From positions 2,944,001-3,008,000 of the forward strand of contig OZ244065.1 in NCBI GenBank assembly GCA_965215505.1: a DNA stretch of 64,000 nt, read 5' to 3'. Made by a program: the position numbers and the translations under genes. Under the pieces are notes generated by a model, which searched no databases, was not told the DNA's origin, and was given only the letters and a program-made list of their open reading frames with translations. The stretch is from Capsulimonadaceae bacterium. Lineage in GTDB: Bacteria > Armatimonadota > Armatimonadia > Armatimonadales > Capsulimonadaceae. How positions within the stretch are numbered: position 1 is the first letter of the stretch; the number at the start of each line of letters is the position of its first letter. Below, in pieces: positions 1-64,000 of this stretch.

Positions 1-48
1 ATAATCGGCGGTCTGATTATCCGCCGCATGGTGGCGCTGGACTTGTAG
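1..48 (+). CDS. 3' end of a type II secretion system F-family (TadB-like) protein, partial
   Basis: Frame 1 reads IIGGLIIRRMVALDL*, resembling a TadB C-terminus; lies upstream of tadC. Confidence 0.6.
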   Translation: MIGGLIIRRMVALDL

Positions 49-103
49 GAGGAGCCTGCCGGCCTTACGCAGAACTTGTCCGGGGGAGGCAGATCGCCCC
101 CCG

Positions 104-190
104 GCCCCGATTCTGGGGGAACCGGAGGGGAAGGGCGAACACAAGGTTCGCCCCTACCTTGTTCCTTCCCTACTCCCCCAGAATCGGGGC
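104..190. repeat. Composite palindromic element: 17-bp inverted repeat enclosing a GTAG-type REP
   Basis: gccccgattctggggga (104-120) / tcccccagaatcggggc (174-190); internal 133-157 reads GTAGGGGCGAACCTTGTGTTCGCCC on the minus strand. Confidence 0.8.
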
Positions 191-220
191 GGGGACTTCC
201 TTATCCATCAGGAGTACCAG

Positions 221-685
221 ATGCCGGACAATGACGTATGGCCGCCGAAACCCGATCTGCCTGACCCGCTGACCGAGTACGACGAGGTGATTGCGGCGAA
301 ACTTGCGGCGCCTTCTCCGGCTATAACGGGGCGGCTCACGCTGGTCAAAGTCTTGCGCGAACAAGAAGGGCTGGATTTGCGCCAGGCAATTGCCCTTGCG
401 AACAACTACTGTGACAGGCATGGGCTATTTGTCAGCGGCAGAGTCACCAAGGCATTTGGCTGGGGAGGCTGCGGGATGGCTTTCGCGGCTTTGTGCCTAG
501 CCATTTTCAGCGGCTATCTGTCGATAGTCCGCCTGGAAGCGGTTCTGAGTCAGCCACATCACCATGCGGCGCTCATGGCGTTGGACAGGCAGGAGATGGT
601 GGTCGCGGCAGCGATTGTGTTGCTGGTGATTGGAAGCGGAATTATCTCTGTCACTATCCGAGGAATCAGCCGAAGGGGGGGATAA
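221..685 (+). CDS. Hypothetical membrane protein with an L7/L12-CTD-like helical motif and two TM segments
   Basis: AGGAG RBS upstream; LVKVLREQEGLDLRQAIALA motif; two hydrophobic stretches; N-terminal DVWPPKP. Confidence 0.65.
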   Translation: MPDNDVWPPKPDLPDPLTEYDEVIAAKLAAPSPAITGRLTLVKVLREQEGLDLRQAIALANNYCDRHGLFVSGRVTKAFGWGGCGMAFAALCLAIFSGYLSIVRLEAVLSQPHHHAALMALDRQEMVVAAAIVLLVIGSGIISVTIRGISRRGG

Positions 686-688
686 GCT

Positions 689-1636
689 ATGCCCATGCCA
701 CTACTGCTAATTCTTGCCCTAGCCTTTCTCGTCGGCGCGCTCCTCACGCTCGCCGTGACCGGCCTCCTCGGCGCGGAGCGGGAGGCGGTCGCGCGGCGGC
801 TGGATAACCTAGCTCGGCCCGCCGCATCCGCCGACCCGCTGCCGTCGCTGGCGGACGCGGAACTGGAAGGGACCTGGCGGGAGCGGCTGTGGCAGCCTAA
901 CTTGCGGCGGCTGGCGCGGATGGGGGCGCGGCTGACCCCGGCGGGGGCCTCGGACCGACTGCGGGCGTCGCTGGCGAAGGCGGGGAACCCCGCCGGGCTG
1001 GGGGCGCGGGAATTCGGGGGCCTGCGCGTGGTCGGCGTGGCGGTTTGCCTGTGCCTGATCGGGCCGATGTGCCTCTTCGTGCCGTCACTCGGGGCGCGGG
1101 TACTGCTGCTCGCGCTGGGGGCGTTGGTCGGGCTGACCCTGCCGGAGACTCTGCTGGAGCGGGCGATCCGGCGGCGGCAGGCGCGCATCCGTCGCGCATT
1201 GCCGGACGCGATTGATCTGCTGGTGGTGAGCGTCGAGGCGGGGATGGGGCTGGACGGGGCGATGGCGAAGGTGACGGAGAAGATGCGCGGGCCGCTCGCC
1301 GACGAGCTGACGCGGGCGCGGAACGAGATGCTTTTGGGCAAGACACGCGGGCAGGCCTTACGGGACATGGCGGCGCGGCTGGAGATGGGGGAGGTGAAGA
1401 CGTTCGTCGCGGCGATCTACCAGGCCGACCAGCTTGGGACGAGCATCGCGCGGGTCCTGCGGGCACAGAGCCAGATGGCGCGGGCGGCGCGGGTGCAGCG
1501 GGTGCGGGAGCAGGCGGCACGTCTGCCGGTGACGATGCTGTTCCCGCTGGTCCTGTTCATCTTCCCGGCGATCTTCGTCGTCCTGCTCGGCCCGAGCCTG
1601 ATGCGGCTGATGGCGACGTTAGGGCACATGAAGTAA
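689..1636 (+). CDS. tadC: Type II secretion system F-family protein, TadC-like
   Basis: LPDAIDLLVVSVEAGMGLD, QADQLGTSIARVLRAQS and LFPLVLFIFPAIFVVLLGP motifs. Confidence 0.9.
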   Translation: MPMPLLLILALAFLVGALLTLAVTGLLGAEREAVARRLDNLARPAASADPLPSLADAELEGTWRERLWQPNLRRLARMGARLTPAGASDRLRASLAKAGNPAGLGAREFGGLRVVGVAVCLCLIGPMCLFVPSLGARVLLLALGALVGLTLPETLLERAIRRRQARIRRALPDAIDLLVVSVEAGMGLDGAMAKVTEKMRGPLADELTRARNEMLLGKTRGQALRDMAARLEMGEVKTFVAAIYQADQLGTSIARVLRAQSQMARAARVQRVREQAARLPVTMLFPLVLFIFPAIFVVLLGPSLMRLMATLGHMK

Positions 1637-1665
1637 CTGACGCTACGCTGACTTCTCCGGGGGTC

Positions 1666-2981
1666 GTTAGTGTAAAATGTTTTCTGTAAATTGATGGCCT
1701 GAAGTAGTAGGTCAGGGAGTATTCTTGGAGTTACCACACAACAAGGAAACTACCCATGACCTACCACAACGATTCTACTCTGTCCGATGCCCTTTTGGAG
1801 CAACTTTCGGCGCAAGGGATGGAGGCCCTGCCCGATCTGTTCCGTGTCCTGCTCAACGCCGCCATGCAGATCGAGCGACAGAAGCACCTGGGCGCGGCCC
1901 CGCATGAACGGACAGAGCAGCGCACGGGCCACGCCAACGGCTACAAGGACAAGACGCTTGCCACCCGCATCGGCCAGATTACTGTCGCCGTCCCTCAGGT
2001 GCGTGAGGGAGGCTTCTACCCGCAGAGCCTGGAACGGGGCACCCGCTCTGAGCGCGCCTTGAAGCTTTCGCTGGCCGAGATGTATGTGCAGGGCGTCTCC
2101 ACCCGCAAGGTGGCCGCCATCACCGAGCAGTTGTGCGGGTTCTCGGTCAGCAGCGGCCAGGTTAGCCAGGCGGCCAAGGAACTCGATGCCACCTTAGAAG
2201 CCTGGCGCACCCGCCCTCTGACGGCTTGCCCGTATCTGCTGCTGGATGCCCGCTACGAGAAGGTACGCCAGGGCGGCATCGTGCAGGATGCCGCCGTCCT
2301 CATTGCCATGGGCGTGGATGAGGCGGGCAAACGCTCCATTCTGGGCGTCTCTGTCGCCTTGTCCGAGAAAGAGGTCCACTGGCGGCAGTTCCTGCAAAGC
2401 CTGACCCAGCGCGGCCTGTGCGGAGTGAGGCTGGTCGTCAGCGATGCCCATGAAGGGCTAAAGGCGGCACGGATGGCGGTGCTGGGCAGCATCCCGTGGC
2501 AGCGATGCCAGTTCCACTTGCAGCAGAACGCCTCCGCTTATGTCCCCAGGCAGGACAGGAAGGCATCCGTGGCCGCAGACATTCGGGCCGTCTTCAACGC
2601 CCAGGACAGAGCCGAAGCCGACGCGCTCTTGAAGCGGGCGGTGCAGAAGTACGAAGCGGCGGCACCCAAGCTTGCGGCCTGGCTGGAAGAGAACCTGCCC
2701 GAAGGCTTGACGGTGTTTGCGTCTCCTGAGCCGCATCGCCGCCTGCTGCGGACTACCAACGGCGTCGAGCGCGTCAATCGTGAGGTGCGCCGCAGGACGC
2801 GGGTAGTGAGCATCTTCCCGAACGAGGCATCGTGCCTGCGGCTGGCGAGCGCCCTGCTGATGGAGATCAGCGACGACTGGCAGGCAGGCAAAGCCTACCT
2901 GACGTTCGCAGAACAAGACTAGCGAAGCCGACGAGACCGCGAGGACGCTCCCAGCTTTTACAGAAACGGCTTGATACTATC
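1666..2981 (+). mobile_element. Complete IS256-family insertion sequence (1316 bp)
   Basis: Imperfect 25-bp TIRs gttagtgtaaaatgttttctgtaaa (1666-1690) and tttacagaaacggcttgatactatc (2957-2981); 8-bp direct repeat CGGGGGTC at 1658-1665 and 2982-2989. Confidence 0.92.
1756..2922 (+). CDS. IS256-family (Mutator-like) DDE transposase
   Basis: MYVQGVSTRKV, LDARYEKVR, VSDAHEGL, WQRCQFH and RTTNGVERVNRE motifs; intact ORF. Confidence 0.95.
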   Translation: MTYHNDSTLSDALLEQLSAQGMEALPDLFRVLLNAAMQIERQKHLGAAPHERTEQRTGHANGYKDKTLATRIGQITVAVPQVREGGFYPQSLERGTRSERALKLSLAEMYVQGVSTRKVAAITEQLCGFSVSSGQVSQAAKELDATLEAWRTRPLTACPYLLLDARYEKVRQGGIVQDAAVLIAMGVDEAGKRSILGVSVALSEKEVHWRQFLQSLTQRGLCGVRLVVSDAHEGLKAARMAVLGSIPWQRCQFHLQQNASAYVPRQDRKASVAADIRAVFNAQDRAEADALLKRAVQKYEAAAPKLAAWLEENLPEGLTVFASPEPHRRLLRTTNGVERVNREVRRRTRVVSIFPNEASCLRLASALLMEISDDWQAGKAYLTFAEQD

Positions 2982-3014
2982 CGGGGGTCAAGAACCGCTC
3001 GACTCCAAAAGCCT

Positions 3015-3623
3015 TCAATCCCCCTGTCCGTCATAGTGCCAATCCGTCATGATGGAACCATCACTCTGCTGCTTGACATGATTATCCGCGAAGACTCCTT
3101 GAAGGACGTATTCTTGCGGCGGTCCATGCCAGTACCCCGCATCCTCGCAGAGCGGCATCATTGCGGGGGACAAATCGTTGCTGTCGGTTTCAGCAAATTC
3201 ATTGTAGCGATAGCTACTGCCCCATGTCAGGAAATCATTGTTTGGGAACAGATCTGACCCTTGCTGCGGTGGCCTCCCTGTGTCAGACATACATCGGAAC
3301 ACCTGGCGAGATCGAAGGTAAGGCTGCAAGACATCGGTATAAAGGGGGATTGAAGGGATGTCCTTCTTTGAATAGGCTGACGTTGCCGCATCAAATCGAG
3401 ACAAGGGATTGACAGCATGAGGATAGATCGTGTCATACTCTTGGGCGTACTGTGTGATAGCAATACCTATCTGTTTGAGATTGTCCAAACAGGCGGATTG
3501 TCGTGCTTTCTCTCTCGCTCGGACAAACACTGGAAAGAGGATTGCCGCCATGATGGAAATGATCGCTGTCACAACGAGCAATTCAATGATGGTGAATCCT
3601 CGTAGCTTCTTGTTATGCATCAT
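3015..3623 (-). CDS. Prepilin-type N-terminal cleavage/methylation (DUF1559-like) protein
   Basis: [44 protein letters not shown]; divergent H-X9-DG-like tail (WH...VFADNHVK). Confidence 0.9.
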   Translation of the reverse strand: MMHNKKLRGFTIIELLVVTAIISIMAAILFPVFVRAREKARQSACLDNLKQIGIAITQYAQEYDTIYPHAVNPLSRFDAATSAYSKKDIPSIPLYTDVLQPYLRSRQVFRCMSDTGRPPQQGSDLFPNNDFLTWGSSYRYNEFAETDSNDLSPAMMPLCEDAGYWHGPPQEYVLQGVFADNHVKQQSDGSIMTDWHYDGQGD

Positions 3624-3630
3624 TGTTTCT

Positions 3631-4596
3631 TCACTGGAGCAGTGCCGTCACCGGAACTGTGATGCGTTGTTCAATAGGGTCGTTAGTCTGTAAAACGATG
3701 TTGCCGCTCATAATACGGTTTGAATGGTCGCTAGTGCATGTTGCCGTGAGTAGAACGTGTCCACCCTGTCTCTCAACATGAGCCGAAACAGAGTGTGGGC
3801 AGGAGAGTACTGTGATCTGCGGGATTCTCTTGCCTGTGTTAATCATCGTCGAAATAGTTCGTGTAATTCTCACACTGTCAAAAAGCAGTTGTGGCTTCTG
3901 GACCGTGTACTTACCAGTTGCGTTGAAATGGACCGACACCTCGACATCTTCAATGCTAGGAACATCCGTGGTAATGTTCAGTTTATCAAAACGCTCCCCT
4001 GATGTCTTCATGGGAGCAGAAGTCACTACAAGGCTCGTCTGCTCGGCAGACTGCTCAATAGTATGTACTCGTAGTTCTGAGTCCGCACTGACGTGCGTGA
4101 CATGAAAGTGAGTGGTCGGTTTCTGTGAGCGCAGCATGATGGTTTGGCTTGCTGTCTGTCCTAGTCGCAAATTCCCAAAATCCAGGGCGTTACGGCTAAT
4201 AGAGACATACGGAAACACATGAGCCTTTACAGGGATGTTGATCTCTGTCTTGTCTACCAACTTTAGCACGATGAACCGTAAGACATCGCCGTTGTAACTC
4301 TCCCCCGAGAAACGCACATGTAATGGGATGCTACCCTTCGGCTCGACGGTATCGGCATCCAGGCTGGCCTGTGTACAGCCACATGATGTGGCCACCGATT
4401 GAATGCGTATAGCTTCGCCGGATCTGTTAATCAGGCGTATGTCTTTGCTGCTAACCGACAACTGAGCCACATCCCCAAAATCAACGTCATGGGGCAGGCA
4501 AGACAGTTCCTTTTGTGATTGGTAGTGGGCGTATGCACCGGCCAATGCCGCAGCGGTGGTAATCAGGGCGGCTATGAAAACACTTTTCGTCTGCAT
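3631..4596 (-). CDS. DUF1573-domain (Ig-like repeat) secreted protein
   Basis: N-terminal hydrophobic signal; DFG...SVATSCGCT motif; about three beta-sandwich repeats. Confidence 0.8.
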   Translation of the reverse strand: MQTKSVFIAALITTAAALAGAYAHYQSQKELSCLPHDVDFGDVAQLSVSSKDIRLINRSGEAIRIQSVATSCGCTQASLDADTVEPKGSIPLHVRFSGESYNGDVLRFIVLKLVDKTEINIPVKAHVFPYVSISRNALDFGNLRLGQTASQTIMLRSQKPTTHFHVTHVSADSELRVHTIEQSAEQTSLVVTSAPMKTSGERFDKLNITTDVPSIEDVEVSVHFNATGKYTVQKPQLLFDSVRITRTISTMINTGKRIPQITVLSCPHSVSAHVERQGGHVLLTATCTSDHSNRIMSGNIVLQTNDPIEQRITVPVTALLQ

Positions 4597-4602
4597 ATAA
4601 GT

Positions 4603-5178
4603 TTACTGGACTTGACCCCTGTATCCCATCTTCCCAAGCGATCTGAGTGCCATCCTCTTCACATCTGGGTCGGGGTCCGCAGCGGCTCTCAGCAGGGGAG
4701 TTAAAGAGCTTTTTTGTCGTAGTTCCCCTAAAAGGCGCGCTTCAGTAAGGCGCACGAGGGATTCGCTACTCGTGAGAGCTGGCAGGGTGGTTTGGGCGAT
4801 ATATTCCTTCTTGGCGTCAGGGATGGATGCGTTCATGTTCGCAGTCAACAGTGTAGCACAAGCCTTCGACTGAACGATGGCATCCGTGGGTCCGGCCGTG
4901 GCTCTAGACAGAGTCTCTATGTCCTGGTCGGAAAGTGTATGGCTTTCCCGGTACTTGAGTTGAATGTCCATCACGGTTTTTAGATCAGACGTGCTGCTTA
5001 CGACGCCCGTGGAGCCAAGATACTGCACCGTTTTGGCGATGCGCGCCTTCTCCACCTTTTCATGCTGCTGTCGTTGCATGGTTCCGACACTGTACGCAGT
5101 GATGCCGCCAAGCATGAATACGCCAATTATGACAGACACGATAATGGATGTTTTTTTTGACACCAGCGAACCCCTCAT
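4603..5178 (-). CDS. Membrane-anchored HEAT-repeat protein
   Basis: N-terminal TM; C-terminal LVRLTEARLLGEL...DPDPDVKRMALRSLGKM HEAT repeats. Confidence 0.75.
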   Translation of the reverse strand: MRGSLVSKKTSIIVSVIIGVFMLGGITAYSVGTMQRQQHEKVEKARIAKTVQYLGSTGVVSSTSDLKTVMDIQLKYRESHTLSDQDIETLSRATAGPTDAIVQSKACATLLTANMNASIPDAKKEYIAQTTLPALTSSESLVRLTEARLLGELRQKSSLTPLLRAAADPDPDVKRMALRSLGKMGYRGQVQ

Positions 5179-5240
5179 CTTCCCGAAGCCCTGTTACTAT
5201 GTCTATACAACAGGGCCTCGGATTCCTGGCTCACTAACGG

Positions 5241-5516
5241 CTATGCCGGGCTGCTTACGCACTTCTTGTAAGCAGCAGTGATGCAGTTCTGGAGGGCTGT
5301 GCCCGAGGCGCAGCCTGAACAGCCGCGGTTGGTGCCATCTGATCCATCGGCGCAGTCCTGGCAAAGCGTTGGGTCCGTGGTCCCGCTGGCGCATTTGCTA
5401 CCGACCGTACCTCCAGAGCAGCTAGCGTAGACCGCATGAACGAACATTGTGAACCCTAATGCCAGCAGGGCAGTTGTAGTCGCAGTGGCTCGTCGCCTTG
5501 AGCGTATTGAGAGCAT
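5241..5516 (-). CDS. Small secreted cysteine-rich peptide (8 Cys)
   Basis: AGGA RBS; basic/hydrophobic signal ending AVYA; mature part C-x8-C-x9-C-x2-C-x10-C-x2-C-x8-C-x7-C. Confidence 0.7.
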   Translation of the reverse strand: MLSIRSRRRATATTTALLALGFTMFVHAVYASCSGGTVGSKCASGTTDPTLCQDCADGSDGTNRGCSGCASGTALQNCITAAYKKCVSSPA

Positions 5517-5549
5517 GATTTGTCTTCCTTTTTGGGAGAAATGCTAGAG

Positions 5550-5744
5550 TTAATGCGTGTGGCTCGGTGGTGCCACTTCTTCCTGACCAGTCGCTTCACA
5601 CCCACAATCCTGTTGCACCACGATATGTGCAGAGCGGTTACGCGCAAAAGCATAAGCGGACGCCGTGGCAATGACGAGGACGGCTGTGAGTGCGAATAAT
5701 GTAAATGCTACTGCCTTTCTTTTTATTAGTGTGTTGTATGACAT
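5550..5744 (-). CDS. Small secreted or membrane peptide with a CGC motif
   Basis: MSYNTLIKRK + hydrophobic stretch + AYA, then DCGCE; co-oriented with the downstream cassette. Confidence 0.55.
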   Translation of the reverse strand: MSYNTLIKRKAVAFTLFALTAVLVIATASAYAFARNRSAHIVVQQDCGCEATGQEEVAPPSHTH

Positions 5745-5770
5745 AGCCCAGTCCCTGATCTGTGTTAATG

Positions 5771-5805
5771 GTAACATTGTTACATGACGGCATGAAATCT
5801 GTCAA
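5771..5805 (-). promoter_or_regulatory. Possible sigma70 promoter of the cassette with an overlapping palindromic operator
   Basis: Perfect TTGACA on minus strand (5805-5800); weak -10; GTAACA-T-TGTTAC palindrome at 5771-5783. Confidence 0.4.
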
Positions 5806-5822
5806 GAACATTGCATTCGGCA

Positions 5823-5940
5823 AAAATCGGGGCGAAAGACCGATAAAATCGGGGCGAAAGACCGATAAAATCGGGGCGAAAGACCGATAAAATCGGGGCG
5901 AAAGACCGATAAAATCGGGGCGAAAGACCGATAAAATCGG
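5823..5940. repeat. Perfect tandem repeat, 5 x 22 bp (AAAATCGGGGCGAAAGACCGAT) plus 8-bp partial
   Basis: Units start at 5823, 5845, 5867, 5889, 5911; no spacers. Confidence 0.97.
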
Positions 5941-6015
5941 TTCAAGTTATGAACACTAACTGAGTGAGGCGGATAGTACGTTTGATGCGTCTCGTAAATG
6001 TGCCAAAATAGTGCT

Positions 6016-6597
6016 GTGGGAAAGACGAAAGACATCCGCACGCGGGGGGCGAAGCCGCAGGACCCCGACGAGCGGGCGGCGCGGGTCAAGGCCGCCGTGC
6101 GGGATTTGGAACGGATCGGGGCCGCCTTCACGGTGGCCGAGGTCGCCGAGCGGGCGGGCATCTCGCGGGCGACATTGTACCGCAGCCCGGACCTGCGCGC
6201 CCTGGTCGGGGCGAAAGGCGACGGGCCGCGCGTGGTGGACGCGGCGGTTCACGACAAGGTGTGCGCGCGGCACGAGGCGCAGAAGGCGAAGACGCGCGCC
6301 CTCCGGCGCGAGCTGGCCGAGGCCGAGGCGAGCTGGGAAGAAATGCGCGAGCGCGCCCGGACGGCCGAGTCGAAGCTGGCCGCCGCCGAGCGCCGGGCGG
6401 AGGTCCTCGCCTCGCAGGCGCGGGGCGGCATCGGCGGGTCGCTGGGGGCGGTCTCGGTCGCGCTGGGGCCGGAAGAGATGCGCCGCGCCCGGCGCGTCCT
6501 GGCCCGCGCCCTGCACCCGGATTTGTTCGCGCAGGACGGCGCGACGGCGGCTTTGGCGACGGAACTATTGAAGACGCTGAACGCGCTGGCGGAATAG
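6016..6597 (+). CDS. HTH (DUF6262/TnpC-like) + coiled-coil + J-domain-like (HPD) protein
   Basis: FTVAEVAERAGISRATLYR HTH; long coiled coil; C-terminal RRVLARALHPD. GTG 6016 preferred (alternative ATG 5998). Confidence 0.75.
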   Translation: MGKTKDIRTRGAKPQDPDERAARVKAAVRDLERIGAAFTVAEVAERAGISRATLYRSPDLRALVGAKGDGPRVVDAAVHDKVCARHEAQKAKTRALRRELAEAEASWEEMRERARTAESKLAAAERRAEVLASQARGGIGGSLGAVSVALGPEEMRRARRVLARALHPDLFAQDGATAALATELLKTLNALAE

Positions 6598-6646
6598 CAG
6601 AAACGAGGCGGCAGGAAAACCGCCGCCGCTTGGGGAAACAGCCGCC

Positions 6647-7117
6647 ATGCCTGACCTACTCGTATCCCTCTACAAGCTGCCGCCCCGCGAGACCGGCGCG
6701 GCCTCCGTCCGCGACGCGGGCGTCATCATCCGCCGCGCCAACCCGTTCGAGCAGACCCCGGTCGGCGACTTCATCCGCACCCACTTCAGCGTGGGCTGGG
6801 CTGAGGAGATGGCCGTCACCTTCGCCCGCCAGCCGATCACCAATTTCATCGCCATCGAGGACAAGAAGGTCATCGGCTTTGCCGCCTTCGAGTCCACCCG
6901 CAAGGCCTTCTTCGGGCCGACCGGCGTGGACCACGCCCACCGGGGGCGGGGCATCGGGCGTGCCCTGCTGATCGAGTCGCTGTGGGGCTTGTCCGACCTG
7001 GGCTACGCCTACGGCATTATCGGCGCGGCGGGGCCGGTGGAGTTCTACAAGAAGGCCGTCGGCGCGGTCGTCATCCCCGATAGCTGGCCAGGCGTCTACG
7101 CGGATCTGCTGCGTTAG
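6647..7117 (+). CDS. GNAT family N-acetyltransferase
   Basis: FGPTGVDHAHRGRGIGRALL acetyl-CoA motif. Confidence 0.9.
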   Translation: MPDLLVSLYKLPPRETGAASVRDAGVIIRRANPFEQTPVGDFIRTHFSVGWAEEMAVTFARQPITNFIAIEDKKVIGFAAFESTRKAFFGPTGVDHAHRGRGIGRALLIESLWGLSDLGYAYGIIGAAGPVEFYKKAVGAVVIPDSWPGVYADLLR

Positions 7118-7123
7118 GAAAGA

Positions 7124-7147
7124 GGGCGCGATGAATCGCGCCCCTAC
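7124..7147. repeat. GTAG-type REP hairpin
   Basis: Minus strand GTAGGGGCGCGATTCATCGCGCCC; identical copy at 46724-46747. Confidence 0.9.
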
Positions 7148-8082
7148 TGGCCTGACGTGTCTGCCGCCGGGGCGGGCGGGGCGGCCTGCGGAGTGGATTG
7201 GGGCGCGGCAGGGGCAGCGTCTTGAGCGGCGGCGTCGGGCGGCAGGTTGATGATGGCCCCGCGCGGGACGCCGACGATCTCGATGTCCTTGATGTGCCGG
7301 GACTTGACCAGGCGCGGGGTCAGCGAGGCGGCGCGGATGTGGGCAGCCTTCGCCTCGGCCTGGGCCTTCAGAACGGACTTCTGGTTGACGATCTGCTGGA
7401 GTTGGAGGTTGAGCTGGGACAGCTTCAAGTTCTGCTGGGCCGCCAGCCGCGAGCGCAGGGCGACCTTAGTGGCGTCGTCCGGATAAATGGCCCGGATGCG
7501 GACCTCATCAATGACAATCGAGTCCGGGTTGAAGCGGTCGTTCAGCTCTTTCAGCGCGTAGGTGGCCGCCGCCTGTTTGCCGTCGCCGCTCATGTTCTGG
7601 GCCGTATTCGCCAGCCCGAAGGCGTCCACGATGGCCTGGCGGAAGGCGGGGCGGAGCTGCGCCTCCTCGAAGTTGCCGAAGTCCGAAAATTGGTTCCGGT
7701 ACTTGCCGTAAAGCGCGGTGATGCGCTCCGGGTGGTCGGCGTCCCAGGCGATGTGGTAGGTGATGCTGGTATCTACTCTGAGTGTGTTGGAGGAGAGCGT
7801 GTTGACGAGGACGCTGTCGTCCTGCTCGGCGTGCGCGCCTTCGCCCGAACCCTGCACCATCGTGTAGGTGCGCTCGTAGGTGGGGATCTCGATCAGCTCG
7901 TTGCCCGAGAAGGGCGGCTGGGCGTTGAACCCGGCGTGGCGGATGCGCGGGTCCACGCGGCCCGTGTAGTGGTTGATGACTAGGCCGACGTTGCCGGTCT
8001 TGACGACGAACCCGCTGGTGTTGCGGGCGAGCAGCAGGCCGACGACGAGGATGATGCCGAGGGCGATGAACAGTGTTTTCAT
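7144..8082 (-). CDS. SPFH (prohibitin/band 7) domain protein
   Basis: N-terminal TM, VKTGNVGLVIN, IVIDEVRIRAI, C-terminal coiled coil AQAEAKAA. Confidence 0.85.
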   Translation of the reverse strand: MKTLFIALGIILVVGLLLARNTSGFVVKTGNVGLVINHYTGRVDPRIRHAGFNAQPPFSGNELIEIPTYERTYTMVQGSGEGAHAEQDDSVLVNTLSSNTLRVDTSITYHIAWDADHPERITALYGKYRNQFSDFGNFEEAQLRPAFRQAIVDAFGLANTAQNMSGDGKQAAATYALKELNDRFNPDSIVIDEVRIRAIYPDDATKVALRSRLAAQQNLKLSQLNLQLQQIVNQKSVLKAQAEAKAAHIRAASLTPRLVKSRHIKDIEIVGVPRGAIINLPPDAAAQDAAPAAPQSTPQAAPPAPAADTSGQ

Positions 8083-8091
8083 TGATTTGTC

Positions 8092-8979
8092 TTATTTGTT
8101 GAGCAGGCCCATGAGCTGGTCGGAGGGCAGGTACAGCTTATGCACCTGGCCCAGTTCCTGGTCCTGGACGTAGAGGTCGGTCAGGGTGCTGTTTTGCAGG
8201 CGGTTGACGGTGGCCTCAGCGGTGGCCTGTTGGAGCAGGGTCTGGTTGTCGAATCCCTGCTGCTGCAAGGCGAGTTTGGCGTTGTCTATCTCCTGCATCT
8301 TGGACAGCGTGGTCGAGAGCAGGTCCTTGCTGGCCTGGTCCTGCTCGATGCCACGGATCATCAGATTAGAAAAGACGACGCCGCGCCCGCCCCACTCGTC
8401 ATTGAGCGTTTTTAATGCCCCCTGTTCCGCGCGCTGCTTGCCCGCCGTGGTCAGGGCGGTGGCGGTGTCCATGTCGCCGATGGCGTAGTTGATCGCGCCC
8501 TTGACAGCAGGCTCCAGGTTGACAGCCTCGAACTGGCGCAGGTTGGCGAACTGGTCCTGGTAGGCGCGGTACAGGTCGTCGGCCTTGTCCGGATCAATGC
8601 GGTACTGGGCGGACACGTCCACTTGCAGCATGTTGGAGGCCGTGTTGACCTGGACGGCCCCGGTCGGGTCGGCGGATGTCAGCGACAGGGTCCGCTGGGC
8701 GGTGGGCACCTCGATGACCGTCTCCCAGACGCCCTGCCAGTGTGTCCCTGCGGGCATCAGGTCCTTCTCGATCGTGCCGTGGTAGTTGTTGATGACCAGG
8801 CCGACGTTGCCCGGCGCGATGTGTGTCGGCCCGGCCATGTGCCCGCCGCGCTGGAGCGAGAGGTTCAGGAACAGGAACCCGCCTAAAAGCAGTAATCCTA
8901 GAAGGCCCACTGTCCGTGTGCGCGGCGAGAGTGGCGGGGTGTGTTTCAGTGTGATGGTGTGTTTCGGACTGGTCGCCAT
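8092..8979 (-). CDS. SPFH (prohibitin/band 7) domain protein, paralog
   Basis: N-terminal TM, IAPGNVGLVIN, LQVDVSAQYRI, QATAEATVNRL. Confidence 0.85.
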   Translation of the reverse strand: MATSPKHTITLKHTPPLSPRTRTVGLLGLLLLGGFLFLNLSLQRGGHMAGPTHIAPGNVGLVINNYHGTIEKDLMPAGTHWQGVWETVIEVPTAQRTLSLTSADPTGAVQVNTASNMLQVDVSAQYRIDPDKADDLYRAYQDQFANLRQFEAVNLEPAVKGAINYAIGDMDTATALTTAGKQRAEQGALKTLNDEWGGRGVVFSNLMIRGIEQDQASKDLLSTTLSKMQEIDNAKLALQQQGFDNQTLLQQATAEATVNRLQNSTLTDLYVQDQELGQVHKLYLPSDQLMGLLNK

Positions 8980-9006
8980 TGTTCAGCGCCCTCTTTTCTA
9001 TCGTTT

Positions 9007-9315
9007 CTATCGTTGCGTGTTTTCTTGACCGTTGTTCTCTTGTTTGGTCTTCTGGTACTCCACCTCGGGCGTCACGAATGAACCCAGGTGGCAGCCCGGA
9101 CAGCCCGTATCGGGCAAGGGGCCTTTGAATTTTTTGTCGCAGTTCAGGCAGCGGAGCCATTCGCCCTTGCGCTGCAAGCGGGCCTCGCGCTCGGCGGCCA
9201 CGCGGGCCGCTTCGGCCTCGGCCTTGTCGCGCGTGACGCTGCCGCGCAGGGACCAGAGCCAGAGGCCCACCATCACGAGGCCCGCCGCGAACATCCCGTC
9301 GAACACAAGTTGCAT
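9007..9315 (-). CDS. Small membrane-anchored zinc-ribbon protein
   Basis: TM, short coiled coil, CLNC...CPGC. Confidence 0.7.
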   Translation of the reverse strand: MQLVFDGMFAAGLVMVGLWLWSLRGSVTRDKAEAEAARVAAEREARLQRKGEWLRCLNCDKKFKGPLPDTGCPGCHLGSFVTPEVEYQKTKQENNGQENTQR

Positions 9316-9339
9316 CTGTCAGTCTTTCTCTTATCATAT

Positions 9340-9376
9340 TGACACGCGCGGGCCGAAAAAGTTGCCGCGCGTGTCA
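9340..9376. promoter_or_regulatory. 12-bp perfect inverted repeat in a divergent intergenic region
   Basis: tgacacgcgcgg (9340-9351) - 13 nt - ccgcgcgtgtca (9365-9376). Confidence 0.5.
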
Positions 9377-9436
9377 CATCACGTCAATTTGGGTAAACCG
9401 TTTCTGTTTTCGTCCCCGCAAGAAAGGACCGCCTGC

Positions 9437-10462
9437 ATGGACCATTCCATCGCGCCCCTGCCGCCCGGCACGCCCGCCCCTGATTTTACCCTGTCCGGCC
9501 CGCCCGATGCTCCCGTTTCCCTGTCCGGCCTGCGCGGGCAGCCCATCGTCCTGGCCTTCACCCCGTCCGGCTGGGACCCGGCCCGCGCGACTCAGATGGA
9601 GCAGTACGGCAAAGTTCTGTCCGAGGCATTCGCCGACGAGCAGATCCGGTTCCCGCTGCTGACCGACGCTGCGGTCGCGGAGCAGTACGGCGTCGCGGGC
9701 CGGCAGGCGTTGTTCGTCGTGGACGCCGAGGGCGTCATCCGCTGGAGCCATGTCGCGCCCGCCGGGCTGGCCCCGCGCGCCGAGGAGCTTCTAGCTGGGC
9801 TGGACAGCCTGCGCCCCCGGCCCCGGAGCGGCGGGCTATCGCGACGCGAGTTCCTGGCGACGACCCTGGCCGCCGCGTTCGCCCTGGCCCTGCCGCTGGG
9901 CGCGGGCCGGGCCGAGGCGCAGGGGCCGGGGACCGTCGCACCCGGCCCAGCGGCTTCGCCGCCTGCGGGGACAATGCCCGTGACGCTTACGGTCAATGGG
10001 ACCGAACACGCCCTGAACATTGACCCGCGCGTCTCGCTGCTGGACGCCCTGCGCGAGCGGATCGGCCTGACCGGCTCCAAGAAGGGCTGCGACCACGGTC
10101 AGTGCGGGGCCTGCACGGTGCAGGTTGACGGGCGGCGCATCAACTCGTGCCTGTCGCTTGCCGTCGCCAACCAGGGCAAGAAGATCACGACCATCGAGGG
10201 GCTGGCGCACGGCGACGACCTGCACCCGATGCAGGCGGCGTTCCTGGCCCACGACGGCTTCCAGTGCGGCTACTGCACGTCCGGGCAGATCGTGTCCGCC
10301 GTGTCCCTGCTGGATGAGCCGGTCGGGCCGACCGATGCCGACGTGCGCGAGAGCATGAGCGGCAACCTGTGCCGCTGCGGGGCGTACCCGAACATCCTCG
10401 CCGCCATCCAGGATGTGCGCTCGGCCAGGGGAACGGAGGGGAATAAGAATGTACCCGTTTGA
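9437..10462 (+). CDS. paoA: 2Fe-2S subunit of aldehyde oxidoreductase (PaoA/YagT-like) with N-terminal redoxin-like domain and internal Tat motif
   Basis: AGGA RBS; APDFTL/FPLLTD/RQALFVVD redoxin fold; SRREFL; GCDHGQCGAC, QCGYC, NLCRC. Confidence 0.85.
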   Translation: MDHSIAPLPPGTPAPDFTLSGPPDAPVSLSGLRGQPIVLAFTPSGWDPARATQMEQYGKVLSEAFADEQIRFPLLTDAAVAEQYGVAGRQALFVVDAEGVIRWSHVAPAGLAPRAEELLAGLDSLRPRPRSGGLSRREFLATTLAAAFALALPLGAGRAEAQGPGTVAPGPAASPPAGTMPVTLTVNGTEHALNIDPRVSLLDALRERIGLTGSKKGCDHGQCGACTVQVDGRRINSCLSLAVANQGKKITTIEGLAHGDDLHPMQAAFLAHDGFQCGYCTSGQIVSAVSLLDEPVGPTDADVRESMSGNLCRCGAYPNILAAIQDVRSARGTEGNKNVPV

Positions 10463-11435
10463 TTATGTGCAGGCCACCGATGAGGGCGCGGCCGTCAAGT
10501 CCGTCGCGCCCCGGCCCGATGCCAAGTATCTAGCGGGCGGCACGACTCTGATTGACCTGATCAAGCTGCACGTCGAGCGGCCCGCGCATTTGGTTGATGT
10601 CACCGGCCTGCCGCTGGCACAGATCGCCGACCTTCCCGGCGGCGGCGTCCGCATCGGTGCGCTGGTCAAGAACAGCGACCTGGCCCACGACGCCCGCATC
10701 CAGAAGGGCTACCCTGTTCTGTCCGAGGCGCTGCTGTCTGGTGCCTCGCCGCAGCTCCGCAACATGGCGACCACGGCGGGGAACCTGATGCAGCGGACGC
10801 GCTGCTACTACTTCCGGGACACGGCGACGCCCTGCAACAAGCGCGAGCCGGGTTCCGGCTGCCCGGCAATCGGCGGCTACAACCGCATCCACGCCGTGCT
10901 GGGCACGAGCGAGAAGTGTATCGCCTCGCACCCCTCCGACATGTGCGTCGCGATGACTGCCCTGGATGCCGTGATCCGTGTTCAGGGGCCGGGCGGCGAG
11001 CGCGTCATCCCCATCGGCGAGTTCTACATCCCCTATGGGGAGGACCCCGTTCGGGAGACGGTTTTGCAGCACGGCGAGTTGATTACGGCTGTTGATCTGC
11101 CCGCGTCGCCGTTTGCCGCCCGTTCGCATTATTTGAAGGTCCGTGACCGGGCCTCCTACGCCTTCGCGCTGGCCTCCGCCGCCATCGCTTTGGACGTGCA
11201 GGGCGGCAAGATCGCGCAGGCCCGCGTCGTCATGGGCGGGGTCGGCTCCAAGCCCTGGCGCTCCCTGGACGCCGAGAAGACCCTGGTCGGCCACGCGCCC
11301 GGCCCGGATGTTTACCGCACGGCGGCGGAGGCGGCTTTGAAGGGCGCGAAGGGCTACAAAGACAACGCCTTCAAGATAGAGCTGGCAAAGCGGACGGTGG
11401 TTCGCTGTTTGACGACCGTTGGGAACATGGCTTGA
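10449..11435 (+). CDS. paoB: FAD-binding subunit (PaoB/YagS-like)
   Basis: AGGTTLID, SPQLRNMATTAGN, extra Cys (RCYYF, CNKR, GC, CIA), KVRDRASYAFA. Confidence 0.92.
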   Translation: MYPFDYVQATDEGAAVKSVAPRPDAKYLAGGTTLIDLIKLHVERPAHLVDVTGLPLAQIADLPGGGVRIGALVKNSDLAHDARIQKGYPVLSEALLSGASPQLRNMATTAGNLMQRTRCYYFRDTATPCNKREPGSGCPAIGGYNRIHAVLGTSEKCIASHPSDMCVAMTALDAVIRVQGPGGERVIPIGEFYIPYGEDPVRETVLQHGELITAVDLPASPFAARSHYLKVRDRASYAFALASAAIALDVQGGKIAQARVVMGGVGSKPWRSLDAEKTLVGHAPGPDVYRTAAEAALKGAKGYKDNAFKIELAKRTVVRCLTTVGNMA

Positions 11436-11442
11436 AGTGCCA

Positions 11443-13721
11443 ATGAGCGGCGACACGGAACAGCAGACCGGCGGCAGTCAGGCCGTGGTCGGCCGGCCCC
11501 TCAGCCGGGCCGACGGGCGGCTGAAGGTGACCGGGCAGGCCAAGTACACGGCGGAAACCGATCTTCCGGGCATGGCCTGTGCCGTCCTCGTGCCGAGCGA
11601 GATCGCGCGGGGGCGGGTCCTGAGTGTAGATACGAAAGACGCCGAGGCCGCGCCGGGCGTCCTCGCCGTCCTGACGCACCTCACCATGCCCAGGCTGACC
11701 GAAGCGCCGGTCCTGCTGGCACAGTCCGGCCAGAGCAGCCCCAAGGGTTCGGCGGGCCAGCAGTTCCTGCCGATGCAGGGTGACGTCATCCACTACGCGG
11801 GCCAGCCGATTGCGCTGGTCGTGGCCGAGACGCTGGAACGGGCGGCGGGCGCGGCGGAGTTGGTCAAGGCGCGGTATGCGCGAGAGAAACCGCGCGCAGA
11901 CTTCGAGGCGGCACGGTCACGCGCGTTCCGGCCCGTCAACGGCTGGCCGGAGCCGGCGGAGACGGAGCGGGGGACGTGGCGGCGGGGCTGGGCGCGGCGG
12001 ACGTGCGCGTCACCCAGGTCTACCACACGGCCTTGCAGCACCATGTCACGATGGAACCCCACGCGACGGTGGCCGAGTGGGACGGCGACGCGCTCACGCT
12101 GTATGAGCCGTCCACCTGGGTGCAGGGTGTGACCAAGACCGTCGCGACGTGGCTGGGGGTGCCGCCGGAAAAGGTGCATGTGATCCAGAAATTTGTCGGC
12201 GGATCGTTCGGCAGCAAAGGTCCCACCTGGCCGCACGTCGCGCTGGCCGCCGTGGCGGCGCGGCAGGTGGCCCGGCCCGTCAAGCTGGTCCTGAGCCGTC
12301 AGCAGACGTTCTGGTCGAACGGCTACCGGCCGCGCATCCGGCACTTCGTCCAGATTGGCGCGAAGGCCGACGGCACACTGACCGCCCTGCGGCACGAGGC
12401 GACGACGCACACGGCCCCATTCGACCGGCGCATCGTTGCGCCGGTGACGAAGACGAGTTCCCGGCTGTATGCCTGCCCGAACGTGGCGACGGCGTACCGG
12501 ATGACCCGCCTGAACCTGAGCGGGCCGTTCACGATGCGCGGGCCGGGCGAGACGCCTGGCCTGTTCGCCGTCGAGTCGGCCATGGACGAGCTTGCCTACG
12601 CTCTGGACATGGACCCCGTCGCCCTGCGGCTGAAGAACTACGCCGAGAAGGACCCCGAGGAGGGCAAGCCCTGGTCGTCCAAGTCCCTGCGCGCCTGCTA
12701 CGAGCAGGGCGCGGCGCGGTTCGGCTGGGGCAAACGGACGATGGCCCCCGGCTCCATGAAGGCCGACGACGGCAGGCTCATCGGCTGGGGCATGGCGACG
12801 ATGATGTACGACGCCAAATCCGCCCCGGCGTCTGCTTCGGCCCGGATGGAGCCGGACGGCAGCGTCGTCCTGCGGAGCGCGACCTGTGACCCCGGCACCG
12901 GCCCGTACACGATCATGCCGCAGATCGCCGCCGACATCCTGGGCGTCCCCGTGAGCCGCGTCCGGCTGGAACTCGGCGATTCGCGGCTGCCGAAAGCGCC
13001 GCTGGCCGCCGGCTCACAGACCTCGGCCAGCGTCGGGTCGGCGGTGCGGGCGGCCAGCGAGTCGCTGCGGCGTTCGCTGCTGGCGGCATCGTTCACGGAC
13101 GCGGCCTCCCCCCTCTTCGGGCTGACCGAGGGACAGGTCTGCACGGAAGGCGGGCGGGTCTTCGCCCGCGCCGAGCCGGGCAGGGGGCAGACCTACGCGG
13201 ATATCTTAGCCCGGCACGCGCCCGAAGGCATGGAGGCGACCGAGGAAGTAGACCCGCACGGCGGGGCCAAGGACTTCTCCCTGTACTCGTTCGGCGCGCA
13301 CTTCGCCGAGGTGAAAGTAGACCCGGATTTGGGCGAAATCCGCGTCACGCGCTACGTCGGGGCGTTCGGCGCGGGGCGCATCCTGAACGCCAAGACCGCC
13401 CGGAGCCAGTTAATCGGCGGCGTCATCTGGGGGCTGGGCATGGCCCTCCATGAAGAGACGCACCTGGACACGAAGATGGGGCGCATCGTCAACCCGGACC
13501 TGGCCGAATACCACATCCCGGTGAACGCCGACGTGCCGGACCTGGACGTGTTTTTTGTGGAAGAAGAGGACGCCCACGTCAACCCGCTGGGCGTCAAGGG
13601 CATCGGCGAGATCGGCACCATCGGCGCGGCTGCGGCGGTCGCCAATGCCGTGTATCATGCGACGGGCCGGCGCGTCCGCGACCTGCCGATCACGCCGGAC
13701 AAAGTCATGTCGGACAGATAG
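11443..13721 (+). pseudogene. paoC: Molybdopterin-binding subunit (PaoC/YagR-like), copy 1, frameshifted near 11969-11973
   Basis: N-part RADGRLKVTGQAKY; continuation in another frame (GGSFGSK, MRGPG, KGIGEIG); one extra G in a G5 run restores the frame. Confidence 0.8.
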
Positions 13722-13733
13722 GAAACGGAACCT

Positions 13734-15998
13734 ATGGACAGCACACAGATACCAGCGGCCCCGAATGCGGAGCCGGACAAATCGGTCGGCCAGCCCCTGA
13801 GCCGCGTTGATGGGCGGCTGAAAGTGACCGGCGGGGCGCGCTACTCGGCGGAGATGCCCGTGTCGGGGCTGGTCTACGCCGTCATGGTGATGAGCACGGC
13901 GGCGAACGGCCGGATCACGGCCATTGATGCGAGCGCGGCGGAGGCGCTGCCGGGCGTGCTGAAGGTGATCACGCCCGCGAACGCCCTGCGCCTGCCCAAG
14001 CAGCCGGACAGCCAAGGCAGCGCCGCGCCGCGCCCGACCGACCGCAAGCTGTCGCTGCTCCAGGACACGATGGTCTACTACCAGAACCAGCCCGTCGGCG
14101 TCGTGGTGGCCGAAACGTTCGAAACGGCCTCCTACGCGGCCTCCCTGGTCCGCTACCGGTATGACACCGAGAAGCCGCGCACGGAGATGGAGCGGGAGAA
14201 GAAGCACGCCTACCGGCCCGCGAAGGCGAACCAGGACAAGACCGACTCGAAGCGCGGCGACCTGGGGCAAGGCATGGCGTCGGCCTCGGCGCGCGTGACG
14301 CAGACCTACCATACGCCGGTCGAGAACCACAACCCGATGGAGCCGCACGCGACCATCGCCGTCTGGGAGGGGGACAAGCTGACCGCCTACGACGCCACGC
14401 AGGGCGTCTTCGGGGCGCGCAAGGTGCTGGCCAAGACGTTCGGCCTGCCCCCCGAGAACGTCCGCGTCGTGTCGCACTTCCTGGGCGGCGGGTTCGGCTG
14501 CAAAGGCTCCGTCTGGTCGCACGTCCCGCTGGCCGCCATGGCGGCCCGGATGGTGGGGCGTCCGGTCAAGCTGGTCCTGACCCGGCAGCACATGTTCGGG
14601 CCGGTCGGCTACCGGCCCCGGACGGAGCAGAAGCTCCAGCTCGGCGCGGGCAAAGACGGCGCGCTGACGGCTGTTGGACACGAGAGCCATTCGCAGACCT
14701 CCACGTTTGATGAGTTCGTGGAGGCGACGGCATCGGCCTCGCGCATCCTTTACGACTCCCCGAACTCAGAGACTTCGCACCGGCTGGTGCGGCTGGACGC
14801 CGGGACGCCGACCTTTATGCGCGGGCCGGGCGAGTCGTCGGGCACCTTCGCCCTGGAATCGGCGATGGACGAGCTGGCCTATGCTTTGGACATGGACCCC
14901 ATCGCGCTCCGGCTGAAGAACTACGCCGAGCGTGACCCCGAGGAGGGCAAGCCCTGGTCGTCCAAGTCCCTGCGCGCCTGCTACCAGACGGCTTCTGACA
15001 AGTTCGGCTGGGCCAAGCGGACGGCGGCCCCCGGCTCCATGAAGGCCGACGACGGGCGCTTGATCGGCTGGGGCATGGCGACGGCGACCTACCCGACGCG
15101 GCGCAGCGCATCGTCCGCCCTGGCCCGGCTGCTGCCGGACGGGACGGCCTATGTCCAGGCGGGGACGCAGGACCTGGGCACAGGAACCTATACGGTGATG
15201 ACGCAGACGGCGGCCGACGCGCTGGGGCTTGCCCCCGCCCAGGTGCGGTTCGAGCTGGGCGACACGGAGATGCCTGAGACGCCGGTTTCGGGCGGGTCGC
15301 AGACGGCGGCGAGCACCGGCTCCGCCGTCCACGCGGCCAGCCTCGCCGCGAAGAGCCAGGCGATCCGGCTTGCTGTCGCCGATGCCTCCTCGCCCTTACA
15401 CGGGCTGACCGAGGCGGACGTAGACGTGAAAGAAGGCCGCCTGTTCTTCAAAGCAGACCCGACCAAGGGGGAGACGTATGCCGCCCTGATGGCCCGGCAG
15501 AACCTGCCGAACATCGAGGCGAAGACGAAGTCCGCGCCTGGCGAGGAGAAGGACAAGTACGCCATGCACTCCTTCGGCGCGGTCTTCGTCGAGGTGCGCG
15601 TGGACCCCGATCTGGGGGAGGTGCGGGTCACGCGCGTCGTCGGCGCGTATGGGGTCGGCAACATCCTGAACGCCAAGACCGCCCGCTCCCAGCTACTCGG
15701 CGGCGTCGTCTTCGGCATCGGCATGGCGCTCTTGGAAGAGACGAGGGCGGACACCCGCACGGGCCGCGTGATGAACCCCGATCTGGCGGAGTACCACATC
15801 CCCGTGAATGCCGACGTGCCCGAGATCGACATCACGTTCGTCCCCGAGAAGGACCCCTACGTCAACCCCTTGGGGGTCAAAGGAATCGGCGAGATCGGAA
15901 TCACGGGCGTCGTCGCCGCCATCGCGAACGCGGTCTACCATGCCACCGGGAAGCGGGTGCGGGACCTACCGATTACGGTGGACAAGGTGATGGCCTAG
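13734..15998 (+). CDS. paoC: Molybdopterin-binding subunit (PaoC/YagR-like), copy 2
   Basis: GGGFGCK, MRGPG, QDLGTGT, SGGSQT, KGIGEIG. Confidence 0.93.
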   Translation: MDSTQIPAAPNAEPDKSVGQPLSRVDGRLKVTGGARYSAEMPVSGLVYAVMVMSTAANGRITAIDASAAEALPGVLKVITPANALRLPKQPDSQGSAAPRPTDRKLSLLQDTMVYYQNQPVGVVVAETFETASYAASLVRYRYDTEKPRTEMEREKKHAYRPAKANQDKTDSKRGDLGQGMASASARVTQTYHTPVENHNPMEPHATIAVWEGDKLTAYDATQGVFGARKVLAKTFGLPPENVRVVSHFLGGGFGCKGSVWSHVPLAAMAARMVGRPVKLVLTRQHMFGPVGYRPRTEQKLQLGAGKDGALTAVGHESHSQTSTFDEFVEATASASRILYDSPNSETSHRLVRLDAGTPTFMRGPGESSGTFALESAMDELAYALDMDPIALRLKNYAERDPEEGKPWSSKSLRACYQTASDKFGWAKRTAAPGSMKADDGRLIGWGMATATYPTRRSASSALARLLPDGTAYVQAGTQDLGTGTYTVMTQTAADALGLAPAQVRFELGDTEMPETPVSGGSQTAASTGSAVHAASLAAKSQAIRLAVADASSPLHGLTEADVDVKEGRLFFKADPTKGETYAALMARQNLPNIEAKTKSAPGEEKDKYAMHSFGAVFVEVRVDPDLGEVRVTRVVGAYGVGNILNAKTARSQLLGGVVFGIGMALLEETRADTRTGRVMNPDLAEYHIPVNADVPEIDITFVPEKDPYVNPLGVKGIGEIGITGVVAAIANAVYHATGKRVRDLPITVDKVMA

Positions 15999-16013
15999 CC
16001 CCGGAAGCCGCCG

Positions 16014-17186
16014 ATGAAAGAACTGCGCGAAATACTCCTCGCCTATGAGGCGCTCTGTCGGCAGGGCCGCCCTGCCGCGCTGGCAACGGTCGTCGCCGTC
16101 AGCGGGTCGTCTTACCGCCGCCCCGGCGCGCGGATGCTGCTGACGGCGGACGGCTGGGTGGCCGGCGGCGTCAGCGGCGGGTGCCTGGAAAGCGATGTCG
16201 CCCAGCGGGCGCGGGTCGTCCTGGAGTCGGGGCAGGCGGATATCGTCACCTATGACACCACGGAGGACGGCGACATCGTGTTCGGGGTGGGCCTGGGCTG
16301 CCGGGGCGTGATCCAGATTTTGATTGAGCCGCTGGCGGGTGACCGGCCTGATCTGGACTTCCTGGCGGCCTTGGCCCGGCGGCGCGAGGCGGGCGTCTGC
16401 GCGACGGTTTTCCGCAGCGAGGGCGGCTCCCCTGCCCTCCTGGCTGACCGGCTGCTGCTGTCCGAGACGGGGGACGATCACGACGGGCTGGCCGACGCGG
16501 GACTTGCCGCGCGTGTTCGGGTGGACGCCGGGGACGTGCTGAGGTCGGGAGTGTCGCGCGGACGCGAGTACGCACTGTCCGGCGGCTCCGTGTCCGTCTT
16601 CCTGGAGGCGCTCGCCCCCCCACAGCCGCTCGTCATCTTCGGGGCGGGGCATGACGCTCCGCCGCTGGTCCGGCTGGCGAAGGAGCTGGGCTGGCACGTC
16701 ACCGTTGCCGACGCGCGCCCTGCCTACGCGACGGCCGAACGCTTCCCCTCCGCCGATGCCGTGGTCGTCTGCCCGCCGGAAGAGGCCGCCTCGCGGCTGA
16801 CGCTGGACGCGCGGGCGGCGGTCGTGCTGATGACGCATAACTATCTGCACGATCTGGCCCTGCTGGAACGGTGGCTCCCCTGCCCCATTCTGTATCTTGG
16901 TGTCCTCGGCCCCAAGCGGCGCACGGAGCGCCTGCTGGGCGAGATGCCGCCGGGCCTGGTCACGGACGGGGCCTTGTCGCGCCTGCACAGCCCGGTCGGG
17001 CTGGACCTCGGGGCGGACACGCCGGAGACGATCGCGCTTGCGATCATCGCCGGCATCCAGGCCGTGGCGGCGGGTCGGCCCGGCGGCTTCCTGCGCGACC
17101 GCACGGGGCCAATCTACGCGCCGGAGCCTCCCATCCTGCCTGCCACCGTCGGCATCGTGCCGCAGTGCGCGATCGGCACCCCATGA
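16014..17186 (+). CDS. xdhC: XdhC/CoxI family Moco chaperone
   Basis: GSSYRRPGARM, VSGGCLE, GLGCRG, FGAGHD, PVGLDLGA. Confidence 0.93.
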   Translation: MKELREILLAYEALCRQGRPAALATVVAVSGSSYRRPGARMLLTADGWVAGGVSGGCLESDVAQRARVVLESGQADIVTYDTTEDGDIVFGVGLGCRGVIQILIEPLAGDRPDLDFLAALARRREAGVCATVFRSEGGSPALLADRLLLSETGDDHDGLADAGLAARVRVDAGDVLRSGVSRGREYALSGGSVSVFLEALAPPQPLVIFGAGHDAPPLVRLAKELGWHVTVADARPAYATAERFPSADAVVVCPPEEAASRLTLDARAAVVLMTHNYLHDLALLERWLPCPILYLGVLGPKRRTERLLGEMPPGLVTDGALSRLHSPVGLDLGADTPETIALAIIAGIQAVAAGRPGGFLRDRTGPIYAPEPPILPATVGIVPQCAIGTP

Positions 17187-17788
17187 GGCCGAATGTCGGC
17201 CTGATCCTCCTGGCGGCGGGTGGGTCGTCCCGGCTGGGGCATCCCAAACAACTGTTGCCGTATCAAGGCCGGACACTGCTGCGCCACGCGGCGGAGACTG
17301 CCCTGCGGCCCGCCTGCCGCCCCGTCGTCGTCGTGCTTGGATCGGAGCCGGACCGCCTGCGCCCGGAACTCACCGGGCTGGAAGTGCTTGTCGCCAACAA
17401 CCCCGACTGGGAGCAGGGCATGGGTTCTTCCATTCGCGCCGGGCTGGCCGCCCTGGAAGCGTCCGCGCCGGACATGGGCGGCGTCGTCCTGATGCTCTGC
17501 GACCAGCCGCTCATCACATCCGCCTCCCTGGGCGCACTCGTTCAGTCCCATCTCGACACGGGCAGCCCGCTCGTCGTTTCCGAATACGGCGGCACGCGCG
17601 GCGTCCCCGCCTTCTTCAGCCACGCCCTATTCCCTGAACTGCGCGCCCTGAAGGACGCGCAGGGGGCCAAGGCCGTCATCGCCGCCCATGCGGCTGAGGC
17701 GGTCGCCCTGCCCCTGCCGGCGGGCGTCTGGGACGTGGATACGGCGGAAGACTTCGAGCGGCTGCGGTCACGGGATGGGCAGCCATGA
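17183..17788 (+). CDS. mocA: Molybdenum cofactor cytidylyltransferase (MocA-like)
   Basis: LLAAGGSSRLGHPKQLL, LCDQP, DVDT; ATGA overlap with xdhC. Confidence 0.88.
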   Translation: MRPNVGLILLAAGGSSRLGHPKQLLPYQGRTLLRHAAETALRPACRPVVVVLGSEPDRLRPELTGLEVLVANNPDWEQGMGSSIRAGLAALEASAPDMGGVVLMLCDQPLITSASLGALVQSHLDTGSPLVVSEYGGTRGVPAFFSHALFPELRALKDAQGAKAVIAAHAAEAVALPLPAGVWDVDTAEDFERLRSRDGQP

Positions 17789-18237
17789 GACACGGCCGCA
17801 TCCGCCCTATCGCCCTCTGCCTGTTCCGGCATGGGGGCTGCATCCTGGTCGGCAATGCTTATGACGCGGTGAAGCAGGACCACTACTGCCGGCCGCTCGG
17901 CGGCGGCATCGAGTTCGGGGAGCGCGGGGCGGAGGCGGTCGTGCGCGAGATTCAGGAGGAACTAGGCGCGGAGATCGAGGACGTGCGATGGCTGGGAACT
18001 TTGGAAAACCTGTTCACCTGCGAAGGCGAGCCGGGCCACGAGATCGTGCTGGTCTATGACGCCGTGTTTGCCGACCGTTCGCTGTATGACCGGGCGGTCC
18101 TGCACGGGTACGAGCAGGGTGCGGCGACTGAGGCATTCACGGCGGAATGGAAAACGCTGGACGAACTGGCGTCAGGGCCGGTGCGGCTGGTGCCGGAGGG
18201 TCTGATGGCGTTCCTGGTCGGCCTGGAGGGTGGATGA
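17785..18237 (+). CDS. NUDIX hydrolase
   Basis: Nudix box GGGIEFGE...AVVREIQEELG. Confidence 0.9.
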   Translation: MRHGRIRPIALCLFRHGGCILVGNAYDAVKQDHYCRPLGGGIEFGERGAEAVVREIQEELGAEIEDVRWLGTLENLFTCEGEPGHEIVLVYDAVFADRSLYDRAVLHGYEQGAATEAFTAEWKTLDELASGPVRLVPEGLMAFLVGLEGG

Positions 18238-19013
18238 TGTTCGGGTTAACGCCGAAGTCTCCGGTCAGCGCGGAGGCAGGCGCGTGGGTCGAGGACTCCA
18301 TGCGCCGGTTCGTCGGCTTGTACGGGCAGGAGCGGCTTCAGGCATTGCCGGTGGTGCTGCCGACGGAAGAATTCTTTCCCGACGACTTCCAGGCGACTGA
18401 GGAGTCGGTTCAGGACACACTGCGGCGCGTCTGTGGGTTCCTGCGGGTGGACCCGAGCCGGGTGGTCCTGGAGGTTTTCGAGGACACCGAGGCGGAGTTG
18501 AGGGGGAAGCTCAGGGAAGCATTGCCCTCGTGGAACGACGACTCGACCGGTGCAGCGGGGACGTACAGCGAGGACGCGGAGGCGGCGATGTTCACGATCA
18601 GGGTCAAGCGCGACCTGCTGAGAGAGCCGGTGCGGCTCATCGCGACGCTGGCCCATGAGCTTTGCCATGTGCTGCTGCTGGGTGGGAGGCACATTGACCG
18701 GGAGGCCCCGGACATGGAGCCGCTGACCGACCTCCTGACCGTCTTCCTAGGAATGGGCGTCTTCACGGCGAATTCGGCGGCACACTTCACCCAGCACGAC
18801 GACGGCACCAAGCACGGGTGGTCGTTCCGCCGGCTCGGCTACCTTTCGGAGCCGATGTTCGGCTACGCGATGGCCGTCTTCGCCTCCGAGCGGGGCGAGT
18901 CCAGACCCGCGTGGGCGAAACACCTCTCGGTGAATGCCGGGGGCTACTTCCGGCAGGCTGTCAAGTTTCTCGCGCACCAGCGCGCACAGCAGGACAGGGG
19001 CAGTAGGAGGTGA
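18234..19013 (+). CDS. Hypothetical protein with HExxH (zincin-like) motif
   Basis: TLAHELCH followed by EPLTDL; ATGA overlap with the NUDIX gene. Confidence 0.7.
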   Translation: MMFGLTPKSPVSAEAGAWVEDSMRRFVGLYGQERLQALPVVLPTEEFFPDDFQATEESVQDTLRRVCGFLRVDPSRVVLEVFEDTEAELRGKLREALPSWNDDSTGAAGTYSEDAEAAMFTIRVKRDLLREPVRLIATLAHELCHVLLLGGRHIDREAPDMEPLTDLLTVFLGMGVFTANSAAHFTQHDDGTKHGWSFRRLGYLSEPMFGYAMAVFASERGESRPAWAKHLSVNAGGYFRQAVKFLAHQRAQQDRGSRR

Positions 19014-19022
19014 CGCGCTCTT

Positions 19023-20750
19023 TCAGAACTTCATGCCCAGATTTGCCGAGGCGTTGTAGTCTGAGGCGGCGGCGGAGGTCTGCTGGCGCTTGCCGTTCAG
19101 GGACAGGCTGAAGCGGTCCCCAAGATTATGCGTGAAGCCGACGGTGTAGGCGACCGACTGGGATGTGGAGGGGTCGAGGGCGTTCTGGCGGGTCTGGAAG
19201 CCGACCGTGAGGCTGGTCGCCGAGGAGAAGCGCAGGCCGAGGTCGGCGTGGATGGTTTCCTCGGTGTCGGGGGCGTCATAGCGGCGGGACCAGTCATAGC
19301 CGCCGGAGAGGCCGAGCGCGCCGAAGGTCGTTTCCAGCCCGAGGCCCTTCCGGGCCAGCCGCTGGGGCGCGTCGCCGTCGTCGGGGTTCTGGGCATAGGT
19401 GCCGGTCAGATGCACCGTCTTGAAGGGGGACAGGGCGACTCGGGCGGCGCTGGTGTCGAATAGGTCGCCCGGCGCGGCGTCGGCGGCGGGTGCCATGCGG
19501 CTCTTGTAGCTGCCGGAGAACTCCACGAACGAGAGCGGGCGCAGGGCACCGCTGACCGAGGCGACGGCGGTATTGAGTGAGTCGGGCGAGCCGTTTGTCG
19601 CTTTCTGGTGCAGGGCGAGGCCCGCGCCGAACTGCACGGCGGGGTGCGGGGTGAGCGAGAGGGCGACGGATTGCTGGTCGGTGGTCGCCGCGCCGAGCCG
19701 GGACTGGCCCGCCGAGGTTTCGACCGAGACGGTCTTGGTCGGCGTCAGGACCGTCTTGAGGCTGAGGCTCTGGCTGTCGGCGTCCGTGCCTGGGGCGTTC
19801 TTGCCGTCGTAGGCGGCACTGACCTCCAGTTTGGCCGTCGGGTGCGTGTCCACGGTGAGGCCCTGCGTCTGGGTCATTCCGGACGTCCCGGTCCCGGTCT
19901 GGTCGAGGGTGGCCCCTACTTTCGTCCTATCGCTGGGCGTGACCGTCAGAGACAGAGACGTGTCTTTGGCGGCGACCTGGGGGCCATCAGTGGGACTGGA
20001 GTCGTGGAAACTCACCTGCGCCTGGACGATCTTGGTGGGCGTGAACCGGCCGCTGAGGGTGAGCGACTGCTGCCCGGCGCGCAGGCTGTCGTCGCCGGCG
20101 TTCTCCAGGCCGACCCCGGCGCGGGCGAAGCCGAACGAGAACAAGGCCCAGCCGGAGGCCGCCGTGGAGCCGGCGAGGGACAGCCCCATGCGCTTCGCGG
20201 GCGAATCGGCATCGGCGTCTTTGGCCGGCAAGGCGGTAACGGGAGTGTAGAAAAAGTGCGACGAGAGCTGGGCGTTGTGATTCCCCGACCAGCCCGCGCT
20301 GGCACCTAGAGTCAGGCCGCCGGTGTCCTGGCCCTGTTTCCCCAGCGCGTCAAACGAGAAGTAGCCGTGTTCGCCGCGCAGCAGGTCTACGGAGAGCGGG
20401 AGGGTGCGGGCGGTGTCATTGCGCTGGGCCTGCGTGGGGTCCGGCTCATAAGTGACGGCGGCGACGGAGCGGGCGGGGAGGGCGCGGGTGAAAGTGACGG
20501 TGCCGTTGTCGGCATCCAGGGCATAGTCCAGCCCGCGGAGCTGCGGCAGGCCGTTGACGCTCACGCTCTCGGTGGCGGGCGTGATGTGCTTCCAGCTCAG
20601 GGTGAACGGGCCGGGCGTACCGTTGCCCAGGCAGAGGTCCTGCACGGGCGGCGTGCTGCACGCGCCGGGGAGGGCGAGGAGCAGGCCGAGTGTGGTCAGC
20701 AGACTGACTGGCGGGGCGAGGCGGGAACGCATGGCGGGTTTGATCTCCAT
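19023..20750 (-). CDS. Putative outer-membrane beta-barrel protein
   Basis: Signal/lipobox-like LPGAC; many amphipathic beta-strands; C-terminal ANLGMKF. Confidence 0.65.
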   Translation of the reverse strand: MEIKPAMRSRLAPPVSLLTTLGLLLALPGACSTPPVQDLCLGNGTPGPFTLSWKHITPATESVSVNGLPQLRGLDYALDADNGTVTFTRALPARSVAAVTYEPDPTQAQRNDTARTLPLSVDLLRGEHGYFSFDALGKQGQDTGGLTLGASAGWSGNHNAQLSSHFFYTPVTALPAKDADADSPAKRMGLSLAGSTAASGWALFSFGFARAGVGLENAGDDSLRAGQQSLTLSGRFTPTKIVQAQVSFHDSSPTDGPQVAAKDTSLSLTVTPSDRTKVGATLDQTGTGTSGMTQTQGLTVDTHPTAKLEVSAAYDGKNAPGTDADSQSLSLKTVLTPTKTVSVETSAGQSRLGAATTDQQSVALSLTPHPAVQFGAGLALHQKATNGSPDSLNTAVASVSGALRPLSFVEFSGSYKSRMAPAADAAPGDLFDTSAARVALSPFKTVHLTGTYAQNPDDGDAPQRLARKGLGLETTFGALGLSGGYDWSRRYDAPDTEETIHADLGLRFSSATSLTVGFQTRQNALDPSTSQSVAYTVGFTHNLGDRFSLSLNGKRQQTSAAASDYNASANLGMKF

Positions 20751-20836
20751 GCCGTTAGAGTGCGGGGCGCAAAGATTGTTTCAAAAGAGGAGGCGGGCAC
20801 CATTTACGGTGCCCGCCTTTGCGTGTCTGGATCGCC

Positions 20837-21844
20837 CTAAGACTTGTAGACGTAGAACGTGTTGCCGGACAGTGTCTGGACCGAGTAGCCGGCGGCCTTC
20901 GCCATCGCCTGGAGCGGGGTCGCCGCGTCGGGGGCCGAAAAGGCGTCCGATACCGGCTGTGTGGGGACGGCATTAACATCCACCACGACGGTCGCGCCGT
21001 AGTGGCTGGCGACGGCCTGCATGGCGTCCAGGAAGTCCGCGTTCGCCGGGGCCGCCGTTGCCGCGTCCGCCGCACCGTAGGGGGTGTAGACGACTTCGGA
21101 GCCGGACGCCACGCTCGGGTCATCCGGCGCCCACTTCACCAGCAGGTCCAGCGTCTCGCCGGCGGGCGGCGCGACGGTCGCCGCGATGGGGATCGAAACG
21201 CCGGTGCTGTTGTCCAGGTGTTCCTTCAGCACGGGCGTCGCCTCACCCAGATGGGCGGGGTCCGTGACCTGCTCCGCCCCGGTCACGACGTAGGCGGTGA
21301 CTGCGGCGGCGGGGACGTTCGGCGGCAGGTGCAGGTGGAACTGGTGATAGTTGTTGCTGTCACCGCCCATCCGCGTGTCCACCTTCTGTACGACGGCGGC
21401 GTTCGCCGGGGTCGCGACCGAAGACGTAATCGGGTTGATGTTGGTATCGAACCCAGGCCCCTTCGGAGTCGAATGCGTGAAAAGCACACCGAGGAACACT
21501 GCTGCCGCAAGGCCCGTCAGCGCTCCGCCCGTCATGCGCCGGTGTGAGACGGTCGAGAACCACCCGCCGGGGGCGGCACCCGGCGCGTGCGTCGTGAAGG
21601 TCGTTTCCCGCCGAGACTGCCCCGCCGCGACCTGCTCCAGAATCTTCGCCCGGAAGCCCGGCGGGACGTCCGCCTCGGCCCCCAGCGGCTGTTCCAGCAG
21701 GGCGTAGACGCGCGCGAACCGCGCGTAGTCCGCGCGGGCCGACGGGTCGGTCTCAAAGTGCTGATCCAGGGCCTGCCGCAGCGCAGGGGCCAGCACGCCC
21801 TCCGCGTAGTCCGAGTAGAGTTCCTGCGCCCTTTCCGGTTTCAT
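20837..21844 (-). CDS. Anti-sigma factor (degenerate zf-HC2-like N-terminus, TM, periplasmic domain)
   Basis: ELYSDYAEGVL...HFETDPSA, PPGFRAKIL, single TM; directly downstream of an ECF sigma. Confidence 0.8.
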   Translation of the reverse strand: MKPERAQELYSDYAEGVLAPALRQALDQHFETDPSARADYARFARVYALLEQPLGAEADVPPGFRAKILEQVAAGQSRRETTFTTHAPGAAPGGWFSTVSHRRMTGGALTGLAAAVFLGVLFTHSTPKGPGFDTNINPITSSVATPANAAVVQKVDTRMGGDSNNYHQFHLHLPPNVPAAAVTAYVVTGAEQVTDPAHLGEATPVLKEHLDNSTGVSIPIAATVAPPAGETLDLLVKWAPDDPSVASGSEVVYTPYGAADAATAAPANADFLDAMQAVASHYGATVVVDVNAVPTQPVSDAFSAPDAATPLQAMAKAAGYSVQTLSGNTFYVYKS

Positions 21845-21926
21845 GGTTAACTGTCCTTGCGTCCTAAAAGTGCATCCAGAATGATGTCGTGGGCGGGGCG
21901 TAAGCCGGCCCGCATTTCCGACGACG

Positions 21927-22553
21927 CTAGGTATTGAAAAGTTCCCGGATGCCGGAGAGTTTTTCTTTCAGAGCCAGGCGGGCACGGTTCAGGCGGCTCT
22001 TGACCGTGCCGATGGGCAGGTCCATGATCTCGGCGATCTCCTCATACGACTTCTGCTGGCCGTGGTAGAGGGTGACCATCGCGCGCTGGTACTCGGGCAG
22101 GCCGCCGATGGCTTTCTGAAGGAGCTGGGCGCGCTCGCTCTCTTCCAGGACGGCCTCGGGGCTTGGGGAGGGGTCCTCGATCTGACGGGCGACGCTGGAC
22201 TCGTCGAGTTCAAGGTACTCGTCGAGCGAGGCGTGCGGGTGCGCCTTGGCGCGCTTGCGTTCATCCAGGAAGACGTTCGTGGTGATGCGGAACAGCCAGG
22301 TGGAGAACGAGGCATCGCCACGGAAGGTGCCGATGGCATTGAAGACGCGAAGGAAGGCATCCTGGGCGACATCATTGGCGTCATCGTAGTTGCCGGTCAG
22401 TCGGTACGCGAAGTTGTAGACCTGCTTCTCGTACTTACGGACCAGGTCATTGAAAGCCGCCAGGTCCCCGCGCTTGCAGCGCTCGATGAGCGCCTTTTCT
22501 TCGGCAGAAACCGTCGCGCGGGGCCGCGCGGGGCGTGGAGCCGCATCATCCAT
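21927..22553 (-). CDS. ECF RNA polymerase sigma factor (RpoE/SigW-like)
   Basis: DANDVAQDAFL, FSTWLFRI, SYEEIAEIMDLPIGTVKSRLNRAR. Confidence 0.95.
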   Translation of the reverse strand: MDDAAPRPARPRATVSAEEKALIERCKRGDLAAFNDLVRKYEKQVYNFAYRLTGNYDDANDVAQDAFLRVFNAIGTFRGDASFSTWLFRITTNVFLDERKRAKAHPHASLDEYLELDESSVARQIEDPSPSPEAVLEESERAQLLQKAIGGLPEYQRAMVTLYHGQQKSYEEIAEIMDLPIGTVKSRLNRARLALKEKLSGIRELFNT

Positions 22554-22671
22554 TGGTCATCCTCGGCGGCGGGATCGGGGAACACATTCCTAGGAGCATA
22601 CTGAAAAGTTTTTTACCCAGCGGAGACGCCCTTTACGCCTGTCATCCTTGCTTGGACTGAGTCCTGAAATC

Positions 22672-22700
22672 AGTATGACGCGCGGCGGGGCGGTTGTCAA
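22672..22700 (-). promoter_or_regulatory. Sigma70-type promoter upstream of the ECF sigma gene
   Basis: Minus strand TTGACA (22700-22695) - 17 nt - CATACT (22677-22672). Confidence 0.6.
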
Positions 22701-22796
22701 GCGGCCCCGGAGGCCGGGGAGGCGTCGGAACAAGGACTTTCACGCCGCGCCGCCTAATGATAGGCGCAACACGACAAGTACAAGGGGCATTCAACG

Positions 22797-24272
22797 ATGA
22801 CAACCGAACAGACCACTCAGTCGGGCCAGGCCGCCGGGAACGCACTGCCGCGCAGCGCACCCGAAGCGCAGGGGCTTCCCGCTTCCGCCGTGCTGGCCCT
22901 CGTGGACGAGGCGGAGCGCAAGGCTTTGGGGGTCCACGGCCTGATGGTCCTCCGTCACGGCCACGTCGTCGCCGAGGGGTGGTGGGACCCTTACGGGGCG
23001 CAGCGCCCGCACATGCTGTATTCGCTCTCGAAGAGCTTCTGCTCGACGGCGGCGGGCCTGGCCGTGGCGGAGGGAAACTTATCGCTCGACGACACCGTCC
23101 TGTCCTTCTTCCCCGACGAAGCGCCCGCAGCGCCCGACGCGAACCTCTCCGCCATGCGCCTGCGCCACCTGCTGTCCATGTCCACGGGGCATGAGCAGGA
23201 CACGACGGGGCGGTTGCGGGACGCCGAGGGCGGGGACTGGGTGCGCGGCTTCCTGGCCCTGCCGGTGGAGCGGACTCCCGGCACACACTTTGTCTACAAC
23301 AGCGGCGCGACCTACATGGTTTCGGCCATCGTCCAGAAGGTGACGGGGCAGACCGTCCTGGACTATTTGGGGCCGCGCCTCTTCGGGCCGTTGGGCATCC
23401 AGAACCCGACCTGGGAAACCAGCCCGCAGGGGATCAGCGTGGGAGGCTGGGGCCTGAGCATCACGACCGAGGACATCGCCCGGTTCGGCCTGCTCTATCT
23501 CCAGGAGGGGGTCTGGCACGGCGAGCGCCTGCTGCCCGCTGCCTGGGTGGCCGAGGCGACCTCGAAGCAGGTGGAGAACGGGGAGAACCCGGACAGCGAT
23601 TGGGGGGTCGGGTACGGCTTCCAGTTCTGGCGCTGCCGCCACAACGCCTACCGGGGTGATGGGGCCTTCGGCCAGTTGTGCGTGGTCCTGCCGGAGCAAG
23701 ACGCCGTCGTGGCGATCACGGCGGGCACGAGCGACCTGGGCGGCGTCCTGAACCTGATCTGGGACCACCTGCTGCCCGCGATGGGTTCCGAAGTCCTGCC
23801 GGAAGACCCGGCGGCGGAGGAACGGCTCCGCGCGCGGCTGGCCGGCCTGTCCATGCCCGCGCCGGAGGGGGAGGCATCGTCGCCCGTCGCCGCCTCCGTC
23901 TCGGGCATGACGTATGCCTTTGACGCGGGCGATGCCAACGAACACAAGGTCGAGACGGCCCGGTGGGACTTCAGCCCGGACGGGGCGGCCGTAACTGTAA
24001 AAGATGCATTGGGGGAACACCGCATCGAGGCCGGGGCGGACGGATGGCGGCACGGGACGACGACACTGCGCGAGGGCCGCGCGCTGCCGGCGGCGGCGCG
24101 GGGCGCGTGGGTGGCCGAGGACACTTACACCCTCACGGCCTTCTTCACCGAGACGCCCTACGCCCTGACGCTCTCGGCGCACTTCTCGGAGGGCGGGGTG
24201 CGGCTCGACCTGCGCCAGAACGTCTCATTCGGCCCGACCGACCGGCCACTGCTGGAAGGGAGGGCGGCGTGA
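22797..24272 (+). CDS. Serine hydrolase, beta-lactamase-like family
   Basis: SLSKS (SxxK), FVYNS, YGFQFW, RGDGAFGQ. Confidence 0.9.
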   Translation: MTTEQTTQSGQAAGNALPRSAPEAQGLPASAVLALVDEAERKALGVHGLMVLRHGHVVAEGWWDPYGAQRPHMLYSLSKSFCSTAAGLAVAEGNLSLDDTVLSFFPDEAPAAPDANLSAMRLRHLLSMSTGHEQDTTGRLRDAEGGDWVRGFLALPVERTPGTHFVYNSGATYMVSAIVQKVTGQTVLDYLGPRLFGPLGIQNPTWETSPQGISVGGWGLSITTEDIARFGLLYLQEGVWHGERLLPAAWVAEATSKQVENGENPDSDWGVGYGFQFWRCRHNAYRGDGAFGQLCVVLPEQDAVVAITAGTSDLGGVLNLIWDHLLPAMGSEVLPEDPAAEERLRARLAGLSMPAPEGEASSPVAASVSGMTYAFDAGDANEHKVETARWDFSPDGAAVTVKDALGEHRIEAGADGWRHGTTTLREGRALPAAARGAWVAEDTYTLTAFFTETPYALTLSAHFSEGGVRLDLRQNVSFGPTDRPLLEGRAA

Positions 24273-24275
24273 GCG

Positions 24276-25355
24276 GTGCCGGACTTTCCAGAGTTCAACG
24301 GAGAAAACCACAGACACATGGATGACCTTGCCGCAAACCCCGAGGGCTATGACGACTTCCTGCACGATCTAAAGACCCGCGTCCGTGCCGCCCAGGTCAA
24401 GGCGGCTTTGTCCGTCAACCGGGAGTTGGTTCTGCTCTACTGGCAGATCGGGCGCGACATCCTCGCCCGCCAGCAGGCACAGGGCTGGGGGGCCAAGGTG
24501 ATCGAGCGCCTGTCCCGCGATCTGCGGCGCGAGTTCCCTGAGATGAAGGGGTTCTCCCGCACGAACCTGATGTACATGCGGGCCTTCGCCGAGGCTTACC
24601 CAGACGAGTCAATTGTCCAGCAGGCTGCTGGACAATTGCCCTGGTTCCATAACTGTGTCCTGCTGGACAAGGTCAAAGACGAAGCTGAAAGGCTTTGGTA
24701 CGCGCATCAGACGGTCGGGCACGGCTGGAGCCGCAACGTCCTGGTCCACCAGATCGAGAGCGGGCTGTTCCGTCGGCAGGGCAAGGCGCAGACGAACTTC
24801 GCCCAAACGCTGCCCGCGCCGCAGTCCGAACTGGCCCAGCAGATGCTCAAAGACCCCTACAATTTCGAGTTCCTCAGCCTCGGGGCGGACGCGCAGGAGC
24901 GGGACTTGGAGCAGGGACTTCTGGCGCATGTGCGGCAGTTCCTGCTCGAACTCGGCACGGGCTTCGCCTTCGTCGGCAGCCAGTATCATCTGGAAGTGGG
25001 CGGGGATGACTTCTATCTGGACCTGCTGTTTTACCATGTGCGCTTGCGCTGCTACATCGTGGTGGACCTGAAGATCGGCAAGTTCACGCCCGGCGACGCG
25101 GGCCAGCTCAACTTCTACCTGTCCGCCGTGGACGACCTGCTGCGTCACCCGGATGACCAGCCGACGCTGGGGCTGCTCCTGTGCAAGTCGAAGAATGAAA
25201 CAGTCGCCGAGTATGCTCTGCGCGACATCCGCAAGCCGCTGGGCATCGCCGAATACCACCTGCAAGACGCCGTCCCCGCCGAGTACCGGGGCAGCCTGCC
25301 GACGGTGGCGGAGTTAGAGGCGGAGCTGCACCGCGCCCTCCCCGGAGACGAATGA
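24276..25355 (+). CDS. yhcG: YhcG/DUF1016 PD-(D/E)XK nuclease-domain protein, copy 1 (alternative start 24318)
   Basis: LYWQIG, KDPYNFEFL, FLLELGTGFAFVG, DLLFYH, GLLLCK. Confidence 0.92.
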   Translation: MPDFPEFNGENHRHMDDLAANPEGYDDFLHDLKTRVRAAQVKAALSVNRELVLLYWQIGRDILARQQAQGWGAKVIERLSRDLRREFPEMKGFSRTNLMYMRAFAEAYPDESIVQQAAGQLPWFHNCVLLDKVKDEAERLWYAHQTVGHGWSRNVLVHQIESGLFRRQGKAQTNFAQTLPAPQSELAQQMLKDPYNFEFLSLGADAQERDLEQGLLAHVRQFLLELGTGFAFVGSQYHLEVGGDDFYLDLLFYHVRLRCYIVVDLKIGKFTPGDAGQLNFYLSAVDDLLRHPDDQPTLGLLLCKSKNETVAEYALRDIRKPLGIAEYHLQDAVPAEYRGSLPTVAELEAELHRALPGDE

Positions 25356-25364
25356 GGCCACCCC

Positions 25365-25817
25365 ATGCCTGAACTCTACACCATCGGCTACCAGGGCGTC
25401 TCGCAGGCGGCCCTGCTCCGAACGCTGGCGTTCCACGCCGTCCAAACCCTGCTGGACATCCGCGAGCGGCCCCAGAGCCGCAAGCCCGGCCTATCCAAGA
25501 CCGCCTTGGGGCAGGCCGCCGCCGGCTTCGGCATCCGGTACGCGCACCTCGGCGCGCTGGGAACGCCCCGCGAGGTGCGTTACCGGCGCAAGATGGACCA
25601 CGATGCCGAGGCGTTCAAAGAGGGGTATCTAGAATATCTCGCGACGCAGGACGAGGAGATGGCTGCCTTGGTCACACGGGCGGAGCGGGAGAGCTGCTGT
25701 CTGCTGTGTTACGAGAAGGACGCGCAGGAATGCCACCGCCTGTTCGTCGCCGAACAGGCGGAGCGGATGAGCAGGGGGCATCTGATGCCCGTGCATCTGG
25801 CGGTGTCGGAGGATTAG
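25365..25817 (+). CDS. DUF488-domain protein
   Basis: LYTIGYQG, DIRERPQSRKPG, LLCYEKD...CHR. Confidence 0.85.
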   Translation: MPELYTIGYQGVSQAALLRTLAFHAVQTLLDIRERPQSRKPGLSKTALGQAAAGFGIRYAHLGALGTPREVRYRRKMDHDAEAFKEGYLEYLATQDEEMAALVTRAERESCCLLCYEKDAQECHRLFVAEQAERMSRGHLMPVHLAVSED

Positions 25818-26170
25818 GGGAAGGGCCTGCGTGTCACTCAGTCAGCGCGTGCGCTTCGGGACGCGCAACGTCAGCCGGGGCCGGAGGCGGCGGAACGTCC
25901 GGTCCTTTAGCGACCGGACCCGCTGCCAGTGGGAACGGCGGGTGTGGGCAGCAGCGGTCGTCGCTGCCGTCTCCGTCAGTCTGAGGTAGAAGAGGGCGGC
26001 CAGAGCGAGATAAATGCCGAATAGTCCTAACATCATCACTGCCACACGCTTTCCGATGCCCGCAAACCTCGGCATCCATTAACTGGTTTATCTCACGGAA
26101 CAGCCGTGCCTAAACATCAGCCGCGTGTGGCGCACGCTTATCACCGCCGGAACATCAACAGGAGGACGCT

Positions 26171-26557
26171 ATGAACGCCGTGTTCGAGACAGCCGCACCT
26201 TACCAGGGCGACGTGATGGAACTGCCCGTTGGAAACCTGGAAGAAGCCATCCCCTTTTACGAGTCGGTGATGGGGTTCCGGGTCGTGTCCCGCCGGGAAG
26301 CGCCGCACCGGTCCGCCGTCCTGGGCCGGGACGGCATCGAGATCGGCCTAGCCGAGAACGGCGGCGACCCCGCCCAGAACGGCTGCTTCTTCGCCGTGGA
26401 CGACGTCGAAGCCGCCTTCGCCGAACTCAGAGCGAACGGCCTGGGCCGGCAGGAAGCCGGTTTCCGGCTGGACCGCTATGGGGACGCCGCCTACCGCGTC
26501 TTCTTCGTCATCGCCCCGGACGGGCTGTGTTATTCCCTCGGCCAGCGTCAGGACTGA
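26171..26557 (+). CDS. VOC/glyoxalase family protein
   Basis: GGAGG RBS; AIPFYESVMGF, FFAVDDVE, APDG. Confidence 0.85.
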   Translation: MNAVFETAAPYQGDVMELPVGNLEEAIPFYESVMGFRVVSRREAPHRSAVLGRDGIEIGLAENGGDPAQNGCFFAVDDVEAAFAELRANGLGRQEAGFRLDRYGDAAYRVFFVIAPDGLCYSLGQRQD

Positions 26558-27831
26558 GGCGCGGGGTCGGTCGAGGCCACGGGACCGGGCACGGCCAGCA
26601 GGGCGGGCGTCCGGTCGGGCATGTGCCAGTCGCTGTCGAGGTACTCGGTCCAGACGCGGTCGTAGGTCTGGATCGTCTGCCGCGCGATGGTGTGCCAGTT
26701 GAAGGTCGTCTGCACCCGCTCGTAGGCGGCCTCGACCATGCGGGCGGCCGTCTCCGGCTCGTGCAGCAGCTTCAGCAGGCCGTCGGCCAGCGAGTTGGGG
26801 TTGCCGGCGTAGGTGGTAATGCCGGTGACGTTGTTCTCGACCACTTCCGGCAGGCCGCCGCCGTCGGAGACGACGACCGGGACGCGGGCGGCCATCGCCT
26901 CCAACGCGACGATGCCGAACGGCTCATAGAGAGAGGGGAAACAGGCAATATCTATGATGCTGTAGATCTTCAGCAGGTCGTCGTCGGGCACGAAGCCGGC
27001 GAAGTAGACGTGCCGCTCCATGCCGAGATACGCGGCGAGGTTGACCAGGTGTTCGCGCTGGCCCCCGCCGCAGATGAGCAGTTTGGCGTCGTGGTAGCCC
27101 CAGCGGACCTTGGGCAGCGACTCGATGAGGACCTGGACGCCCTTCTCGCGCACCATGCGGCCCACGAAGAAGATGATCTTTTCTTCCGGTGCGGCGTACC
27201 GGGCGCGGAAGGCGGCCTTCTCCTCCGCCGTGAAGTGCGGCAGCCGGAACTTGGCGGCGTCCACGCCGTTCGGGATGATGTCCATCTTGTCCCAGGGCGT
27301 GTGCAGGGCGTGGTGACACTCGCGCTCCATGAAATGCGTACAGACGATGACGCGCCAGGCCTCGTTCTGGAGCTGGCCTTCCACCGAGTTGATATACTCC
27401 TGGGTCGGCCCCTTGATGCCGCTGTTGCGCCCGTACTCGGTGGCGTGGATGGTGGCGACGAGCGGCAGGTGGTATTTGTGCTTGAGCGCGGCGGCGGCGA
27501 AGTGGGCGAGCCAGTCGTGGGGGTGGAGCAGGAGCGGCATGCCGTCCGCCCTGTCCAGCAGGGCGGCGACGAGGGTGTCGGCGCGGGCGAGCATGGCGTC
27601 GTTGAGGAGCTGGACCCAGTGGACGAAGTCGTTGCCCGGCCCCGAGGGGGTGACGCGGTAGATGTGGATGCCGTCCTCGACCTCCTCGGCGAGCGCGCCG
27701 GGGTGTTCGCAGGTGACGACGTGGACCTCGATGTCCAGCTTGACCAGCGCGTGGGCCAGGTCATAGACATGGCGCGAGATGCCGCCGACGATCTTGGGGG
27801 GGTACTCCCAGCTTAACATGATGACGCGCAT
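26548..27831 (-). CDS. Glycosyltransferase family 4 protein
   Basis: WEYPPKIVGGI, GRMVREKG, YEPFGIVALEAMA. Confidence 0.93.
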   Translation of the reverse strand: MRVIMLSWEYPPKIVGGISRHVYDLAHALVKLDIEVHVVTCEHPGALAEEVEDGIHIYRVTPSGPGNDFVHWVQLLNDAMLARADTLVAALLDRADGMPLLLHPHDWLAHFAAAALKHKYHLPLVATIHATEYGRNSGIKGPTQEYINSVEGQLQNEAWRVIVCTHFMERECHHALHTPWDKMDIIPNGVDAAKFRLPHFTAEEKAAFRARYAAPEEKIIFFVGRMVREKGVQVLIESLPKVRWGYHDAKLLICGGGQREHLVNLAAYLGMERHVYFAGFVPDDDLLKIYSIIDIACFPSLYEPFGIVALEAMAARVPVVVSDGGGLPEVVENNVTGITTYAGNPNSLADGLLKLLHEPETAARMVEAAYERVQTTFNWHTIARQTIQTYDRVWTEYLDSDWHMPDRTPALLAVPGPVASTDPAPQS

Positions 27832-27849
27832 GAGTTCAAGCGCCTCCCT

Positions 27850-28365
27850 TCATTCCAACAAACGGTAGAACAGTTGCGTAGTTTCCAGCACACCGTCGCT
27901 GCTCAACGCATATTGCGGAATGGCACCCGCGCGCTGGTAGCCGAGCTGAACATACAGACTCGCGGCGTCATTCCCGGACGTGTCCAGCACCAGGAGCGTC
28001 CGCCCCGCGTCGCGAGCGGCCACTTCCACGGCGGCCAGGAGTGCCTTGGCGATGCCCCGTCGGCGATGGGCGGTGTGAACAAACAACTTCTGCACTTCGG
28101 CGCGGTGACGACCGTTGGGCGGAGTGTCGAGTCCGAGCTGAACCGCCCCTAGAACTTCATCGCCCTCACGCATTGCCAGCAGGATGCGGGTCCCCTCGTG
28201 GACGCTCACAAGAACCTGCTCCCAGTACCGCTCGGCGTCTTCGGCGGGCAGCGGAGCCAGGAACCCGACCGAAGCCCCGCCGTGTACGGCGTCCTGTAAG
28301 AGACGGACGAGGAAATGAACGAGGTGCCGCGCGGTAGGGCCTTCAAGATGCTCGACGGGTGCCAT
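27850..28365 (-). CDS. GNAT family N-acetyltransferase
   Basis: HRAEVQKLFVHTAHRRRGIA, LLVLDT. Confidence 0.88.
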   Translation of the reverse strand: MAPVEHLEGPTARHLVHFLVRLLQDAVHGGASVGFLAPLPAEDAERYWEQVLVSVHEGTRILLAMREGDEVLGAVQLGLDTPPNGRHRAEVQKLFVHTAHRRRGIAKALLAAVEVAARDAGRTLLVLDTSGNDAASLYVQLGYQRAGAIPQYALSSDGVLETTQLFYRLLE

Positions 28366-28375
28366 TCATGGGTCC

Positions 28376-29674
28376 CTACGGGGCAGCCTCCGCCCGGTGT
28401 CCGATGTCGGTGCGGTAGTGCATATGGTCGAAGCTGAGGTTCTTGACGGCGGCGTAGGCCCGCGCCCGCGCCTGCGTGAAGTCGTCGCCCAGGGCGGTCA
28501 CGCCCAGGACGCGCCCGCCGGCCGTGACGACCCGGCCCTCGGCATCGAACCGCGTCCCGGCGTGGAAGGCGACGACGTCTGACAGGTGCGCGACCTGTTC
28601 CAGGCCGTCAATCGGCAGGCCCGTGGCATACGCGCCTGGGTAGCCGCCCGAGGCGAGGACGACGCAGACGGCGCTCTGCGGCTTCCATACCACCTCGACT
28701 TCGTCCAGGTGTGCGTCGGTGACGCCCAGCAGGATGTCCACCAGGTCCGTTTCCAGCAGGGGCAGGACGACCTGAGTTTCGGGGTCGCCGAAGCGGCAGT
28801 TGAACTCCAGAGTCTTGAGCGAGCCGTCTTTGGTGATCATGATGCCCGCGTACAGCACGCCCTTGTAGGGGATGCCGGACTCGCGGATGGCTTCCACGGC
28901 GGGCCGCAGGATCTGGTCTACGGCCTGCTGGTACAGGGCGGGCGTGACGACCGGAACAGGCGAATAGCAGCCCATGCCCCCAGTGTTGGGGCCGAGGTCG
29001 CCGTCCAGAGCGCGCTTGTGGTCCTGGACCGGAACCATGGGGATGATGGTGGTGCCGTCGGTGAAGGCCATCAGCGAGGCCTCTTCGCCCTCCAAAAACT
29101 CCTCCACGACCACAGTATCACCGGACGCGCCGAAGACGCGCTCGCGCATGATCTGCGACAGCGCCTCCTGCGCCTCGGCCTCGGTGCGGCAGATGAAAAC
29201 GCCCTTGCCCGCCGCCTCGCCGTCGGCCTTGACGACCAGGGGCGCGTCGGCCTGCGCCTGGAAGTGGGTGCGGACGTAGTAGGAGGCGGCTTCGTGCGAG
29301 GTGAACGTGGCGAAGTAGGCGGTCGGGATGTTGTAGCGCAGCATCAGCCCTTTGGCGTAGGCCTTGGAGCCTTCGAGCAGGGCCGGCTCGCGGGCCGGGC
29401 CGAAGATGCGGAGGCCGCGCTGCTCGAACTGGTCCACGATGCCGGCGATGAGCGGCACTTCCGGCCCGACCACGGTCAGGTCAATGCCGTTCTCGACGGC
29501 GAACTGGAGCAGACCGTCGCCGTCGGTGATCGCCAGCGGCACGCACTCGGCCAGATTCGCGATCCCGGCGTTGCCCGGCGCGCAGAAGAGCCGGCTCACC
29601 TGCGGACTCTGCGCCAGCTTCCAGACCAGAGCGTGTTCGCGCCCCCCGCCGCCGATCACCAGAACTTTCAGCAT
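28376..29674 (-). CDS. purD: Phosphoribosylamine--glycine ligase
   Basis: GGGGREHAL, GPNTGGMG, EFNCRFGDPETQ. Confidence 0.97.
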   Translation of the reverse strand: MLKVLVIGGGGREHALVWKLAQSPQVSRLFCAPGNAGIANLAECVPLAITDGDGLLQFAVENGIDLTVVGPEVPLIAGIVDQFEQRGLRIFGPAREPALLEGSKAYAKGLMLRYNIPTAYFATFTSHEAASYYVRTHFQAQADAPLVVKADGEAAGKGVFICRTEAEAQEALSQIMRERVFGASGDTVVVEEFLEGEEASLMAFTDGTTIIPMVPVQDHKRALDGDLGPNTGGMGCYSPVPVVTPALYQQAVDQILRPAVEAIRESGIPYKGVLYAGIMITKDGSLKTLEFNCRFGDPETQVVLPLLETDLVDILLGVTDAHLDEVEVVWKPQSAVCVVLASGGYPGAYATGLPIDGLEQVAHLSDVVAFHAGTRFDAEGRVVTAGGRVLGVTALGDDFTQARARAYAAVKNLSFDHMHYRTDIGHRAEAAP

Positions 29675-29699
29675 CCGTTCTCTTCTCTCCTGAATCTCC

Positions 29700-31205
29700 C
29701 TAGAACCCGGTCGGCTCGTCCGTGCGCGTCAGATCGAGGTCCACGAATTTTGCGAACTGAGGTAAAAATCCGACCTTGACCATGCCGGTCGGCCCGTTGC
29801 GGTGCTTGCCGACGATGATCTCCGTCTCCTCCATCTCCGCCATCTCGGGCCGCTCCCCGCCCTCGACGTTGAAGGCTTCCTTCATCTTATAGTATGCCTC
29901 GCGGTACAGGAAACAGACCATGTCGGCCTCGGCCTCGATGGACCCCGATTCTCGAAGATCTGAGAGCATGGGCCGCTTGTTCTCGCGGCTCTCGACGGCG
30001 CGCGAGAGCTGGGACAGGGCGACGACAGGGACTTTCAGTTCACGGCCCAAGGACTTCAGGCCGCGCGCGATCTCGCCGATTTCCTGGACGCGGTTCTCCG
30101 TTTTACGGTGGGAACGCATGAGCTGGAGGTAGTCCACGATGATCAGCCCCAGGCCGTTATGCTCGGCCATCAGGCGGCGGCACTTGGCGCGCATGGTCAA
30201 GGCAGACGTGTCGGTGGCATCATCAATGAAGATGGGGGCCTCGTACATGTTCTGGACGACCTCGGCCAGTTTGGTCCATTCGTCCTCGTTCAGGTGGCCG
30301 GTCCTGAGTTTGTGCGAGTTTACCTGTGCCTGGGAGCAGAGCATCCGCAGGGCGAGCTGTTCCTTGGACATTTCCAGCGAGAAGATCGCGACCGGCTTGT
30401 GTTCCTTGATGGCGACGTGTTCGGCTATCGATAGACACAACGAAGTTTTTCCCATGCTCGGCCGGGCTGCCACAATGATCAGGTCCGTGTTTTGCAGGCC
30501 CGACGTGATCATGTCGAAGTCGTGGATGCCGGTAGACAGGCCGGAGATGCGGGACTTCATCTCGCTGAGTTCTTCGGCCTTGTCGTAGACCGAGAGCAGC
30601 AGGGTCCGCAGGGGGGAGAAGTAGGCGACGGCGCGCTGCTGGGAGACGCTGAAGATGGACCGCTCGGCCTCGTCCAGCACCTCGCTGACGTCTTCCACCT
30701 CGCCGCGCGCCGACCCGATGATCTCCAGGGAGGCGGAGATCAGGCGGCGCAGGGTGGCCTTTTCTTCGACGATCTTGGCGTAGTATTCGACGTTGGCCGC
30801 CGTCGGGACGGTGTCGAAGAGGGCGGCGAGGTAGGCCATGCCGCCGATGGCGTCCAGTTGGTCGCGGTTCTTGAGTTCGTTGGGGACCGTCACCAGGTCA
30901 ATCGGCTCGTCGCGCTCGGCGAGGAAGGTGATGACGTCGAAAAGGGTCTGGTGGTTTTCGCGGTAGAAGTCTTCCTTGTCCAGAATCTCGAAGACTTTTT
31001 CGACGGCCGTGCGCTCGATCAGCATCGCGCCCAATGTGGACTGTTCTGCTTCGATGGAGTGCGGCGGGACGTAGGCGCCCAGCGGCCCGCCGCCGCTGCC
31101 GCCGAAGGCGTTGCCTCCGTTGTAGCCGCCATTGCCGTTGCCGTTGCCGTTGCCGCCGTTATAGCCGCCGGGGCGGCCTGATTTGTAGTCGCTGCGTTCA
31201 GGCAT
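29700..31205 (-). CDS. dnaB: Replicative DNA helicase
   Basis: PPHSIEAEQ, AARPSMGKT, VDYLQL, SDLRESGSIE, KHRNGPTG. Confidence 0.97.
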   Translation of the reverse strand: MPERSDYKSGRPGGYNGGNGNGNGNGGYNGGNAFGGSGGGPLGAYVPPHSIEAEQSTLGAMLIERTAVEKVFEILDKEDFYRENHQTLFDVITFLAERDEPIDLVTVPNELKNRDQLDAIGGMAYLAALFDTVPTAANVEYYAKIVEEKATLRRLISASLEIIGSARGEVEDVSEVLDEAERSIFSVSQQRAVAYFSPLRTLLLSVYDKAEELSEMKSRISGLSTGIHDFDMITSGLQNTDLIIVAARPSMGKTSLCLSIAEHVAIKEHKPVAIFSLEMSKEQLALRMLCSQAQVNSHKLRTGHLNEDEWTKLAEVVQNMYEAPIFIDDATDTSALTMRAKCRRLMAEHNGLGLIIVDYLQLMRSHRKTENRVQEIGEIARGLKSLGRELKVPVVALSQLSRAVESRENKRPMLSDLRESGSIEAEADMVCFLYREAYYKMKEAFNVEGGERPEMAEMEETEIIVGKHRNGPTGMVKVGFLPQFAKFVDLDLTRTDEPTGF

Positions 31206-31261
31206 GGGGAAAGTCCGGGGCGCGTCTCAGTGAAAGAGCGCGCGCCCCGTGTCGGGAGGGC

Positions 31262-31708
31262 CTATTCGGCGATGACGGCGACTTTGAGGGGGACGGTGAC
31301 GTCGCGGTGCAGCTTGATGGGCACGTCGTACTCGCCAACGGCCTTGATGGGGTCCAGAAGGCCGACCTTGCGCTTGTCCAGCTTGACGTTCAGGTCGCGC
31401 TCGACGGCCTCGGCGATGTCTCCGGCCGTGATGCGGCCGTAGAGGCGGCTGTTCTGGCCGGCCTTGACGGTGAGGGTGATGGTCTTCTCGTTAAGCATCT
31501 CCGCCGTGCGGTCGGCGTCGGAGCGCATCCGCTCGGTGCGGCGCTCTTCCAGGGCGTGTTTGGTCTGGAGGTTCTTGAGCGCCCCCCCGGCGGCCTCGAT
31601 GGCGAGCTTGCGGGGGTAAAGGTAATTACGGGCATAGCCGTCGGCGACGGTGACGACTTCCCCCTGCTTGCCCTGGTTGGCGATGTCTTGCAGCAGTATG
31701 ACTTTCAT
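31262..31708 (-). CDS. rplI: 50S ribosomal protein L9
   Basis: MKVILL, DGYARNYLYP; AGGA RBS; start 31708. Confidence 0.97.
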   Translation of the reverse strand: MKVILLQDIANQGKQGEVVTVADGYARNYLYPRKLAIEAAGGALKNLQTKHALEERRTERMRSDADRTAEMLNEKTITLTVKAGQNSRLYGRITAGDIAEAVERDLNVKLDKRKVGLLDPIKAVGEYDVPIKLHRDVTVPLKVAVIAE

Positions 31709-31746
31709 GGTGCGTTCTTCCTTTGCGTGTGTAGTAATGATAGTCC

Positions 31747-31899
31747 GCCACGGGTTGAAACCCGAGGCTCCGAAGTGTCCACCGTCGAAGCGACGTGAGA
31801 CATGAACAGGAGGGCGGGGGGACCCCGCCCCTGCAAAACCTGGCCTCTTGCGTCCCGTGGACGCTGGGCTTTTCTCAGCCCCGGGTTTCAACCCGTGGC
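31747..31899. repeat. REPIN/MITE-like element, family A copy 1
   Basis: 23-bp TIR gccacgggttgaaacccgaggct / agccccgggtttcaacccgtggc; internal hairpin at ~31812-31834; homologous to 53738-54014. Confidence 0.85.
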
Positions 31900-31900
31900 C

Positions 31901-33451
31901 TCATTTCGACTGCCGGTATTCCAGCCCGAACAGGGTGCCGGCGTGGCGGTTCAGGCTTTCGCCGCCGACGACCAGGCCGAGTTCGGGGGCCAGCATCAGG
32001 ACGCCCTTGGCGTCCACATGGTAGTTGTTCGGGTCGTAGACGTCAAGCGACAGTGTCGTGCGCCGCCCCAGGCCGATGTCGCCGCCGAGCGAGAGCTTGG
32101 AGGCGTAGAAGCCCGCGCGGACGTCCGTTTTGCCGTCCGCCCCCAACCCGCGCCCGCCCTCCAGAATCAGCTTGTTCGCGCCCCCAAAATCGTAGATCCC
32201 CGCCCGCGCGAAGGTGACGGGCGCGACGCTGAGTGGCACGAGCGCGTCAATGTCGGTGCGGAAGCGCCGCTGTCGCGTGTTGACGACCGCGTCCACGCGC
32301 GGCAGGTAGTACGGGGCACCCAGGGCCGGCGCGGGCGTCGGGTTGACGGTCGGCACCCCGCCCGGCACGATCACGGTGGGTCCGCCGGGGACGACGACGG
32401 CGGCCGTCTTGGAGCGGACGCCCGCCAGCTTGTTCAGCCGCTCCAGGAGCAGATTCGCCTGCGCGCTGCTGGCGGCGATGTTGGCGACAGTCTCGCGCAG
32501 GTTGCTCTGCACCTTCGGGTCGCCGGTCAGCGACTGGAAGTTGCCCGCGATGGCGTTGAACTTGGCCGTGGTCTGCGCCAGGTTGTCGGTGGTCGTCTTC
32601 AGGTTGGCGACGGCGGCCTGGAGGTTGCCGCCCTTCAGCGATGCGTTCGCCTGCCCGGTGATGCCCGCGACCGACGAGGTCGTGTCGTTCAGGTTATGCA
32701 CGATGGCGGCGATCTGGCTCTTGTTGTCGCGCGTGATGTCCCGGATCGAGGCCGTGGTGGCGGCGATGTTGTCCAGCGAAACCTGCGCCCCAGACCCCGT
32801 CTGCCGCAGCAGGCCCTGTAGCTGGGCGTTGTCCGCGACGAGCAGGCCGTTGAGCTTGTCGGTCAGCTTCAGCCCGTTGGCTGAGGCGGCGTTGATGTTG
32901 CCCACGGTCTGCACCAACCCGCCCCGGATTTTCGGGTCGCCGGCCAGTTCGGTGACCTTGTCCAGCAGGAGGTCGGCCTTCTTGGCCGTCTGCGTGAGCT
33001 GGTCGAGCAGCACGGTCGCCTTGCCGAAGGAGGCCGTCAGGTCGCCCGACTGTTCGCCCTTCAGGTCCTCGCCCTCCCGGACGGTGTCACCGGGCCGCTT
33101 GTAGGCGTCGGCGGGCGGAGTGACGACGACGGTCCCACTCGTCCCGAGCAGGGGCGTGGTGATCGTGAACTGCGAGCCGTGCGGGATGGCGTACTCTTTT
33201 TTCACCTGGATCTTCAGGTCGGCCTTCTGGGCGGCGGTCAGCCTGACGCGCTCCACCTTGCCGATCTGCACCCCGGCCAGAGTTACCGGCGTGTCCGCCG
33301 TCACCCCCTTGGCATCGTCGAACAGGACGTCGAACGAGTAGGTGTTATTCGCCGCCAGTGTGCCGCGCAGAAAAAAGAACATGCCCGCGAAGAGGGCGAT
33401 CGCCAGCACGAACACCACGCCCACACCGCCCGCGTTTCCCAGAGTCCTCAT
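31901..33451 (-). CDS. mlaD: MlaD/MCE family protein with long helical region and beta-rich C-terminus
   Basis: FDDAKGV...VTLAGVQIGKV, PLLG MCE signature. Confidence 0.85.
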   Translation of the reverse strand: MRTLGNAGGVGVVFVLAIALFAGMFFFLRGTLAANNTYSFDVLFDDAKGVTADTPVTLAGVQIGKVERVRLTAAQKADLKIQVKKEYAIPHGSQFTITTPLLGTSGTVVVTPPADAYKRPGDTVREGEDLKGEQSGDLTASFGKATVLLDQLTQTAKKADLLLDKVTELAGDPKIRGGLVQTVGNINAASANGLKLTDKLNGLLVADNAQLQGLLRQTGSGAQVSLDNIAATTASIRDITRDNKSQIAAIVHNLNDTTSSVAGITGQANASLKGGNLQAAVANLKTTTDNLAQTTAKFNAIAGNFQSLTGDPKVQSNLRETVANIAASSAQANLLLERLNKLAGVRSKTAAVVVPGGPTVIVPGGVPTVNPTPAPALGAPYYLPRVDAVVNTRQRRFRTDIDALVPLSVAPVTFARAGIYDFGGANKLILEGGRGLGADGKTDVRAGFYASKLSLGGDIGLGRRTTLSLDVYDPNNYHVDAKGVLMLAPELGLVVGGESLNRHAGTLFGLEYRQSK

Positions 33452-33482
33452 AACACCTCAAATCGGCTCCGCCAAATTGACC

Positions 33483-34298
33483 CTACCGGCGCGCGACGTC
33501 AATCGGCCCGTGCGAGCGGCCCTCGATGAACTGGCGGACGATCGGGTCCTCGCACGCCTGGATCTCCTGCGGCGTGCCGGTGGCGAGGACACGCCCGTCG
33601 TGGATCATGGCGATCTTGTCGCTGATCCGGAAGATGCTCGGCAGGTTGTGCGAGACGACGATGCTGGTGACGCCCAGCTTGTCGCGCATCTGCATGATCA
33701 GCTCGTCCACGACGCTCGCGATCACCGGGTCAAGCCCCGAGGTCGGCTCGTCGTAAAGCAAAATCTCCGGCGACATGGCGATGGCCCGCGCCAGGCCCAC
33801 CCGCTTCGCCATGCCGCCCGAGAGCTGCGAGGGGTACATCGCCTCAGTGCCGGGCAGACCGACCAGGGTGAGCTTCTCGGCGACGATCTTCTTGATCTCG
33901 TCGGCGGGCAGCCTGCGCCGCCGCCGCAGGCCGAAGGCGACGTTTTCGAATACGGTCAGCGAATCGAACAGGGCGGCGTACTGGAACACCATGCCCATGC
34001 GCTCGCGGACGCGGTTCAGCTCGTTCTCGCGCATCCCGACGATCTGGGCGTCCCCGATCCGTATCTCGCCGCTCGTCGGCGCGGTCAGGCCGCCCATGCA
34101 GTGGAGTACGGTGGTCTTGCCGGACCCGGACATGCCCATGACGCTCAGGATCTCGCCCGGCCCGACGCCCAGTGTGACGCCCTTCAGGATCTGCTTGCCG
34201 GGCACTTCAAAGCGCAGATTGTTGACCTCGATCCAGGCCGGTTCGTGCCAGCCGGCCTCGTCCCGCGCGTCCGCTTCAGTTGTCGCCGCGTCCGTCAA
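33483..34298 (-). CDS. mlaF: MlaF-like ABC ATP-binding protein
   Basis: GMSGSGKT, LSGGMAKRVGLARA, LYDEPTSGLDP; TTG start overlaps the permease stop. Confidence 0.88.
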   Translation of the reverse strand: MTDAATTEADARDEAGWHEPAWIEVNNLRFEVPGKQILKGVTLGVGPGEILSVMGMSGSGKTTVLHCMGGLTAPTSGEIRIGDAQIVGMRENELNRVRERMGMVFQYAALFDSLTVFENVAFGLRRRRRLPADEIKKIVAEKLTLVGLPGTEAMYPSQLSGGMAKRVGLARAIAMSPEILLYDEPTSGLDPVIASVVDELIMQMRDKLGVTSIVVSHNLPSIFRISDKIAMIHDGRVLATGTPQEIQACEDPIVRQFIEGRSHGPIDVARR

Positions 34299-35131
34299 AG
34301 CGAAGTCACCTGGCTGAACATGAAGTACGTCATGATGAAGTTCGCGATGTAGATCAGCACGATGGACAGCACGACCGCGTTGGTCGTCGCCCGCCCCACC
34401 TCGGTGGCCCCGCCGCGCGTCGCCAGACCCTGGTGGCAGCCGACCAGGGTGATGATCAGGCCGAACACGACCGTCTTCAGGATGCCTTTGATGAAGTCCG
34501 ACGGGTCCAGGAAGTCCTTCATCGAGTTCAAATAGGTCGTCGGCAGTACGCCCTCCGAGTTCGAGAGCAGATAGCCGCCGCCGATGCCCGCCGCATCGGC
34601 CAGCGCGCAGACCAGCGGCACCATGATGACGGCGGCCAGGATGCGCGGCACGACCAGGTATTGGATCGGGCTGACGGCCAGGGCGCGCAGGGCGTCTATC
34701 TGCTCGGTCACCTTCATCGTGCCCAGCTCGGCGGCGATGGCCGACCCGGCGCGGGCCGCGACGACCACGCCGGTCAGGACCGGCCCAAGCTCCCGTGCGA
34801 TGGCGAGCGCGACGACCGCGCCTGTAAAACCTTCCGCCCCGTACTGCTTCAGGAACGGCGCAAAATAGAGCGCCAGAACCGCCCCGGACGTGGAGGACGT
34901 TAGCAGGGCGATGGCGACAGAGTTTACGCCGAGCGACGACATCTGCTCCATCAGGTCGCGGACGTCTATGCCGCCGCGCAGGGCTTTGATCGCCCGCCCG
35001 AGCAGGATCAGGATCTCGCCCAGATAGACGAACACGGCCACGAACGGGTTCAGGATCGCCTTGAGCGTCGCCTCGCCCAAGGGCGCAGGGGCCACCGCCG
35101 GGGCGGGCGCTGCCGTGGTTTGGTTTGCCAT
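34295..35131 (-). CDS. mlaE: MlaE-like ABC permease
   Basis: RELGPVLT, AELGTMKVTEQIDAL, VGRATTNAVV. Confidence 0.92.
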   Translation of the reverse strand: MANQTTAAPAPAVAPAPLGEATLKAILNPFVAVFVYLGEILILLGRAIKALRGGIDVRDLMEQMSSLGVNSVAIALLTSSTSGAVLALYFAPFLKQYGAEGFTGAVVALAIARELGPVLTGVVVAARAGSAIAAELGTMKVTEQIDALRALAVSPIQYLVVPRILAAVIMVPLVCALADAAGIGGGYLLSNSEGVLPTTYLNSMKDFLDPSDFIKGILKTVVFGLIITLVGCHQGLATRGGATEVGRATTNAVVLSIVLIYIANFIMTYFMFSQVTSL

Positions 35132-35162
35132 AAGAAGCAGTAACGGGCCGAGACGAGCCGGG

Positions 35163-35300
35163 CGAGTGAATGAATTCACTCGCTGACATCGGATTTGTCC
35201 AAGAGACAATGGAGAGGGATGAGGCCCGACGGCCTCCCGTCTCTGTCACCTCTTCTGTCCCCTGGACAGGTTCCGGTCAGCGAGTGAATTCATTCACTCG
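35163..35300. repeat. REPIN/MITE-like element, family B copy 1
   Basis: Perfect 25-bp IR cgagtgaatgaattcactcgctgac / gtcagcgagtgaattcattcactcg; core ggatttgtcc...ctcttctgtcccctggacagg shared with 43921-44138. Confidence 0.85.
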
Positions 35301-35456
35301 TGCCGCCACCGTTCCGCGCCGCGCGTGCGGACGAGCGGGCCGAAATCCGCTACAGTATACTGGTAAACGGGGGCCTAAGTCAAGGCGGAGGCCGAGCCGC
35401 CGGGGCACAGCAGCGGGCAGGCAGGAATCGCGCGCCTTGAAGTGGAACTGTCCGCC

Positions 35457-36047
35457 ATGCTGACTAATGATGAAGTGCTACAGATTTTCCGCGACTCCGG
35501 CGCGCTGCTGGAGGGCCATTTCCTGCTGGCTTCGGGCTACCACAGCGCCGTCTATTTGGAGAAGTTCCAGGTCCTCCAGTTCCCGCGCTACGTCGAAACG
35601 CTCTGCAAGGACATCGCCGAGCGGTTCGCGGGGGACGAGGTGCAGGTGGTGATCGGGCCGACGACGGGCGGCGTCCTGCTGGCCTACGAGGTCGCCAAAA
35701 ATTTAGGGGTGCGCGGCATCTTCGCCGAGCGCGGCGACGACGGGCAGGGCCGGGTCCTGCGCCGGGGCTTCGAGATCAAGGAGGGCGAGAACGTCCTGCT
35801 GGTGGACGACATCCTGACGACCGGCGGCAGCGTCCGGGACACGATGCAGGTGGTGGAAGGCTACCAGGGGAACCTCGTCGGCGTCGCCGTGCTGGCCGAC
35901 CGCAGCGGCGGGGCGGTGGACTTCGGCGTCCCGCTTGAAGCCCTGCTGCGCCTGGACGTGGAGAAGTTCGCCCCCGACGCTCTCCCCGACTGGCTGGCGG
36001 CCATCCCGCTGACGGAGCGGGGTAGTACGCACCACTTGAAGGCATAG
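35457..36047 (+). CDS. pyrE: Orotate phosphoribosyltransferase
   Basis: GHFLLASGYHS, LLVDDILTTGGS. Confidence 0.95.
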   Translation: MLTNDEVLQIFRDSGALLEGHFLLASGYHSAVYLEKFQVLQFPRYVETLCKDIAERFAGDEVQVVIGPTTGGVLLAYEVAKNLGVRGIFAERGDDGQGRVLRRGFEIKEGENVLLVDDILTTGGSVRDTMQVVEGYQGNLVGVAVLADRSGGAVDFGVPLEALLRLDVEKFAPDALPDWLAAIPLTERGSTHHLKA

Positions 36048-36069
36048 CAGCGATTCGTAAACACCGACG

Positions 36070-36282
36070 ATGCCCCTCAAAAGGAAGCTGTTACTGACTG
36101 CGCTCATCATCTCGGTAGGCGTAGGGTTGTATTGCTCGTTCTGGTTCTTTCTGTACGCGTGGGCGGAGAATGGGCCAGGTTACCATCTGGACCGAACGCC
36201 CGGCGACCGCTATTTCCGGCTGGCTGCCGCCGACTGGCTGCTGGTCGTCCTGCCGCTTTTCTGGCTATTGAAACATCGGTAG
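36070..36282 (+). CDS. Small hypothetical membrane protein
   Basis: Two hydrophobic segments; fills the gap between co-oriented genes. Confidence 0.45.
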   Translation: MPLKRKLLLTALIISVGVGLYCSFWFFLYAWAENGPGYHLDRTPGDRYFRLAAADWLLVVLPLFWLLKHR

Positions 36283-36310
36283 CCCCCGGATGCATCTCGC
36301 AAAGGCCCAC

Positions 36311-37429
36311 ATGACGCTGCCTGAACAACCTTCTGCCGAACTGCTGCCGACACCAGCTAACGACATCGAGCCGCTTTATGAGCGCATCCACGCCATCCTG
36401 ACTTCGGCCCGCACGAACGCCGTGCGGACCGTCAACACGGAGATGGTGCGCGCCTACTGGCTCATCGGGCGTGAGATCGTGGAGGAGGAACAGGCAGGAC
36501 AGGCGCGGGCGGCCTACGGCGGGGACGTGATCGCGCAGATTTCAGCCCGCTTGCAGGCGGGGTTTGGCAAGGGTTTCACCCAAACCAACATCAAGTACAT
36601 GCGCCTTTTTTACCTTGCTTACCCACGACTTTTGGATGCCGATCAGATTCGTCACGCAGTGCGTGACGAATTCAAGACCACCGGAATTCTGAACCCAAAC
36701 CTTTCCTGGACGCACTTCCGACTGCTGACCCGCATCACGTCCCCCCACGCGCGCTCCTTCTATGAGCTCGAAGCCGACAGCAACCGCTGGTCGTCGCGTG
36801 AGCTAGAGCGCCAGATCAGCAGCATGCTGTTTGAGCGGCTGGCACTGAGCCGCGACAAGCAAGGGCTGATGGCATTAGCGACCCAGGGGCAGGAAATCCA
36901 AACGCCCGAGGACGCCACCAAGGACCCGGTCGTTCTGGAGTTCCTTGGCCTGCCCGAATCATCCCGCCTGGTGGAGTCGGACTTGGAAGAAGCCTTGCTG
37001 ACCAACTTGCAGGCGTTCCTCCTGGAAATGGGCAAGGGGTTCGCCTTTGTCGCCCGGCAGCAGCGGCTCACGCTGGACGGCGACCACTTCTATGTGGACC
37101 TCGTTTTCTATCACGCGGTCTTGAAGTGCTACGTCCTCGTTGACCTCAAAACGGGCAAGCTCACCCACAGCGACATGGGGCAGATGCAATTCTACGTCAA
37201 CTACTACGACGCCGAGCGGCGCACGGAGGGTGATAACGCGACCATAGGCTTGATCCTGTGCGCCGACAAAAACGACGCGGTCGTCCGGTACACGCTCGAC
37301 AAGGCGAACGCGCAGGTGTTCGCCAGCCGCTACCAATTGCACCTCCCGAGTGAGCAGGAACTCGCGGAAGAACTGCGGCGGGAACTGCGGCGGACACGCC
37401 CCCTGGAAGAAAAGAAGCAAGCAACATGA
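36311..37429 (+). CDS. yhcG: YhcG/DUF1016 PD-(D/E)XK nuclease-domain protein, copy 2 (alternative start 36290)
   Basis: YWLIGREIVEEEQ, LSWTHF, KDPVVLEFL, DLVFYH, IGLILCA. Confidence 0.92.
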   Translation: MTLPEQPSAELLPTPANDIEPLYERIHAILTSARTNAVRTVNTEMVRAYWLIGREIVEEEQAGQARAAYGGDVIAQISARLQAGFGKGFTQTNIKYMRLFYLAYPRLLDADQIRHAVRDEFKTTGILNPNLSWTHFRLLTRITSPHARSFYELEADSNRWSSRELERQISSMLFERLALSRDKQGLMALATQGQEIQTPEDATKDPVVLEFLGLPESSRLVESDLEEALLTNLQAFLLEMGKGFAFVARQQRLTLDGDHFYVDLVFYHAVLKCYVLVDLKTGKLTHSDMGQMQFYVNYYDAERRTEGDNATIGLILCADKNDAVVRYTLDKANAQVFASRYQLHLPSEQELAEELRRELRRTRPLEEKKQAT

Positions 37430-37893
37430 AACAGAAAAACCTACTGACGATCACCCTCCTCGGCGGCGCGCTGGCCGGGACCCTCCTCGGCCTGGGTGCG
37501 ACGCGCCTGACGCCTTCGGCCCACGCCGCGCCCGTGAAAGAAACCACCGCGCCGGCATCTGGGTCGCTGGCGGACCAGATTTCGGGGAAGGCGTTCCCGC
37601 TGTCGCTGCCCGCCGAGAAGATCGACTCGAATTACCACCTGATCGGCCTGGTGGACGCGCAGGGCAAACCGGCCCAGATCGCCACGCGCGGCGACACGAC
37701 CGTCATGGGCGGCGAGACGTTCCTGGTCTGCTACGACGTGCCGGTGACGGACGCGAAGACGCGCCCGCCGCAGCCGAAGGCGGGGGCGACCGGGACGCTC
37801 ATCTATGTCAACCTGCGGATGGTGCAGGCGATGGGCGGCATCATCCCCATCGCGCCTGCCGAGACGGTCGCGCCCGCCGCCGCACCGCTCTAG
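37426..37893 (+). CDS. Hypothetical secreted protein
   Basis: Signal peptide ending AHA; ATGA overlap. Confidence 0.7.
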   Translation: MKQKNLLTITLLGGALAGTLLGLGATRLTPSAHAAPVKETTAPASGSLADQISGKAFPLSLPAEKIDSNYHLIGLVDAQGKPAQIATRGDTTVMGGETFLVCYDVPVTDAKTRPPQPKAGATGTLIYVNLRMVQAMGGIIPIAPAETVAPAAAPL

Positions 37894-37903
37894 AAAGCCT
37901 GCT

Positions 37904-38656
37904 ATGATTTCGGTCGAGAATGTCTCCAAAACCTACGGCGGGCAGACGGCGTTGGCGCCGACCTCGCTCGCGCCCGCGCCCGGCAAGACGACCGTGCTGA
38001 TTGGGCCGAGCGGCTGCGGCAAATCAACCCTGCTGCGGCTGATGGTCGGCCTGATCACGCCGGACGCGGGCCGGGTCGTGATCGGCGGCGAGCCGCTGAC
38101 GCCGCAGAACGTCGAGCGGCAGCGGCACGGGATCGGTTACGTCATCCAGGACGGCGGCCTGTTCCCGCACCTGACGGCGGGCCGGAACGTGTCCCTCCTG
38201 GCCCGGTTTCTGGGCAGGCCAAGTGGTGAGATCGAGAAACGGATGGGGGAACTGGCCGCCCTGGTCCAACTGCCCCCCGAGTCGCTGTCGCGCTACCCAT
38301 CCGGGCTTTCCGGGGGGCAGAGGCAGCGGATCGGCCTGATGCGCGCTTTGATGCTCGACCCACCCCTGCTGCTCTTCGACGAGCCATTGGGCGCGCTCGA
38401 CCCCATCACGCGGAGCGAGCTACAGGAGCAGCTAAAAGACATCTTCGCGCGGCTGAACAAGACGGTGGTCCTGGTGACGCACGACATGGGCGAGGCGGCC
38501 TACTTCGGCGACTCCATCGTGCTGATGCGGGCCGGGGAGATCGTCCAGGCGGGGACTCTGGAGGACCTGTTGCAGCGGCCCAGCGAGAAATACGTCTCGG
38601 ATTTTATTCGTGCCCAGCGCTCACCGCTGCCCATTCTGGTGGAGGGAGGTGCATGA
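37904..38656 (+). CDS. Osmoprotectant (glycine betaine/choline) ABC ATP-binding protein
   Basis: GPSGCGKS, IGYVIQDGGLFPH, LSGGQRQR, DEPLGALDP. Confidence 0.9.
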   Translation: MISVENVSKTYGGQTALAPTSLAPAPGKTTVLIGPSGCGKSTLLRLMVGLITPDAGRVVIGGEPLTPQNVERQRHGIGYVIQDGGLFPHLTAGRNVSLLARFLGRPSGEIEKRMGELAALVQLPPESLSRYPSGLSGGQRQRIGLMRALMLDPPLLLFDEPLGALDPITRSELQEQLKDIFARLNKTVVLVTHDMGEAAYFGDSIVLMRAGEIVQAGTLEDLLQRPSEKYVSDFIRAQRSPLPILVEGGA

Positions 38657-40254
38657 GGAAGATACCTCCCACCCCCAGCCCCTCCCACTCCAATAAAGCC
38701 CCCGCAAGCGGGAGAAGATTCGGCGCTCTGCGCCGGGGGTGGGGACTTACCCTACTCTTTCTGCTGTCTCTCACCGCCGCCTCCTGCGCCGCGCGGCCTG
38801 TGACGGTCGGGTCCAAGCGGTTCACCGAGTCCTACATTCTGGGTGAAATCCTCACCCAGGTTGCTCGCTCCGCAGGGGAGAAGGACGCTGTGCATCGGCA
38901 GGGCTTGGGCAACACCGCCATCGTCTATGGGGCGTTAAAAAGGGGCGATATAGACCTGTATGCCGACTATACGGCGACTGTCGCGCAGGAAATACTGAAG
39001 GATAAAAAAACCGGCACCCTCGATCAACTGAACACCGAGATGGAAGCGCAAGGCATCGGCGTCGGCGTCCCCCTGGGCTTCAACGACAACTATGCTCTCG
39101 CAATGCGCGAGGACGTGGCCCGGAAGCTCGGCATCCGCACCCTCTCCGACCTCGCCAAGCACCCGGAACTACGGATCGGCTTCACACAGGAGTTTCTGGG
39201 CCGCGCCGACGGGTGGCCCGGCCTGAAAGCCGCGTATCGCTTGCCAGACTTCGCGCCGCGCGGCATGGATCATGGCCTGGCCTACACGGCCCTCAACAGC
39301 GGCAGCATCGATGTAATGGACATCTACACGACGGACGCGCAGTTGTCCAAGTACAAAATGCGGACGCTGGCGGACGACCGGCATTTCTTTCCGCTCTATG
39401 ACACGGTGCTGCTGTACCGGCTGGACTTCCCGCAGAAATACCCACAGGTCTGGGCGGCCTTGCAGACCTTGCGGGACCGCATCCCGCTCCCGCGCATGAT
39501 CGCCATGAACGCGGCCGCCGACTTGAAAAGCGAGACATTTTCTGCCGTCGCCGCCGACTTCATCCAGAATGATCTGAAGGTTCAGGGGGGTGAAGCGACG
39601 CACCAGGCGAACGGCTTCTGGGCCAAGCTGTTCGGCCCCGACTTCTGGCCGCGCACCGGCGAACACCTTTTTCTGGTCTTCGTCTCGCTAGCCTTCAGCA
39701 TTTTGGTGGGCGTCCCGCTCGGCATCTGGGCGGCGCGCAGTTCCCCCGCCGCCTCCCCCATCCTCTCGACGGTCAGCGTGATCCAGACCATCCCCTCCCT
39801 GGCCCTGCTGGCGTTCCTGATTCCGGTAGCCGGGACAGGAGCACTCCCCGCCTTGGTCGCGTTGTTCCTTTACTCGCTGCTGCCGATTGTCCGCAACACC
39901 TATACCGGCCTGACCGACATCGCGCCATCCCTCCGCGAATCGGCGCGGGCGCTTGGCCTGCCGTCTGGCGCCCGCCTGCGCCTGATCGAGCTGCCCCTGG
40001 CCTCCCGCGCCATATTCGCCGGCATCAAGACTGCCGCCGTGATCAACGTCGGCACGGCGACCATCGCCGCCTTCATCGGCGCGGGCGGCTACGGCGAGCG
40101 GATCGTCACAGGGCTGGCTACGGTGAATACCGAAACGATCCTCTCCGGCGCGATCCCCGCCGCTGCCCTGGCCCTGCTGGTGCAGTACGGCTTCGACCTG
40201 CTGGACCGGGCCGTCGTCCCGGCGGGGCTGAGACAGAGTCCCCCGAGCAAGTAG
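38653..40254 (+). CDS. Osmoprotectant ABC fused substrate-binding protein/permease
   Basis: VGSKRFTESYILGE, LGFNDNYAL; QTIPSLALL, LPIVRNTYTG. Confidence 0.9.
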   Translation: MRKIPPTPSPSHSNKAPASGRRFGALRRGWGLTLLFLLSLTAASCAARPVTVGSKRFTESYILGEILTQVARSAGEKDAVHRQGLGNTAIVYGALKRGDIDLYADYTATVAQEILKDKKTGTLDQLNTEMEAQGIGVGVPLGFNDNYALAMREDVARKLGIRTLSDLAKHPELRIGFTQEFLGRADGWPGLKAAYRLPDFAPRGMDHGLAYTALNSGSIDVMDIYTTDAQLSKYKMRTLADDRHFFPLYDTVLLYRLDFPQKYPQVWAALQTLRDRIPLPRMIAMNAAADLKSETFSAVAADFIQNDLKVQGGEATHQANGFWAKLFGPDFWPRTGEHLFLVFVSLAFSILVGVPLGIWAARSSPAASPILSTVSVIQTIPSLALLAFLIPVAGTGALPALVALFLYSLLPIVRNTYTGLTDIAPSLRESARALGLPSGARLRLIELPLASRAIFAGIKTAAVINVGTATIAAFIGAGGYGERIVTGLATVNTETILSGAIPAAALALLVQYGFDLLDRAVVPAGLRQSPPSK

Positions 40255-40283
40255 GCCACGGCCTGAAAGAAAGACCTTCAAGA

Positions 40284-42377
40284 GTGGACAGAAACAAATA
40301 CGGCCGGCAAAAAGCATCCCGGATTCTTCTGCTTGTCCTCTTCGCCCTGCTCCTCACGGCACGGCACCCGGCGCAGGCCCAGCAGGCGGCAGCACAACTT
40401 CTGCCCCAGGCGGCGCTCGCAGCCAAGTACTTCGGCAATGATGCCCCCTGGTTCCAGGCCAACATCCCCTTCTTCGACTGCTCCGATCCGGAGATCGAGC
40501 AGGTCTACTACTACCGCTGGAAGGTGTACAAGTCGCACCTGAAGGACCTGGGCGACCGGGGCTACATCGTCACCGAGTTTTTGGACGATGTCCCCTGGGC
40601 CAAGCAGCCTTATCAGAGCCTCAACGACGCGACTGCGTTCCACATCCACGAGGGGCGCTGGCTGAGGGACCCGCGCTACGTCAACGACTATGTTGACTAT
40701 ATGTACACGGGCGGCGGCAACGACCGGCACTTCAGCGAGGCCATCGCCGACGCCGTGTATGCCGACTACCTGGCGACGGGGGACCGCACCGCCGCCACGA
40801 AGCATCTGGACACGATGCAGTACCTGTATCACGCCTGGGACGACCACTACGACTTTTCCAAGAGCCTGTACTACATCGAGCCGCTGCTGGATGCCACCGA
40901 GTACACCATATCCTCGATAGATGCGACGGGCGGGCGGGACGGCTTCACCGGCGGGAACGCCTTCCGGCCCTCGATCAACAGCTTCATGTACGCGGACGCA
41001 CTCGCCATCAGCAAGCTCTCCGCCCTGGCTGGCGACCAGAACACCGCCAGGGCCGCCAGGGCGTTCGCCGCTCGGGCAGATGCCCTCCGAGGAACGGTGG
41101 AGAAGGACCTGTGGAACGACGACTTCCAGCACTTCACGGACCGCTTTCAGGCGAACAACCAGAACGTCCACTACTGGGACTTCATCCGGGGCCGCGAACT
41201 CGCCGGGTACACGCCCTGGTACTTCGATCTCCCCGATGCCGACCCGAAGTACAACGCCGCCTGGCGTCACCTGCTGTCCCCCGCCGAATTGGGCGGTCCC
41301 TACGGCATCCGCACCGTGGAGCCGTCCTACCAATACTACATGAAGCAGTACCGGTACGACAAGCCGACCGGTCAGCCGGAGTGCCAGTGGAACGGACCCT
41401 CCTGGCCGTTCCAGACGACTCTGGCTTTGGGCGGCATGGCGAATCTGCTGAACGACTACTCCCAGGACGTGGTCCGCGCCGACGATTACTTCCGGCTCTT
41501 GAAGCAGTACGCCCACCAGCACTACCAGGGCGGCAAGCTGGATTTGCAGGAAGATTATAACCCCGACACGGGCGACGTAATCGTCGGCCTGCCGCGCAGC
41601 CACCATTACAACCACTCCGGCTTCAATGATCTGGTCATTACCGGTCTGGCCGGGCTGCGGCCCCGCTCCGACAACGTCCTGGAGATCCATCCCCTGGTGC
41701 CGACCGGCCCAGGCTCGGCGGAGGCCCTGCGGTACTTCTGCCTGGAGAACGTCCCCTATCACGGCCAGTCGGTCACGATCCTCTACGACCACGACGGCAA
41801 GCACTACGGCAGGGGCGTGGGCCTGTCGGTCTATGTCAACGGGAGGCGCGTCGTCGCCCCTTCGCCGCTGGGCCGGAAGACCGTCACCCTTCCTCCGCCG
41901 GTGCAGACGCCCGCCCCGCGTCCGGCGGAAGTAGACCTAGCCGTGAACTATTCCCATCAAGGCTCTCCCGTCCCGTCCGCGTCGGCGGGGGACATGCCCG
42001 CCGGCCTGTTCCAGGCTGTGGACGGGCGCGTCTGGTTCTACCCCGAGGTCCGGAACTACTGGTCCGATGCCGGGTCGCAGGCCGCCACCGACTGGTACAG
42101 CCTGGACTTCGGGCGCGAGCAGTCTTTCCGGTCCGTCCGACTCTACTTCTATGCCGACGGGACACAGTTCCAGGCCCCGGCCAAGTACACCCTGCAATAC
42201 TGGACGGGCCGGGATTGGGCGGACGTGCCCAGCCCCCGGATGACGCCCGCCCTCCCGCTGGCGAACGGGGAGAACACGATCACCTTTGCTCCACTTCGGA
42301 CCTCCCGGCTGCGCGCCGTGTTCACCAATCCAAGGGGAGCCGCCGTCGCCCTGGTCGAGATGAAAGCCTTCGGGTAA
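40284..42377 (+). CDS. Secreted glycoside hydrolase (MGH1/GH63-like) with C-terminal discoidin/CBM-like domain
   Basis: Signal peptide; YYYRW, RPSINS, QWNGPSWPFQT, HYNHS. Confidence 0.75.
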   Translation: MDRNKYGRQKASRILLLVLFALLLTARHPAQAQQAAAQLLPQAALAAKYFGNDAPWFQANIPFFDCSDPEIEQVYYYRWKVYKSHLKDLGDRGYIVTEFLDDVPWAKQPYQSLNDATAFHIHEGRWLRDPRYVNDYVDYMYTGGGNDRHFSEAIADAVYADYLATGDRTAATKHLDTMQYLYHAWDDHYDFSKSLYYIEPLLDATEYTISSIDATGGRDGFTGGNAFRPSINSFMYADALAISKLSALAGDQNTARAARAFAARADALRGTVEKDLWNDDFQHFTDRFQANNQNVHYWDFIRGRELAGYTPWYFDLPDADPKYNAAWRHLLSPAELGGPYGIRTVEPSYQYYMKQYRYDKPTGQPECQWNGPSWPFQTTLALGGMANLLNDYSQDVVRADDYFRLLKQYAHQHYQGGKLDLQEDYNPDTGDVIVGLPRSHHYNHSGFNDLVITGLAGLRPRSDNVLEIHPLVPTGPGSAEALRYFCLENVPYHGQSVTILYDHDGKHYGRGVGLSVYVNGRRVVAPSPLGRKTVTLPPPVQTPAPRPAEVDLAVNYSHQGSPVPSASAGDMPAGLFQAVDGRVWFYPEVRNYWSDAGSQAATDWYSLDFGREQSFRSVRLYFYADGTQFQAPAKYTLQYWTGRDWADVPSPRMTPALPLANGENTITFAPLRTSRLRAVFTNPRGAAVALVEMKAFG

Positions 42378-42380
42378 GCC

Positions 42381-42809
42381 ATGACGATCACCTACAAGAC
42401 CGACACAGATGGCGTTGACTGGCACGAGATGAAGGCGACGCTGTTGGCAGATGACTTTGACAACGGGCGCACCCCGGCGCAGCTTGAAATGTCGTTCGCG
42501 AACAGCGCCCACGTCTGTCTCGCCTACGCCGAGGGGAAGATCATCGGTACGGCCCGCGCCCTCTCGGACGGCGTCTGCAACGGCTACATCGTGGACGTCT
42601 GGACTCTGACGGCCCACCGCCATCAGGGCATCGCTTCGGCCATGATGCGGCGTCTGCTGGACAAGATGCCGGGGCAGCATGTGTACCTGTTTTCGGACGA
42701 CGCGGTGGACTTTTACCAAAAGCTCGGCTTCGTGGAGCGCCCGGTGGGTTTAGAGACCGTGGTCGGGCGGTGGCTGGAGAATGCTCCTCTCCCTCACAGT
42801 ACGGACTGA
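42381..42809 (+). CDS. GNAT family N-acetyltransferase
   Basis: IGTARALSDG, HRHQGIA, FYQKLGF. Confidence 0.88.
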   Translation: MTITYKTDTDGVDWHEMKATLLADDFDNGRTPAQLEMSFANSAHVCLAYAEGKIIGTARALSDGVCNGYIVDVWTLTAHRHQGIASAMMRRLLDKMPGQHVYLFSDDAVDFYQKLGFVERPVGLETVVGRWLENAPLPHSTD

Positions 42810-42843
42810 CGCGGGCATGAACGCAGGCCCATTGAGGGGATAA

Positions 42844-43110
42844 ATGGACGTTTGGCCGCCTCCACCGACTAACAAGAAGCCTGAGCCTGACGGCAGGCAT
42901 GGTATGCCAGGGCTACTGATCATTAAGACAGTGGCTTATGTCGCCGCACTTGTTGGGGCTTTGCTTGTGTCTCTCATCTTCTACGCCGTCATTGCCGGAG
43001 ATCAGGCACCTGGTAAACATTCGCCCCGCCCGGTCGGCTGGGCGTTGGCGTCGGTTGTTCTGGCATGGGTAGTCGTCACCGGCCTGAACCGCTGGCGGAA
43101 GAAGCGTTAG
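42844..43110 (+). CDS. Small two-TM membrane protein with N-terminal DVWPPPP
   Basis: GAGG RBS; two hydrophobic segments; basic tail. Confidence 0.6.
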   Translation: MDVWPPPPTNKKPEPDGRHGMPGLLIIKTVAYVAALVGALLVSLIFYAVIAGDQAPGKHSPRPVGWALASVVLAWVVVTGLNRWRKKR

Positions 43111-43230
43111 CATCTGTTCATCTAGGCCGAGGCTTTATGCGCGCCATCTGAACGCGAGAGCCGCTGACAGGGCAAGCGACATCCCTTCCGCGAAGTTCGC
43201 GCCGGGGAGAGGAACGGGTATCATCACCCC

Positions 43231-43917
43231 ATGGGCGGCTATTACATCAATGTCAACATCAAGGCGACCGATTCGGGCAAAGTGCGCGGGCTGCTGACGA
43301 CACTCTTCACCGGCGAAGGCTTCCGGCCAATCGCGGAGGCGTCGGCCTCCGCCGTGACCGAGGATGAGGCCAACCTGCCGGATGGCGACGGCTGGTACGG
43401 CGTCCTCGTCAGCGGCGTGTCGGGCAAGGGGTGGGTTTCGGTCTATGTCGAGGACTGGCAGGACAGCGGGTTCCTCGCCAAGCGCCTGTCGCAAGCCGCT
43501 GAGGCCCCCGTTCTGGAGACGTGGGTGGCGGATGACACCCATTGGGGCTATAACTACTATCAGGGTGGCGAGGTGCGGGACCGCTTCGCCGACGATCCTT
43601 CCAAAGTCGCCGAGGACGCAGACGAAGCCGCGCTGTACCGGGGCGATGCCACTGCGCTTGCCCCCATCCTGCAAGTCCCGGCGGCCCGGTTTGAGGCCGC
43701 GCTGCAAGAGGCGCGCGAGAGCGCAGGCCAGTTCGCGGCGGGGCCGCTGGACGCGCTGGCCCTGGCCGTCGGCCTGCCGTTCGAACACGTCTTCACCAGC
43801 TACGACCACTTCTTCGACGACGACCCCGAGGACTACAGCGAAGACCTGGAAGACTGGCCCGCCTTCCGGCACCTTGCCTTCCAGCCGCCGCCGGGGCGAG
43901 AGACGCTTTCGGAGTGA
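43231..43917 (+). CDS. Acidic hypothetical protein
   Basis: Host-like codon use; TATCAT 6 nt upstream of the ATG. Confidence 0.7.
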   Translation: MGGYYINVNIKATDSGKVRGLLTTLFTGEGFRPIAEASASAVTEDEANLPDGDGWYGVLVSGVSGKGWVSVYVEDWQDSGFLAKRLSQAAEAPVLETWVADDTHWGYNYYQGGEVRDRFADDPSKVAEDADEAALYRGDATALAPILQVPAARFEAALQEARESAGQFAAGPLDALALAVGLPFEHVFTSYDHFFDDDPEDYSEDLEDWPAFRHLAFQPPPGRETLSE

Positions 43918-43920
43918 GGA

Positions 43921-44138
43921 AGGGAGGGGAGTAGGACGAGGGCAGAGGGACGAGTGATTGAAATCACTCGCTACGGCAGGATTTGTCCAGGGGGACAAGG
44001 GAGCGTCAGAGGCCTCGGCACGGTTCCCGATCCTGCCCCTCTTCCCGGTCCTGCCCCTCTTCTGTCCCCTGGACAGGTCTGATGGGAGCGAGTGATTTCA
44101 ATCACTCGTCCCTCTGCCCTCGTCCTACTCCCCTCCCT
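43921..44138. repeat. REPIN/MITE-like element, family B copy 2
   Basis: Perfect 52-bp IR (43921-43972 / 44087-44138); left arm reads GTAGCGAGTGATTTCAATCACTCG on the minus strand. Confidence 0.9.
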
Positions 44139-44144
44139 CCACTT

Positions 44145-45749
44145 ATGAGCCAAACCAAGACCCTCCGCGACCGCAAGCGCCAGCTCGGCCAGTTCCTCAC
44201 GCCGCCGGAGACGGCCCGCCGCCTGCTTGAAAACTTCGCCTTTGCCCGCGACGACACGGTCCTGGAACCGAGCTTTGGCGACGGCTCGTTTTTGCTGCCT
44301 CTGATCGAGAAATTCCTGCCCTTATACGATGGCCCTCTGGCGGAGCGGCTGGACCAGGTATTGAGCCGCAACATCTACGGTGTGGAGATTGACCCCGCCC
44401 TCTATGCCTGCTGTCTTGACGCCATCGCTCGGCGATGGGGGTACTGTCCCGGTAGCCATAACCTGCTGTGCGGAGACTTCTTTCGGACCGCGTTTCCCGC
44501 CCACTTTGCTTACATCATCGGCAACCCGCCGTTTGGCGGGACGATCGCGCCGGAACTTCAAGACGCGCTGGACCGGGAATTTGGGTGGCGTGGCGGGCTG
44601 AAGATCAAAAAGGAAACCTACTCGTTTTTCATCGTCAAGTGCCTGGACCTGCTGAAACCCGGCGGGCGGCTGCGCTTCATTTGCAGCGACACGTTCCTGA
44701 CCATCAACACCATGCAAGGCCTCCGGCGGCTCCTGCTGGACACTGGGGCACCCAAAGTGACTCGGCTGGACGTGTTCTCGGAGGAGACGAAGTACGCGAT
44801 GGTGGTCCTGGACTACGCCAAGACAGGCCCCGTCCCCGCACTGACGGTGGACGGCAAGGCAGTGACGCGGGAGCAGATCGCGCTCACCGGCAACCACTCG
44901 TGGCAGATCACGGACGATTACGCGCCTTACTTCGCCGGGCCGAGGCTCGGGGATTACTTACTGGCGACAAGCGGCATGACCATCGGGAACAATGCCCTGT
45001 TCGTGCGGCCTATCGTGGACGGCAAGGTCATGGAGCCTTACGACTTCGAGTTTTTTGACCAGCCGACTACGCTGGAAAACGAGGTGCGGCGGGCGCGGCT
45101 CGGTTTCCTTTCCCCGGCGAAGCGGGCCGAGATCGCCGCGCAAGCCTGTCGGGGCGAGACGCGGCGCAGCGTGCGCGGCCTGCCGCGAGCGGAGGCGCTG
45201 ACGGTCACGCTCCCCCACCCCGACTACCGGCCTTACAACAAGGCATTGAACGCGCTGGTCTATGCGCCTCCTTCCCATGTCGTCTACTGGAAAGACGAGG
45301 GCGAGGCCGTGATGACTTTCAAGAAGGGCGGCCCGTGGTATCTGCACGGGGTCGGCGGCGCAAAGCATTTCGGGCGCGAGGGCTTGACCTGGCAGCTCAT
45401 CTCGCAGACCTTAAACGCGCGCTATCTGCCGCCCGGCTACATATTTGATAGCGGAGCGCCCTGCGCCTTCTTGCGCGAGGGCGTGGCGGGCAACGAGCTA
45501 TACTTTATCCTGGGCTGGACGTTTTCGGACCTGTGCCACCGGCTGCTGAAAGACGTCATCAACCATACGAAGAACATCCAGGGCAAGGACTTCGAGCGGC
45601 TGCCTTATCCGTTCTGGGTGACGGCGGAGACGAAGCGGGCGGTGACGGAGCAGGTCAAGGGGATGGTGGCCGAGGCGCAGGCGGGGCGCGTGTTCCGGCG
45701 GGGGGATGCGGAGGTTGCGGAGGTCGGGGCGGCGTTCTTGATGCCGTGA
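44145..45749 (+). CDS. N6-adenine DNA methyltransferase (Eco57I/TaqI-like)
   Basis: LGQFLTP, LEPSFGDGSF (motif I), IIGNPPF (motif IV); ATG 44145 just after the REPIN. Confidence 0.85.
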   Translation: MSQTKTLRDRKRQLGQFLTPPETARRLLENFAFARDDTVLEPSFGDGSFLLPLIEKFLPLYDGPLAERLDQVLSRNIYGVEIDPALYACCLDAIARRWGYCPGSHNLLCGDFFRTAFPAHFAYIIGNPPFGGTIAPELQDALDREFGWRGGLKIKKETYSFFIVKCLDLLKPGGRLRFICSDTFLTINTMQGLRRLLLDTGAPKVTRLDVFSEETKYAMVVLDYAKTGPVPALTVDGKAVTREQIALTGNHSWQITDDYAPYFAGPRLGDYLLATSGMTIGNNALFVRPIVDGKVMEPYDFEFFDQPTTLENEVRRARLGFLSPAKRAEIAAQACRGETRRSVRGLPRAEALTVTLPHPDYRPYNKALNALVYAPPSHVVYWKDEGEAVMTFKKGGPWYLHGVGGAKHFGREGLTWQLISQTLNARYLPPGYIFDSGAPCAFLREGVAGNELYFILGWTFSDLCHRLLKDVINHTKNIQGKDFERLPYPFWVTAETKRAVTEQVKGMVAEAQAGRVFRRGDAEVAEVGAAFLMP

Positions 45750-45802
45750 CGGCGGCGAACAGGCGTGCGTCCACGCGAATATATGGTAGAATGTCTGCCA
45801 TC

Positions 45803-46657
45803 ATGTTCGACACGATCTACGGCGTGGATTTCAGCGGGGCGCGGCTGGCGGGCCGCCATGCCTGGGTGGCGCGCATCGAGCGCGCGGCCCCGCCTTCCCC
45901 TTCCGCCTACCGACTGACGCGGCTCGCGCGGCTGGACGCGCTGGCGGGCGCGGCGGAGCGCGAGTCGGCCCTGGCCCATCTGGTGCAGGCCGTCATGGCT
46001 TCCGACAGCGCTCTGTGGGCGTTGGGCTTCCCCTTCGGCCTGCCGGTCGAGGTGCTGCCCCAGACGGAGCAGGGCGGCTGGCCGAGCCAGATCGAGTTCC
46101 TGCGGGAATGGGGCGAGGACGCCTACGCGGCGGGCGTCGAGTGCCTGAACCGGGCGAAGGCGCTGGGACATCAGGGGCATATCCGTCGCCTGACCGATGT
46201 GGAAACGCGGGCACCGTGGGACACCTACAGCTACCGCATCATCTACCAGACATTCTATGGGATGCGCGACGTGCTGGGGAAACTATGGGGCACGGATGGC
46301 ACGGTCATTCTGCCCTTCGACTACGCGCGCCTGCCGAGTGCGCGGCGTGTGGTTGTGGAAGCCTGCCCTGCCTCCACGCTGAAACGGCTGGGCCTGCCGC
46401 ACACCGGCTACAAGGTGACGGGGGCAGGGGCACTGACGGCGGCCCACCGGCGGGCGCGGCGGCAGATCGTGGCGGGACTTGCGGGACACGTCTCGGTGGG
46501 CCGTGTCCGCCGCCGGCTTCTGATGCAGGACCCGGCGGGCGATGCCCTGGATGCACTGATCGCCGCCGTCGGCGCGGCGGGGGCGTGGGCGTATATGGAC
46601 CATAGAGAGGCCGCCGTTCACCCGCGCTATGTGCGGGAGGGGCGGCATTATGCGTAG
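45803..46657 (+). CDS. DUF429-like predicted nuclease (RNase H fold)
   Basis: YGVDFSGA, FPFGLP, VEACPA, DALDALIAA. Confidence 0.7.
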   Translation: MFDTIYGVDFSGARLAGRHAWVARIERAAPPSPSAYRLTRLARLDALAGAAERESALAHLVQAVMASDSALWALGFPFGLPVEVLPQTEQGGWPSQIEFLREWGEDAYAAGVECLNRAKALGHQGHIRRLTDVETRAPWDTYSYRIIYQTFYGMRDVLGKLWGTDGTVILPFDYARLPSARRVVVEACPASTLKRLGLPHTGYKVTGAGALTAAHRRARRQIVAGLAGHVSVGRVRRRLLMQDPAGDALDALIAAVGAAGAWAYMDHREAAVHPRYVREGRHYA

Positions 46658-46662
46658 GGGCC

Positions 46663-46747
46663 AAAGAGGGCGCGGGTGGGGAAAGAGGGCGCGGGTGGGG
46701 GAAGAGGGCGCGGTGTTTGGATAGGGCGCGATGAATCGCGCCCCTAC
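46663..46747. repeat. Short ~19-bp tandem repeats followed by a GTAG-type REP
   Basis: aaagagggcgcgggtgggg x ~2.6; REP 46724-46747 identical to 7124-7147. Confidence 0.85.
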
Positions 46748-47172
46748 AGTTGCAGGCGCATCAGGTAGTGAGGAATGCCCGCGTCGTCGAACTCCTCGCC
46801 TTCGGCCACGAAGCCCAGGCGCTCGTAGAATGGGATGGCGTAGGTCTGCGAGTCCAGCATCGCCTCAGAGAATCCCTGCCGCCGGGCTTCGTCCAAGACG
46901 GCGCGCATCAGGAGGAGGCCCAGGCCACGGCCGCGCATTTCTTGTAGGACGGCGACGCGGCCGATCTTCGCTCGGCCGTGTTTGTCCAACAGCCGCGCGG
47001 TTGCCAAGGGCACGTCCCCATCCCGGAGCAGGAAATGGGTGGCGGTGTCGTCGTACTCGTCCAGTTCCAGCTCGACGGGAACGGCCTGCTCCTCGACGAA
47101 CACGGTCTTGCGGATGGCGTAGCACGCCTCGAACTCTGCGGGCGTTTGAACGATGGTGATGGTTACGGGCAT
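46744..47172 (-). CDS. GNAT acetyltransferase, ElaA-like
   Basis: IRKTVFVEEQ, KIGRVAV, RGRGLG, FDDAGIPH. Confidence 0.9.
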   Translation of the reverse strand: MPVTITIVQTPAEFEACYAIRKTVFVEEQAVPVELELDEYDDTATHFLLRDGDVPLATARLLDKHGRAKIGRVAVLQEMRGRGLGLLLMRAVLDEARRQGFSEAMLDSQTYAIPFYERLGFVAEGEEFDDAGIPHYLMRLQL

Positions 47173-47180
47173 AGGATAGA

Positions 47181-47873
47181 TCAGTCCAGGAAACGGAATT
47201 TGAGCAGCGCCCAGGCGGCGTCGAAGGCGTCACGCCAGCCGATCTTTTTGCCCTGCGCTTCGGTCCGAGGGTGGTAGCGGATCGGCACCTCGTAGACCTT
47301 ATACCCGCGCTTGATGATCTTGGCGGTCACCTCGGGGCAGAAGTCGAAGCGGGCGCAGCGCAGGGGGATGGAGGCTAGGACGTCCCGGCGGAACATCTTG
47401 TAGCAGGTGGCCTCGTCGGTGATTTGGGTGCCAAACAGGGCATTGGTGAGCCAGGGCAGCAGCCGGCGGGCGACATAAAACTTGTCGCGCACCTCCTGGT
47501 TCAGTCGAACAGCCTCAGCGGACAGCCGCGTCCCGTAGACGACGGCAGCGCCCGCCTCGATCTGCCGGAGCATCGGCCCGAAGTCGCGCGGGTCGTACTC
47601 GCAGTCGGCATCCTGGATGACCACCACGTCGCCCGTCGCGTGGGCGAGGGCCGCGCGGATCGCCGCGCCCTTGCCGGCGTTTTGGGGGGCGTAAACGATC
47701 TTGAGGTGCGGGTCGTGCGCTTCTTCCAGGGCGCGCAGCCGTGCCCGCGTCTCGTCGGTCGAGCCATCGTCCACCACGACCAGTTCCAGGTCGAGCGGCA
47801 GGGCCAGCACCTCGCCGATGATGCGCGCCACCGTGTCTTCCTCATTGTAGACCGGCATCAGAACGGACAGCAT
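47181..47873 (-). CDS. Glycosyltransferase family 2 (DPM1-like)
   Basis: PVYNEE, VDDGSTD, GKGAA, QDAD. Confidence 0.93.
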   Translation of the reverse strand: MLSVLMPVYNEEDTVARIIGEVLALPLDLELVVVDDGSTDETRARLRALEEAHDPHLKIVYAPQNAGKGAAIRAALAHATGDVVVIQDADCEYDPRDFGPMLRQIEAGAAVVYGTRLSAEAVRLNQEVRDKFYVARRLLPWLTNALFGTQITDEATCYKMFRRDVLASIPLRCARFDFCPEVTAKIIKRGYKVYEVPIRYHPRTEAQGKKIGWRDAFDAAWALLKFRFLD

Positions 47874-47881
47874 GACCAGCT

Positions 47882-48178
47882 TTAGCTTTCCTTCTCTTTG
47901 GGGTTTGGCAGGCGCCGCTCGAACTTCAGCAGATCGTTTTCCAACTGGAGCACAATCATCTTGCGCTCCTGGGCTTCGTTATCGCTGACGCGGCGAATCT
48001 CATAGGCCAGACGGTCAAAGCCCCGCGCCATGTCCCGGACTTCGCGACGCAATTCGTTGAAATCGCGCTGCAAATCTTTGACCTCCTGCTCGACCCTCTT
48101 GATGTCGGTCTTGTTCTGCTGAACGTCTTTGCTGAGTGAGAAAAGCTTTGCCGTCAGGTCGAGAACTTGCTTCCACAT
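47882..48178 (-). CDS. Small coiled-coil hypothetical protein
   Basis: Heptad-rich; C-terminal LENDLLKFERRLP. Confidence 0.7.
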   Translation of the reverse strand: MWKQVLDLTAKLFSLSKDVQQNKTDIKRVEQEVKDLQRDFNELRREVRDMARGFDRLAYEIRRVSDNEAQERKMIVLQLENDLLKFERRLPNPKEKES

Positions 48179-48180
48179 CG

Positions 48181-48402
48181 CTAAATTGCGCTCCAGAAGT
48201 TCGCCATGATGGCGCGTGTCTCATCTCCTATTGCTTGTGCTTCAACCCTCAGCATAGCCTTCTCTGCTCTAATTTGCGCGATCTCGGCATCATCCGCTTT
48301 CATCTGCTCGCGGATTTCGTCAATCTGGCGGAGCATCTGCGAGATCGCAGCTTCCATGTCCTTGGGATTGTCGGAAACGATCACTGTTGATGCCGTGTCC
48401 AT
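48181..48402 (-). CDS. Small coiled-coil hypothetical protein
   Basis: AGGAG RBS; helical; 2 nt from the next gene. Confidence 0.65.
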   Translation of the reverse strand: MDTASTVIVSDNPKDMEAAISQMLRQIDEIREQMKADDAEIAQIRAEKAMLRVEAQAIGDETRAIMANFWSAI

Positions 48403-48448
48403 TCAGGTAGGCTCCTTTGTTGTGCTTTTGCGGGCTTCTTCGTTGGGT

Positions 48449-48457
48449 ATTATACCA
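48449..48457 (-). promoter_or_regulatory. Extended -10 promoter (TGGTATAAT) for the coiled-coil pair/GT2 operon
   Basis: Plus strand attatacca at 48449-48457. Confidence 0.55.
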
Positions 48458-48484
48458 GAACCGCGACTGTCCGCGCCCGGCGGC

Positions 48485-48513
48485 TTGACAAAGGCACCTT
48501 TGATGCCTATAAT
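48485..48513 (+). promoter_or_regulatory. Consensus sigma70 promoter of the PBP1A-mrdA operon
   Basis: TTGACA-N17-TATAAT exactly, 14 nt upstream of ATG 48528. Confidence 0.85.
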
Positions 48514-48527
48514 ATGGTAGAGGTATT

Positions 48528-51113
48528 ATGGCTACAACCGGCACACCACGACGATCCGCGACCGGCGGCGCGGCGGCCCCGCCGCGCTCCCCGGCCCGCA
48601 GCGGGAACGGCAGAGGCAAAGCGCAGCCCGCACCGCGCCGCAGGCGGAGCCGCGTCTGGGCGGGCATCGCCGCGTTCCTCCAGATCATCACCCTCCTCAT
48701 TCTCATCCCCACCGTCGTTGTGATGGGATATGCCTTCTGGCGTTTCAAGACCGCGCCACACACCATTGACCTGCCCGAAACGGCATTGGGCATCACCTAC
48801 GTCTACTCCTCCGACGGCACCCCGCTGGCCGAGTATTTCACCGAGCGGCGCAAAGTCGTCCCTATCGAGGACATCCCCAAAAACTTGCAGAACGCCACGG
48901 TCGCCTTCGAGGACCGACGGTTTTACACGCACGGGGGCGTGGACGTCCAGGGCATCGGGCGCGCGCTCTGGAGCAACTTCCGGCACCAGGACATGAAGGG
49001 CGAAGGCGGAAGCACCATCACGCAGCAGCTCGCCCGTAACCTCGGGGTCGGCGGGCTGACCCGGCAGAAGTCGCTGGGGCGCAAGTTCAACGAGCTGATC
49101 ATCGCCCAGCAGATCGACAACAGCTACACCAAGCAGGACATCCTGGCGAAGTACCTGAACCAGATCAACTACGGCAGTGGCGCTTACGGCGTTGAGGCCG
49201 CCGCCGAGGTCTACTTCAACAAGCACGTCAAGCAGCTCGACCTGGCCCAGTGCGCCCTGCTCGCCGGACTGCCCAACCGCCCCAACGATTTCAGTCCCTA
49301 CAACGACATCGACGCCGCCGAGGGCCAGCGCAACCGCGTCCTGGATCAGATGCTGAAGGAGCATTATATCACCCCTGCCCAGTACACGCAGGCGGTGAAA
49401 GAAAAGATCAAACTGGCCGGACTGAAGCCCGCCTCGCAGGGCAGCCAGATATTCCACGCCCCCTACTTCGTTAACTACGTCGTGGACCAGATCCGGCGCA
49501 AGTACGGGCCGGACTATGTCACGAACGGGAACCTGAAGATCTACACCACCCTCAACTGGCCGATGCAGCAGCGCGCCGAGCAGGCGGTGAAGGACGGACT
49601 GGCCCATGTGCGCGGGGACGGCCCCACGCAGAGCGCCCTGGTGTGTCTTGACCCGAAAACGGGCGAGATCAAGGCCATGGTCGGCGGCGCGGACTACAAG
49701 AAGAGCCAGTTCAACATCGCCGCCCAGGCCCGCCGCCAGCCCGGCTCGTCCTTCAAAGCCGTGGTCTACTCGGCGGCCATCAATGACGGCTCGGTGCGGG
49801 AAACTACCACCGTCATGGACGCGCGCACCAGTTTCGGGGGTGGAAAAAAGCCTTACACACCGAAGGACGACAACGGCTACTCGGACCGGAGCGTGACGCT
49901 GAAGGAAGCAATGGCACAGTCCATCAACGTCCCCGCCGTGAAGGTGCTGCACCTGATCGGGCCGCAGGCGGCGATCCGTTATGCGCGCATGATGGGCGTC
50001 CACTCTCCGCTCGATCCGGTGCCGTCCCTCGCCCTCGGCTCCAGCGGCGTGACGCCGCTGGAGATGGCGAGCGTCTACTGCACCTTCCCAGCCGGCGGCA
50101 ACCACCCGGAACCGTCCGCCTGGACGCGGATGACCGATGCCCAGGATAACGTGCTGGAGGACGTGCCGCCGGCCATCGAGACGCATGTGCTCCAAAAGGA
50201 GACCGTCGCGCAGCTCGACGACATGCTGCGCGCGGTCGTCACCGAGGGCACGGCGGACAAGGTAGCAGGCATGCCGCCCGACGCGCGCGGCAAGACCGGC
50301 ACGACGCAGGGCCACAAGGACGTCTGGTTCGTCGGCTACACGCCCGACCTGGTCTGCGCGGTCTGGGCGGGGCACCCCATCTACGAGTCACGGACCTCGG
50401 CCCCTTCGTATGGCGAGGAGATGGCCGGGAACGCCTGGGGGTCCACCGTCTGCGCCCCGATCTGGGCGCAGTTCATGGATCAGGCCCTGCCGATCTTTAA
50501 GGCGGCGCGCGGCAAGGAGATCGCGCGGGAGAAGGCCAAGCTGCCCCCGGTCGTCAAGCCCGTCACGAATGCGGACAAGGCGGCGGCGGTGGAGGCGGCC
50601 CCGGCGGATGCTCCTTCCGACACCCCGCCGGCCGACACGCCCCGCCCGTCCCGGCGCGCGCGGCGGAGCCAGCCGCACGACAACGGCGACGGCACCGTCA
50701 CCGTGAACGTGGACGACAGCAGCAGCCTGCTCGCGCCCGACGGCGCACCGGACTCGCACCCGGAGACGTTCACGGCCGGCACACAGCCGTCCACGCTGTC
50801 CCCCCAGTACACGAAGCCGCAGAGCGGCGGCGACAGCACTGACGGCGGGACGGGCGACTCAAGCACCTCGGGCGCTTCCGGCACGTCCGGCGACGCGGCT
50901 CCTTCCCCGGACACGTCGGACACGTCCCGCTCGCGGAGGCACCGCCGGCACGAGGCGAGCGCGGCCGAAGACACCGTCACCGTGACGATCAACCCCGAGG
51001 ACGGCCTGCTCGCGACCAAATGGGACCCGCAGACGGTCACGCGGACCTACCCGCGCGGGCAGGAGCCGCACCGCCACAGCCGCATGTACCCGCCGCCGCC
51101 GGGAGAACAGTAA
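48528..51113 (+). CDS. Class A penicillin-binding protein (PBP1A family)
   Basis: EDRRFYTHGG, GSTITQQLARN; SSFK, SIN, KTG. Confidence 0.93.
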   Translation: MATTGTPRRSATGGAAAPPRSPARSGNGRGKAQPAPRRRRSRVWAGIAAFLQIITLLILIPTVVVMGYAFWRFKTAPHTIDLPETALGITYVYSSDGTPLAEYFTERRKVVPIEDIPKNLQNATVAFEDRRFYTHGGVDVQGIGRALWSNFRHQDMKGEGGSTITQQLARNLGVGGLTRQKSLGRKFNELIIAQQIDNSYTKQDILAKYLNQINYGSGAYGVEAAAEVYFNKHVKQLDLAQCALLAGLPNRPNDFSPYNDIDAAEGQRNRVLDQMLKEHYITPAQYTQAVKEKIKLAGLKPASQGSQIFHAPYFVNYVVDQIRRKYGPDYVTNGNLKIYTTLNWPMQQRAEQAVKDGLAHVRGDGPTQSALVCLDPKTGEIKAMVGGADYKKSQFNIAAQARRQPGSSFKAVVYSAAINDGSVRETTTVMDARTSFGGGKKPYTPKDDNGYSDRSVTLKEAMAQSINVPAVKVLHLIGPQAAIRYARMMGVHSPLDPVPSLALGSSGVTPLEMASVYCTFPAGGNHPEPSAWTRMTDAQDNVLEDVPPAIETHVLQKETVAQLDDMLRAVVTEGTADKVAGMPPDARGKTGTTQGHKDVWFVGYTPDLVCAVWAGHPIYESRTSAPSYGEEMAGNAWGSTVCAPIWAQFMDQALPIFKAARGKEIAREKAKLPPVVKPVTNADKAAAVEAAPADAPSDTPPADTPRPSRRARRSQPHDNGDGTVTVNVDDSSSLLAPDGAPDSHPETFTAGTQPSTLSPQYTKPQSGGDSTDGGTGDSSTSGASGTSGDAAPSPDTSDTSRSRRHRRHEASAAEDTVTVTINPEDGLLATKWDPQTVTRTYPRGQEPHRHSRMYPPPPGEQ

Positions 51114-51127
51114 GACATCCCCGCGCC

Positions 51128-52981
51128 ATGCTGACCTCGCCGAAACCATCCCTACGCCCCCCCGACCCCCGGCACGCGCCGCCGTCCCGCCAGCAAACCA
51201 AGCGGGCGGCGGCGCAGCGTGCCTGGGGGTTCGGCGTCCTGATCCTCCTGCTGTTCTTCGCCCTGGCCGCCCGGCTCTGGTACTTGCAGGTCGCGCACGG
51301 CGACGACTTTCGCGATGACGCCGCCGCCAACCAGCACCGGCGCATCCCCATGCGCGCCCCGCGCGGCACCATCGTGGACCGCCACGGCGTCCTGCTGGCC
51401 GCCAACCGACCCCGGCTTGCCCTCTACGCCACGCCGGATGTCGCCAAGAACGCCGCCGTGCTGGCGCGGCTCGGCGGCCTGCTGCACGTCGCGCCGGAGG
51501 ACATCCGGCAGACCATCCTGGACACCCAGCAGAACCCCTATGATCCCCTGCGGATCGCGCTGGACGTTCCCATGGCGGTCGTGACCCAGATCGAGGAGAA
51601 CAAGCCGTTCCTGCCCGGCGTCAGCACCCAGCCGGAGCCGGTCCGCTGGTATCCGCAAGGGTCACTGGCCGCGCACCTCCTCGGGACGATGGGGCGGATC
51701 AACACCGACGAGTGGAACGCGCACAAAGGGCAGGGGTACTTCACCGACGACTTTTTAGGCAAATCCGGGGTCGAGGCGGCCTACGAGCCGTATCTGCGCG
51801 GGGCACCGGGCGGGACGGATGTCCAAATAGACGCGCACGGCCGCACCCTGCACACTTTGGACACGCAGGACGCTGCGCCCGGCGGCACACTGACCTTGAC
51901 CCTGGACGCGCCGACGCAGGCGGCGGGGGAGCGCGTCTTTAAAGAGCATGACTTCGTCGGGGCCGCCGTCGCCCTGGACCCGCGCACCGGGGCCGTGCTG
52001 GCGATGGTGTCCGCGCCCACCTTCGACCCGGACAAGTTTGCGACCGGCATCACGGCGAAGGACTGGGACCCGCTCAACAAGGGCGTTTCGCACCCGCTAC
52101 TGAACCGCGCCATCAAGGCGATGTATCCGCCCGGCTCCACCTTCAAGCCGGTCGTCGCGGCGGCGGGCTGGGAAACCGGCGTGATCACCGCGAGTAGCGG
52201 CGTCTACTGCCCCGGCTCGTACCACCTGGGCCGGGCGCGCTTCGGGTGCTGGGAGACGCACGGCGCGACCGACTTCACCAAGGCCATCGCCGAGTCGTGC
52301 GACGTCTTCTTTTACGTCTACGGCCAGAAGATCGGGGCGGACCGGCTCTCGTACTACTCCAAGCAGTTCGGCCTGGCCGAGAAGACGGGGATCGACCTGG
52401 GCGGCGAGGACATCGGCTCGATCCCCTCCCCCGCCTGGAAGTTGAAGCATTTCCACAAGCTGGGTCCGGCCTTTGACACCTGGTTCGGCGGCGACACGCT
52501 GCACATGTCCATCGGGCAGGGGGACGTGCTGACGACGCCCCTACAACTGGCGCGCGTGGCGGCGACTTTCGCCAACGGCGGGAACGTCCTGAAGCCCTAC
52601 GTCGTTGCAAAAGTGACGGGGGGACGGCAGCCTTACCGGAGTGCGCCGACGGTCATCCGGCACGTCCCGATCAGCCGGCTCAACATGGAGCGCGTCCGCC
52701 GGGCGATGCGCGTCACGGTGACGAACGGGACCGGCAAAGTGGTCAATTTCCGCGAGGTCGAGGTCGCCGCCAAGACCGGCTCGGCGCAGACGCACGGGGC
52801 GGCCAAGACGCACGGCCTGTTCATCTGCTTCGCCCCGTATGACCACCCGACCATCGCCATCGCCGCCATCGTCGAACACGGCGGGCACGGCGGCGACACA
52901 GCGGGCAAGGTCGCCCGCGCCATGCTGCGAGCCTACTTCCACCTCAAGGAGACGGGGGAGACGGCGGCCCGGAGCGATTAG
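51128..52981 (+). CDS. mrdA: Penicillin-binding protein 2
   Basis: RLWYLQV, APRGTIVDR, PPGSTFK, SCD, KTG. Confidence 0.9.
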   Translation: MLTSPKPSLRPPDPRHAPPSRQQTKRAAAQRAWGFGVLILLLFFALAARLWYLQVAHGDDFRDDAAANQHRRIPMRAPRGTIVDRHGVLLAANRPRLALYATPDVAKNAAVLARLGGLLHVAPEDIRQTILDTQQNPYDPLRIALDVPMAVVTQIEENKPFLPGVSTQPEPVRWYPQGSLAAHLLGTMGRINTDEWNAHKGQGYFTDDFLGKSGVEAAYEPYLRGAPGGTDVQIDAHGRTLHTLDTQDAAPGGTLTLTLDAPTQAAGERVFKEHDFVGAAVALDPRTGAVLAMVSAPTFDPDKFATGITAKDWDPLNKGVSHPLLNRAIKAMYPPGSTFKPVVAAAGWETGVITASSGVYCPGSYHLGRARFGCWETHGATDFTKAIAESCDVFFYVYGQKIGADRLSYYSKQFGLAEKTGIDLGGEDIGSIPSPAWKLKHFHKLGPAFDTWFGGDTLHMSIGQGDVLTTPLQLARVAATFANGGNVLKPYVVAKVTGGRQPYRSAPTVIRHVPISRLNMERVRRAMRVTVTNGTGKVVNFREVEVAAKTGSAQTHGAAKTHGLFICFAPYDHPTIAIAAIVEHGGHGGDTAGKVARAMLRAYFHLKETGETAARSD

Positions 52982-53039
52982 GACTGGACGATCAGAACCG
53001 AGCGATCAAACTGAACCGACGGACTTAGGGAATCCTATC

Positions 53040-53735
53040 ATGCTTTACGAGCTTCGTCACTACGACACCCACAGCAGCCGCGGCCTGGACCAAGTCATCG
53101 GCCGCTTCGGCGAACACATCCTGCGGATCTGGGCGCGGATCGGCATTGAGCCGGTCGGCTTCTGGAGTGTCCTGGTCGGCAGTCCCAGCCCCCGGCTGAC
53201 CTACATCCTGGCGTGGGAGGATCTCGCACAGCGCCAGGAACTCTGGGGGGCTTTCGAGGCGGACCCGGAGTGGCGTCTGGTCCGGCGCGAAACCAATGCC
53301 GCCTGGGGCGGCAGCCCGATCCACACCATCACCAGCACGATCCTCCAGCCAACCGCCTTCTCCCGCGTGCCGCGCCACGACAACCAGCCGCGCCGGGTGG
53401 CGGGCGGCGTCTTCGAGCTGCGGACCTACCGCTTCGACGACATGGCGAAACTGACGCAGACTGTGGACTGGTTCGGGGCGCAGGCCGCGCCCGCCTTCGA
53501 GACGCACGGCCTGTTCGCGATGGGCTTCTGGACCACCTACATCGGCGTCTCGCCGCGCCTCACCTACATGCTCGTCTTCGAGAACCTCGCCCACCGCGAG
53601 CGCGCCTGGGCCTCGTTCTACACCGACCCGGACTGGCCCGCCCGCCAGGACGGCCTCTACCCGGACGGCAAGCCGCTGGTCGCGGGCATAGACAGCGTGG
53701 TGATGAAGGGGACGGAGTTCTCGGGGTGGAAGTAG
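53040..53735 (+). CDS. NIPSNAP family protein (two domains)
   Basis: YELRHY and FELRTY repeats; W..F..DP.W. Confidence 0.85.
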   Translation: MLYELRHYDTHSSRGLDQVIGRFGEHILRIWARIGIEPVGFWSVLVGSPSPRLTYILAWEDLAQRQELWGAFEADPEWRLVRRETNAAWGGSPIHTITSTILQPTAFSRVPRHDNQPRRVAGGVFELRTYRFDDMAKLTQTVDWFGAQAAPAFETHGLFAMGFWTTYIGVSPRLTYMLVFENLAHRERAWASFYTDPDWPARQDGLYPDGKPLVAGIDSVVMKGTEFSGWK

Positions 53736-53737
53736 AA

Positions 53738-54014
53738 GCCACGGGTTGAAAGCCGAGGCTCCGAAAGGCCCACCGTCCAGGGACGTTAAGACAGGGACAC
53801 AGGACAGAAGCGGAGGCAGGACAGAAGCGGAGGCAGGACAGAAGCGGAGGCAGGACAGAAGCGGAGGCAGGACAGAAGCGGAGGCAGGACAGAAGCGGAG
53901 GGCGGGGTCCCCCGCCCCTACGCAATTATGTCCTGCCTCTCTCACGTCCTCTGGATTGTACTGGCAGCCCCAGAAGACGCTGGGGACTTCGGTGCCTCGG
54001 GTTTCAACCCGTGG
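53738..54014. repeat. REPIN/MITE-like element, family A copy 2, with internal 6 x 17-bp tandem repeat
   Basis: TIR gccacgggttgaaagccgaggc / gcctcgggtttcaacccgtgg; caggacagaagcggagg x6 (53800-53901); GTAG REP ~53900-53921. Confidence 0.9.
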
Positions 54015-54036
54015 TCGTCTCCGTTGACTTCGGCGG

Positions 54037-54273
54037 CTAATTCTCCTGCGGCCTGTCGGCATTGCGCCACTCTCGGCCCAGGCGCACCGCCTCATCGAAC
54101 GTGGGATCATCGGCAAAGATGCCCGCCCACCGTTCCAGGAAGTCAGGAGCGGTTCTCCCGGAAACTGCGCCCTGATGCCCCGCGACCAGCATCCGCAGGC
54201 GGCGTACTTCCTCTTCCAGCGCGGCCAGGCGGCTTTCCAAATCTTGCATCCCGTCCATCCTCTCACCCCTCAT
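54037..54273 (-). CDS. Small hypothetical protein, antitoxin-like
   Basis: LESRLAALEEEVRRLR coiled coil + WAGIFADDPTFDEAVRLGREWR. Confidence 0.6.
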   Translation of the reverse strand: MRGERMDGMQDLESRLAALEEEVRRLRMLVAGHQGAVSGRTAPDFLERWAGIFADDPTFDEAVRLGREWRNADRPQEN

Positions 54274-54396
54274 CCCGCCCCAGTCTCAGCAAGCCCCCTA
54301 CCGTGCGGTGCGCCTCGCTCAACTTTGGTCCGGCCATGCCGGGTTGCAGCGGGTTGCAGCGGTCAGGGGCGAGCGCCGTCAAGGGAGAGGATAGTC

Positions 54397-55020
54397 TCAG
54401 GCCGCCAGCCACTCCGCCGCCGCCTGCGCTTCCTCGCGGGTCAGGCCGTGTCCGCCCGGCTGCCAGTGGGTCGTCACGTCCGCGCCCGAGTCGCGCAGCA
54501 GTGCGGCCAGCCGCTCCGTCTCGGCGGGCGTCGCCATGGGGTCCGTCCGGCCCGCGCCGAGGAAGACGCGCATTCGGGCGAGGTCCGGGAGGCTTTCGGG
54601 GACAAGCGGAACCATCGCGTGGAGCAGCACGGCGGCCTTTAGAACGTCGGGGCGCAGCAGGAGCAGGGCGGCGGCGATGTTCGCGCCGTTGGAAAAGCCG
54701 ACGGCGGTGACGCGGCCCGCGTCGAAGCCGTAGGCGTCTGCGGCGGACTGGATGAGATCGGCCAGTTCGTGCGTCCGCGCGATCAGGTCGGGGATGTCGA
54801 AGACGCCTTCGGACAGGCGGCGGAAGAAGCGGGGCATCCCGTTCTCGGACACTTTGCCGCGCGGACTGAGCAAGTTGGCGGTGGGGGCAAACAGCCGCCC
54901 CAGCGGGAGAAGGTCGTTCTCATCCCCACCCGTGCCGTGCAGCAGGAGGAGCGTGTCGGCGGTCGCTGGGGACGGCGCGGGGATGAAGCGGTGGATGAAG
55001 CCGAGTTCGTTTGCCTGCAT
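54397..55020 (-). CDS. Alpha/beta hydrolase (MhqD-like carboxylesterase)
   Basis: LLHGTGG, RFFRR, GFSNG nucleophile, GGH. Confidence 0.9.
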   Translation of the reverse strand: MQANELGFIHRFIPAPSPATADTLLLLHGTGGDENDLLPLGRLFAPTANLLSPRGKVSENGMPRFFRRLSEGVFDIPDLIARTHELADLIQSAADAYGFDAGRVTAVGFSNGANIAAALLLLRPDVLKAAVLLHAMVPLVPESLPDLARMRVFLGAGRTDPMATPAETERLAALLRDSGADVTTHWQPGGHGLTREEAQAAAEWLAA

Positions 55021-55096
55021 GATCGTCTCCTCTTTCTGTTGTCCCTCTTGCCGTCGCCGCCCGCGTGTGTTACAATGCCGACCAGGAGGCAACCTC

Positions 55097-56407
55097 ATGC
55101 CCATCGTAAACCGCCCCATCATCACACGCCGCGCCCTCGGGGCTGCACTGGTTCTCGCGCTCTGCCTCGTGTCCGGCACTAGGGCAGGGGCGGACCCACT
55201 GCGCGTCCCGGCCTATACCGCCTACCTCCAGCCGGACCCGGAGCCGGAGGGCATGGACGTCTCGCCCCCGGCGGGCGTCACCGGCTGGAAGGACGGCAAA
55301 GTCTCGCTCGTCTGGCACGGCGAGCTGAAGGCGGCGGGGCGGCTAACCCCGTCCGTCTCGCTGCGCCTGCCGCCGGGCGACCGGAGCGTGCTGCGGCTCA
55401 CCGTGGCGGGCCAGTCCCGGACGGCGACGGCGATTGGCGGCCCACAGCCGGTCGTCGTGGCCTTCGGGCCGGTTTCGGTCGCCGCGCCCGGCCCCATCGC
55501 CATCACGCTCGCAGGGCTGTCCAAGACCGGGCCGGGGTTTGGCGACGTTGACGGGCTGCTGCTCGGCGGCCCCGCCGCCTTGGACGCCCATTTCAGCCAG
55601 GCCGAGACGCGCGGTGCGCCGTCTGTGCATTTGTGGTACACGACGCCCAAAGGGGCGCAGATCACCGCGTTCATGAACGAAGTCACGGTGCGGGAAAGTC
55701 CGCTGTGGTCGTACTTCATGGCCTGCGGGTTTGCGCGCGGCTACTTCGGCATCCAGGTCAACAGCCCCACCGAGCGGCGGATCATCTTCTCCGTGTGGGA
55801 CTCGGGCAAGGAGCCGACGGACCGGAGCAAGGTCGCGGATGACGACCGCGTCCGGCTGATCGCCAAAGGGCCGGGCGTCTTCAGCGACAGCTTCGGCAAC
55901 GAGGGGACGGGCGGGCACAGCCACCTGGTCTACCCGTGGAAGACGGGGCAGACCTACCGGTTCCTGGTTTCGGCCCAGCCGGACGGCACGGGGACCATCT
56001 ACAGCGGCTACTTCTACTTCCCCGACCGCAAGGCCTGGGGCCTGATCGCCAGCTTCCGCGCCCCGAAGGACGGGGGCTATCTACACGGTCTGTACTCCTT
56101 CAATGAGGACTTCAACGGCGCGAACGGGTTCGAGCGGCGGCGGGCCGAGTTCGGGCCGCAGTGGATCAAGGCGGCGGACGGGCAGTGGGCCGAGCTGCGG
56201 ACCGCGCGCTTCACGCACACCAAGGACGGCGTGAAGGAGCGGGTGGACCGCGCCGCCGGGGTCGTCGGCGGCCGGTTCTTCCTATCCAATGGCGGCTTCG
56301 TGCCTGTGGAGGCCATCAGGTACGGGGACGAGTTCACCCGCCGAGCATCGGGAAAACAACCCGAGATCGTGCTGCCGCCACAGCCTACCCCCGCTCCGGC
56401 ACCGTGA
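55097..56407 (+). CDS. DUF5077/DUF3472-like secreted protein
   Basis: AGGAGG RBS; signal peptide; PSVHL, GYFGIQVNS, FSVWD, FGNEGTGG. Confidence 0.75.
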   Translation: MPIVNRPIITRRALGAALVLALCLVSGTRAGADPLRVPAYTAYLQPDPEPEGMDVSPPAGVTGWKDGKVSLVWHGELKAAGRLTPSVSLRLPPGDRSVLRLTVAGQSRTATAIGGPQPVVVAFGPVSVAAPGPIAITLAGLSKTGPGFGDVDGLLLGGPAALDAHFSQAETRGAPSVHLWYTTPKGAQITAFMNEVTVRESPLWSYFMACGFARGYFGIQVNSPTERRIIFSVWDSGKEPTDRSKVADDDRVRLIAKGPGVFSDSFGNEGTGGHSHLVYPWKTGQTYRFLVSAQPDGTGTIYSGYFYFPDRKAWGLIASFRAPKDGGYLHGLYSFNEDFNGANGFERRRAEFGPQWIKAADGQWAELRTARFTHTKDGVKERVDRAAGVVGGRFFLSNGGFVPVEAIRYGDEFTRRASGKQPEIVLPPQPTPAPAP

Positions 56408-57323
56408 TCGGCGGCAGGCCGGCTTCGATCCGGGCGCGGTCCGCCTCGTATTGGGTGGGGAGCTTCAAATGCGTACCCAATGTCTCCGGCGACTCGTCGG
56501 TGGCGAAGCCGGGCGAGTCGGTGGCGATCTCGAACAGGATGCCGCCCGGCTCGCGGAAGTAGATCGAGTGGAAGTAGTCGCGGTCCATGACGGGGCTGAC
56601 GCCAAGCCCCAGGCCCGAAATCTCGCGCAGCCACTCCCCCTGCCGGGCATCGTCGGGCGTCCGCCAGGCGACGTGGTGGATGTTGCCGACGGCGATCTGG
56701 CCGGGCGCGAGGCTCGGCGCGGCCTGCACGTCGGCGAAGGTGCCGTCGGCCAGCGCGTAGCGGGTCCAGTCGCCTTCGGTCTGGGCCGCCTCAAACCCCA
56801 GGGTGCCGGTCATCAGGGCCGCCGTCCGGCCTGGAGACCGCTCCGGCAGTGTGACGGCGCGCACGCCGCGAATGGCATGGGGGCTGGGGACGGGGCCGTC
56901 GGTCCAGCCGGGGCGGGCGTCGTCCGCCGCCGGAACCAGCTCCAGCCGCAGGCCGTCCGGGTCATGGAAAGGCAGGGCCGTCTCGCCGAAGCGCGTCTCG
57001 GCCTCGCCCATCGTCACCCCATGAGCCGCCAGTCGGTCCCGCCAGAAGTCCAGAGCGTCGGGCGCGACGGAGAGCGAGATCGCCGCCACCTGTCCCAGAC
57101 CAAGCCGCCCCCGGCGGCCCCCCGGCCAGGCGAAGAAGGTCAACAGGGTGCCGGGGCTGCCCAGGGCGTCCCCGTAGTAGAAGTGGTACGAGCCGGGGTC
57201 GTCGAAGTTGACGGTCTGCTTGACCAGACGCAGGCCAAGGACGCCGGCGTAGAAATCAACATTCTCCTGCGGGTCACTCGCGATGGCGGTGACGTGGTGG
57301 ATGCCGGTCAGCGGGGCGGTCAT
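56385..57323 (-). CDS. Ring-cleaving dioxygenase (MhqO/MhqE-like)
   Basis: GIHHVTA, VKQTVNFDDP, HHVAW, DRDYFHSIYFREPGGILFEIAT. Confidence 0.93.
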   Translation of the reverse strand: MTAPLTGIHHVTAIASDPQENVDFYAGVLGLRLVKQTVNFDDPGSYHFYYGDALGSPGTLLTFFAWPGGRRGRLGLGQVAAISLSVAPDALDFWRDRLAAHGVTMGEAETRFGETALPFHDPDGLRLELVPAADDARPGWTDGPVPSPHAIRGVRAVTLPERSPGRTAALMTGTLGFEAAQTEGDWTRYALADGTFADVQAAPSLAPGQIAVGNIHHVAWRTPDDARQGEWLREISGLGLGVSPVMDRDYFHSIYFREPGGILFEIATDSPGFATDESPETLGTHLKLPTQYEADRARIEAGLPPITVPERG

Positions 57324-57355
57324 GGGGAACTCCTATGCTAAGAAGGGCGCGGTGC

Positions 57356-58048
57356 CTACATCGGCGGGACGAGGCCGTTCTTGCCGACCAGGACGCGGTC
57401 GGCGGTGACGACGCCTCCGGGCATGCGGTGGCCGATGATAAAAACGTGCGCGCCGGGCGTGAGCTGCGACACCGCGCCGGGGGCGAACGTCACGACCGGG
57501 ATGTTAGCCGGAAGTGTGATGTTCTGCGAGCCGACCCCGGTGTCACTCTTGTACTGAAGTGTCAGTGCCGAACCGCCTGTCTTGTGCGCGGTGCCGTTGG
57601 TCATGCGCGAGCCGTGCGCCGTACCGTTGGTCATCATCGAGCGGGAGACGGTCCCGTTCGTCATCCTGGAATGCCCTCCGGAGTCGGGCAGGTCCCAGGG
57701 GTAACTGCCTTCGCCCGAGCCGCGTCCAGCTTCCGGGAAGACGACGACCTCCACCGCCCGCTGCGTGCCGCCGGCCTGCGGCCGGGAGGCGATGCCGAGG
57801 AAAGCGCCGTCCTTGATGTGCGCGCGGTCGGACGGGACGACGCTGATGACAAGGGGGAGCGTCGGGAGCTGGGCCTTGACCGGGCCGGAGGCCGATCTGA
57901 GGGTCAGCATCCCGCCGCGGACGGCCGTGATGGTGCCGCGAACATGGATGGACGGGGGGGGCGGCGGGGGCACGGTCTGAGCGGCGGCCCCGGCGGCAAG
58001 AGCGCCGACGGCGAGCAGAGACACAAAGCGGTGAGGGTAGGAAAACAC
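57356..58048 (-). CDS. Hypothetical secreted protein with repeated MTNGT motif
   Basis: Signal peptide; GEGSYPWDL; MTNGT x3; ends PPM. Confidence 0.7.
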   Translation of the reverse strand: MFSYPHRFVSLLAVGALAAGAAAQTVPPPPPPSIHVRGTITAVRGGMLTLRSASGPVKAQLPTLPLVISVVPSDRAHIKDGAFLGIASRPQAGGTQRAVEVVVFPEAGRGSGEGSYPWDLPDSGGHSRMTNGTVSRSMMTNGTAHGSRMTNGTAHKTGGSALTLQYKSDTGVGSQNITLPANIPVVTFAPGAVSQLTPGAHVFIIGHRMPGGVVTADRVLVGKNGLVPPM

Positions 58049-58081
58049 GGTTAAGCCTTTCAGTGGTAACGACGTGAGATG

Positions 58082-58708
58082 TTACTTCGTCGCCGTTTCT
58101 TTGGCCGCCTTCAGCGCCTTCGCCACCTGCGCGACGCGGCGGCCCTGGTAGCGGGCGACTTCCAGGTCGTTTTCGGTCGGCGGCGCGTTGTTCTGGCCGG
58201 AGATCGAGGTCGCGCCGTAGGGGGTGCCCGCCTGGAACATGATCGGGTCGCCGTAGCCGAGCGGGACGATAATCATGCCCAAATGTGCCATGAAGTTGAA
58301 CATGGTGAGCGGCGTACTCTCGTTGCCGCCGTGCTGGGAGCCGGTGGAGGCGAACGCGCTGCCGACCTTGCCGACCAGCTTGCCCTGGAACCACAGGCCG
58401 CCCAGGCTGTCCACATAGGCCTTTAGCTCGGATGAGACGTTGCCGAAGCGCGTCGGGGTGCCGAAGATGATGGCGTCGGCGGCCTCGGCGTCGGCGGCGT
58501 TCGGGGCCTGATACTCGGCGTTCATACGGTCGGCGTTCTCGACCCAGCCCTCGGCATGAGCCATGACCTCGCGGCTGACGACCTCCCGAGCGCGGCGCAG
58601 GATGACGGCCGCGCCCTCGGCCTGCGCGCCCTCGGCGATGGCTTTAGCAAGCGCCTCGGTCGAGCCGTTGCGCGAGTAGAAGGCGATCAAAATCTTGACG
58701 GGGTCCAT
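58082..58708 (-). CDS. wrbA: NAD(P)H:quinone oxidoreductase, WrbA family
   Basis: GTPTRFGN, QHGGNE, GTPYGAT. Confidence 0.92.
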   Translation of the reverse strand: MDPVKILIAFYSRNGSTEALAKAIAEGAQAEGAAVILRRAREVVSREVMAHAEGWVENADRMNAEYQAPNAADAEAADAIIFGTPTRFGNVSSELKAYVDSLGGLWFQGKLVGKVGSAFASTGSQHGGNESTPLTMFNFMAHLGMIIVPLGYGDPIMFQAGTPYGATSISGQNNAPPTENDLEVARYQGRRVAQVAKALKAAKETATK

Positions 58709-58760
58709 GAGCGGTTCCTTTCGGTTCGTAAGACTTTCGGTTCGTGAGAAGTGGGAGCGT

Positions 58761-59225
58761 TCAGCGCAGCGAAGCGGCGGGGACAGATCGCGCCTCGGGA
58801 GCCTGCGCCCGGCGACCGAACAGCAGATAGTCAAGCGAGAGGACTCCCGGCCCGGTCAACAGCATCAGCATCGCGACGGCGAGATAGCCCAGGGCGGACT
58901 CGTAGGACGGGCCGTGCGGGCTGACGAACGGGTGGCCACTCTTGAAGTGGACCGTCACAAGCGCGGTCAGCATGGTGGCGGCGACGCCCAGGGCGGCGAT
59001 GGGAGCCAGCAGACCCGTCAGGAAGGCCAGACCGCCGAAGAACTCCGAGAAGGCCGCCAGGAACTGGAAGGCGGCGGGGACGGGTGCCCCCGGCCCCATC
59101 CAGCCCGTCGCGTGCTGGATTTTCGGCCAGCCGTGTAAGATCAGAGCGGAACCCATAACCAGACGCAGGATCAGAAGACCGACCGCGCCGCGCCCGCCAA
59201 CGAACTGTCCGAAGAGCCGATGCAT
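58761..59225 (-). CDS. DoxX family membrane protein
   Basis: LILR...HGWPK, EFFGG, GPGVLSLD. Confidence 0.9.
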   Translation of the reverse strand: MHRLFGQFVGGRGAVGLLILRLVMGSALILHGWPKIQHATGWMGPGAPVPAAFQFLAAFSEFFGGLAFLTGLLAPIAALGVAATMLTALVTVHFKSGHPFVSPHGPSYESALGYLAVAMLMLLTGPGVLSLDYLLFGRRAQAPEARSVPAASLR

Positions 59226-59321
59226 AAACCTCTCCCGCTAAGGTATAATTTGTGGCGCGCTCCGTTTTTTATTGCGCCTGACTATGGAACGGCATGGCAG
59301 GGAAAATAGTTCCTAGTACGG

Positions 59322-59741
59322 ATGAGTTTCGAGGAGACACCCATGGACCACCATGTACACGACCCGGAGATATTCTGCCCGGCGAACGCCGCACTTAACC
59401 TTCTGAGCGAGCGCTGGACGCTGCACATCGTCCGCTCGCTCCTGGGGCGCAAGAAACGCTTCAACGAGATCGCCCGCGAGATCGGGCTGAACCCCGCCAC
59501 CCTGCGCGAGCGCCTGCGCGCCCTGGAGGAAGAGAACGTGGTCACGCGGACCGTCCTGAGCGTGATGCCGCCGCACGTCGAGTACGAGCTGACGCCCAAA
59601 GGCCAGGCGCTCAACGGCATCTTCGAGGCGCTGGCGGACTGGGCGCGGACCTGGATGAAGCCGAAGGGGGCGGAACTGGTGGACCCGCCGCAGGATGACG
59701 CCGCCGACTTGGCGGATGTAAGCCTGTCCGTCCGCGGCTAA
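59322..59741 (+). CDS. HxlR/DUF24 family winged-helix regulator
   Basis: CPANAALNLLSERW, RFNE, PPHVEYELT. Confidence 0.9.
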   Translation: MSFEETPMDHHVHDPEIFCPANAALNLLSERWTLHIVRSLLGRKKRFNEIAREIGLNPATLRERLRALEEENVVTRTVLSVMPPHVEYELTPKGQALNGIFEALADWARTWMKPKGAELVDPPQDDAADLADVSLSVRG

Positions 59742-59755
59742 CGGTGCATCGGCGG

Positions 59756-60478
59756 CTAGTGGGCGGCGAAGGTGCAGGCCAGGCCGGGGGCCAGCGCGTC
59801 GGGGGGCTGGGCCGTGCCCGGTGGGCCGGTACTCACCGCCGAGGGCCGCAGCCAGCGGACGTGGCCGTCGGCCAGCAGGAAGTTCCGCCCGCCGTCGTGC
59901 CGGTTCGCCAGCGGGCTGTCCACGCTCAGGAACCGGTTCGCCATCCCCGACTCGCTTTCGTCGGGGTCGTTCAGGCGGGCCGGCTGGGCCGTAAACCCGC
60001 CCGTCACCTCCGTCACCAGGACGGTCGCGGCGGGCGCAGTCAGGCCGGACAGCGGCAGGCCACCGGGCGTCTGGCTCGCGCTCAGGTTGACATTGAAGAA
60101 GTAGGTCAGCGGGAAGAACGTCTCGCCCCCCACCGTCCGGGCCGCGCCGCCGTCCGTCGGGCAGACAAACACGCGCGGCGCGCGGGCGTAGACGTTGCCC
60201 GCCCCCGCCCAGCCCGCCGCATCGTCGCCGGTGACCGGGTCCGGGATGGGGAGCGAGTGGCCGGGCATCAGCTTCTCATCATTGTCCCCGGCGTAAAGCG
60301 TCACCGCCAGCCCGATCTGTTTCAGGTTCGCCGCGCACGCCGTCCGGTAGGCCCGCTTCCGCGCCGACAGGAAGACGGGGAAGAGGATGGCGGCCAGCAC
60401 CGCGATGATCGCGATGACGACGAGCAGCTCGATCAGTGTGAACCCCCGGAAAGGGCCAGATTGTTTGGAGCGCTTCAT
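59756..60478 (-). CDS. Prepilin-type cleavage/methylation protein with H-X9-DG motif (DUF1559-like)
   Basis: [40 protein letters not shown]. Confidence 0.92.
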
Positions 60479-60480
60479 GG

Positions 60481-62406
60481 CTATTGGGAGGCGGGCCGGG
60501 CCGCAGTGTCCAGGGCCAGGACCGTAGACGGGTTGCGCCAGACGCGGCAGACCGGGCGAGCCTCTGGCCCCGCCGCGTCCGGTGCCGTCGCATAGCGGAA
60601 GGAGTTCGTGCGCGCGTCGCGCGACTCGTACAGCGGCACGACGCCGGGCGATGCTTTCTCCCCCACCGCCGGGGCGGGCGGCAGGCCATAGAAGAGCGGC
60701 GGCCCGCCCGCCGTGCCGGAGACGGGAACGAGGCCGCCATGCGGCCGGCCCGGCGGGACGGCGAAGAACGGCACGTCCCGCACCTCCCCCCATTGGTGCC
60801 GCGCGTCTACCGTCTCGCGCATCGCGTAGCCTTTCGCCAGCCGGTAGACCGGGGCGGGCAGGGACAAACGCGGGTCGTCCAAAGTCAGCCGGTACATGAC
60901 TTGATTGTAGTTGTAGCGCGGCGTCACGTCGGCGTTGCCCGAGTAGGTGTCCGTGTAGGTGCCCTCAAAGTAAATCAGCCGCCCGTCGTCCCGGTCGAAG
61001 AACGGGTGCTGCGTCGGGTTGTAAAACGTGTAGTGGTCGTGCGTGACGATCTTCCGGGCGTACACCCACGGCCCGACTGGGGTGTCCGCCTCGGCGAACC
61101 ATAGCTCGCCCAGGTACGACGATGTGCCGCCCGCCTGGCCGGAGATCATCACCCAGCGCTTTCGGTAGGCGTTCCAGAAGACCGAGCCGCCGTGCGAGCG
61201 GATCGGCGCGTCCGTCTCGATGTCCCGCAAGGGCGCTAAGACCTCCTCCGTCTTCATCTTCCCCGCCTCGATCAACGCCTGCTGGGCGTCGAAACCCAGA
61301 ACACCCGTATCGGCCTTCCAGGCATAGACCAAATGCCCGTCGCCCCCCCGGTCCAGTTTCGTGTCCGCGCCCGCCTCCCGCGCGCCGGGGGCGAGGCAGG
61401 TGAACGCCTCATACGCATGCGTGTCGATGACGTGCGCCACGTCCGCCTTGACGCGCACCAGCGGCTCCGCTTGGGAAGTCTTGGGCTGGCAGTAGAGGTA
61501 CGGCTTGCCGTCAACGACAGCGTGGAACGGCTGTCCGTCTGGGTAAAGCGGCGCGTCCAGAGCGTACCGACAGACCGGCGCGAAAACCGCCTTCGCGTCA
61601 TCAAAGACCGCCAGCCCCTGCTCGGCGGCCTTGCCGTCATGGTCCAGGTGGGTGAAATGCGTGTACAGCTTCTCCTGGCCTGCGGCGTCTTTGAGCGTGA
61701 ACACTCCCCCCACCCAGACCGGCCCGCCGAATCCGGGCAGCGGCAGCATGGGCCGGCTGAAGCCGTCCGCGTCGGTCCAATAGGTCAGGTCTATCCCCTT
61801 GTCCGGGTCCAGTCCACCCGCGCCGGGCAGCAAAGAGGTCGCCCCCGAGGTCGCGAACTGCCCCAGCGGGTAGCCGGGCCGCTCCGTGTCGCCGTAGAAC
61901 CAGTAGAGCTTGCCCCGATACGGCGTCGCCATCACCGTGTCCTGCCCCATGACCAGGCCGTCCATCAGTGGCTCTTTGATCGGCGTCGGCAGCCCGACCA
62001 GAACGCTGTCCCGGTAGATGCCCGCGCCGGTGATCCGGTACAGCCGCTCGGCGATGTTGAGGCGCTTGACCCTGACCCGCGCCGACCCGCCCGCCTTGAC
62101 GTCCAGCGCCACGCCCCGGTTGCCGAACTCGTCGGCGGGAACCTCGTAGCCGTGGCTCTTGACACTCAGCCAGACCTTGTGCCTCATCAGGTCCGGCTCA
62201 TTCAGGGCGACAACGCCGCTGCTGTCCGTGTAGAACCGCTCCGCGTTCACCGTCTTCAACTCGACTAGGGGTACGCCCCGCCCCGTGTCCGCGTCCACGA
62301 CCGTGATCTGGAAGTAGTCTGCGGGGGCGGCTTGGAGGCGCGGCGCGAAGGCGAGCAGGAACGGCAGAAGCAGAAGGGAAGGGATGGAGTGTCTTGGTTT
62401 TGTCAC
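60481..62406 (-). CDS. Secreted hypothetical protein with N-terminal carboxypeptidase-regulatory-like domain
   Basis: Signal peptide; [15 protein letters not shown]; host-like codon use. Confidence 0.7.
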
Positions 62407-63035
62407 GGGCTGCTGTCCAGATCAAACAAGCGCCGCAGCCAGCCCATCAGCGGCAAGGCATAGTCAGCCCCGGCGTCAAGCTCATGGTTCTTGATCGCCA
62501 AACCCAGCGGCGTTCCTGGCTCTTTCTGCCAGGAAAGCCCAGTATGGATCAGTGCCTTGCTGCGGTAGCTGGGCCGGAAGCGGCAGTCACGCGCTATCAC
62601 CTCATCTACGCACTCCTCAGCGAACACAAGCAAGGCATCCCCTGGCGGCACCAGAGAGCGGGCGAAGTCCTCCAGCATCCCCTCCGCCGCGTTGTCCGGC
62701 ATGACCCAGACGCCGACCCGCGCCAGCCTCCTGCCGGACAGTTCGACGATGGTTCCTAATGGGTCTGCCTGGTCGGGCAGTGGGCAGCCGGACTGAGCGA
62801 AGATACTGCGGAGCGACTGCCACCGGGAAGTCGGAGCCGTATCCGCATCTATCACCACGCCGAGGCGTTCCAAGCCGCCGGCGATAAGCTCAACGTCCAG
62901 CGTCTCAAGAAGGACATCTATGCCTTCCTTGTTCTTGATTCGAAAGTTCTCCGGCACCTGATGATGTTCCAGAAGTTGAGACAGCACATGGAGTTCGTCT
63001 TTACCCTCCACAAGCAGAGCGGACTTGGTAGCCAT
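62403..63035 (-). CDS. DUF3226-like TOPRIM-fold protein
   Basis: LLVEGKDE, VVIDAD, WVMPDN...GMLED. Confidence 0.8.
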   Translation of the reverse strand: MATKSALLVEGKDELHVLSQLLEHHQVPENFRIKNKEGIDVLLETLDVELIAGGLERLGVVIDADTAPTSRWQSLRSIFAQSGCPLPDQADPLGTIVELSGRRLARVGVWVMPDNAAEGMLEDFARSLVPPGDALLVFAEECVDEVIARDCRFRPSYRSKALIHTGLSWQKEPGTPLGLAIKNHELDAGADYALPLMGWLRRLFDLDSSP

Positions 63036-63037
63036 CC

Positions 63038-64000
63038 TTAGCGTACCTCGATCTGCTCACGCGCCGCGATGTTCAGCTTGCGCTCGTCGAACATGACTGG
63101 AACGACCTCGCCGTCTCGGTTCTCCAGCCGGATGAGCATGCCCTCTTCGTCCTTGTTGGCTTCGGCAGCCTGCTGGAACGCCTGGATGCAGTCCCAGCTA
63201 TGGGAGGTGGCGAACACCTGCACATTGAGGCGGTGGGCCACCTCGAAGATGAGTTTCCACAGGTCGGGCAGCACGGAGTAATGCAGGCCGGTGTCTACCT
63301 CATCAATCAGCAGCATCCCGTCTTTGGCGTTGACGAGGGCGAGGGCGATGCCGAACATCCGGTTCATGCCTTCGCCCATGCTGCGAAGGGGAACAGGTGA
63401 GGACGACCCTTTCAACTTTACGATCGGATGACGCCTACCGAAAGGTTCGTTGCCGCCGGTGAAGGTGAGGCGCTCGATGTCACGGGAGATGAGGCGCAAG
63501 GCAAAAAGTACGTCCTCTTCTAACTCAGTGAGGGCTACGATATCCCATAACTGGCTTTGTGACTTGCTCGCGAGTCCAAGTGCAGACGTGAAAATACAGT
63601 TGAGTTCTTGCCTGTCTGCCTTGTAGGTAGCAATCTGAGGCTCATCTGATGACAGAGAATAGACATAGACGGCTCTCTTGCCGTAGCCAGCAGTCAGTGA
63701 GAAAGTCTCTGTAGTAAATGCCTGCATTTCGTCCCAATTGATCGTGGGTGGGACTCTGCTTCCATTTGTTGTGGAGACGGCGATGGGTTCAGTGATAGCA
63801 ACAAAGAAGGTATCGTCGGGCTGTCCCTCGACCGGCCCAACATGGAAGGATGGAAAATAATCGTGTTCCCATATAGGTTCGCGTCCGTGAAACAGATGTC
63901 TGACAGCGGTGGTACGTTCTTCCGCATTGGGAGGCAGGTTTGACACTGATGATCCACCTTCATCTCGTGCCCCAAGGATATCCCAGATGAGCGAGAGATT
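63038..64000 (-). CDS. AAA/ABC-type ATPase (AAA_15/AAA_21-like), 5' end outside the window
   Basis: SMGEGM signature, LLIDEVDTGLH Walker B, FATSHS; frame open to the window edge. Confidence 0.88.
   Translation of the reverse strand, partial: NLSLIWDILGARDEGGSSVSNLPPNAEERTTAVRHLFHGREPIWEHDYFPSFHVGPVEGQPDDTFFVAITEPIAVSTTNGSRVPPTINWDEMQAFTTETFSLTAGYGKRAVYVYSLSSDEPQIATYKADRQELNCIFTSALGLASKSQSQLWDIVALTELEEDVLFALRLISRDIERLTFTGGNEPFGRRHPIVKLKGSSSPVPLRSMGEGMNRMFGIALALVNAKDGMLLIDEVDTGLHYSVLPDLWKLIFEVAHRLNVQVFATSHSWDCIQAFQQAAEANKDEEGMLIRLENRDGEVVPVMFDERKLNIAAREQIEVR

Follow-up and report, generated by a model that had tools for sequence, protein, structure and literature searches.

The region at positions 3015–5744 of the window (the whole stretch of 64,000 nucleotides that was analysed) is an insertion, and we give a probability of roughly 40% to the reading that it is a horizontally inserted accessory cargo/partner module of a type IV filament (type IV pilus or T2SS-like) machinery. 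The cassette recurs as a module and not as a fixed gene set: its constant core is an anchored extracytoplasmic HEAT-repeat protein with a short DUF1559 pseudopilin encoded directly downstream, and a redox protein and a small secreted cysteine protein are variable additions to that core.

Results

According to the open reading frame list of the window, the region holds five ORFs, all intact and all on the minus strand, and the translations show a hydrophobic export or anchor segment at the start of each, so the earlier note's description of five co-oriented genes with such N-terminal segments is correct; its spacing of 6–7 nt for the last three also agrees with the measured gaps of 7 and 6 nt. 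The lower GC content that it reported holds as well, being 51.3% over 3015–5777 vs 66.5% for the genome, where equally low windows of the same size make up 0.35%. The site is empty in all nine congener loci examined, which have tadC, then an HTH gene, then a GNAT gene, with gaps of 18–230 nt, while in the window the conserved HTH gene, single-copy in 24/24 genomes of the genus, stands on the far side of the cassette from tadC. It is because tadC directly precedes the HTH gene in these nine loci that the region is read as an insertion. The inserted DNA, at approximately 1640..5970, comprises a cassette of about 3.0 kb and an IS of 1.3 kb; alignment of the tadC–HTH gaps placed the conserved pre-HTH stretch at about 5975–6006 and showed that the native post-tadC hairpin is missing from the window locus. 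The horizontal acquisition proposed in the earlier note is supported by the nine empty sites, the low GC content and the grouping of the pilin with pilins from another family of the phylum. Near-identical copies of the stretch occur in sequencing runs from several studies, with 0–1 differences across four runs, too few for a substitution pattern to be read for the small ORFs; no RNA run was found to contain it. No Rfam family was matched in positions 1–9000 of the window.

The IS256 element and the 22-bp repeats, previously described as bounds of the cassette, do flank it, but neither is a mobilising boundary. The IS256-family element (1666..2979, plus strand; transposase at 1756–2922) lies outside the cassette proper, and its assignment is given by the transposase (PF00872, 369 bits; NF033543, 368.9 bits vs a cut-off of 150), imperfect inverted repeats and a 10-bp target duplication at 1656–1665 and 2980–2989. 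An IS-less joint, 1655 to 2980, was found in one contig of run X9 at a low depth of 3.8, and the element is a simple, separate and polymorphic insertion of later date. The 22-bp tandem repeat (5823..5940; 5.4 copies, 100% identical) lies upstream of the cassette, on its promoter side and inside the inserted DNA, and is absent from the tadC–HTH gaps of the three closest congeners. The genome has 89 similar perfect arrays, this one included, and a role as a pilin-linked switch was rejected, since three arrays lie within 300 bp of a pilin vs 1.4 expected and 81 of 500 shuffles reached as high a count. A promoter-like site (5776..5805, minus strand; TTGACA, 18 nt, TG-AACAAT) stands between the repeat and the ATG at 5744, and this position is its sole suggestive feature, such sites being not above chance in the region (three found vs 2.6 expected).

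The 191-aa HEAT-repeat protein (4603..5178, minus strand) is N-terminally anchored, with a predicted stalk helix and a seven-helix solenoid. It matches PF13646 with 39.2 bits (cut-off 27.7) and has an alpha-solenoid fold in the AF2 model (pLDDT 91.7; a helix at 6–56 and further helices through 183), for which the best PDB matches found by Foldseek are alphaRep/HEAT-like repeat proteins (E 8e-4, probability 1.00). Lipoprotein-type signal peptides are present in at least seven of 32 distinct HEAT-family proteins (five by regular expression, seven by eye).

Next to it is encoded a 321-aa DUF1573 protein (3631..4596, minus strand), predicted to be exported and to hold three Ig-like domains, the first of which is the DUF1573 domain with an SCGCT motif, making it a candidate thiol-redox protein. 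PF07610 is matched with 48.4 bits (cut-off 26.1), HYDIN/ASH-type Ig profiles match as well, and S71, C72, C74 and T75 are invariant in nine aligned sequences, so the earlier description as an Ig-like domain with a CGC motif is sound. DUF1573 appears in review tables as a selenoprotein family whose motif reads UGC instead of CGC; the gene described here has Cys and no in-frame TGA, and the OS_HP2 (seleno)protein family was rejected (NF041425, 31.7 bits vs a cut-off of 100). The existence of selenocysteine (UGC) forms, together with a slot shared with other thiol-redox proteins, suggests that the protein probably handles disulfides. Its best match in 60 relatives is 25% identical; no close relative was found in a genome-contig search and a metagenome scan gave only matches of 29–31%, while P0002, on a 13.9-kb contig, is 78% identical. 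A second DUF1573 gene in the genome of the window (C1:1169402) had no HEAT or pilin gene adjoining.

The short DUF1559 pseudopilin (3015..3623, minus strand; 202 aa) is type IV pilin-like, with a short basic leader of class III (G −1, F +1, E +5) and a hydrophobic alpha-1 helix. PF07596 is matched with 32.7 bits (cut-off 23.3), in a match that spans only positions 2–35 of the 268 of the profile, and the GFTxxE leader noted before, which is of the PilD type, is confirmed by the N_methyl profiles PF07963 (30.9 bits, cut-off 21.2) and TIGR02532 (26.4 bits, cut-off 16.3). The AF2 model (pLDDT 76.6) has a long N-terminal helix (12–63) and a sheet, and its best PDB structure matches are type IV pilins, albeit weak ones; in a PDB sequence search with the cassette proteins, matches were confined to the pilin helix and to Ig repeats of HYDIN type. 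Two cysteines, C45 and C111, are invariant in 16/16 pilins of the family alignment. The C-terminal motif of DUF1559/H-X9-DG pseudopilins, as described for TIGR04294, is H-X9-DG; TIGR04294 is not among the NCBIfam matches of the protein, whose C-terminal part reads WHG, 13 residues and DN (FADNHVK) where cassette relatives have WHG, a longer spacer and DG. The major pseudopilin GspG of T2SS was rejected (TIGR01710, 33.6 bits vs 88.85, over the N-terminal 62 residues only).

The genome has 57 PF07596 matches, the window pilin included, and six pilins of the genome belong to the short subfamily (at least 171 bits vs at most 110 for the rest), which is present in 165 of 301 genomes of the phylum. 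In the tree, the window pilin and an f8 pilin that has the same unusual FADNHVK ending are sisters (100/92) within an f8/f27 clade (98/90), a placement that is unsure because the branch of the window pilin is long (1.5); the HEAT-linked pilins do not form one clade (three changes on the tree). A profile scan of genome contigs with the pilin alignment gave 78 loci, swamped by general DUF1559 and with none at 150 bits or more for the short subfamily. The best-named matches of that scan were MAGs of Armatimonadetes/Armatimonadia.

Of the two small cysteine peptides described earlier, one can be upheld. The 8-Cys ORF (Cys2; 5241..5516, minus strand; 91 aa) starts with a signal peptide whose last residues are AYA, has a mature part of about 60 residues that includes eight Cys, and is preceded by an AGGA-type ribosome-binding site 7 nt upstream. 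Its sole clear homologue among 1.84 billion representatives is P0010, also of 91 aa (phmmer, library-wide E 1.3e-5), which sits on a 1.5-kb contig without gene context and aligns by BLASTP with 32/89 identical residues and all eight mature Cys. Since this homologue retains all eight cysteines, we take the ORF to be a real gene, despite its absence from the gene calls of the protein collection. A second phmmer match, P0011, is a 1331-aa repeat protein and was taken as spurious; nothing was found in a word-indexed search or in the ESM Atlas, and nothing convincing in a six-frame search of 400 other genomes of the phylum. The CGC mini-ORF (Cys1; 5550..5744, minus strand; 64 aa, or 75 aa from 5777), which is hydrophobic near its N-terminus and bears a CGC motif, has no family match in Pfam or NCBIfam and is unproven as a gene. 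It stands in the slot that DUF1573 holds in cassettes of the G008 type and, from a likeness around the CGC judged by eye, may be a relic or mini-version of the DUF1573 N-terminus.

Recurrence was counted over 27 loci holding a HEAT-family member. A short pilin lies directly downstream of the HEAT gene, or one gene further, in 15 of them, drawn from two families of the order and from family f8, which bears out the view of the genes as a unit tied to a pseudopilin. A thiol-redox-type gene is found inside the cassette at 10/27 loci. It encodes DUF1573 in the window, G008, G004, G023 and G033, and a piece of it in G042:C220; at site C of G000 (the genome of the window), in G042:C226 and in G054 it encodes an AhpC/TSA redoxin with CxxC, and in G193 its product is DsbA-like. 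No signal peptide is present on the redoxins, which for that reason may be cytoplasmic. The exact five-gene set was found in no other locus examined, so the neighbourhood check upholds a HEAT/pilin/redox/small-Cys module and not the complete set. The pairing of HEAT and pilin is not obligatory, given that elsewhere in the phylum a HEAT gene is lacking within 1.5 kb of the pilin at 27/27 stand-alone loci of the subfamily. By hhalign (probability 0.4–5.9%), the anchored proteins encoded upstream of pilin paralogues A, B and D in G000 are no homologues of the HEAT family, and they were left out of the counts. It could be argued from the low GC content and the adjoining IS that unrelated genes came together by chance in a junk island and have no joint function, but the HEAT–pilin pair, with the redox and small-protein genes added to it, is met again in other genera, other families and a second order, every ORF is intact and the near-identical copies come from runs of several studies; such an explanation is disfavoured and has very little probability.

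A small signal-peptide protein with Cys is present in at least six loci (window, G008, G004, G023, G033 and G193), each time accompanied by an exported redox protein, DUF1573 or DsbA-like, in at least four independent arrangements; G008, G004 and G023, being related genomes and not independent, count as one event. The small ORF of these three genomes is kept with pN < pS, and their small protein aligns with that of G193, with two invariant Cys. Between small proteins of different cassette types no homology was detectable, so that the label of cargo rests on position and features. This lack of homology would also be expected if the functional unit consisted of HEAT, DUF1573 and pseudopilin only, i.e., a variant pilin with its own assembly and folding helpers, in which the redox protein serves the pilin disulfide, while Cys2 is a secreted protein unconnected with the unit and Cys1 no gene at all. 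The invariance of C45 and C111, the want of a family match for Cys1, the failure of gene callers to report Cys2 and the fact that no small Cys ORF was noted in three redoxin cassettes and six HEAT–pilin pairs all suit such a unit with unrelated passengers. It is nevertheless doubtful, because the small proteins recur in six loci always with an exported redox protein, and because the small ORFs of the window are spaced by only 33 and 62 nt, with no terminator-like site on the coding strand within the cassette.

Proximity to tad genes was correctly reported in the earlier note; a functional tie to them is not borne out. A complete tad operon (A24 peptidase, TadE, Tad, RcpC, secretin, ParA-like, T2SSE and two T2SSF) ends at position 1636, and the cassette lies at its 3' end, tail-to-tail with tadC and about 55 nt away in the IS-less form, an arrangement that could suggest service to the adjacent tad (Flp) pilus. 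That the cassette has such a role is highly improbable, since the pilin leader is of the GFTxxE N_methyl and not the Flp/TadE type, none of the five cassette proteins matched Flp or TadE domains in Pfam or NCBIfam, congeners keep tad without the cassette in 9/9 loci, and no tad family occurs among 99 neighbour proteins of 14 other HEAT loci, where PilB/C/D/T-type families were found. HEAT homologues lie between T2SSE and T2SSF, adjoining a PilD-type peptidase (G019), beside a PilT-like ATPase (G014) and beside T2SSF and pilins (G017). Given the PilD-type leader and these PilB/PilC/PilD/PilT-type neighbours, the tad neighbourhood looks coincidental. The genome of the window encodes PilB, PilC and PilD, with the PilB/PilC machine about 830 kb from the cassette.

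Discussion

For an accessory module of type IV filaments, the gene content suggests the following mechanism. The 8-Cys protein would be exported via its own signal peptide, and the CGC site of the DUF1573 protein would form or reshuffle its disulfides and perhaps also act on the C45–C111 pair of the pilin. The resident PilD-type peptidase would process the prepilin, the PilB/PilC machine would assemble it, and the membrane-held HEAT solenoid could bind the pseudopilin and/or the small protein and load them, so that the (pseudo)pilus would display or release the small protein. An exchangeable function exposed at the cell surface, for instance in adhesion, recognition or antagonism, would agree with the rapid divergence, the low GC and the shuffling of genes. 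The 'immunity' and 'chaperone' roles and the export of a peptide by the pseudopilin, also put forward earlier, are conjectural in the same sense.

A different sense can be given to the same genes if the small protein, rich in Cys, acts as a signal or as a toxin of the bacteriocin kind, matured by DUF1573, with the anchored HEAT protein as immunity and the pilin or an ABC transporter as exporter. In one locus (G033), genes for an ABC ATPase and a large membrane protein come after those for HEAT, DUF1573 and a Cys-rich protein of 121 aa. The small genes and the HEAT genes also diverge rapidly (34–54% identity vs 80% for the pilin), and the cassette is horizontally mobile and strain-specific. However, an ABC link was observed in this locus only, the family searches returned no bacteriocin, leader or peptidase, and HEAT homologues also occur within core pilus operons without a small Cys gene, which leaves a toxin or signal improbable.

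Genomes of Armatimonadota and the PVC phyla characteristically hold DUF1559 pseudopilin genes by the dozens to hundreds, a hallmark that still lacks an explanation. The cassette is a small, testable case for the role of these genes: its pseudopilin is linked to one fixed partner family, that of the anchored HEAT protein, with members also inside core pilus operons, and a disulfide-rich secreted mini-protein is the candidate cargo. If these links hold, they would point to a hitherto undescribed accessory part of type IV filament systems and to surface diversification by the swapping of 3-kb modules. More broadly, and as a proposal that is at present rather unlikely, Armatimonadota-like bacteria would have an exchangeable cassette that loads cargo onto type IV filaments. 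Hypervariable, disulfide-rich mini-proteins would be folded by an extracytoplasmic HEAT adaptor together with a dedicated pseudopilin and a thiol-redox enzyme, and passed on by these three to the pilus machine, to be displayed or released. The hugely expanded DUF1559 families would then gain a concrete role as cargo-specific adaptors, and the Ig-like DUF1573 with CGC, often the redox enzyme, would be a new non-thioredoxin disulfide catalyst.

As the earlier note surmised, this is not a described system, in so far as no account of such a cassette was found in the literature on DUF1573 and DUF1559. The closest analogy lies in CofB–CofJ and TcpB–TcpF, in which the N-terminal segment of the secreted protein binds the trimeric minor pilin at the pilus tip and secretion is pilus-dependent. 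These pairs of a type IVb minor pilin and a secreted partner belong to CFA/III of ETEC and TCP of Vibrio cholerae, respectively (PMC6048534, PMC9565799, PMC10120004). As in the cassette, the gene of a small protein exported by Sec accompanies that of a pilin-like protein; display or secretion of the small protein depends on the pilin and the pilus machine, and the cassette may work likewise. The analogy is functional only, with no sequence similarity found, and the cassette differs in having a DUF1559 pseudopilin instead of a T4b minor pilin, in its anchored HEAT and thiol-redox proteins, which those systems lack, and in being detached from the pilus-machine genes.

The Verru_Chthon cassette (TIGR02596, TIGR02599), from a neighbouring group of phyla, is likewise multi-gene with prepilin-leader proteins, and membership in it was rejected (15.7 bits vs 70 and 13.5 vs 256.5, respectively, in matches covering the leader only). 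With the expanded DUF1559/PulG-like families of Armatimonadetes and PVC phyla, which count 79 PulG-like genes in Fimbriimonas ginsengisoli (PMC4072686), the window pilin shares the class III leader and the conserved Cys pair, but it belongs to a distinct short subfamily, whose linkage to HEAT, redox and small-protein genes was not found in the literature on these pseudopilins.

The slot held here by DUF1573 is filled elsewhere by a DsbA-like gene (G193) or, in three cassettes, by an AhpC/TSA redoxin. DsbA and the TlpA/ResA-type redoxins are periplasmic thiol-disulfide oxidoreductases that fold pilins and secreted proteins. While these have a thioredoxin fold, DUF1573 is an Ig-like domain with CGC, and a slot occupied by three kinds of thiol-redox protein is the first genomic-context argument, beyond the selenoprotein listings, for a redox-active CGC in DUF1573.

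Insertion site and gene content

The five-ORF cassette (3015-5744) is an insertion between tadC (689-1636), at which a complete tad operon terminates, and an HTH/DUF6262-like gene (5998-6597) that is single-copy in all 24 genomes of the genus. In the nine congener loci inspected, the HTH/DUF6262-like gene comes directly after tadC and a GNAT gene after that, the gaps measuring 18-230 nt, and both the cassette and the IS are absent from the tadC-HTH gap (9/9). Gap alignment with the three closest congeners indicated that the window retains the conserved stretch directly before the HTH gene, that the hairpin found 3' of tadC in relatives is missing, and that the 22-bp repeat is foreign to the insertion site. 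The IS256 element (1666-2979), which the earlier note had taken as a cassette boundary, has a 10-bp direct repeat on both flanks, and one low-depth contig of the sequencing run X9 joins 1655 to 2980 as an empty site; its arrival was therefore separate from that of the cassette. The GC content of the cassette is 51.3%, against 66.5% for the genome (6.18 Mb), and equally low values occur in 0.35% of same-sized windows. The horizontal acquisition proposed before has the insertion and the low GC in its favor. Near-identical copies of the cassette are present in runs of several studies, among which there is no diverged copy and no RNA run.

A second perfect tandem array lies at 53800-53901 (17 bp x 6.0), and the genome holds 89 arrays (period 12-40 bp, at least 3.5 copies, at least 95% identity); in many of these, identity is 100% and the period no multiple of 3. 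Also in the window, at 7144-8979 and 9032-10462, two adjacent SPFH/Band 7 genes on the minus strand have as their neighbor a 476-aa ORF. It matches both AhpC/TSA-redoxin and 2Fe-2S ferredoxin-type families, and two genes may have been merged in it.

All five ORFs are co-oriented, as described previously, and lie on the minus strand. The 64-aa ORF (5550-5744), which starts hydrophobic and contains a CGC motif, is an unproven candidate gene, proposed on position and motif; its alternative ATG at 5777 falls within a promoter-like -10 element. It is followed by a 91-aa ORF (5241-5516) that encodes a signal peptide and, in about 60 mature residues, eight Cys; by an anchored HEAT-repeat protein of 191 aa (4603-5178); by an exported 321-aa protein (3631-4596) whose three Ig-like domains begin with a DUF1573 domain carrying SCGCT; and by a DUF1559 pseudopilin of 202 aa (3015-3623), the leader of which is class III. 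Every family match of the last three scored above the curated cut-off, and these genes are separated by 6 and 7 nt.

Recurrence and relatives of the module

The cassette clearly recurs as a module, although the neighborhood search did not recover the same five-gene set. In the congeners G008, G004, and G023, the cassette beside metG encodes DUF1573, a small secreted protein with two Cys, HEAT, and a short pilin, again at lowered GC; the small ORF is conserved (pN < pS), and this metG-adjacent copy is absent from the window's genome. HEAT family members were found by HMM in 29 of the 71 genomes of the order, and in family f8. Among 27 HEAT loci, a pilin of the short subfamily lies directly, or one gene, downstream in 15, and 10 include a gene of thiol-redox type, for DUF1573, for an AhpC/TSA redoxin bearing CxxC (second HEAT locus, site C, of the window's genome; G042; G054), or for a DsbA-like protein (G193). 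Small signal-peptide Cys proteins occur in at least 6 of the 27, which speaks against a rival reading that we hold less likely, a three-gene pilin module with the small ORFs as passengers. The gene order in G033 is that of the window (small Cys protein, HEAT, DUF1573), followed by an ABC ATPase; G193 has a small 6-Cys protein, alignable with the G008-type one, then HEAT, pilin, and the DsbA-like gene.

The G033 locus (C251, L017 3966-15296) is a long co-oriented cluster that comprises two pilin-like genes, then one for a 1219-aa membrane protein and one for a protein of 121 aa that has a signal peptide, 12 Cys, and a tail of hydrophobic residues. HEAT, DUF1573, and the ATPase come next, ahead of a membrane protein of 557 aa and of Wzy_C. 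Site C (C1:4509000-4510797; L021 4000-5797) is a second low-GC islet (0.48-0.52) with HEAT, a redoxin (CPIC, without signal peptide), and a short pilin, an arrangement also seen in G042:C226 and G054:C202. Similar tandem arrays lie upstream of site C (18 bp x 4.1) and of the G008 cassette (16 bp x 5.8). Two frames are interrupted, DUF1573 in G004:C44 (L003/L014; in-frame TAA, 264-aa ORF) and HEAT in G042:C297 (L061/L090; in-frame TGA, two ORFs); the cassette genes may be decaying here, or the assemblies may be in error.

As to origin, the closest match of the DUF1573 protein among 60 relatives is only 25% identical, and among 5.8 billion clustered proteins a single relative, encoded in a read-archive assembly, reaches 78% identity. 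In a tree of 46 short pilins, the window pilin is sister (100/92), on a long branch, to a pilin of G327, a family f8 genome outside the window's order, and the pair is nested in a clade of families f8 and f27 (98/90). The G327 pilins share its unusual ending FADNHVK; the G327 locus has 54% GC. The named top matches of a wide pilin scan were Armatimonadetes/Armatimonadia MAGs, which points to Armatimonadota as the probable phylum. At G327:C78 (L197 511-7431), the two closest relatives of the window pilin, both of 231 aa, surround a 351-aa membrane protein; on their flanks are two His-rich proteins whose signal peptides are rich in arginine, and a 420-aa Cys-rich ORF precedes the group.

Proposed working of the cassette

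HEAT homologues adjoin core pilus genes in three genomes: T2SSE-HEAT-T2SSF-PilD-type peptidase in G019, HEAT-PilT-like in G014, and T2SSF-HEAT-pilin in G017. A DUF559 (endonuclease-like) gene lies within the PilB-HEAT-PilC-PilD-pilin operon of G019 (C9, L097 3886-4287). We tentatively propose, with a probability of roughly 0.4 and on the basis of genomic linkage, that the cassette serves as an accessory to the type IV filament machinery, whose PilB, PilC, and PilD are encoded about 830 kb away. That it serves tad, its neighbor here, is highly improbable, no tad family being present among 99 neighbor proteins of 14 other HEAT loci.

Against a fixed HEAT-pilin pairing, the short pilin subfamily (165 of 301 genomes of the phylum) mostly stands alone, with no HEAT within 1.5 kb at any of the 27 stand-alone loci checked, and the HEAT-linked pilins are not a single clade in the tree of 46. 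The anchored proteins beside three other pilin paralogues of the genome were also rejected as HEAT relatives, showing no homology. Chance juxtaposition of the cassette genes would not fit the recurring loci, and we give it very little credence.

The predicted HEAT structure (pLDDT 91.7, high confidence) comprises a long stalk helix and a seven-helix solenoid, and the closest solved structures are alphaRep/HEAT-like binders. Of 32 distinct members of the family, at least 7 start with a signal peptide of the lipoprotein type (five by regex, seven by eye), which places the solenoid outside the cytoplasm. The predicted pseudopilin model is pilin-like, with two Cys invariant in 16/16 pilin relatives. 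Review tables list DUF1573 as a selenoprotein family, UGC replacing CGC (PMC9312934, PMC13188914); these listings, and the slot shared with redoxin and DsbA-like genes, argue for a putatively redox-active CGC.

For the 8-Cys ORF, 1.84 billion representatives contained one clear homologue, also of 91 aa, on a 1.5-kb contig; it shares the AYA cleavage site, and each of the eight Cys aligns. When 400 other genomes of the phylum were searched in six frames, the matches were marginal only, such as two tandem secreted 8-Cys ORFs (E 0.001) with a similar signal peptide on a 2.2-kb f8 contig (G413:C213, L209 462-1093). A further rival reading, a bacteriocin-like peptide with immunity, has the pilus genes beside HEAT homologues against it; we regard it as unlikely.

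Were the linked genes expressed, as we infer, the filament accessory would work as follows: the anchored HEAT solenoid would bind and pair with the pseudopilin, disulfides would be the task of the DUF1573 protein, and the pseudopilin would display or release the 8-Cys protein. Large pseudopilin families are known in this phylum, 79 being reported for Fimbriimonas ginsengisoli (PMC4072686). In agreement with the earlier note, which did not recognize the system, no such cassette was found in the papers that full-text searches gave for DUF1573 and DUF1559, or in those on Armatimonadetes pilins. In the proposed display or release of the 8-Cys protein by a pseudopilin, the cassette would resemble type IVb pili, in which a minor pilin is paired with a secreted protein.

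Follow-up and report, generated by a model that had tools for sequence, protein, structure and literature searches.

The closest described counterparts of the element reported here are parS, the site of ParB/Spo0J, and OB, the site of KorB, both of which are bound by a dimeric helix-turn-helix head. One of the B. subtilis parS sites is reportedly located inside the spo0J gene itself. Both parS and OB have a conserved sequence and are not known to covary. In lambda and pT181, too, a protein acts on a site within its own gene: the ori iterons of lambda lie in gene O and the origin of pT181 in repC, and both serve the replication of a mobile replicon. The palindrome that we describe in YhcG/DUF1016 genes resembles parS and OB in that it is a short DNA palindrome and in that the N-terminal domain of the encoded protein superposes on the helix-turn-helix heads of ParB/Spo0J and KorB. 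However, it is longer (about 27 to 29 bp) and has a variable core, the homology is weak, binding is only putative, and the ParB genes of the same order carry no palindrome at the equivalent codons. What it has in common with lambda ori and the pT181 origin is coding DNA on which the encoded protein itself acts, putatively so for YhcG, whereas the YhcG genes of the window (the whole stretch of 64,000 nucleotides that was analyzed) lie among chromosomal housekeeping genes.

A second group of precedents concerns how inverted repeats are maintained. Homogenization of inverted-repeat arms by template switching has been described for yeast coding sequences (PMC8604942) and for proteobacteria, where noncoding repeats were analyzed (PMC5941160). 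As in these cases, both arms of the YhcG palindrome change together, changes of several nucleotides occur, and perfect repeats are more conserved than expected. Unlike the repeats presented in the two abstracts, however, the YhcG palindrome keeps to a single codon throughout a protein family. In Nematomorpha, numerous coding palindromes of up to 284 bp are reported from the mitochondrial genomes of four species (PMC6649704). These share with the YhcG element a perfect inverted repeat within a protein-coding gene, both arms of which are translated, whereas YhcG has one short element per gene, at a fixed position, in one family of bacteria and archaea. YhcG/DUF1016 genes are often found in restriction-modification and defense loci (passages of PMC9881135). 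In the searchable literature on DUF1016/YhcG, supplements aside, we found no description of an intragenic yhcG palindrome, and passages of PMC7967276, PMC6060812, and PMC5941160 make no mention of one.

The window contains two YhcG/DUF1016 genes on the plus strand, copy 1 (24276..25355, 359 amino acids) and copy 2 (36290..37429, 379 amino acids), whose proteins are 36% identical. Copies 1 and 2 matched PF17761 (DUF1016_N; E values of 3.5e-48 and 4e-42, respectively) and PF06250 (YhcG_C; 1.1e-64 and 1e-59) across the full length of both profiles, and the N-terminal helical domain and C-terminal PD-(D/E)XK domain that the sequence-only reading had given for DUF1016 proteins were found in both. 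They also matched PDC-S02, which PADLOC lists as a candidate defense gene (E values of 1.1e-160 for copy 1 and 2.5e-142 for copy 2). Except for one DUF488 gene, the neighbors of both genes in the window are chromosomal housekeeping genes.

Each of the two genes carries a perfect palindrome. The palindrome of copy 1 (24610..24638, no strand assigned) reads CAATTGTCCAGCAG-G-CTGCTGGACAATTG, with 14-nt arms around a 1-nt center, and encodes IVQQAAGQL (S-IVQQAAGQL with the preceding residue); in functional terms, either strand forms a stem of 13 bp closed by a 3-nt loop. The palindrome of copy 2 (36647..36671, no strand assigned) reads ATTCGTCACGCA-G-TGCGTGACGAAT, with 12-nt arms around a 1-nt center, and encodes IRHAVRDEF. 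In both copies, the center falls on codon position 1 (codon 117 in copy 1 and codon 124 in copy 2), and the Ile codon ATT starts 12 nt 5' of the center. Both perfect palindromes, and the common architecture and codon phase that the sequence-only reading had ascribed to them, were therefore confirmed from the sequence. As single-stranded DNA, the two strands of the copy 1 hairpin have predicted folding energies of -14.8 and -17.1 kcal/mol (z scores of -5.1 and -6.5), and those of copy 2 have -12.6 and -12.5 kcal/mol (z scores of -5.0 and -4.2). Assembled contigs of four runs over 24000-37600 bridge the copy 1 palindrome and show no difference there among the 40 differences listed, a comparison that carries little weight because there were 1998 further differences beyond those 40.

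Such palindromes are rare in this DNA. There are 21 short-spacer inverted repeats in the 64-kb window, and only 3 are perfect with arms of at least 12 nt; 2 of these 3 are the DUF1016 palindromes of copies 1 and 2, and the third lies in a PBP gene (50039-50063). Under a uniform-base model, about 2e-4 palindromes with 14-nt arms are expected per 64 kb. The whole genome (6.18 Mb, 66.5% G+C) contains 35 perfect palindromes with a 1-nt center and arms of at least 12 nt, the majority of which are G+C-rich and terminator-like; 3 of the 35 are inside DUF1016 genes.

DUF1016 is represented in the genome by five full-length genes and a single fragment, and all five full-length paralogs have a palindrome at the same codon position, starting at the same Ile codon. 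Besides the 14-nt arms of copy 1 and the 12-nt arms of copy 2, there are 13-nt arms in copy 3 (peptide ISQTVSAKF), 15 positions with one mismatch in copy 4 (IRDALRHEL), and 12-nt arms with a 2-nt center in copy 5 (IVQQLLHNS). The stems of copies 2 and 4 differ by one swap of C:G for G:C, by which His and Asp trade arms. The swap is thus compensatory in the DNA while changing a residue in each half of the encoded peptide. Rare AT-rich codons are used at the palindrome despite the 66.5% G+C content of the genome. None of the five palindromes has a second copy elsewhere in the genome, and no copies flank the paralogs within 400 bp of any of them. Two other AATT-type hairpins elsewhere in the genome were considered as relatives and rejected; both are intergenic and look like unrelated operators.

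To place these observations in the family, we used two sets of homologs. One consisted of 80 loci, the best 80 of 600 confirmed tblastn matches (43 to 68% identity to copy 1), which come from many phyla and include two methanogen metagenome-assembled genomes (L008 and L016). The other added 97 loci found in 60 genomes belonging to the same order; the family was found in 45 of the 61 genomes of the order that were searched, this one included, and it is often multicopy. Of the 162 homologs that cover the N-terminal domain, 149 had at least 9 Watson-Crick pairs at the 12 positions 2 to 13 from the center, in a nonrandom sample of copy 1-like matches and one order in which relatives are not independent and in which the center was taken as the best-scoring one within a window of about 20 codons. 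The center is the first base of a codon in 148 of these 149 palindrome-positive homologs, which are from many bacterial phyla and the two archaeal loci. By comparison, only 0.08% of 163,554 other centers in the same DUF1016 genes reached 9 of 12 pairs. Almost all of the YhcG/DUF1016 genes that we examined thus have the palindrome, and its codon position is fixed. E. coli K-12 yhcG has the element as well, with 15-nt arms and a 3-nt loop, and the E. coli K-12 chromosome has two extragenic look-alike palindromes nearby: the first follows gltD, and the second lies 16 nt beyond the stop codon of yhcG.

We then compared the homologs with synonymous resampling that used each gene's own codon usage. 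Observed sequences had a mean of 10.71 of 12 pairs and resampled sequences a mean of 5.75, with a P value of at most 0.001 in 117 of 154 genes. Excess symmetry was therefore found at this linker across the aligned homologs. A peptide by-product, or chance, is the explanation that fares worst here. It has in its favor that resampled codons still gave 5.75 pairs, compared with about 3 at other centers in DUF1016 genes, which implies that the peptide itself is shaped to be palindrome compatible. However, the same resampling refuted the idea that a conserved peptide produces the palindrome, the encoded peptide is variable (1.8 to 2.5 bits per column), and the third base of the preceding codon is A in 119 of 149 sequences regardless of the residue, so we consider the chance that the element is such a by-product to be negligible. 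It is the DNA symmetry that is conserved and not the peptide.

For the anatomy of the element, we used 149 distinct sequences, after the removal of 3 duplicates and of 10 genes in which the phase differed or the number of pairs was below 8. The element is a 12-bp stem (pairs 2 to 13 from the center) around a nearly unconstrained 3-nt loop. Pair 1 was Watson-Crick in 87 of 149 sequences, compared with 70 expected from base frequencies, and the center thus behaves as a 3-nt loop, the form of which is purine-(C/G)-pyrimidine in most sequences. Pairs 2 to 9 were Watson-Crick in 132 to 148 of the 149 sequences, and each of these positions had three or four pair types; pairs 10 to 13 were mainly T:A, T:A, A:T, and A:T. 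Overall, the element is a dyad of about 27 to 29 bp with 8 or 9 variable complementary inner pairs and an AT-rich outer end that is often AATT, although AATT is mirrored at both ends in only 60 of 149 sequences. It lies in frame, directly 3' of a conserved GFSxxNLxYMRxF..YP helix.

The pairing pattern also bears on whether DNA or RNA is constrained. Where a synonymous choice allowed a wobble pair, we found 4 wobble pairs versus 312 Watson-Crick pairs overall; for example, A.T was used 88 times and G.T twice at pair 4, T.A 99 times and T.G twice at pair 8, and T.A 125 times and T.G never at pair 11. A.C and C.A, which would be the wobble pairs of the other strand, were equally rare. Because both kinds of pair are avoided, the element is complementary on both strands. 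An Rfam scan of 24200-25400 gave no family match on the palindrome; the only hit, a sub-threshold match to gntR-DTE, lies beside it, on the other strand, and was set aside. The sequence-only reading had held that selection acts on DNA or RNA structure rather than on protein. Its nucleic acid half stood, and the choice between DNA and RNA could be narrowed: with wobble avoided even where it is synonymous, both strands paired, and no Rfam match, DNA fits better, and the pattern favors DNA over RNA. Strict Watson-Crick pairing would, however, also result from arm-to-arm copying alone, whatever the function, so the wobble test by itself is no proof of a selected DNA function.

To see how the stem changes, we compared pairs 2 to 9 with the rest of the gene in disjoint gene pairs, with identity taken outside the linker and with the expectation for both-arm changes calculated as if sites were independent. 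The 10 gene pairs with at least 80% identity had 7 both-arm changes, all of which keep pairing, versus 1.0 expected, and 4 single changes; their stems had diverged by 11.3%, compared with 13.7% elsewhere in the gene. At 72 to 80% identity (11 gene pairs), there were 15 both-arm changes versus 3.3 expected and 4 single changes, with 19.3% divergence in the stem and 25.1% elsewhere. At 65 to 72% identity (21 gene pairs), there were 43 both-arm changes versus 13.7 expected and 10 single changes, with 28.6% divergence in the stem and 31.9% elsewhere. Some changes involve a block of two or three neighboring pairs at once. The inner pairs covary, and the earlier claim that symmetry is kept while sequence and peptide change was borne out by the resampling, by compensatory changes such as the swap of His and Asp between copies 2 and 4, and by the three or four Watson-Crick pair types at each inner position. 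Paired change at nearly the gene-average rate suggests that one arm is copied onto the other, for example, by fold-back template switching, and that this copying keeps the symmetry. Loops and their reverse complements were about equally common (ACT 28 and AGT 14, GGC 17 and GCC 15, GCT 17 and AGC 13), and inversion of the spacer showed no clear enrichment: among the 35 loop pairs whose stems were identical, only 3 were exact inversions.

Two controls and a set of broken genes were examined. In 26 orthologs from the same order, the PBP palindrome at 50039-50063 was not preserved; these had 3 to 10 of 12 pairs and no compensation. ParB genes of the order have no palindrome at the structurally equivalent codons; 26 of 30 genes were scored, the other 4 being without the search motif, and all 26 had 6 to 8 of 12 pairs, no better than their gene-wide maxima. 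In 21 frameshifted or truncated YhcG copies, the palindrome had a mean of 10.5 of 12 pairs, compared with 10.6 in 139 intact copies (Mann-Whitney P = 0.80). Because broken copies keep the palindrome equally well, its maintenance need not depend on the protein encoded in cis.

We next considered the protein. The acidic residues and lysine of the nuclease motif (E225, D249, D264, and K266) are invariant across the five paralogs, and E225, D249, and K266 are at least 90% conserved among 111 sequences. In an AlphaFold2 model of copy 1 (pLDDT of 78.5), the C-terminal domain has the fold of a PD-(D/E)XK nuclease, and its best superposition was with NucS/EndoMS (2vld_B, Z score of 11.4). The model has a helix at residues 95 to 107 and a short helix at residues 111 to 116; the palindrome-encoded residues 113 to 121 are ordered, and block 111-120 has a mean pLDDT of 86. 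The only structure matches that covered the N-terminal domain (model residues 50 to 168) were DNA-binding domains of ParB, Spo0J, and KorB: ParB-parS 6s6h_B (Z score of 7.3 over 97 aligned residues), Spo0J 1vz0_A (Z score of 7.0), and KorB-operator 1r71_A and 8qa8_A (Z scores of 6.4 and 6.3), values of a size that is common among helical domains and is not decisive for one. With hhalign, the alignment of the N-terminal domain gave a weak match to 30 ParB proteins (probability of 1.7%, pairwise E value of 0.029) in the register that the fold suggests, in which YP..IVQQAA-GQLPWFHN of YhcG is paired with LP-AEMQESIAAGQITMEHG of ParB. The whole YhcG alignment had no hhalign match to ParB, Pfam HTH_ParB was not found in YhcG at an E value of 10 or below, and a PDB sequence search with copy 1 returned nothing meaningful, the best match being a designed protein (E value of 0.071). 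Going by the model, then, the N-terminal domain weakly resembles the palindrome-binding heads of ParB and KorB. Its putative recognition helix would be codons 92 to 107 (GFSRTNLMYMRAFAEA; 24549..24596, plus strand), just 5' of the palindrome. This helix is conserved at G92, S94, N97, L98, M101, R102, and F104, with G92, S94, and N97 invariant or nearly so, whereas the palindrome-encoded peptide that follows it is variable.

Our preferred explanation, which we hold tentatively, is that the palindrome is a self-site for the ParB/KorB-like nuclease that its own gene encodes and is recognized by its shape and AT-rich ends. In this product, a PD-(D/E)XK nuclease would be joined to a putative helix-turn-helix head of the ParB/KorB kind, and the arrangement would be like that of a parS inside parB. 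The palindrome would be retained throughout the family as a DNA site or structure, either a duplex dyad or an extruded hairpin or cruciform, for this product, and recognition would not extend to the variable inner 9-mer. Symmetry would be maintained by intrapalindrome conversion, in which an intrastrand hairpin leads to template switching that copies one arm from the other. A strong rival, which we rank second and regard as possible but somewhat less probable, is that the palindrome has no function and perpetuates itself, template switching correcting or spreading mismatches faster than they accumulate, so that the family has merely inherited a palindrome that arose in an ancestor where the protein tolerates it. 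Close relatives differ by changes that come in pairs and blocks and at close to the average rate of the gene, which is consistent with this, as are the strict Watson-Crick pairing around a 3-nt loop that fold-back copying would leave, the equally intact palindromes in the 21 broken copies, the survival of the E. coli K-12 look-alikes outside genes, and the template-switch homogenization described in PMC8604942 and PMC5941160. Against it, the palindrome is kept at one codon in 149 of 162 genes from many phyla and two archaea, although its loss should be irreversible, and the PBP gene, which has a similar palindrome in its coding sequence, does not preserve it even among members of the order. 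Rare AT-rich codons in a 66.5% G+C genome also argue against a functionless element, and truncations and deletions that abut the palindrome in several copies suggest a cost that such an element would have to bear.

Two further readings give each palindrome a specificity of its own. The sequence-only reading had proposed that it is a paralog-specific operator or identity site, for autoregulation, self-recognition, or cleavage or recombination. On this view, each YhcG would read the inner 9-mer of its own palindrome sequence-specifically. The five different palindromes of five paralogs would agree with this, as would an N-terminal domain that resembles palindrome-binding heads and an encoded peptide that adjoins the putative recognition helix, such that site and protein change together by construction. 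However, the inner stem is free to vary next to a putative recognition helix that is conserved, inner pairs differ between orthologs of 80 to 89% identity, no second site exists in the genome, and broken copies keep the palindrome; in this form the proposal found no support, and we consider it unlikely. It is just as doubtful that the palindrome is, parS-like, the cognate target of the very protein it encodes, with a private, self-encoded specificity for each paralog and with the site read, as a duplex dyad or an extruded hairpin, by the ParB/KorB-like head of the nuclease. If that were true, the codons of the site would specify the segment adjoining the recognition helix, and both-arm copying would change site and reader in one step. 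Slightly less likely still is a stem-loop that acts in the transcript through ribosome pausing, as a processing site, or on stability. The same sequence would fold as RNA, and the codon phase is fixed, but G:U-type pairs are as rare as other mismatches even where they would be synonymous, A.C and C.A are avoided too, and no Rfam family matches the palindrome. Because arm copying erases wobble whatever the function, the wobble test disfavors an mRNA hairpin and does no more than that.

YhcG/DUF1016 is a very widespread nuclease family of uncharacterized function, and the palindrome is the first concrete, testable lead to its DNA substrate. Few natural examples show as cleanly how a constraint on DNA structure, or a drive, overrides codon preference and peptide throughout the history of a family. 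In practical terms, such covariation can mimic a motif in RNA, and a contig break as well as truncations of the gene are located at the palindrome. Several of these breaks were seen individually. In one locus (L164), an internal deletion begins six bases 3' of the palindrome, and in another (L165), the gene is cut off directly 3' of it. One gene is split over two contigs of a draft genome exactly at the palindrome (L168/L177). Breaks fell in HMM columns 105 to 120 in 5 of 36 cases, compared with about 1.6 expected, a modest excess that we do not rely on because HMM ends are fuzzy, and a second cluster of break coordinates lies in columns 139 to 161. Two fragments begin at the palindrome, L179 and the DUF1016 fragment of the present genome (c6), and the latter has two different palindromes in tandem, the only tandem case found.

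Ten nucleotides past the stop codon of copy 1, one of the window's two palindrome-carrying YhcG genes, begins a DUF488 gene (window 25365-25817) that matched the PADLOC candidates PDC-M19A (1.3e-27) and PDC-M45. This gene and YhcG copy 1 may form a pair. The DUF488 gene is followed on its 3' side by an open reading frame of 563 amino acids (26125-27816), for which Pfam and PADLOC profile searches returned no match.

In E. coli K-12 (locus L246), two extragenic palindromes (2633-2657 and 10971-10995) are similar to the one inside yhcG (ATTC..CAGAC...GTCTG..GAAT). One lies 16 nt past the gltD stop codon and the other 16 nt past that of yhcG, and together they flank the gltF-yhcG block on both sides. 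A perfect palindrome with 12-nt arms, CTCCAGCGGCGT-G-ACGCCGCTGGAG, was also found inside a PBP/transglycosylase-like gene of the window (50039-50063). It is not conserved in 26 orthologs from the same order, which have 3 to 10 of the 12 scored pairs; in the closest relatives, the difference is a block of 3 bases in one arm. Two inverted repeats centred on GAATTC, GCGAGTGAAT..ATTCACTCGC (35162-35184) and its near mirror (35279-35298), are spaced by ~115 bp between a divergent ABC-ATPase gene (33483-35249, - strand) and a phosphoribosyltransferase gene (35442-36047, + strand). The pair looks like an operator, and contigs of other strains show loose ends there.

Fragmentary, split and N-domain-only DUF1016 genes were also observed. 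Outside the window, this genome carries a 5'-truncated DUF1016 fragment, c6 (G000:C1:3133542-3133826; L006 1455-1740), which starts with a tandem of two different palindromes, each slightly imperfect, that have AATT in common. A copy-2-like gene in genome G011 is broken across contigs C340 (L168) and C525 (L177) exactly at the palindrome, which is absent from both contig ends. This split could be an assembly artefact caused by the palindrome or genuine heterogeneity. Open reading frames with only the DUF1016 N-domain are numerous in the same order and end at HMM columns 139 to 176 (e.g., L087, L112, L150, L153, L155, L158, L160, and L163). They may represent either stand-alone heads or recurrent truncation, and the PADLOC PDC-S02 set, which copies 1 and 2 match, includes short profiles of 107 to 133 residues.
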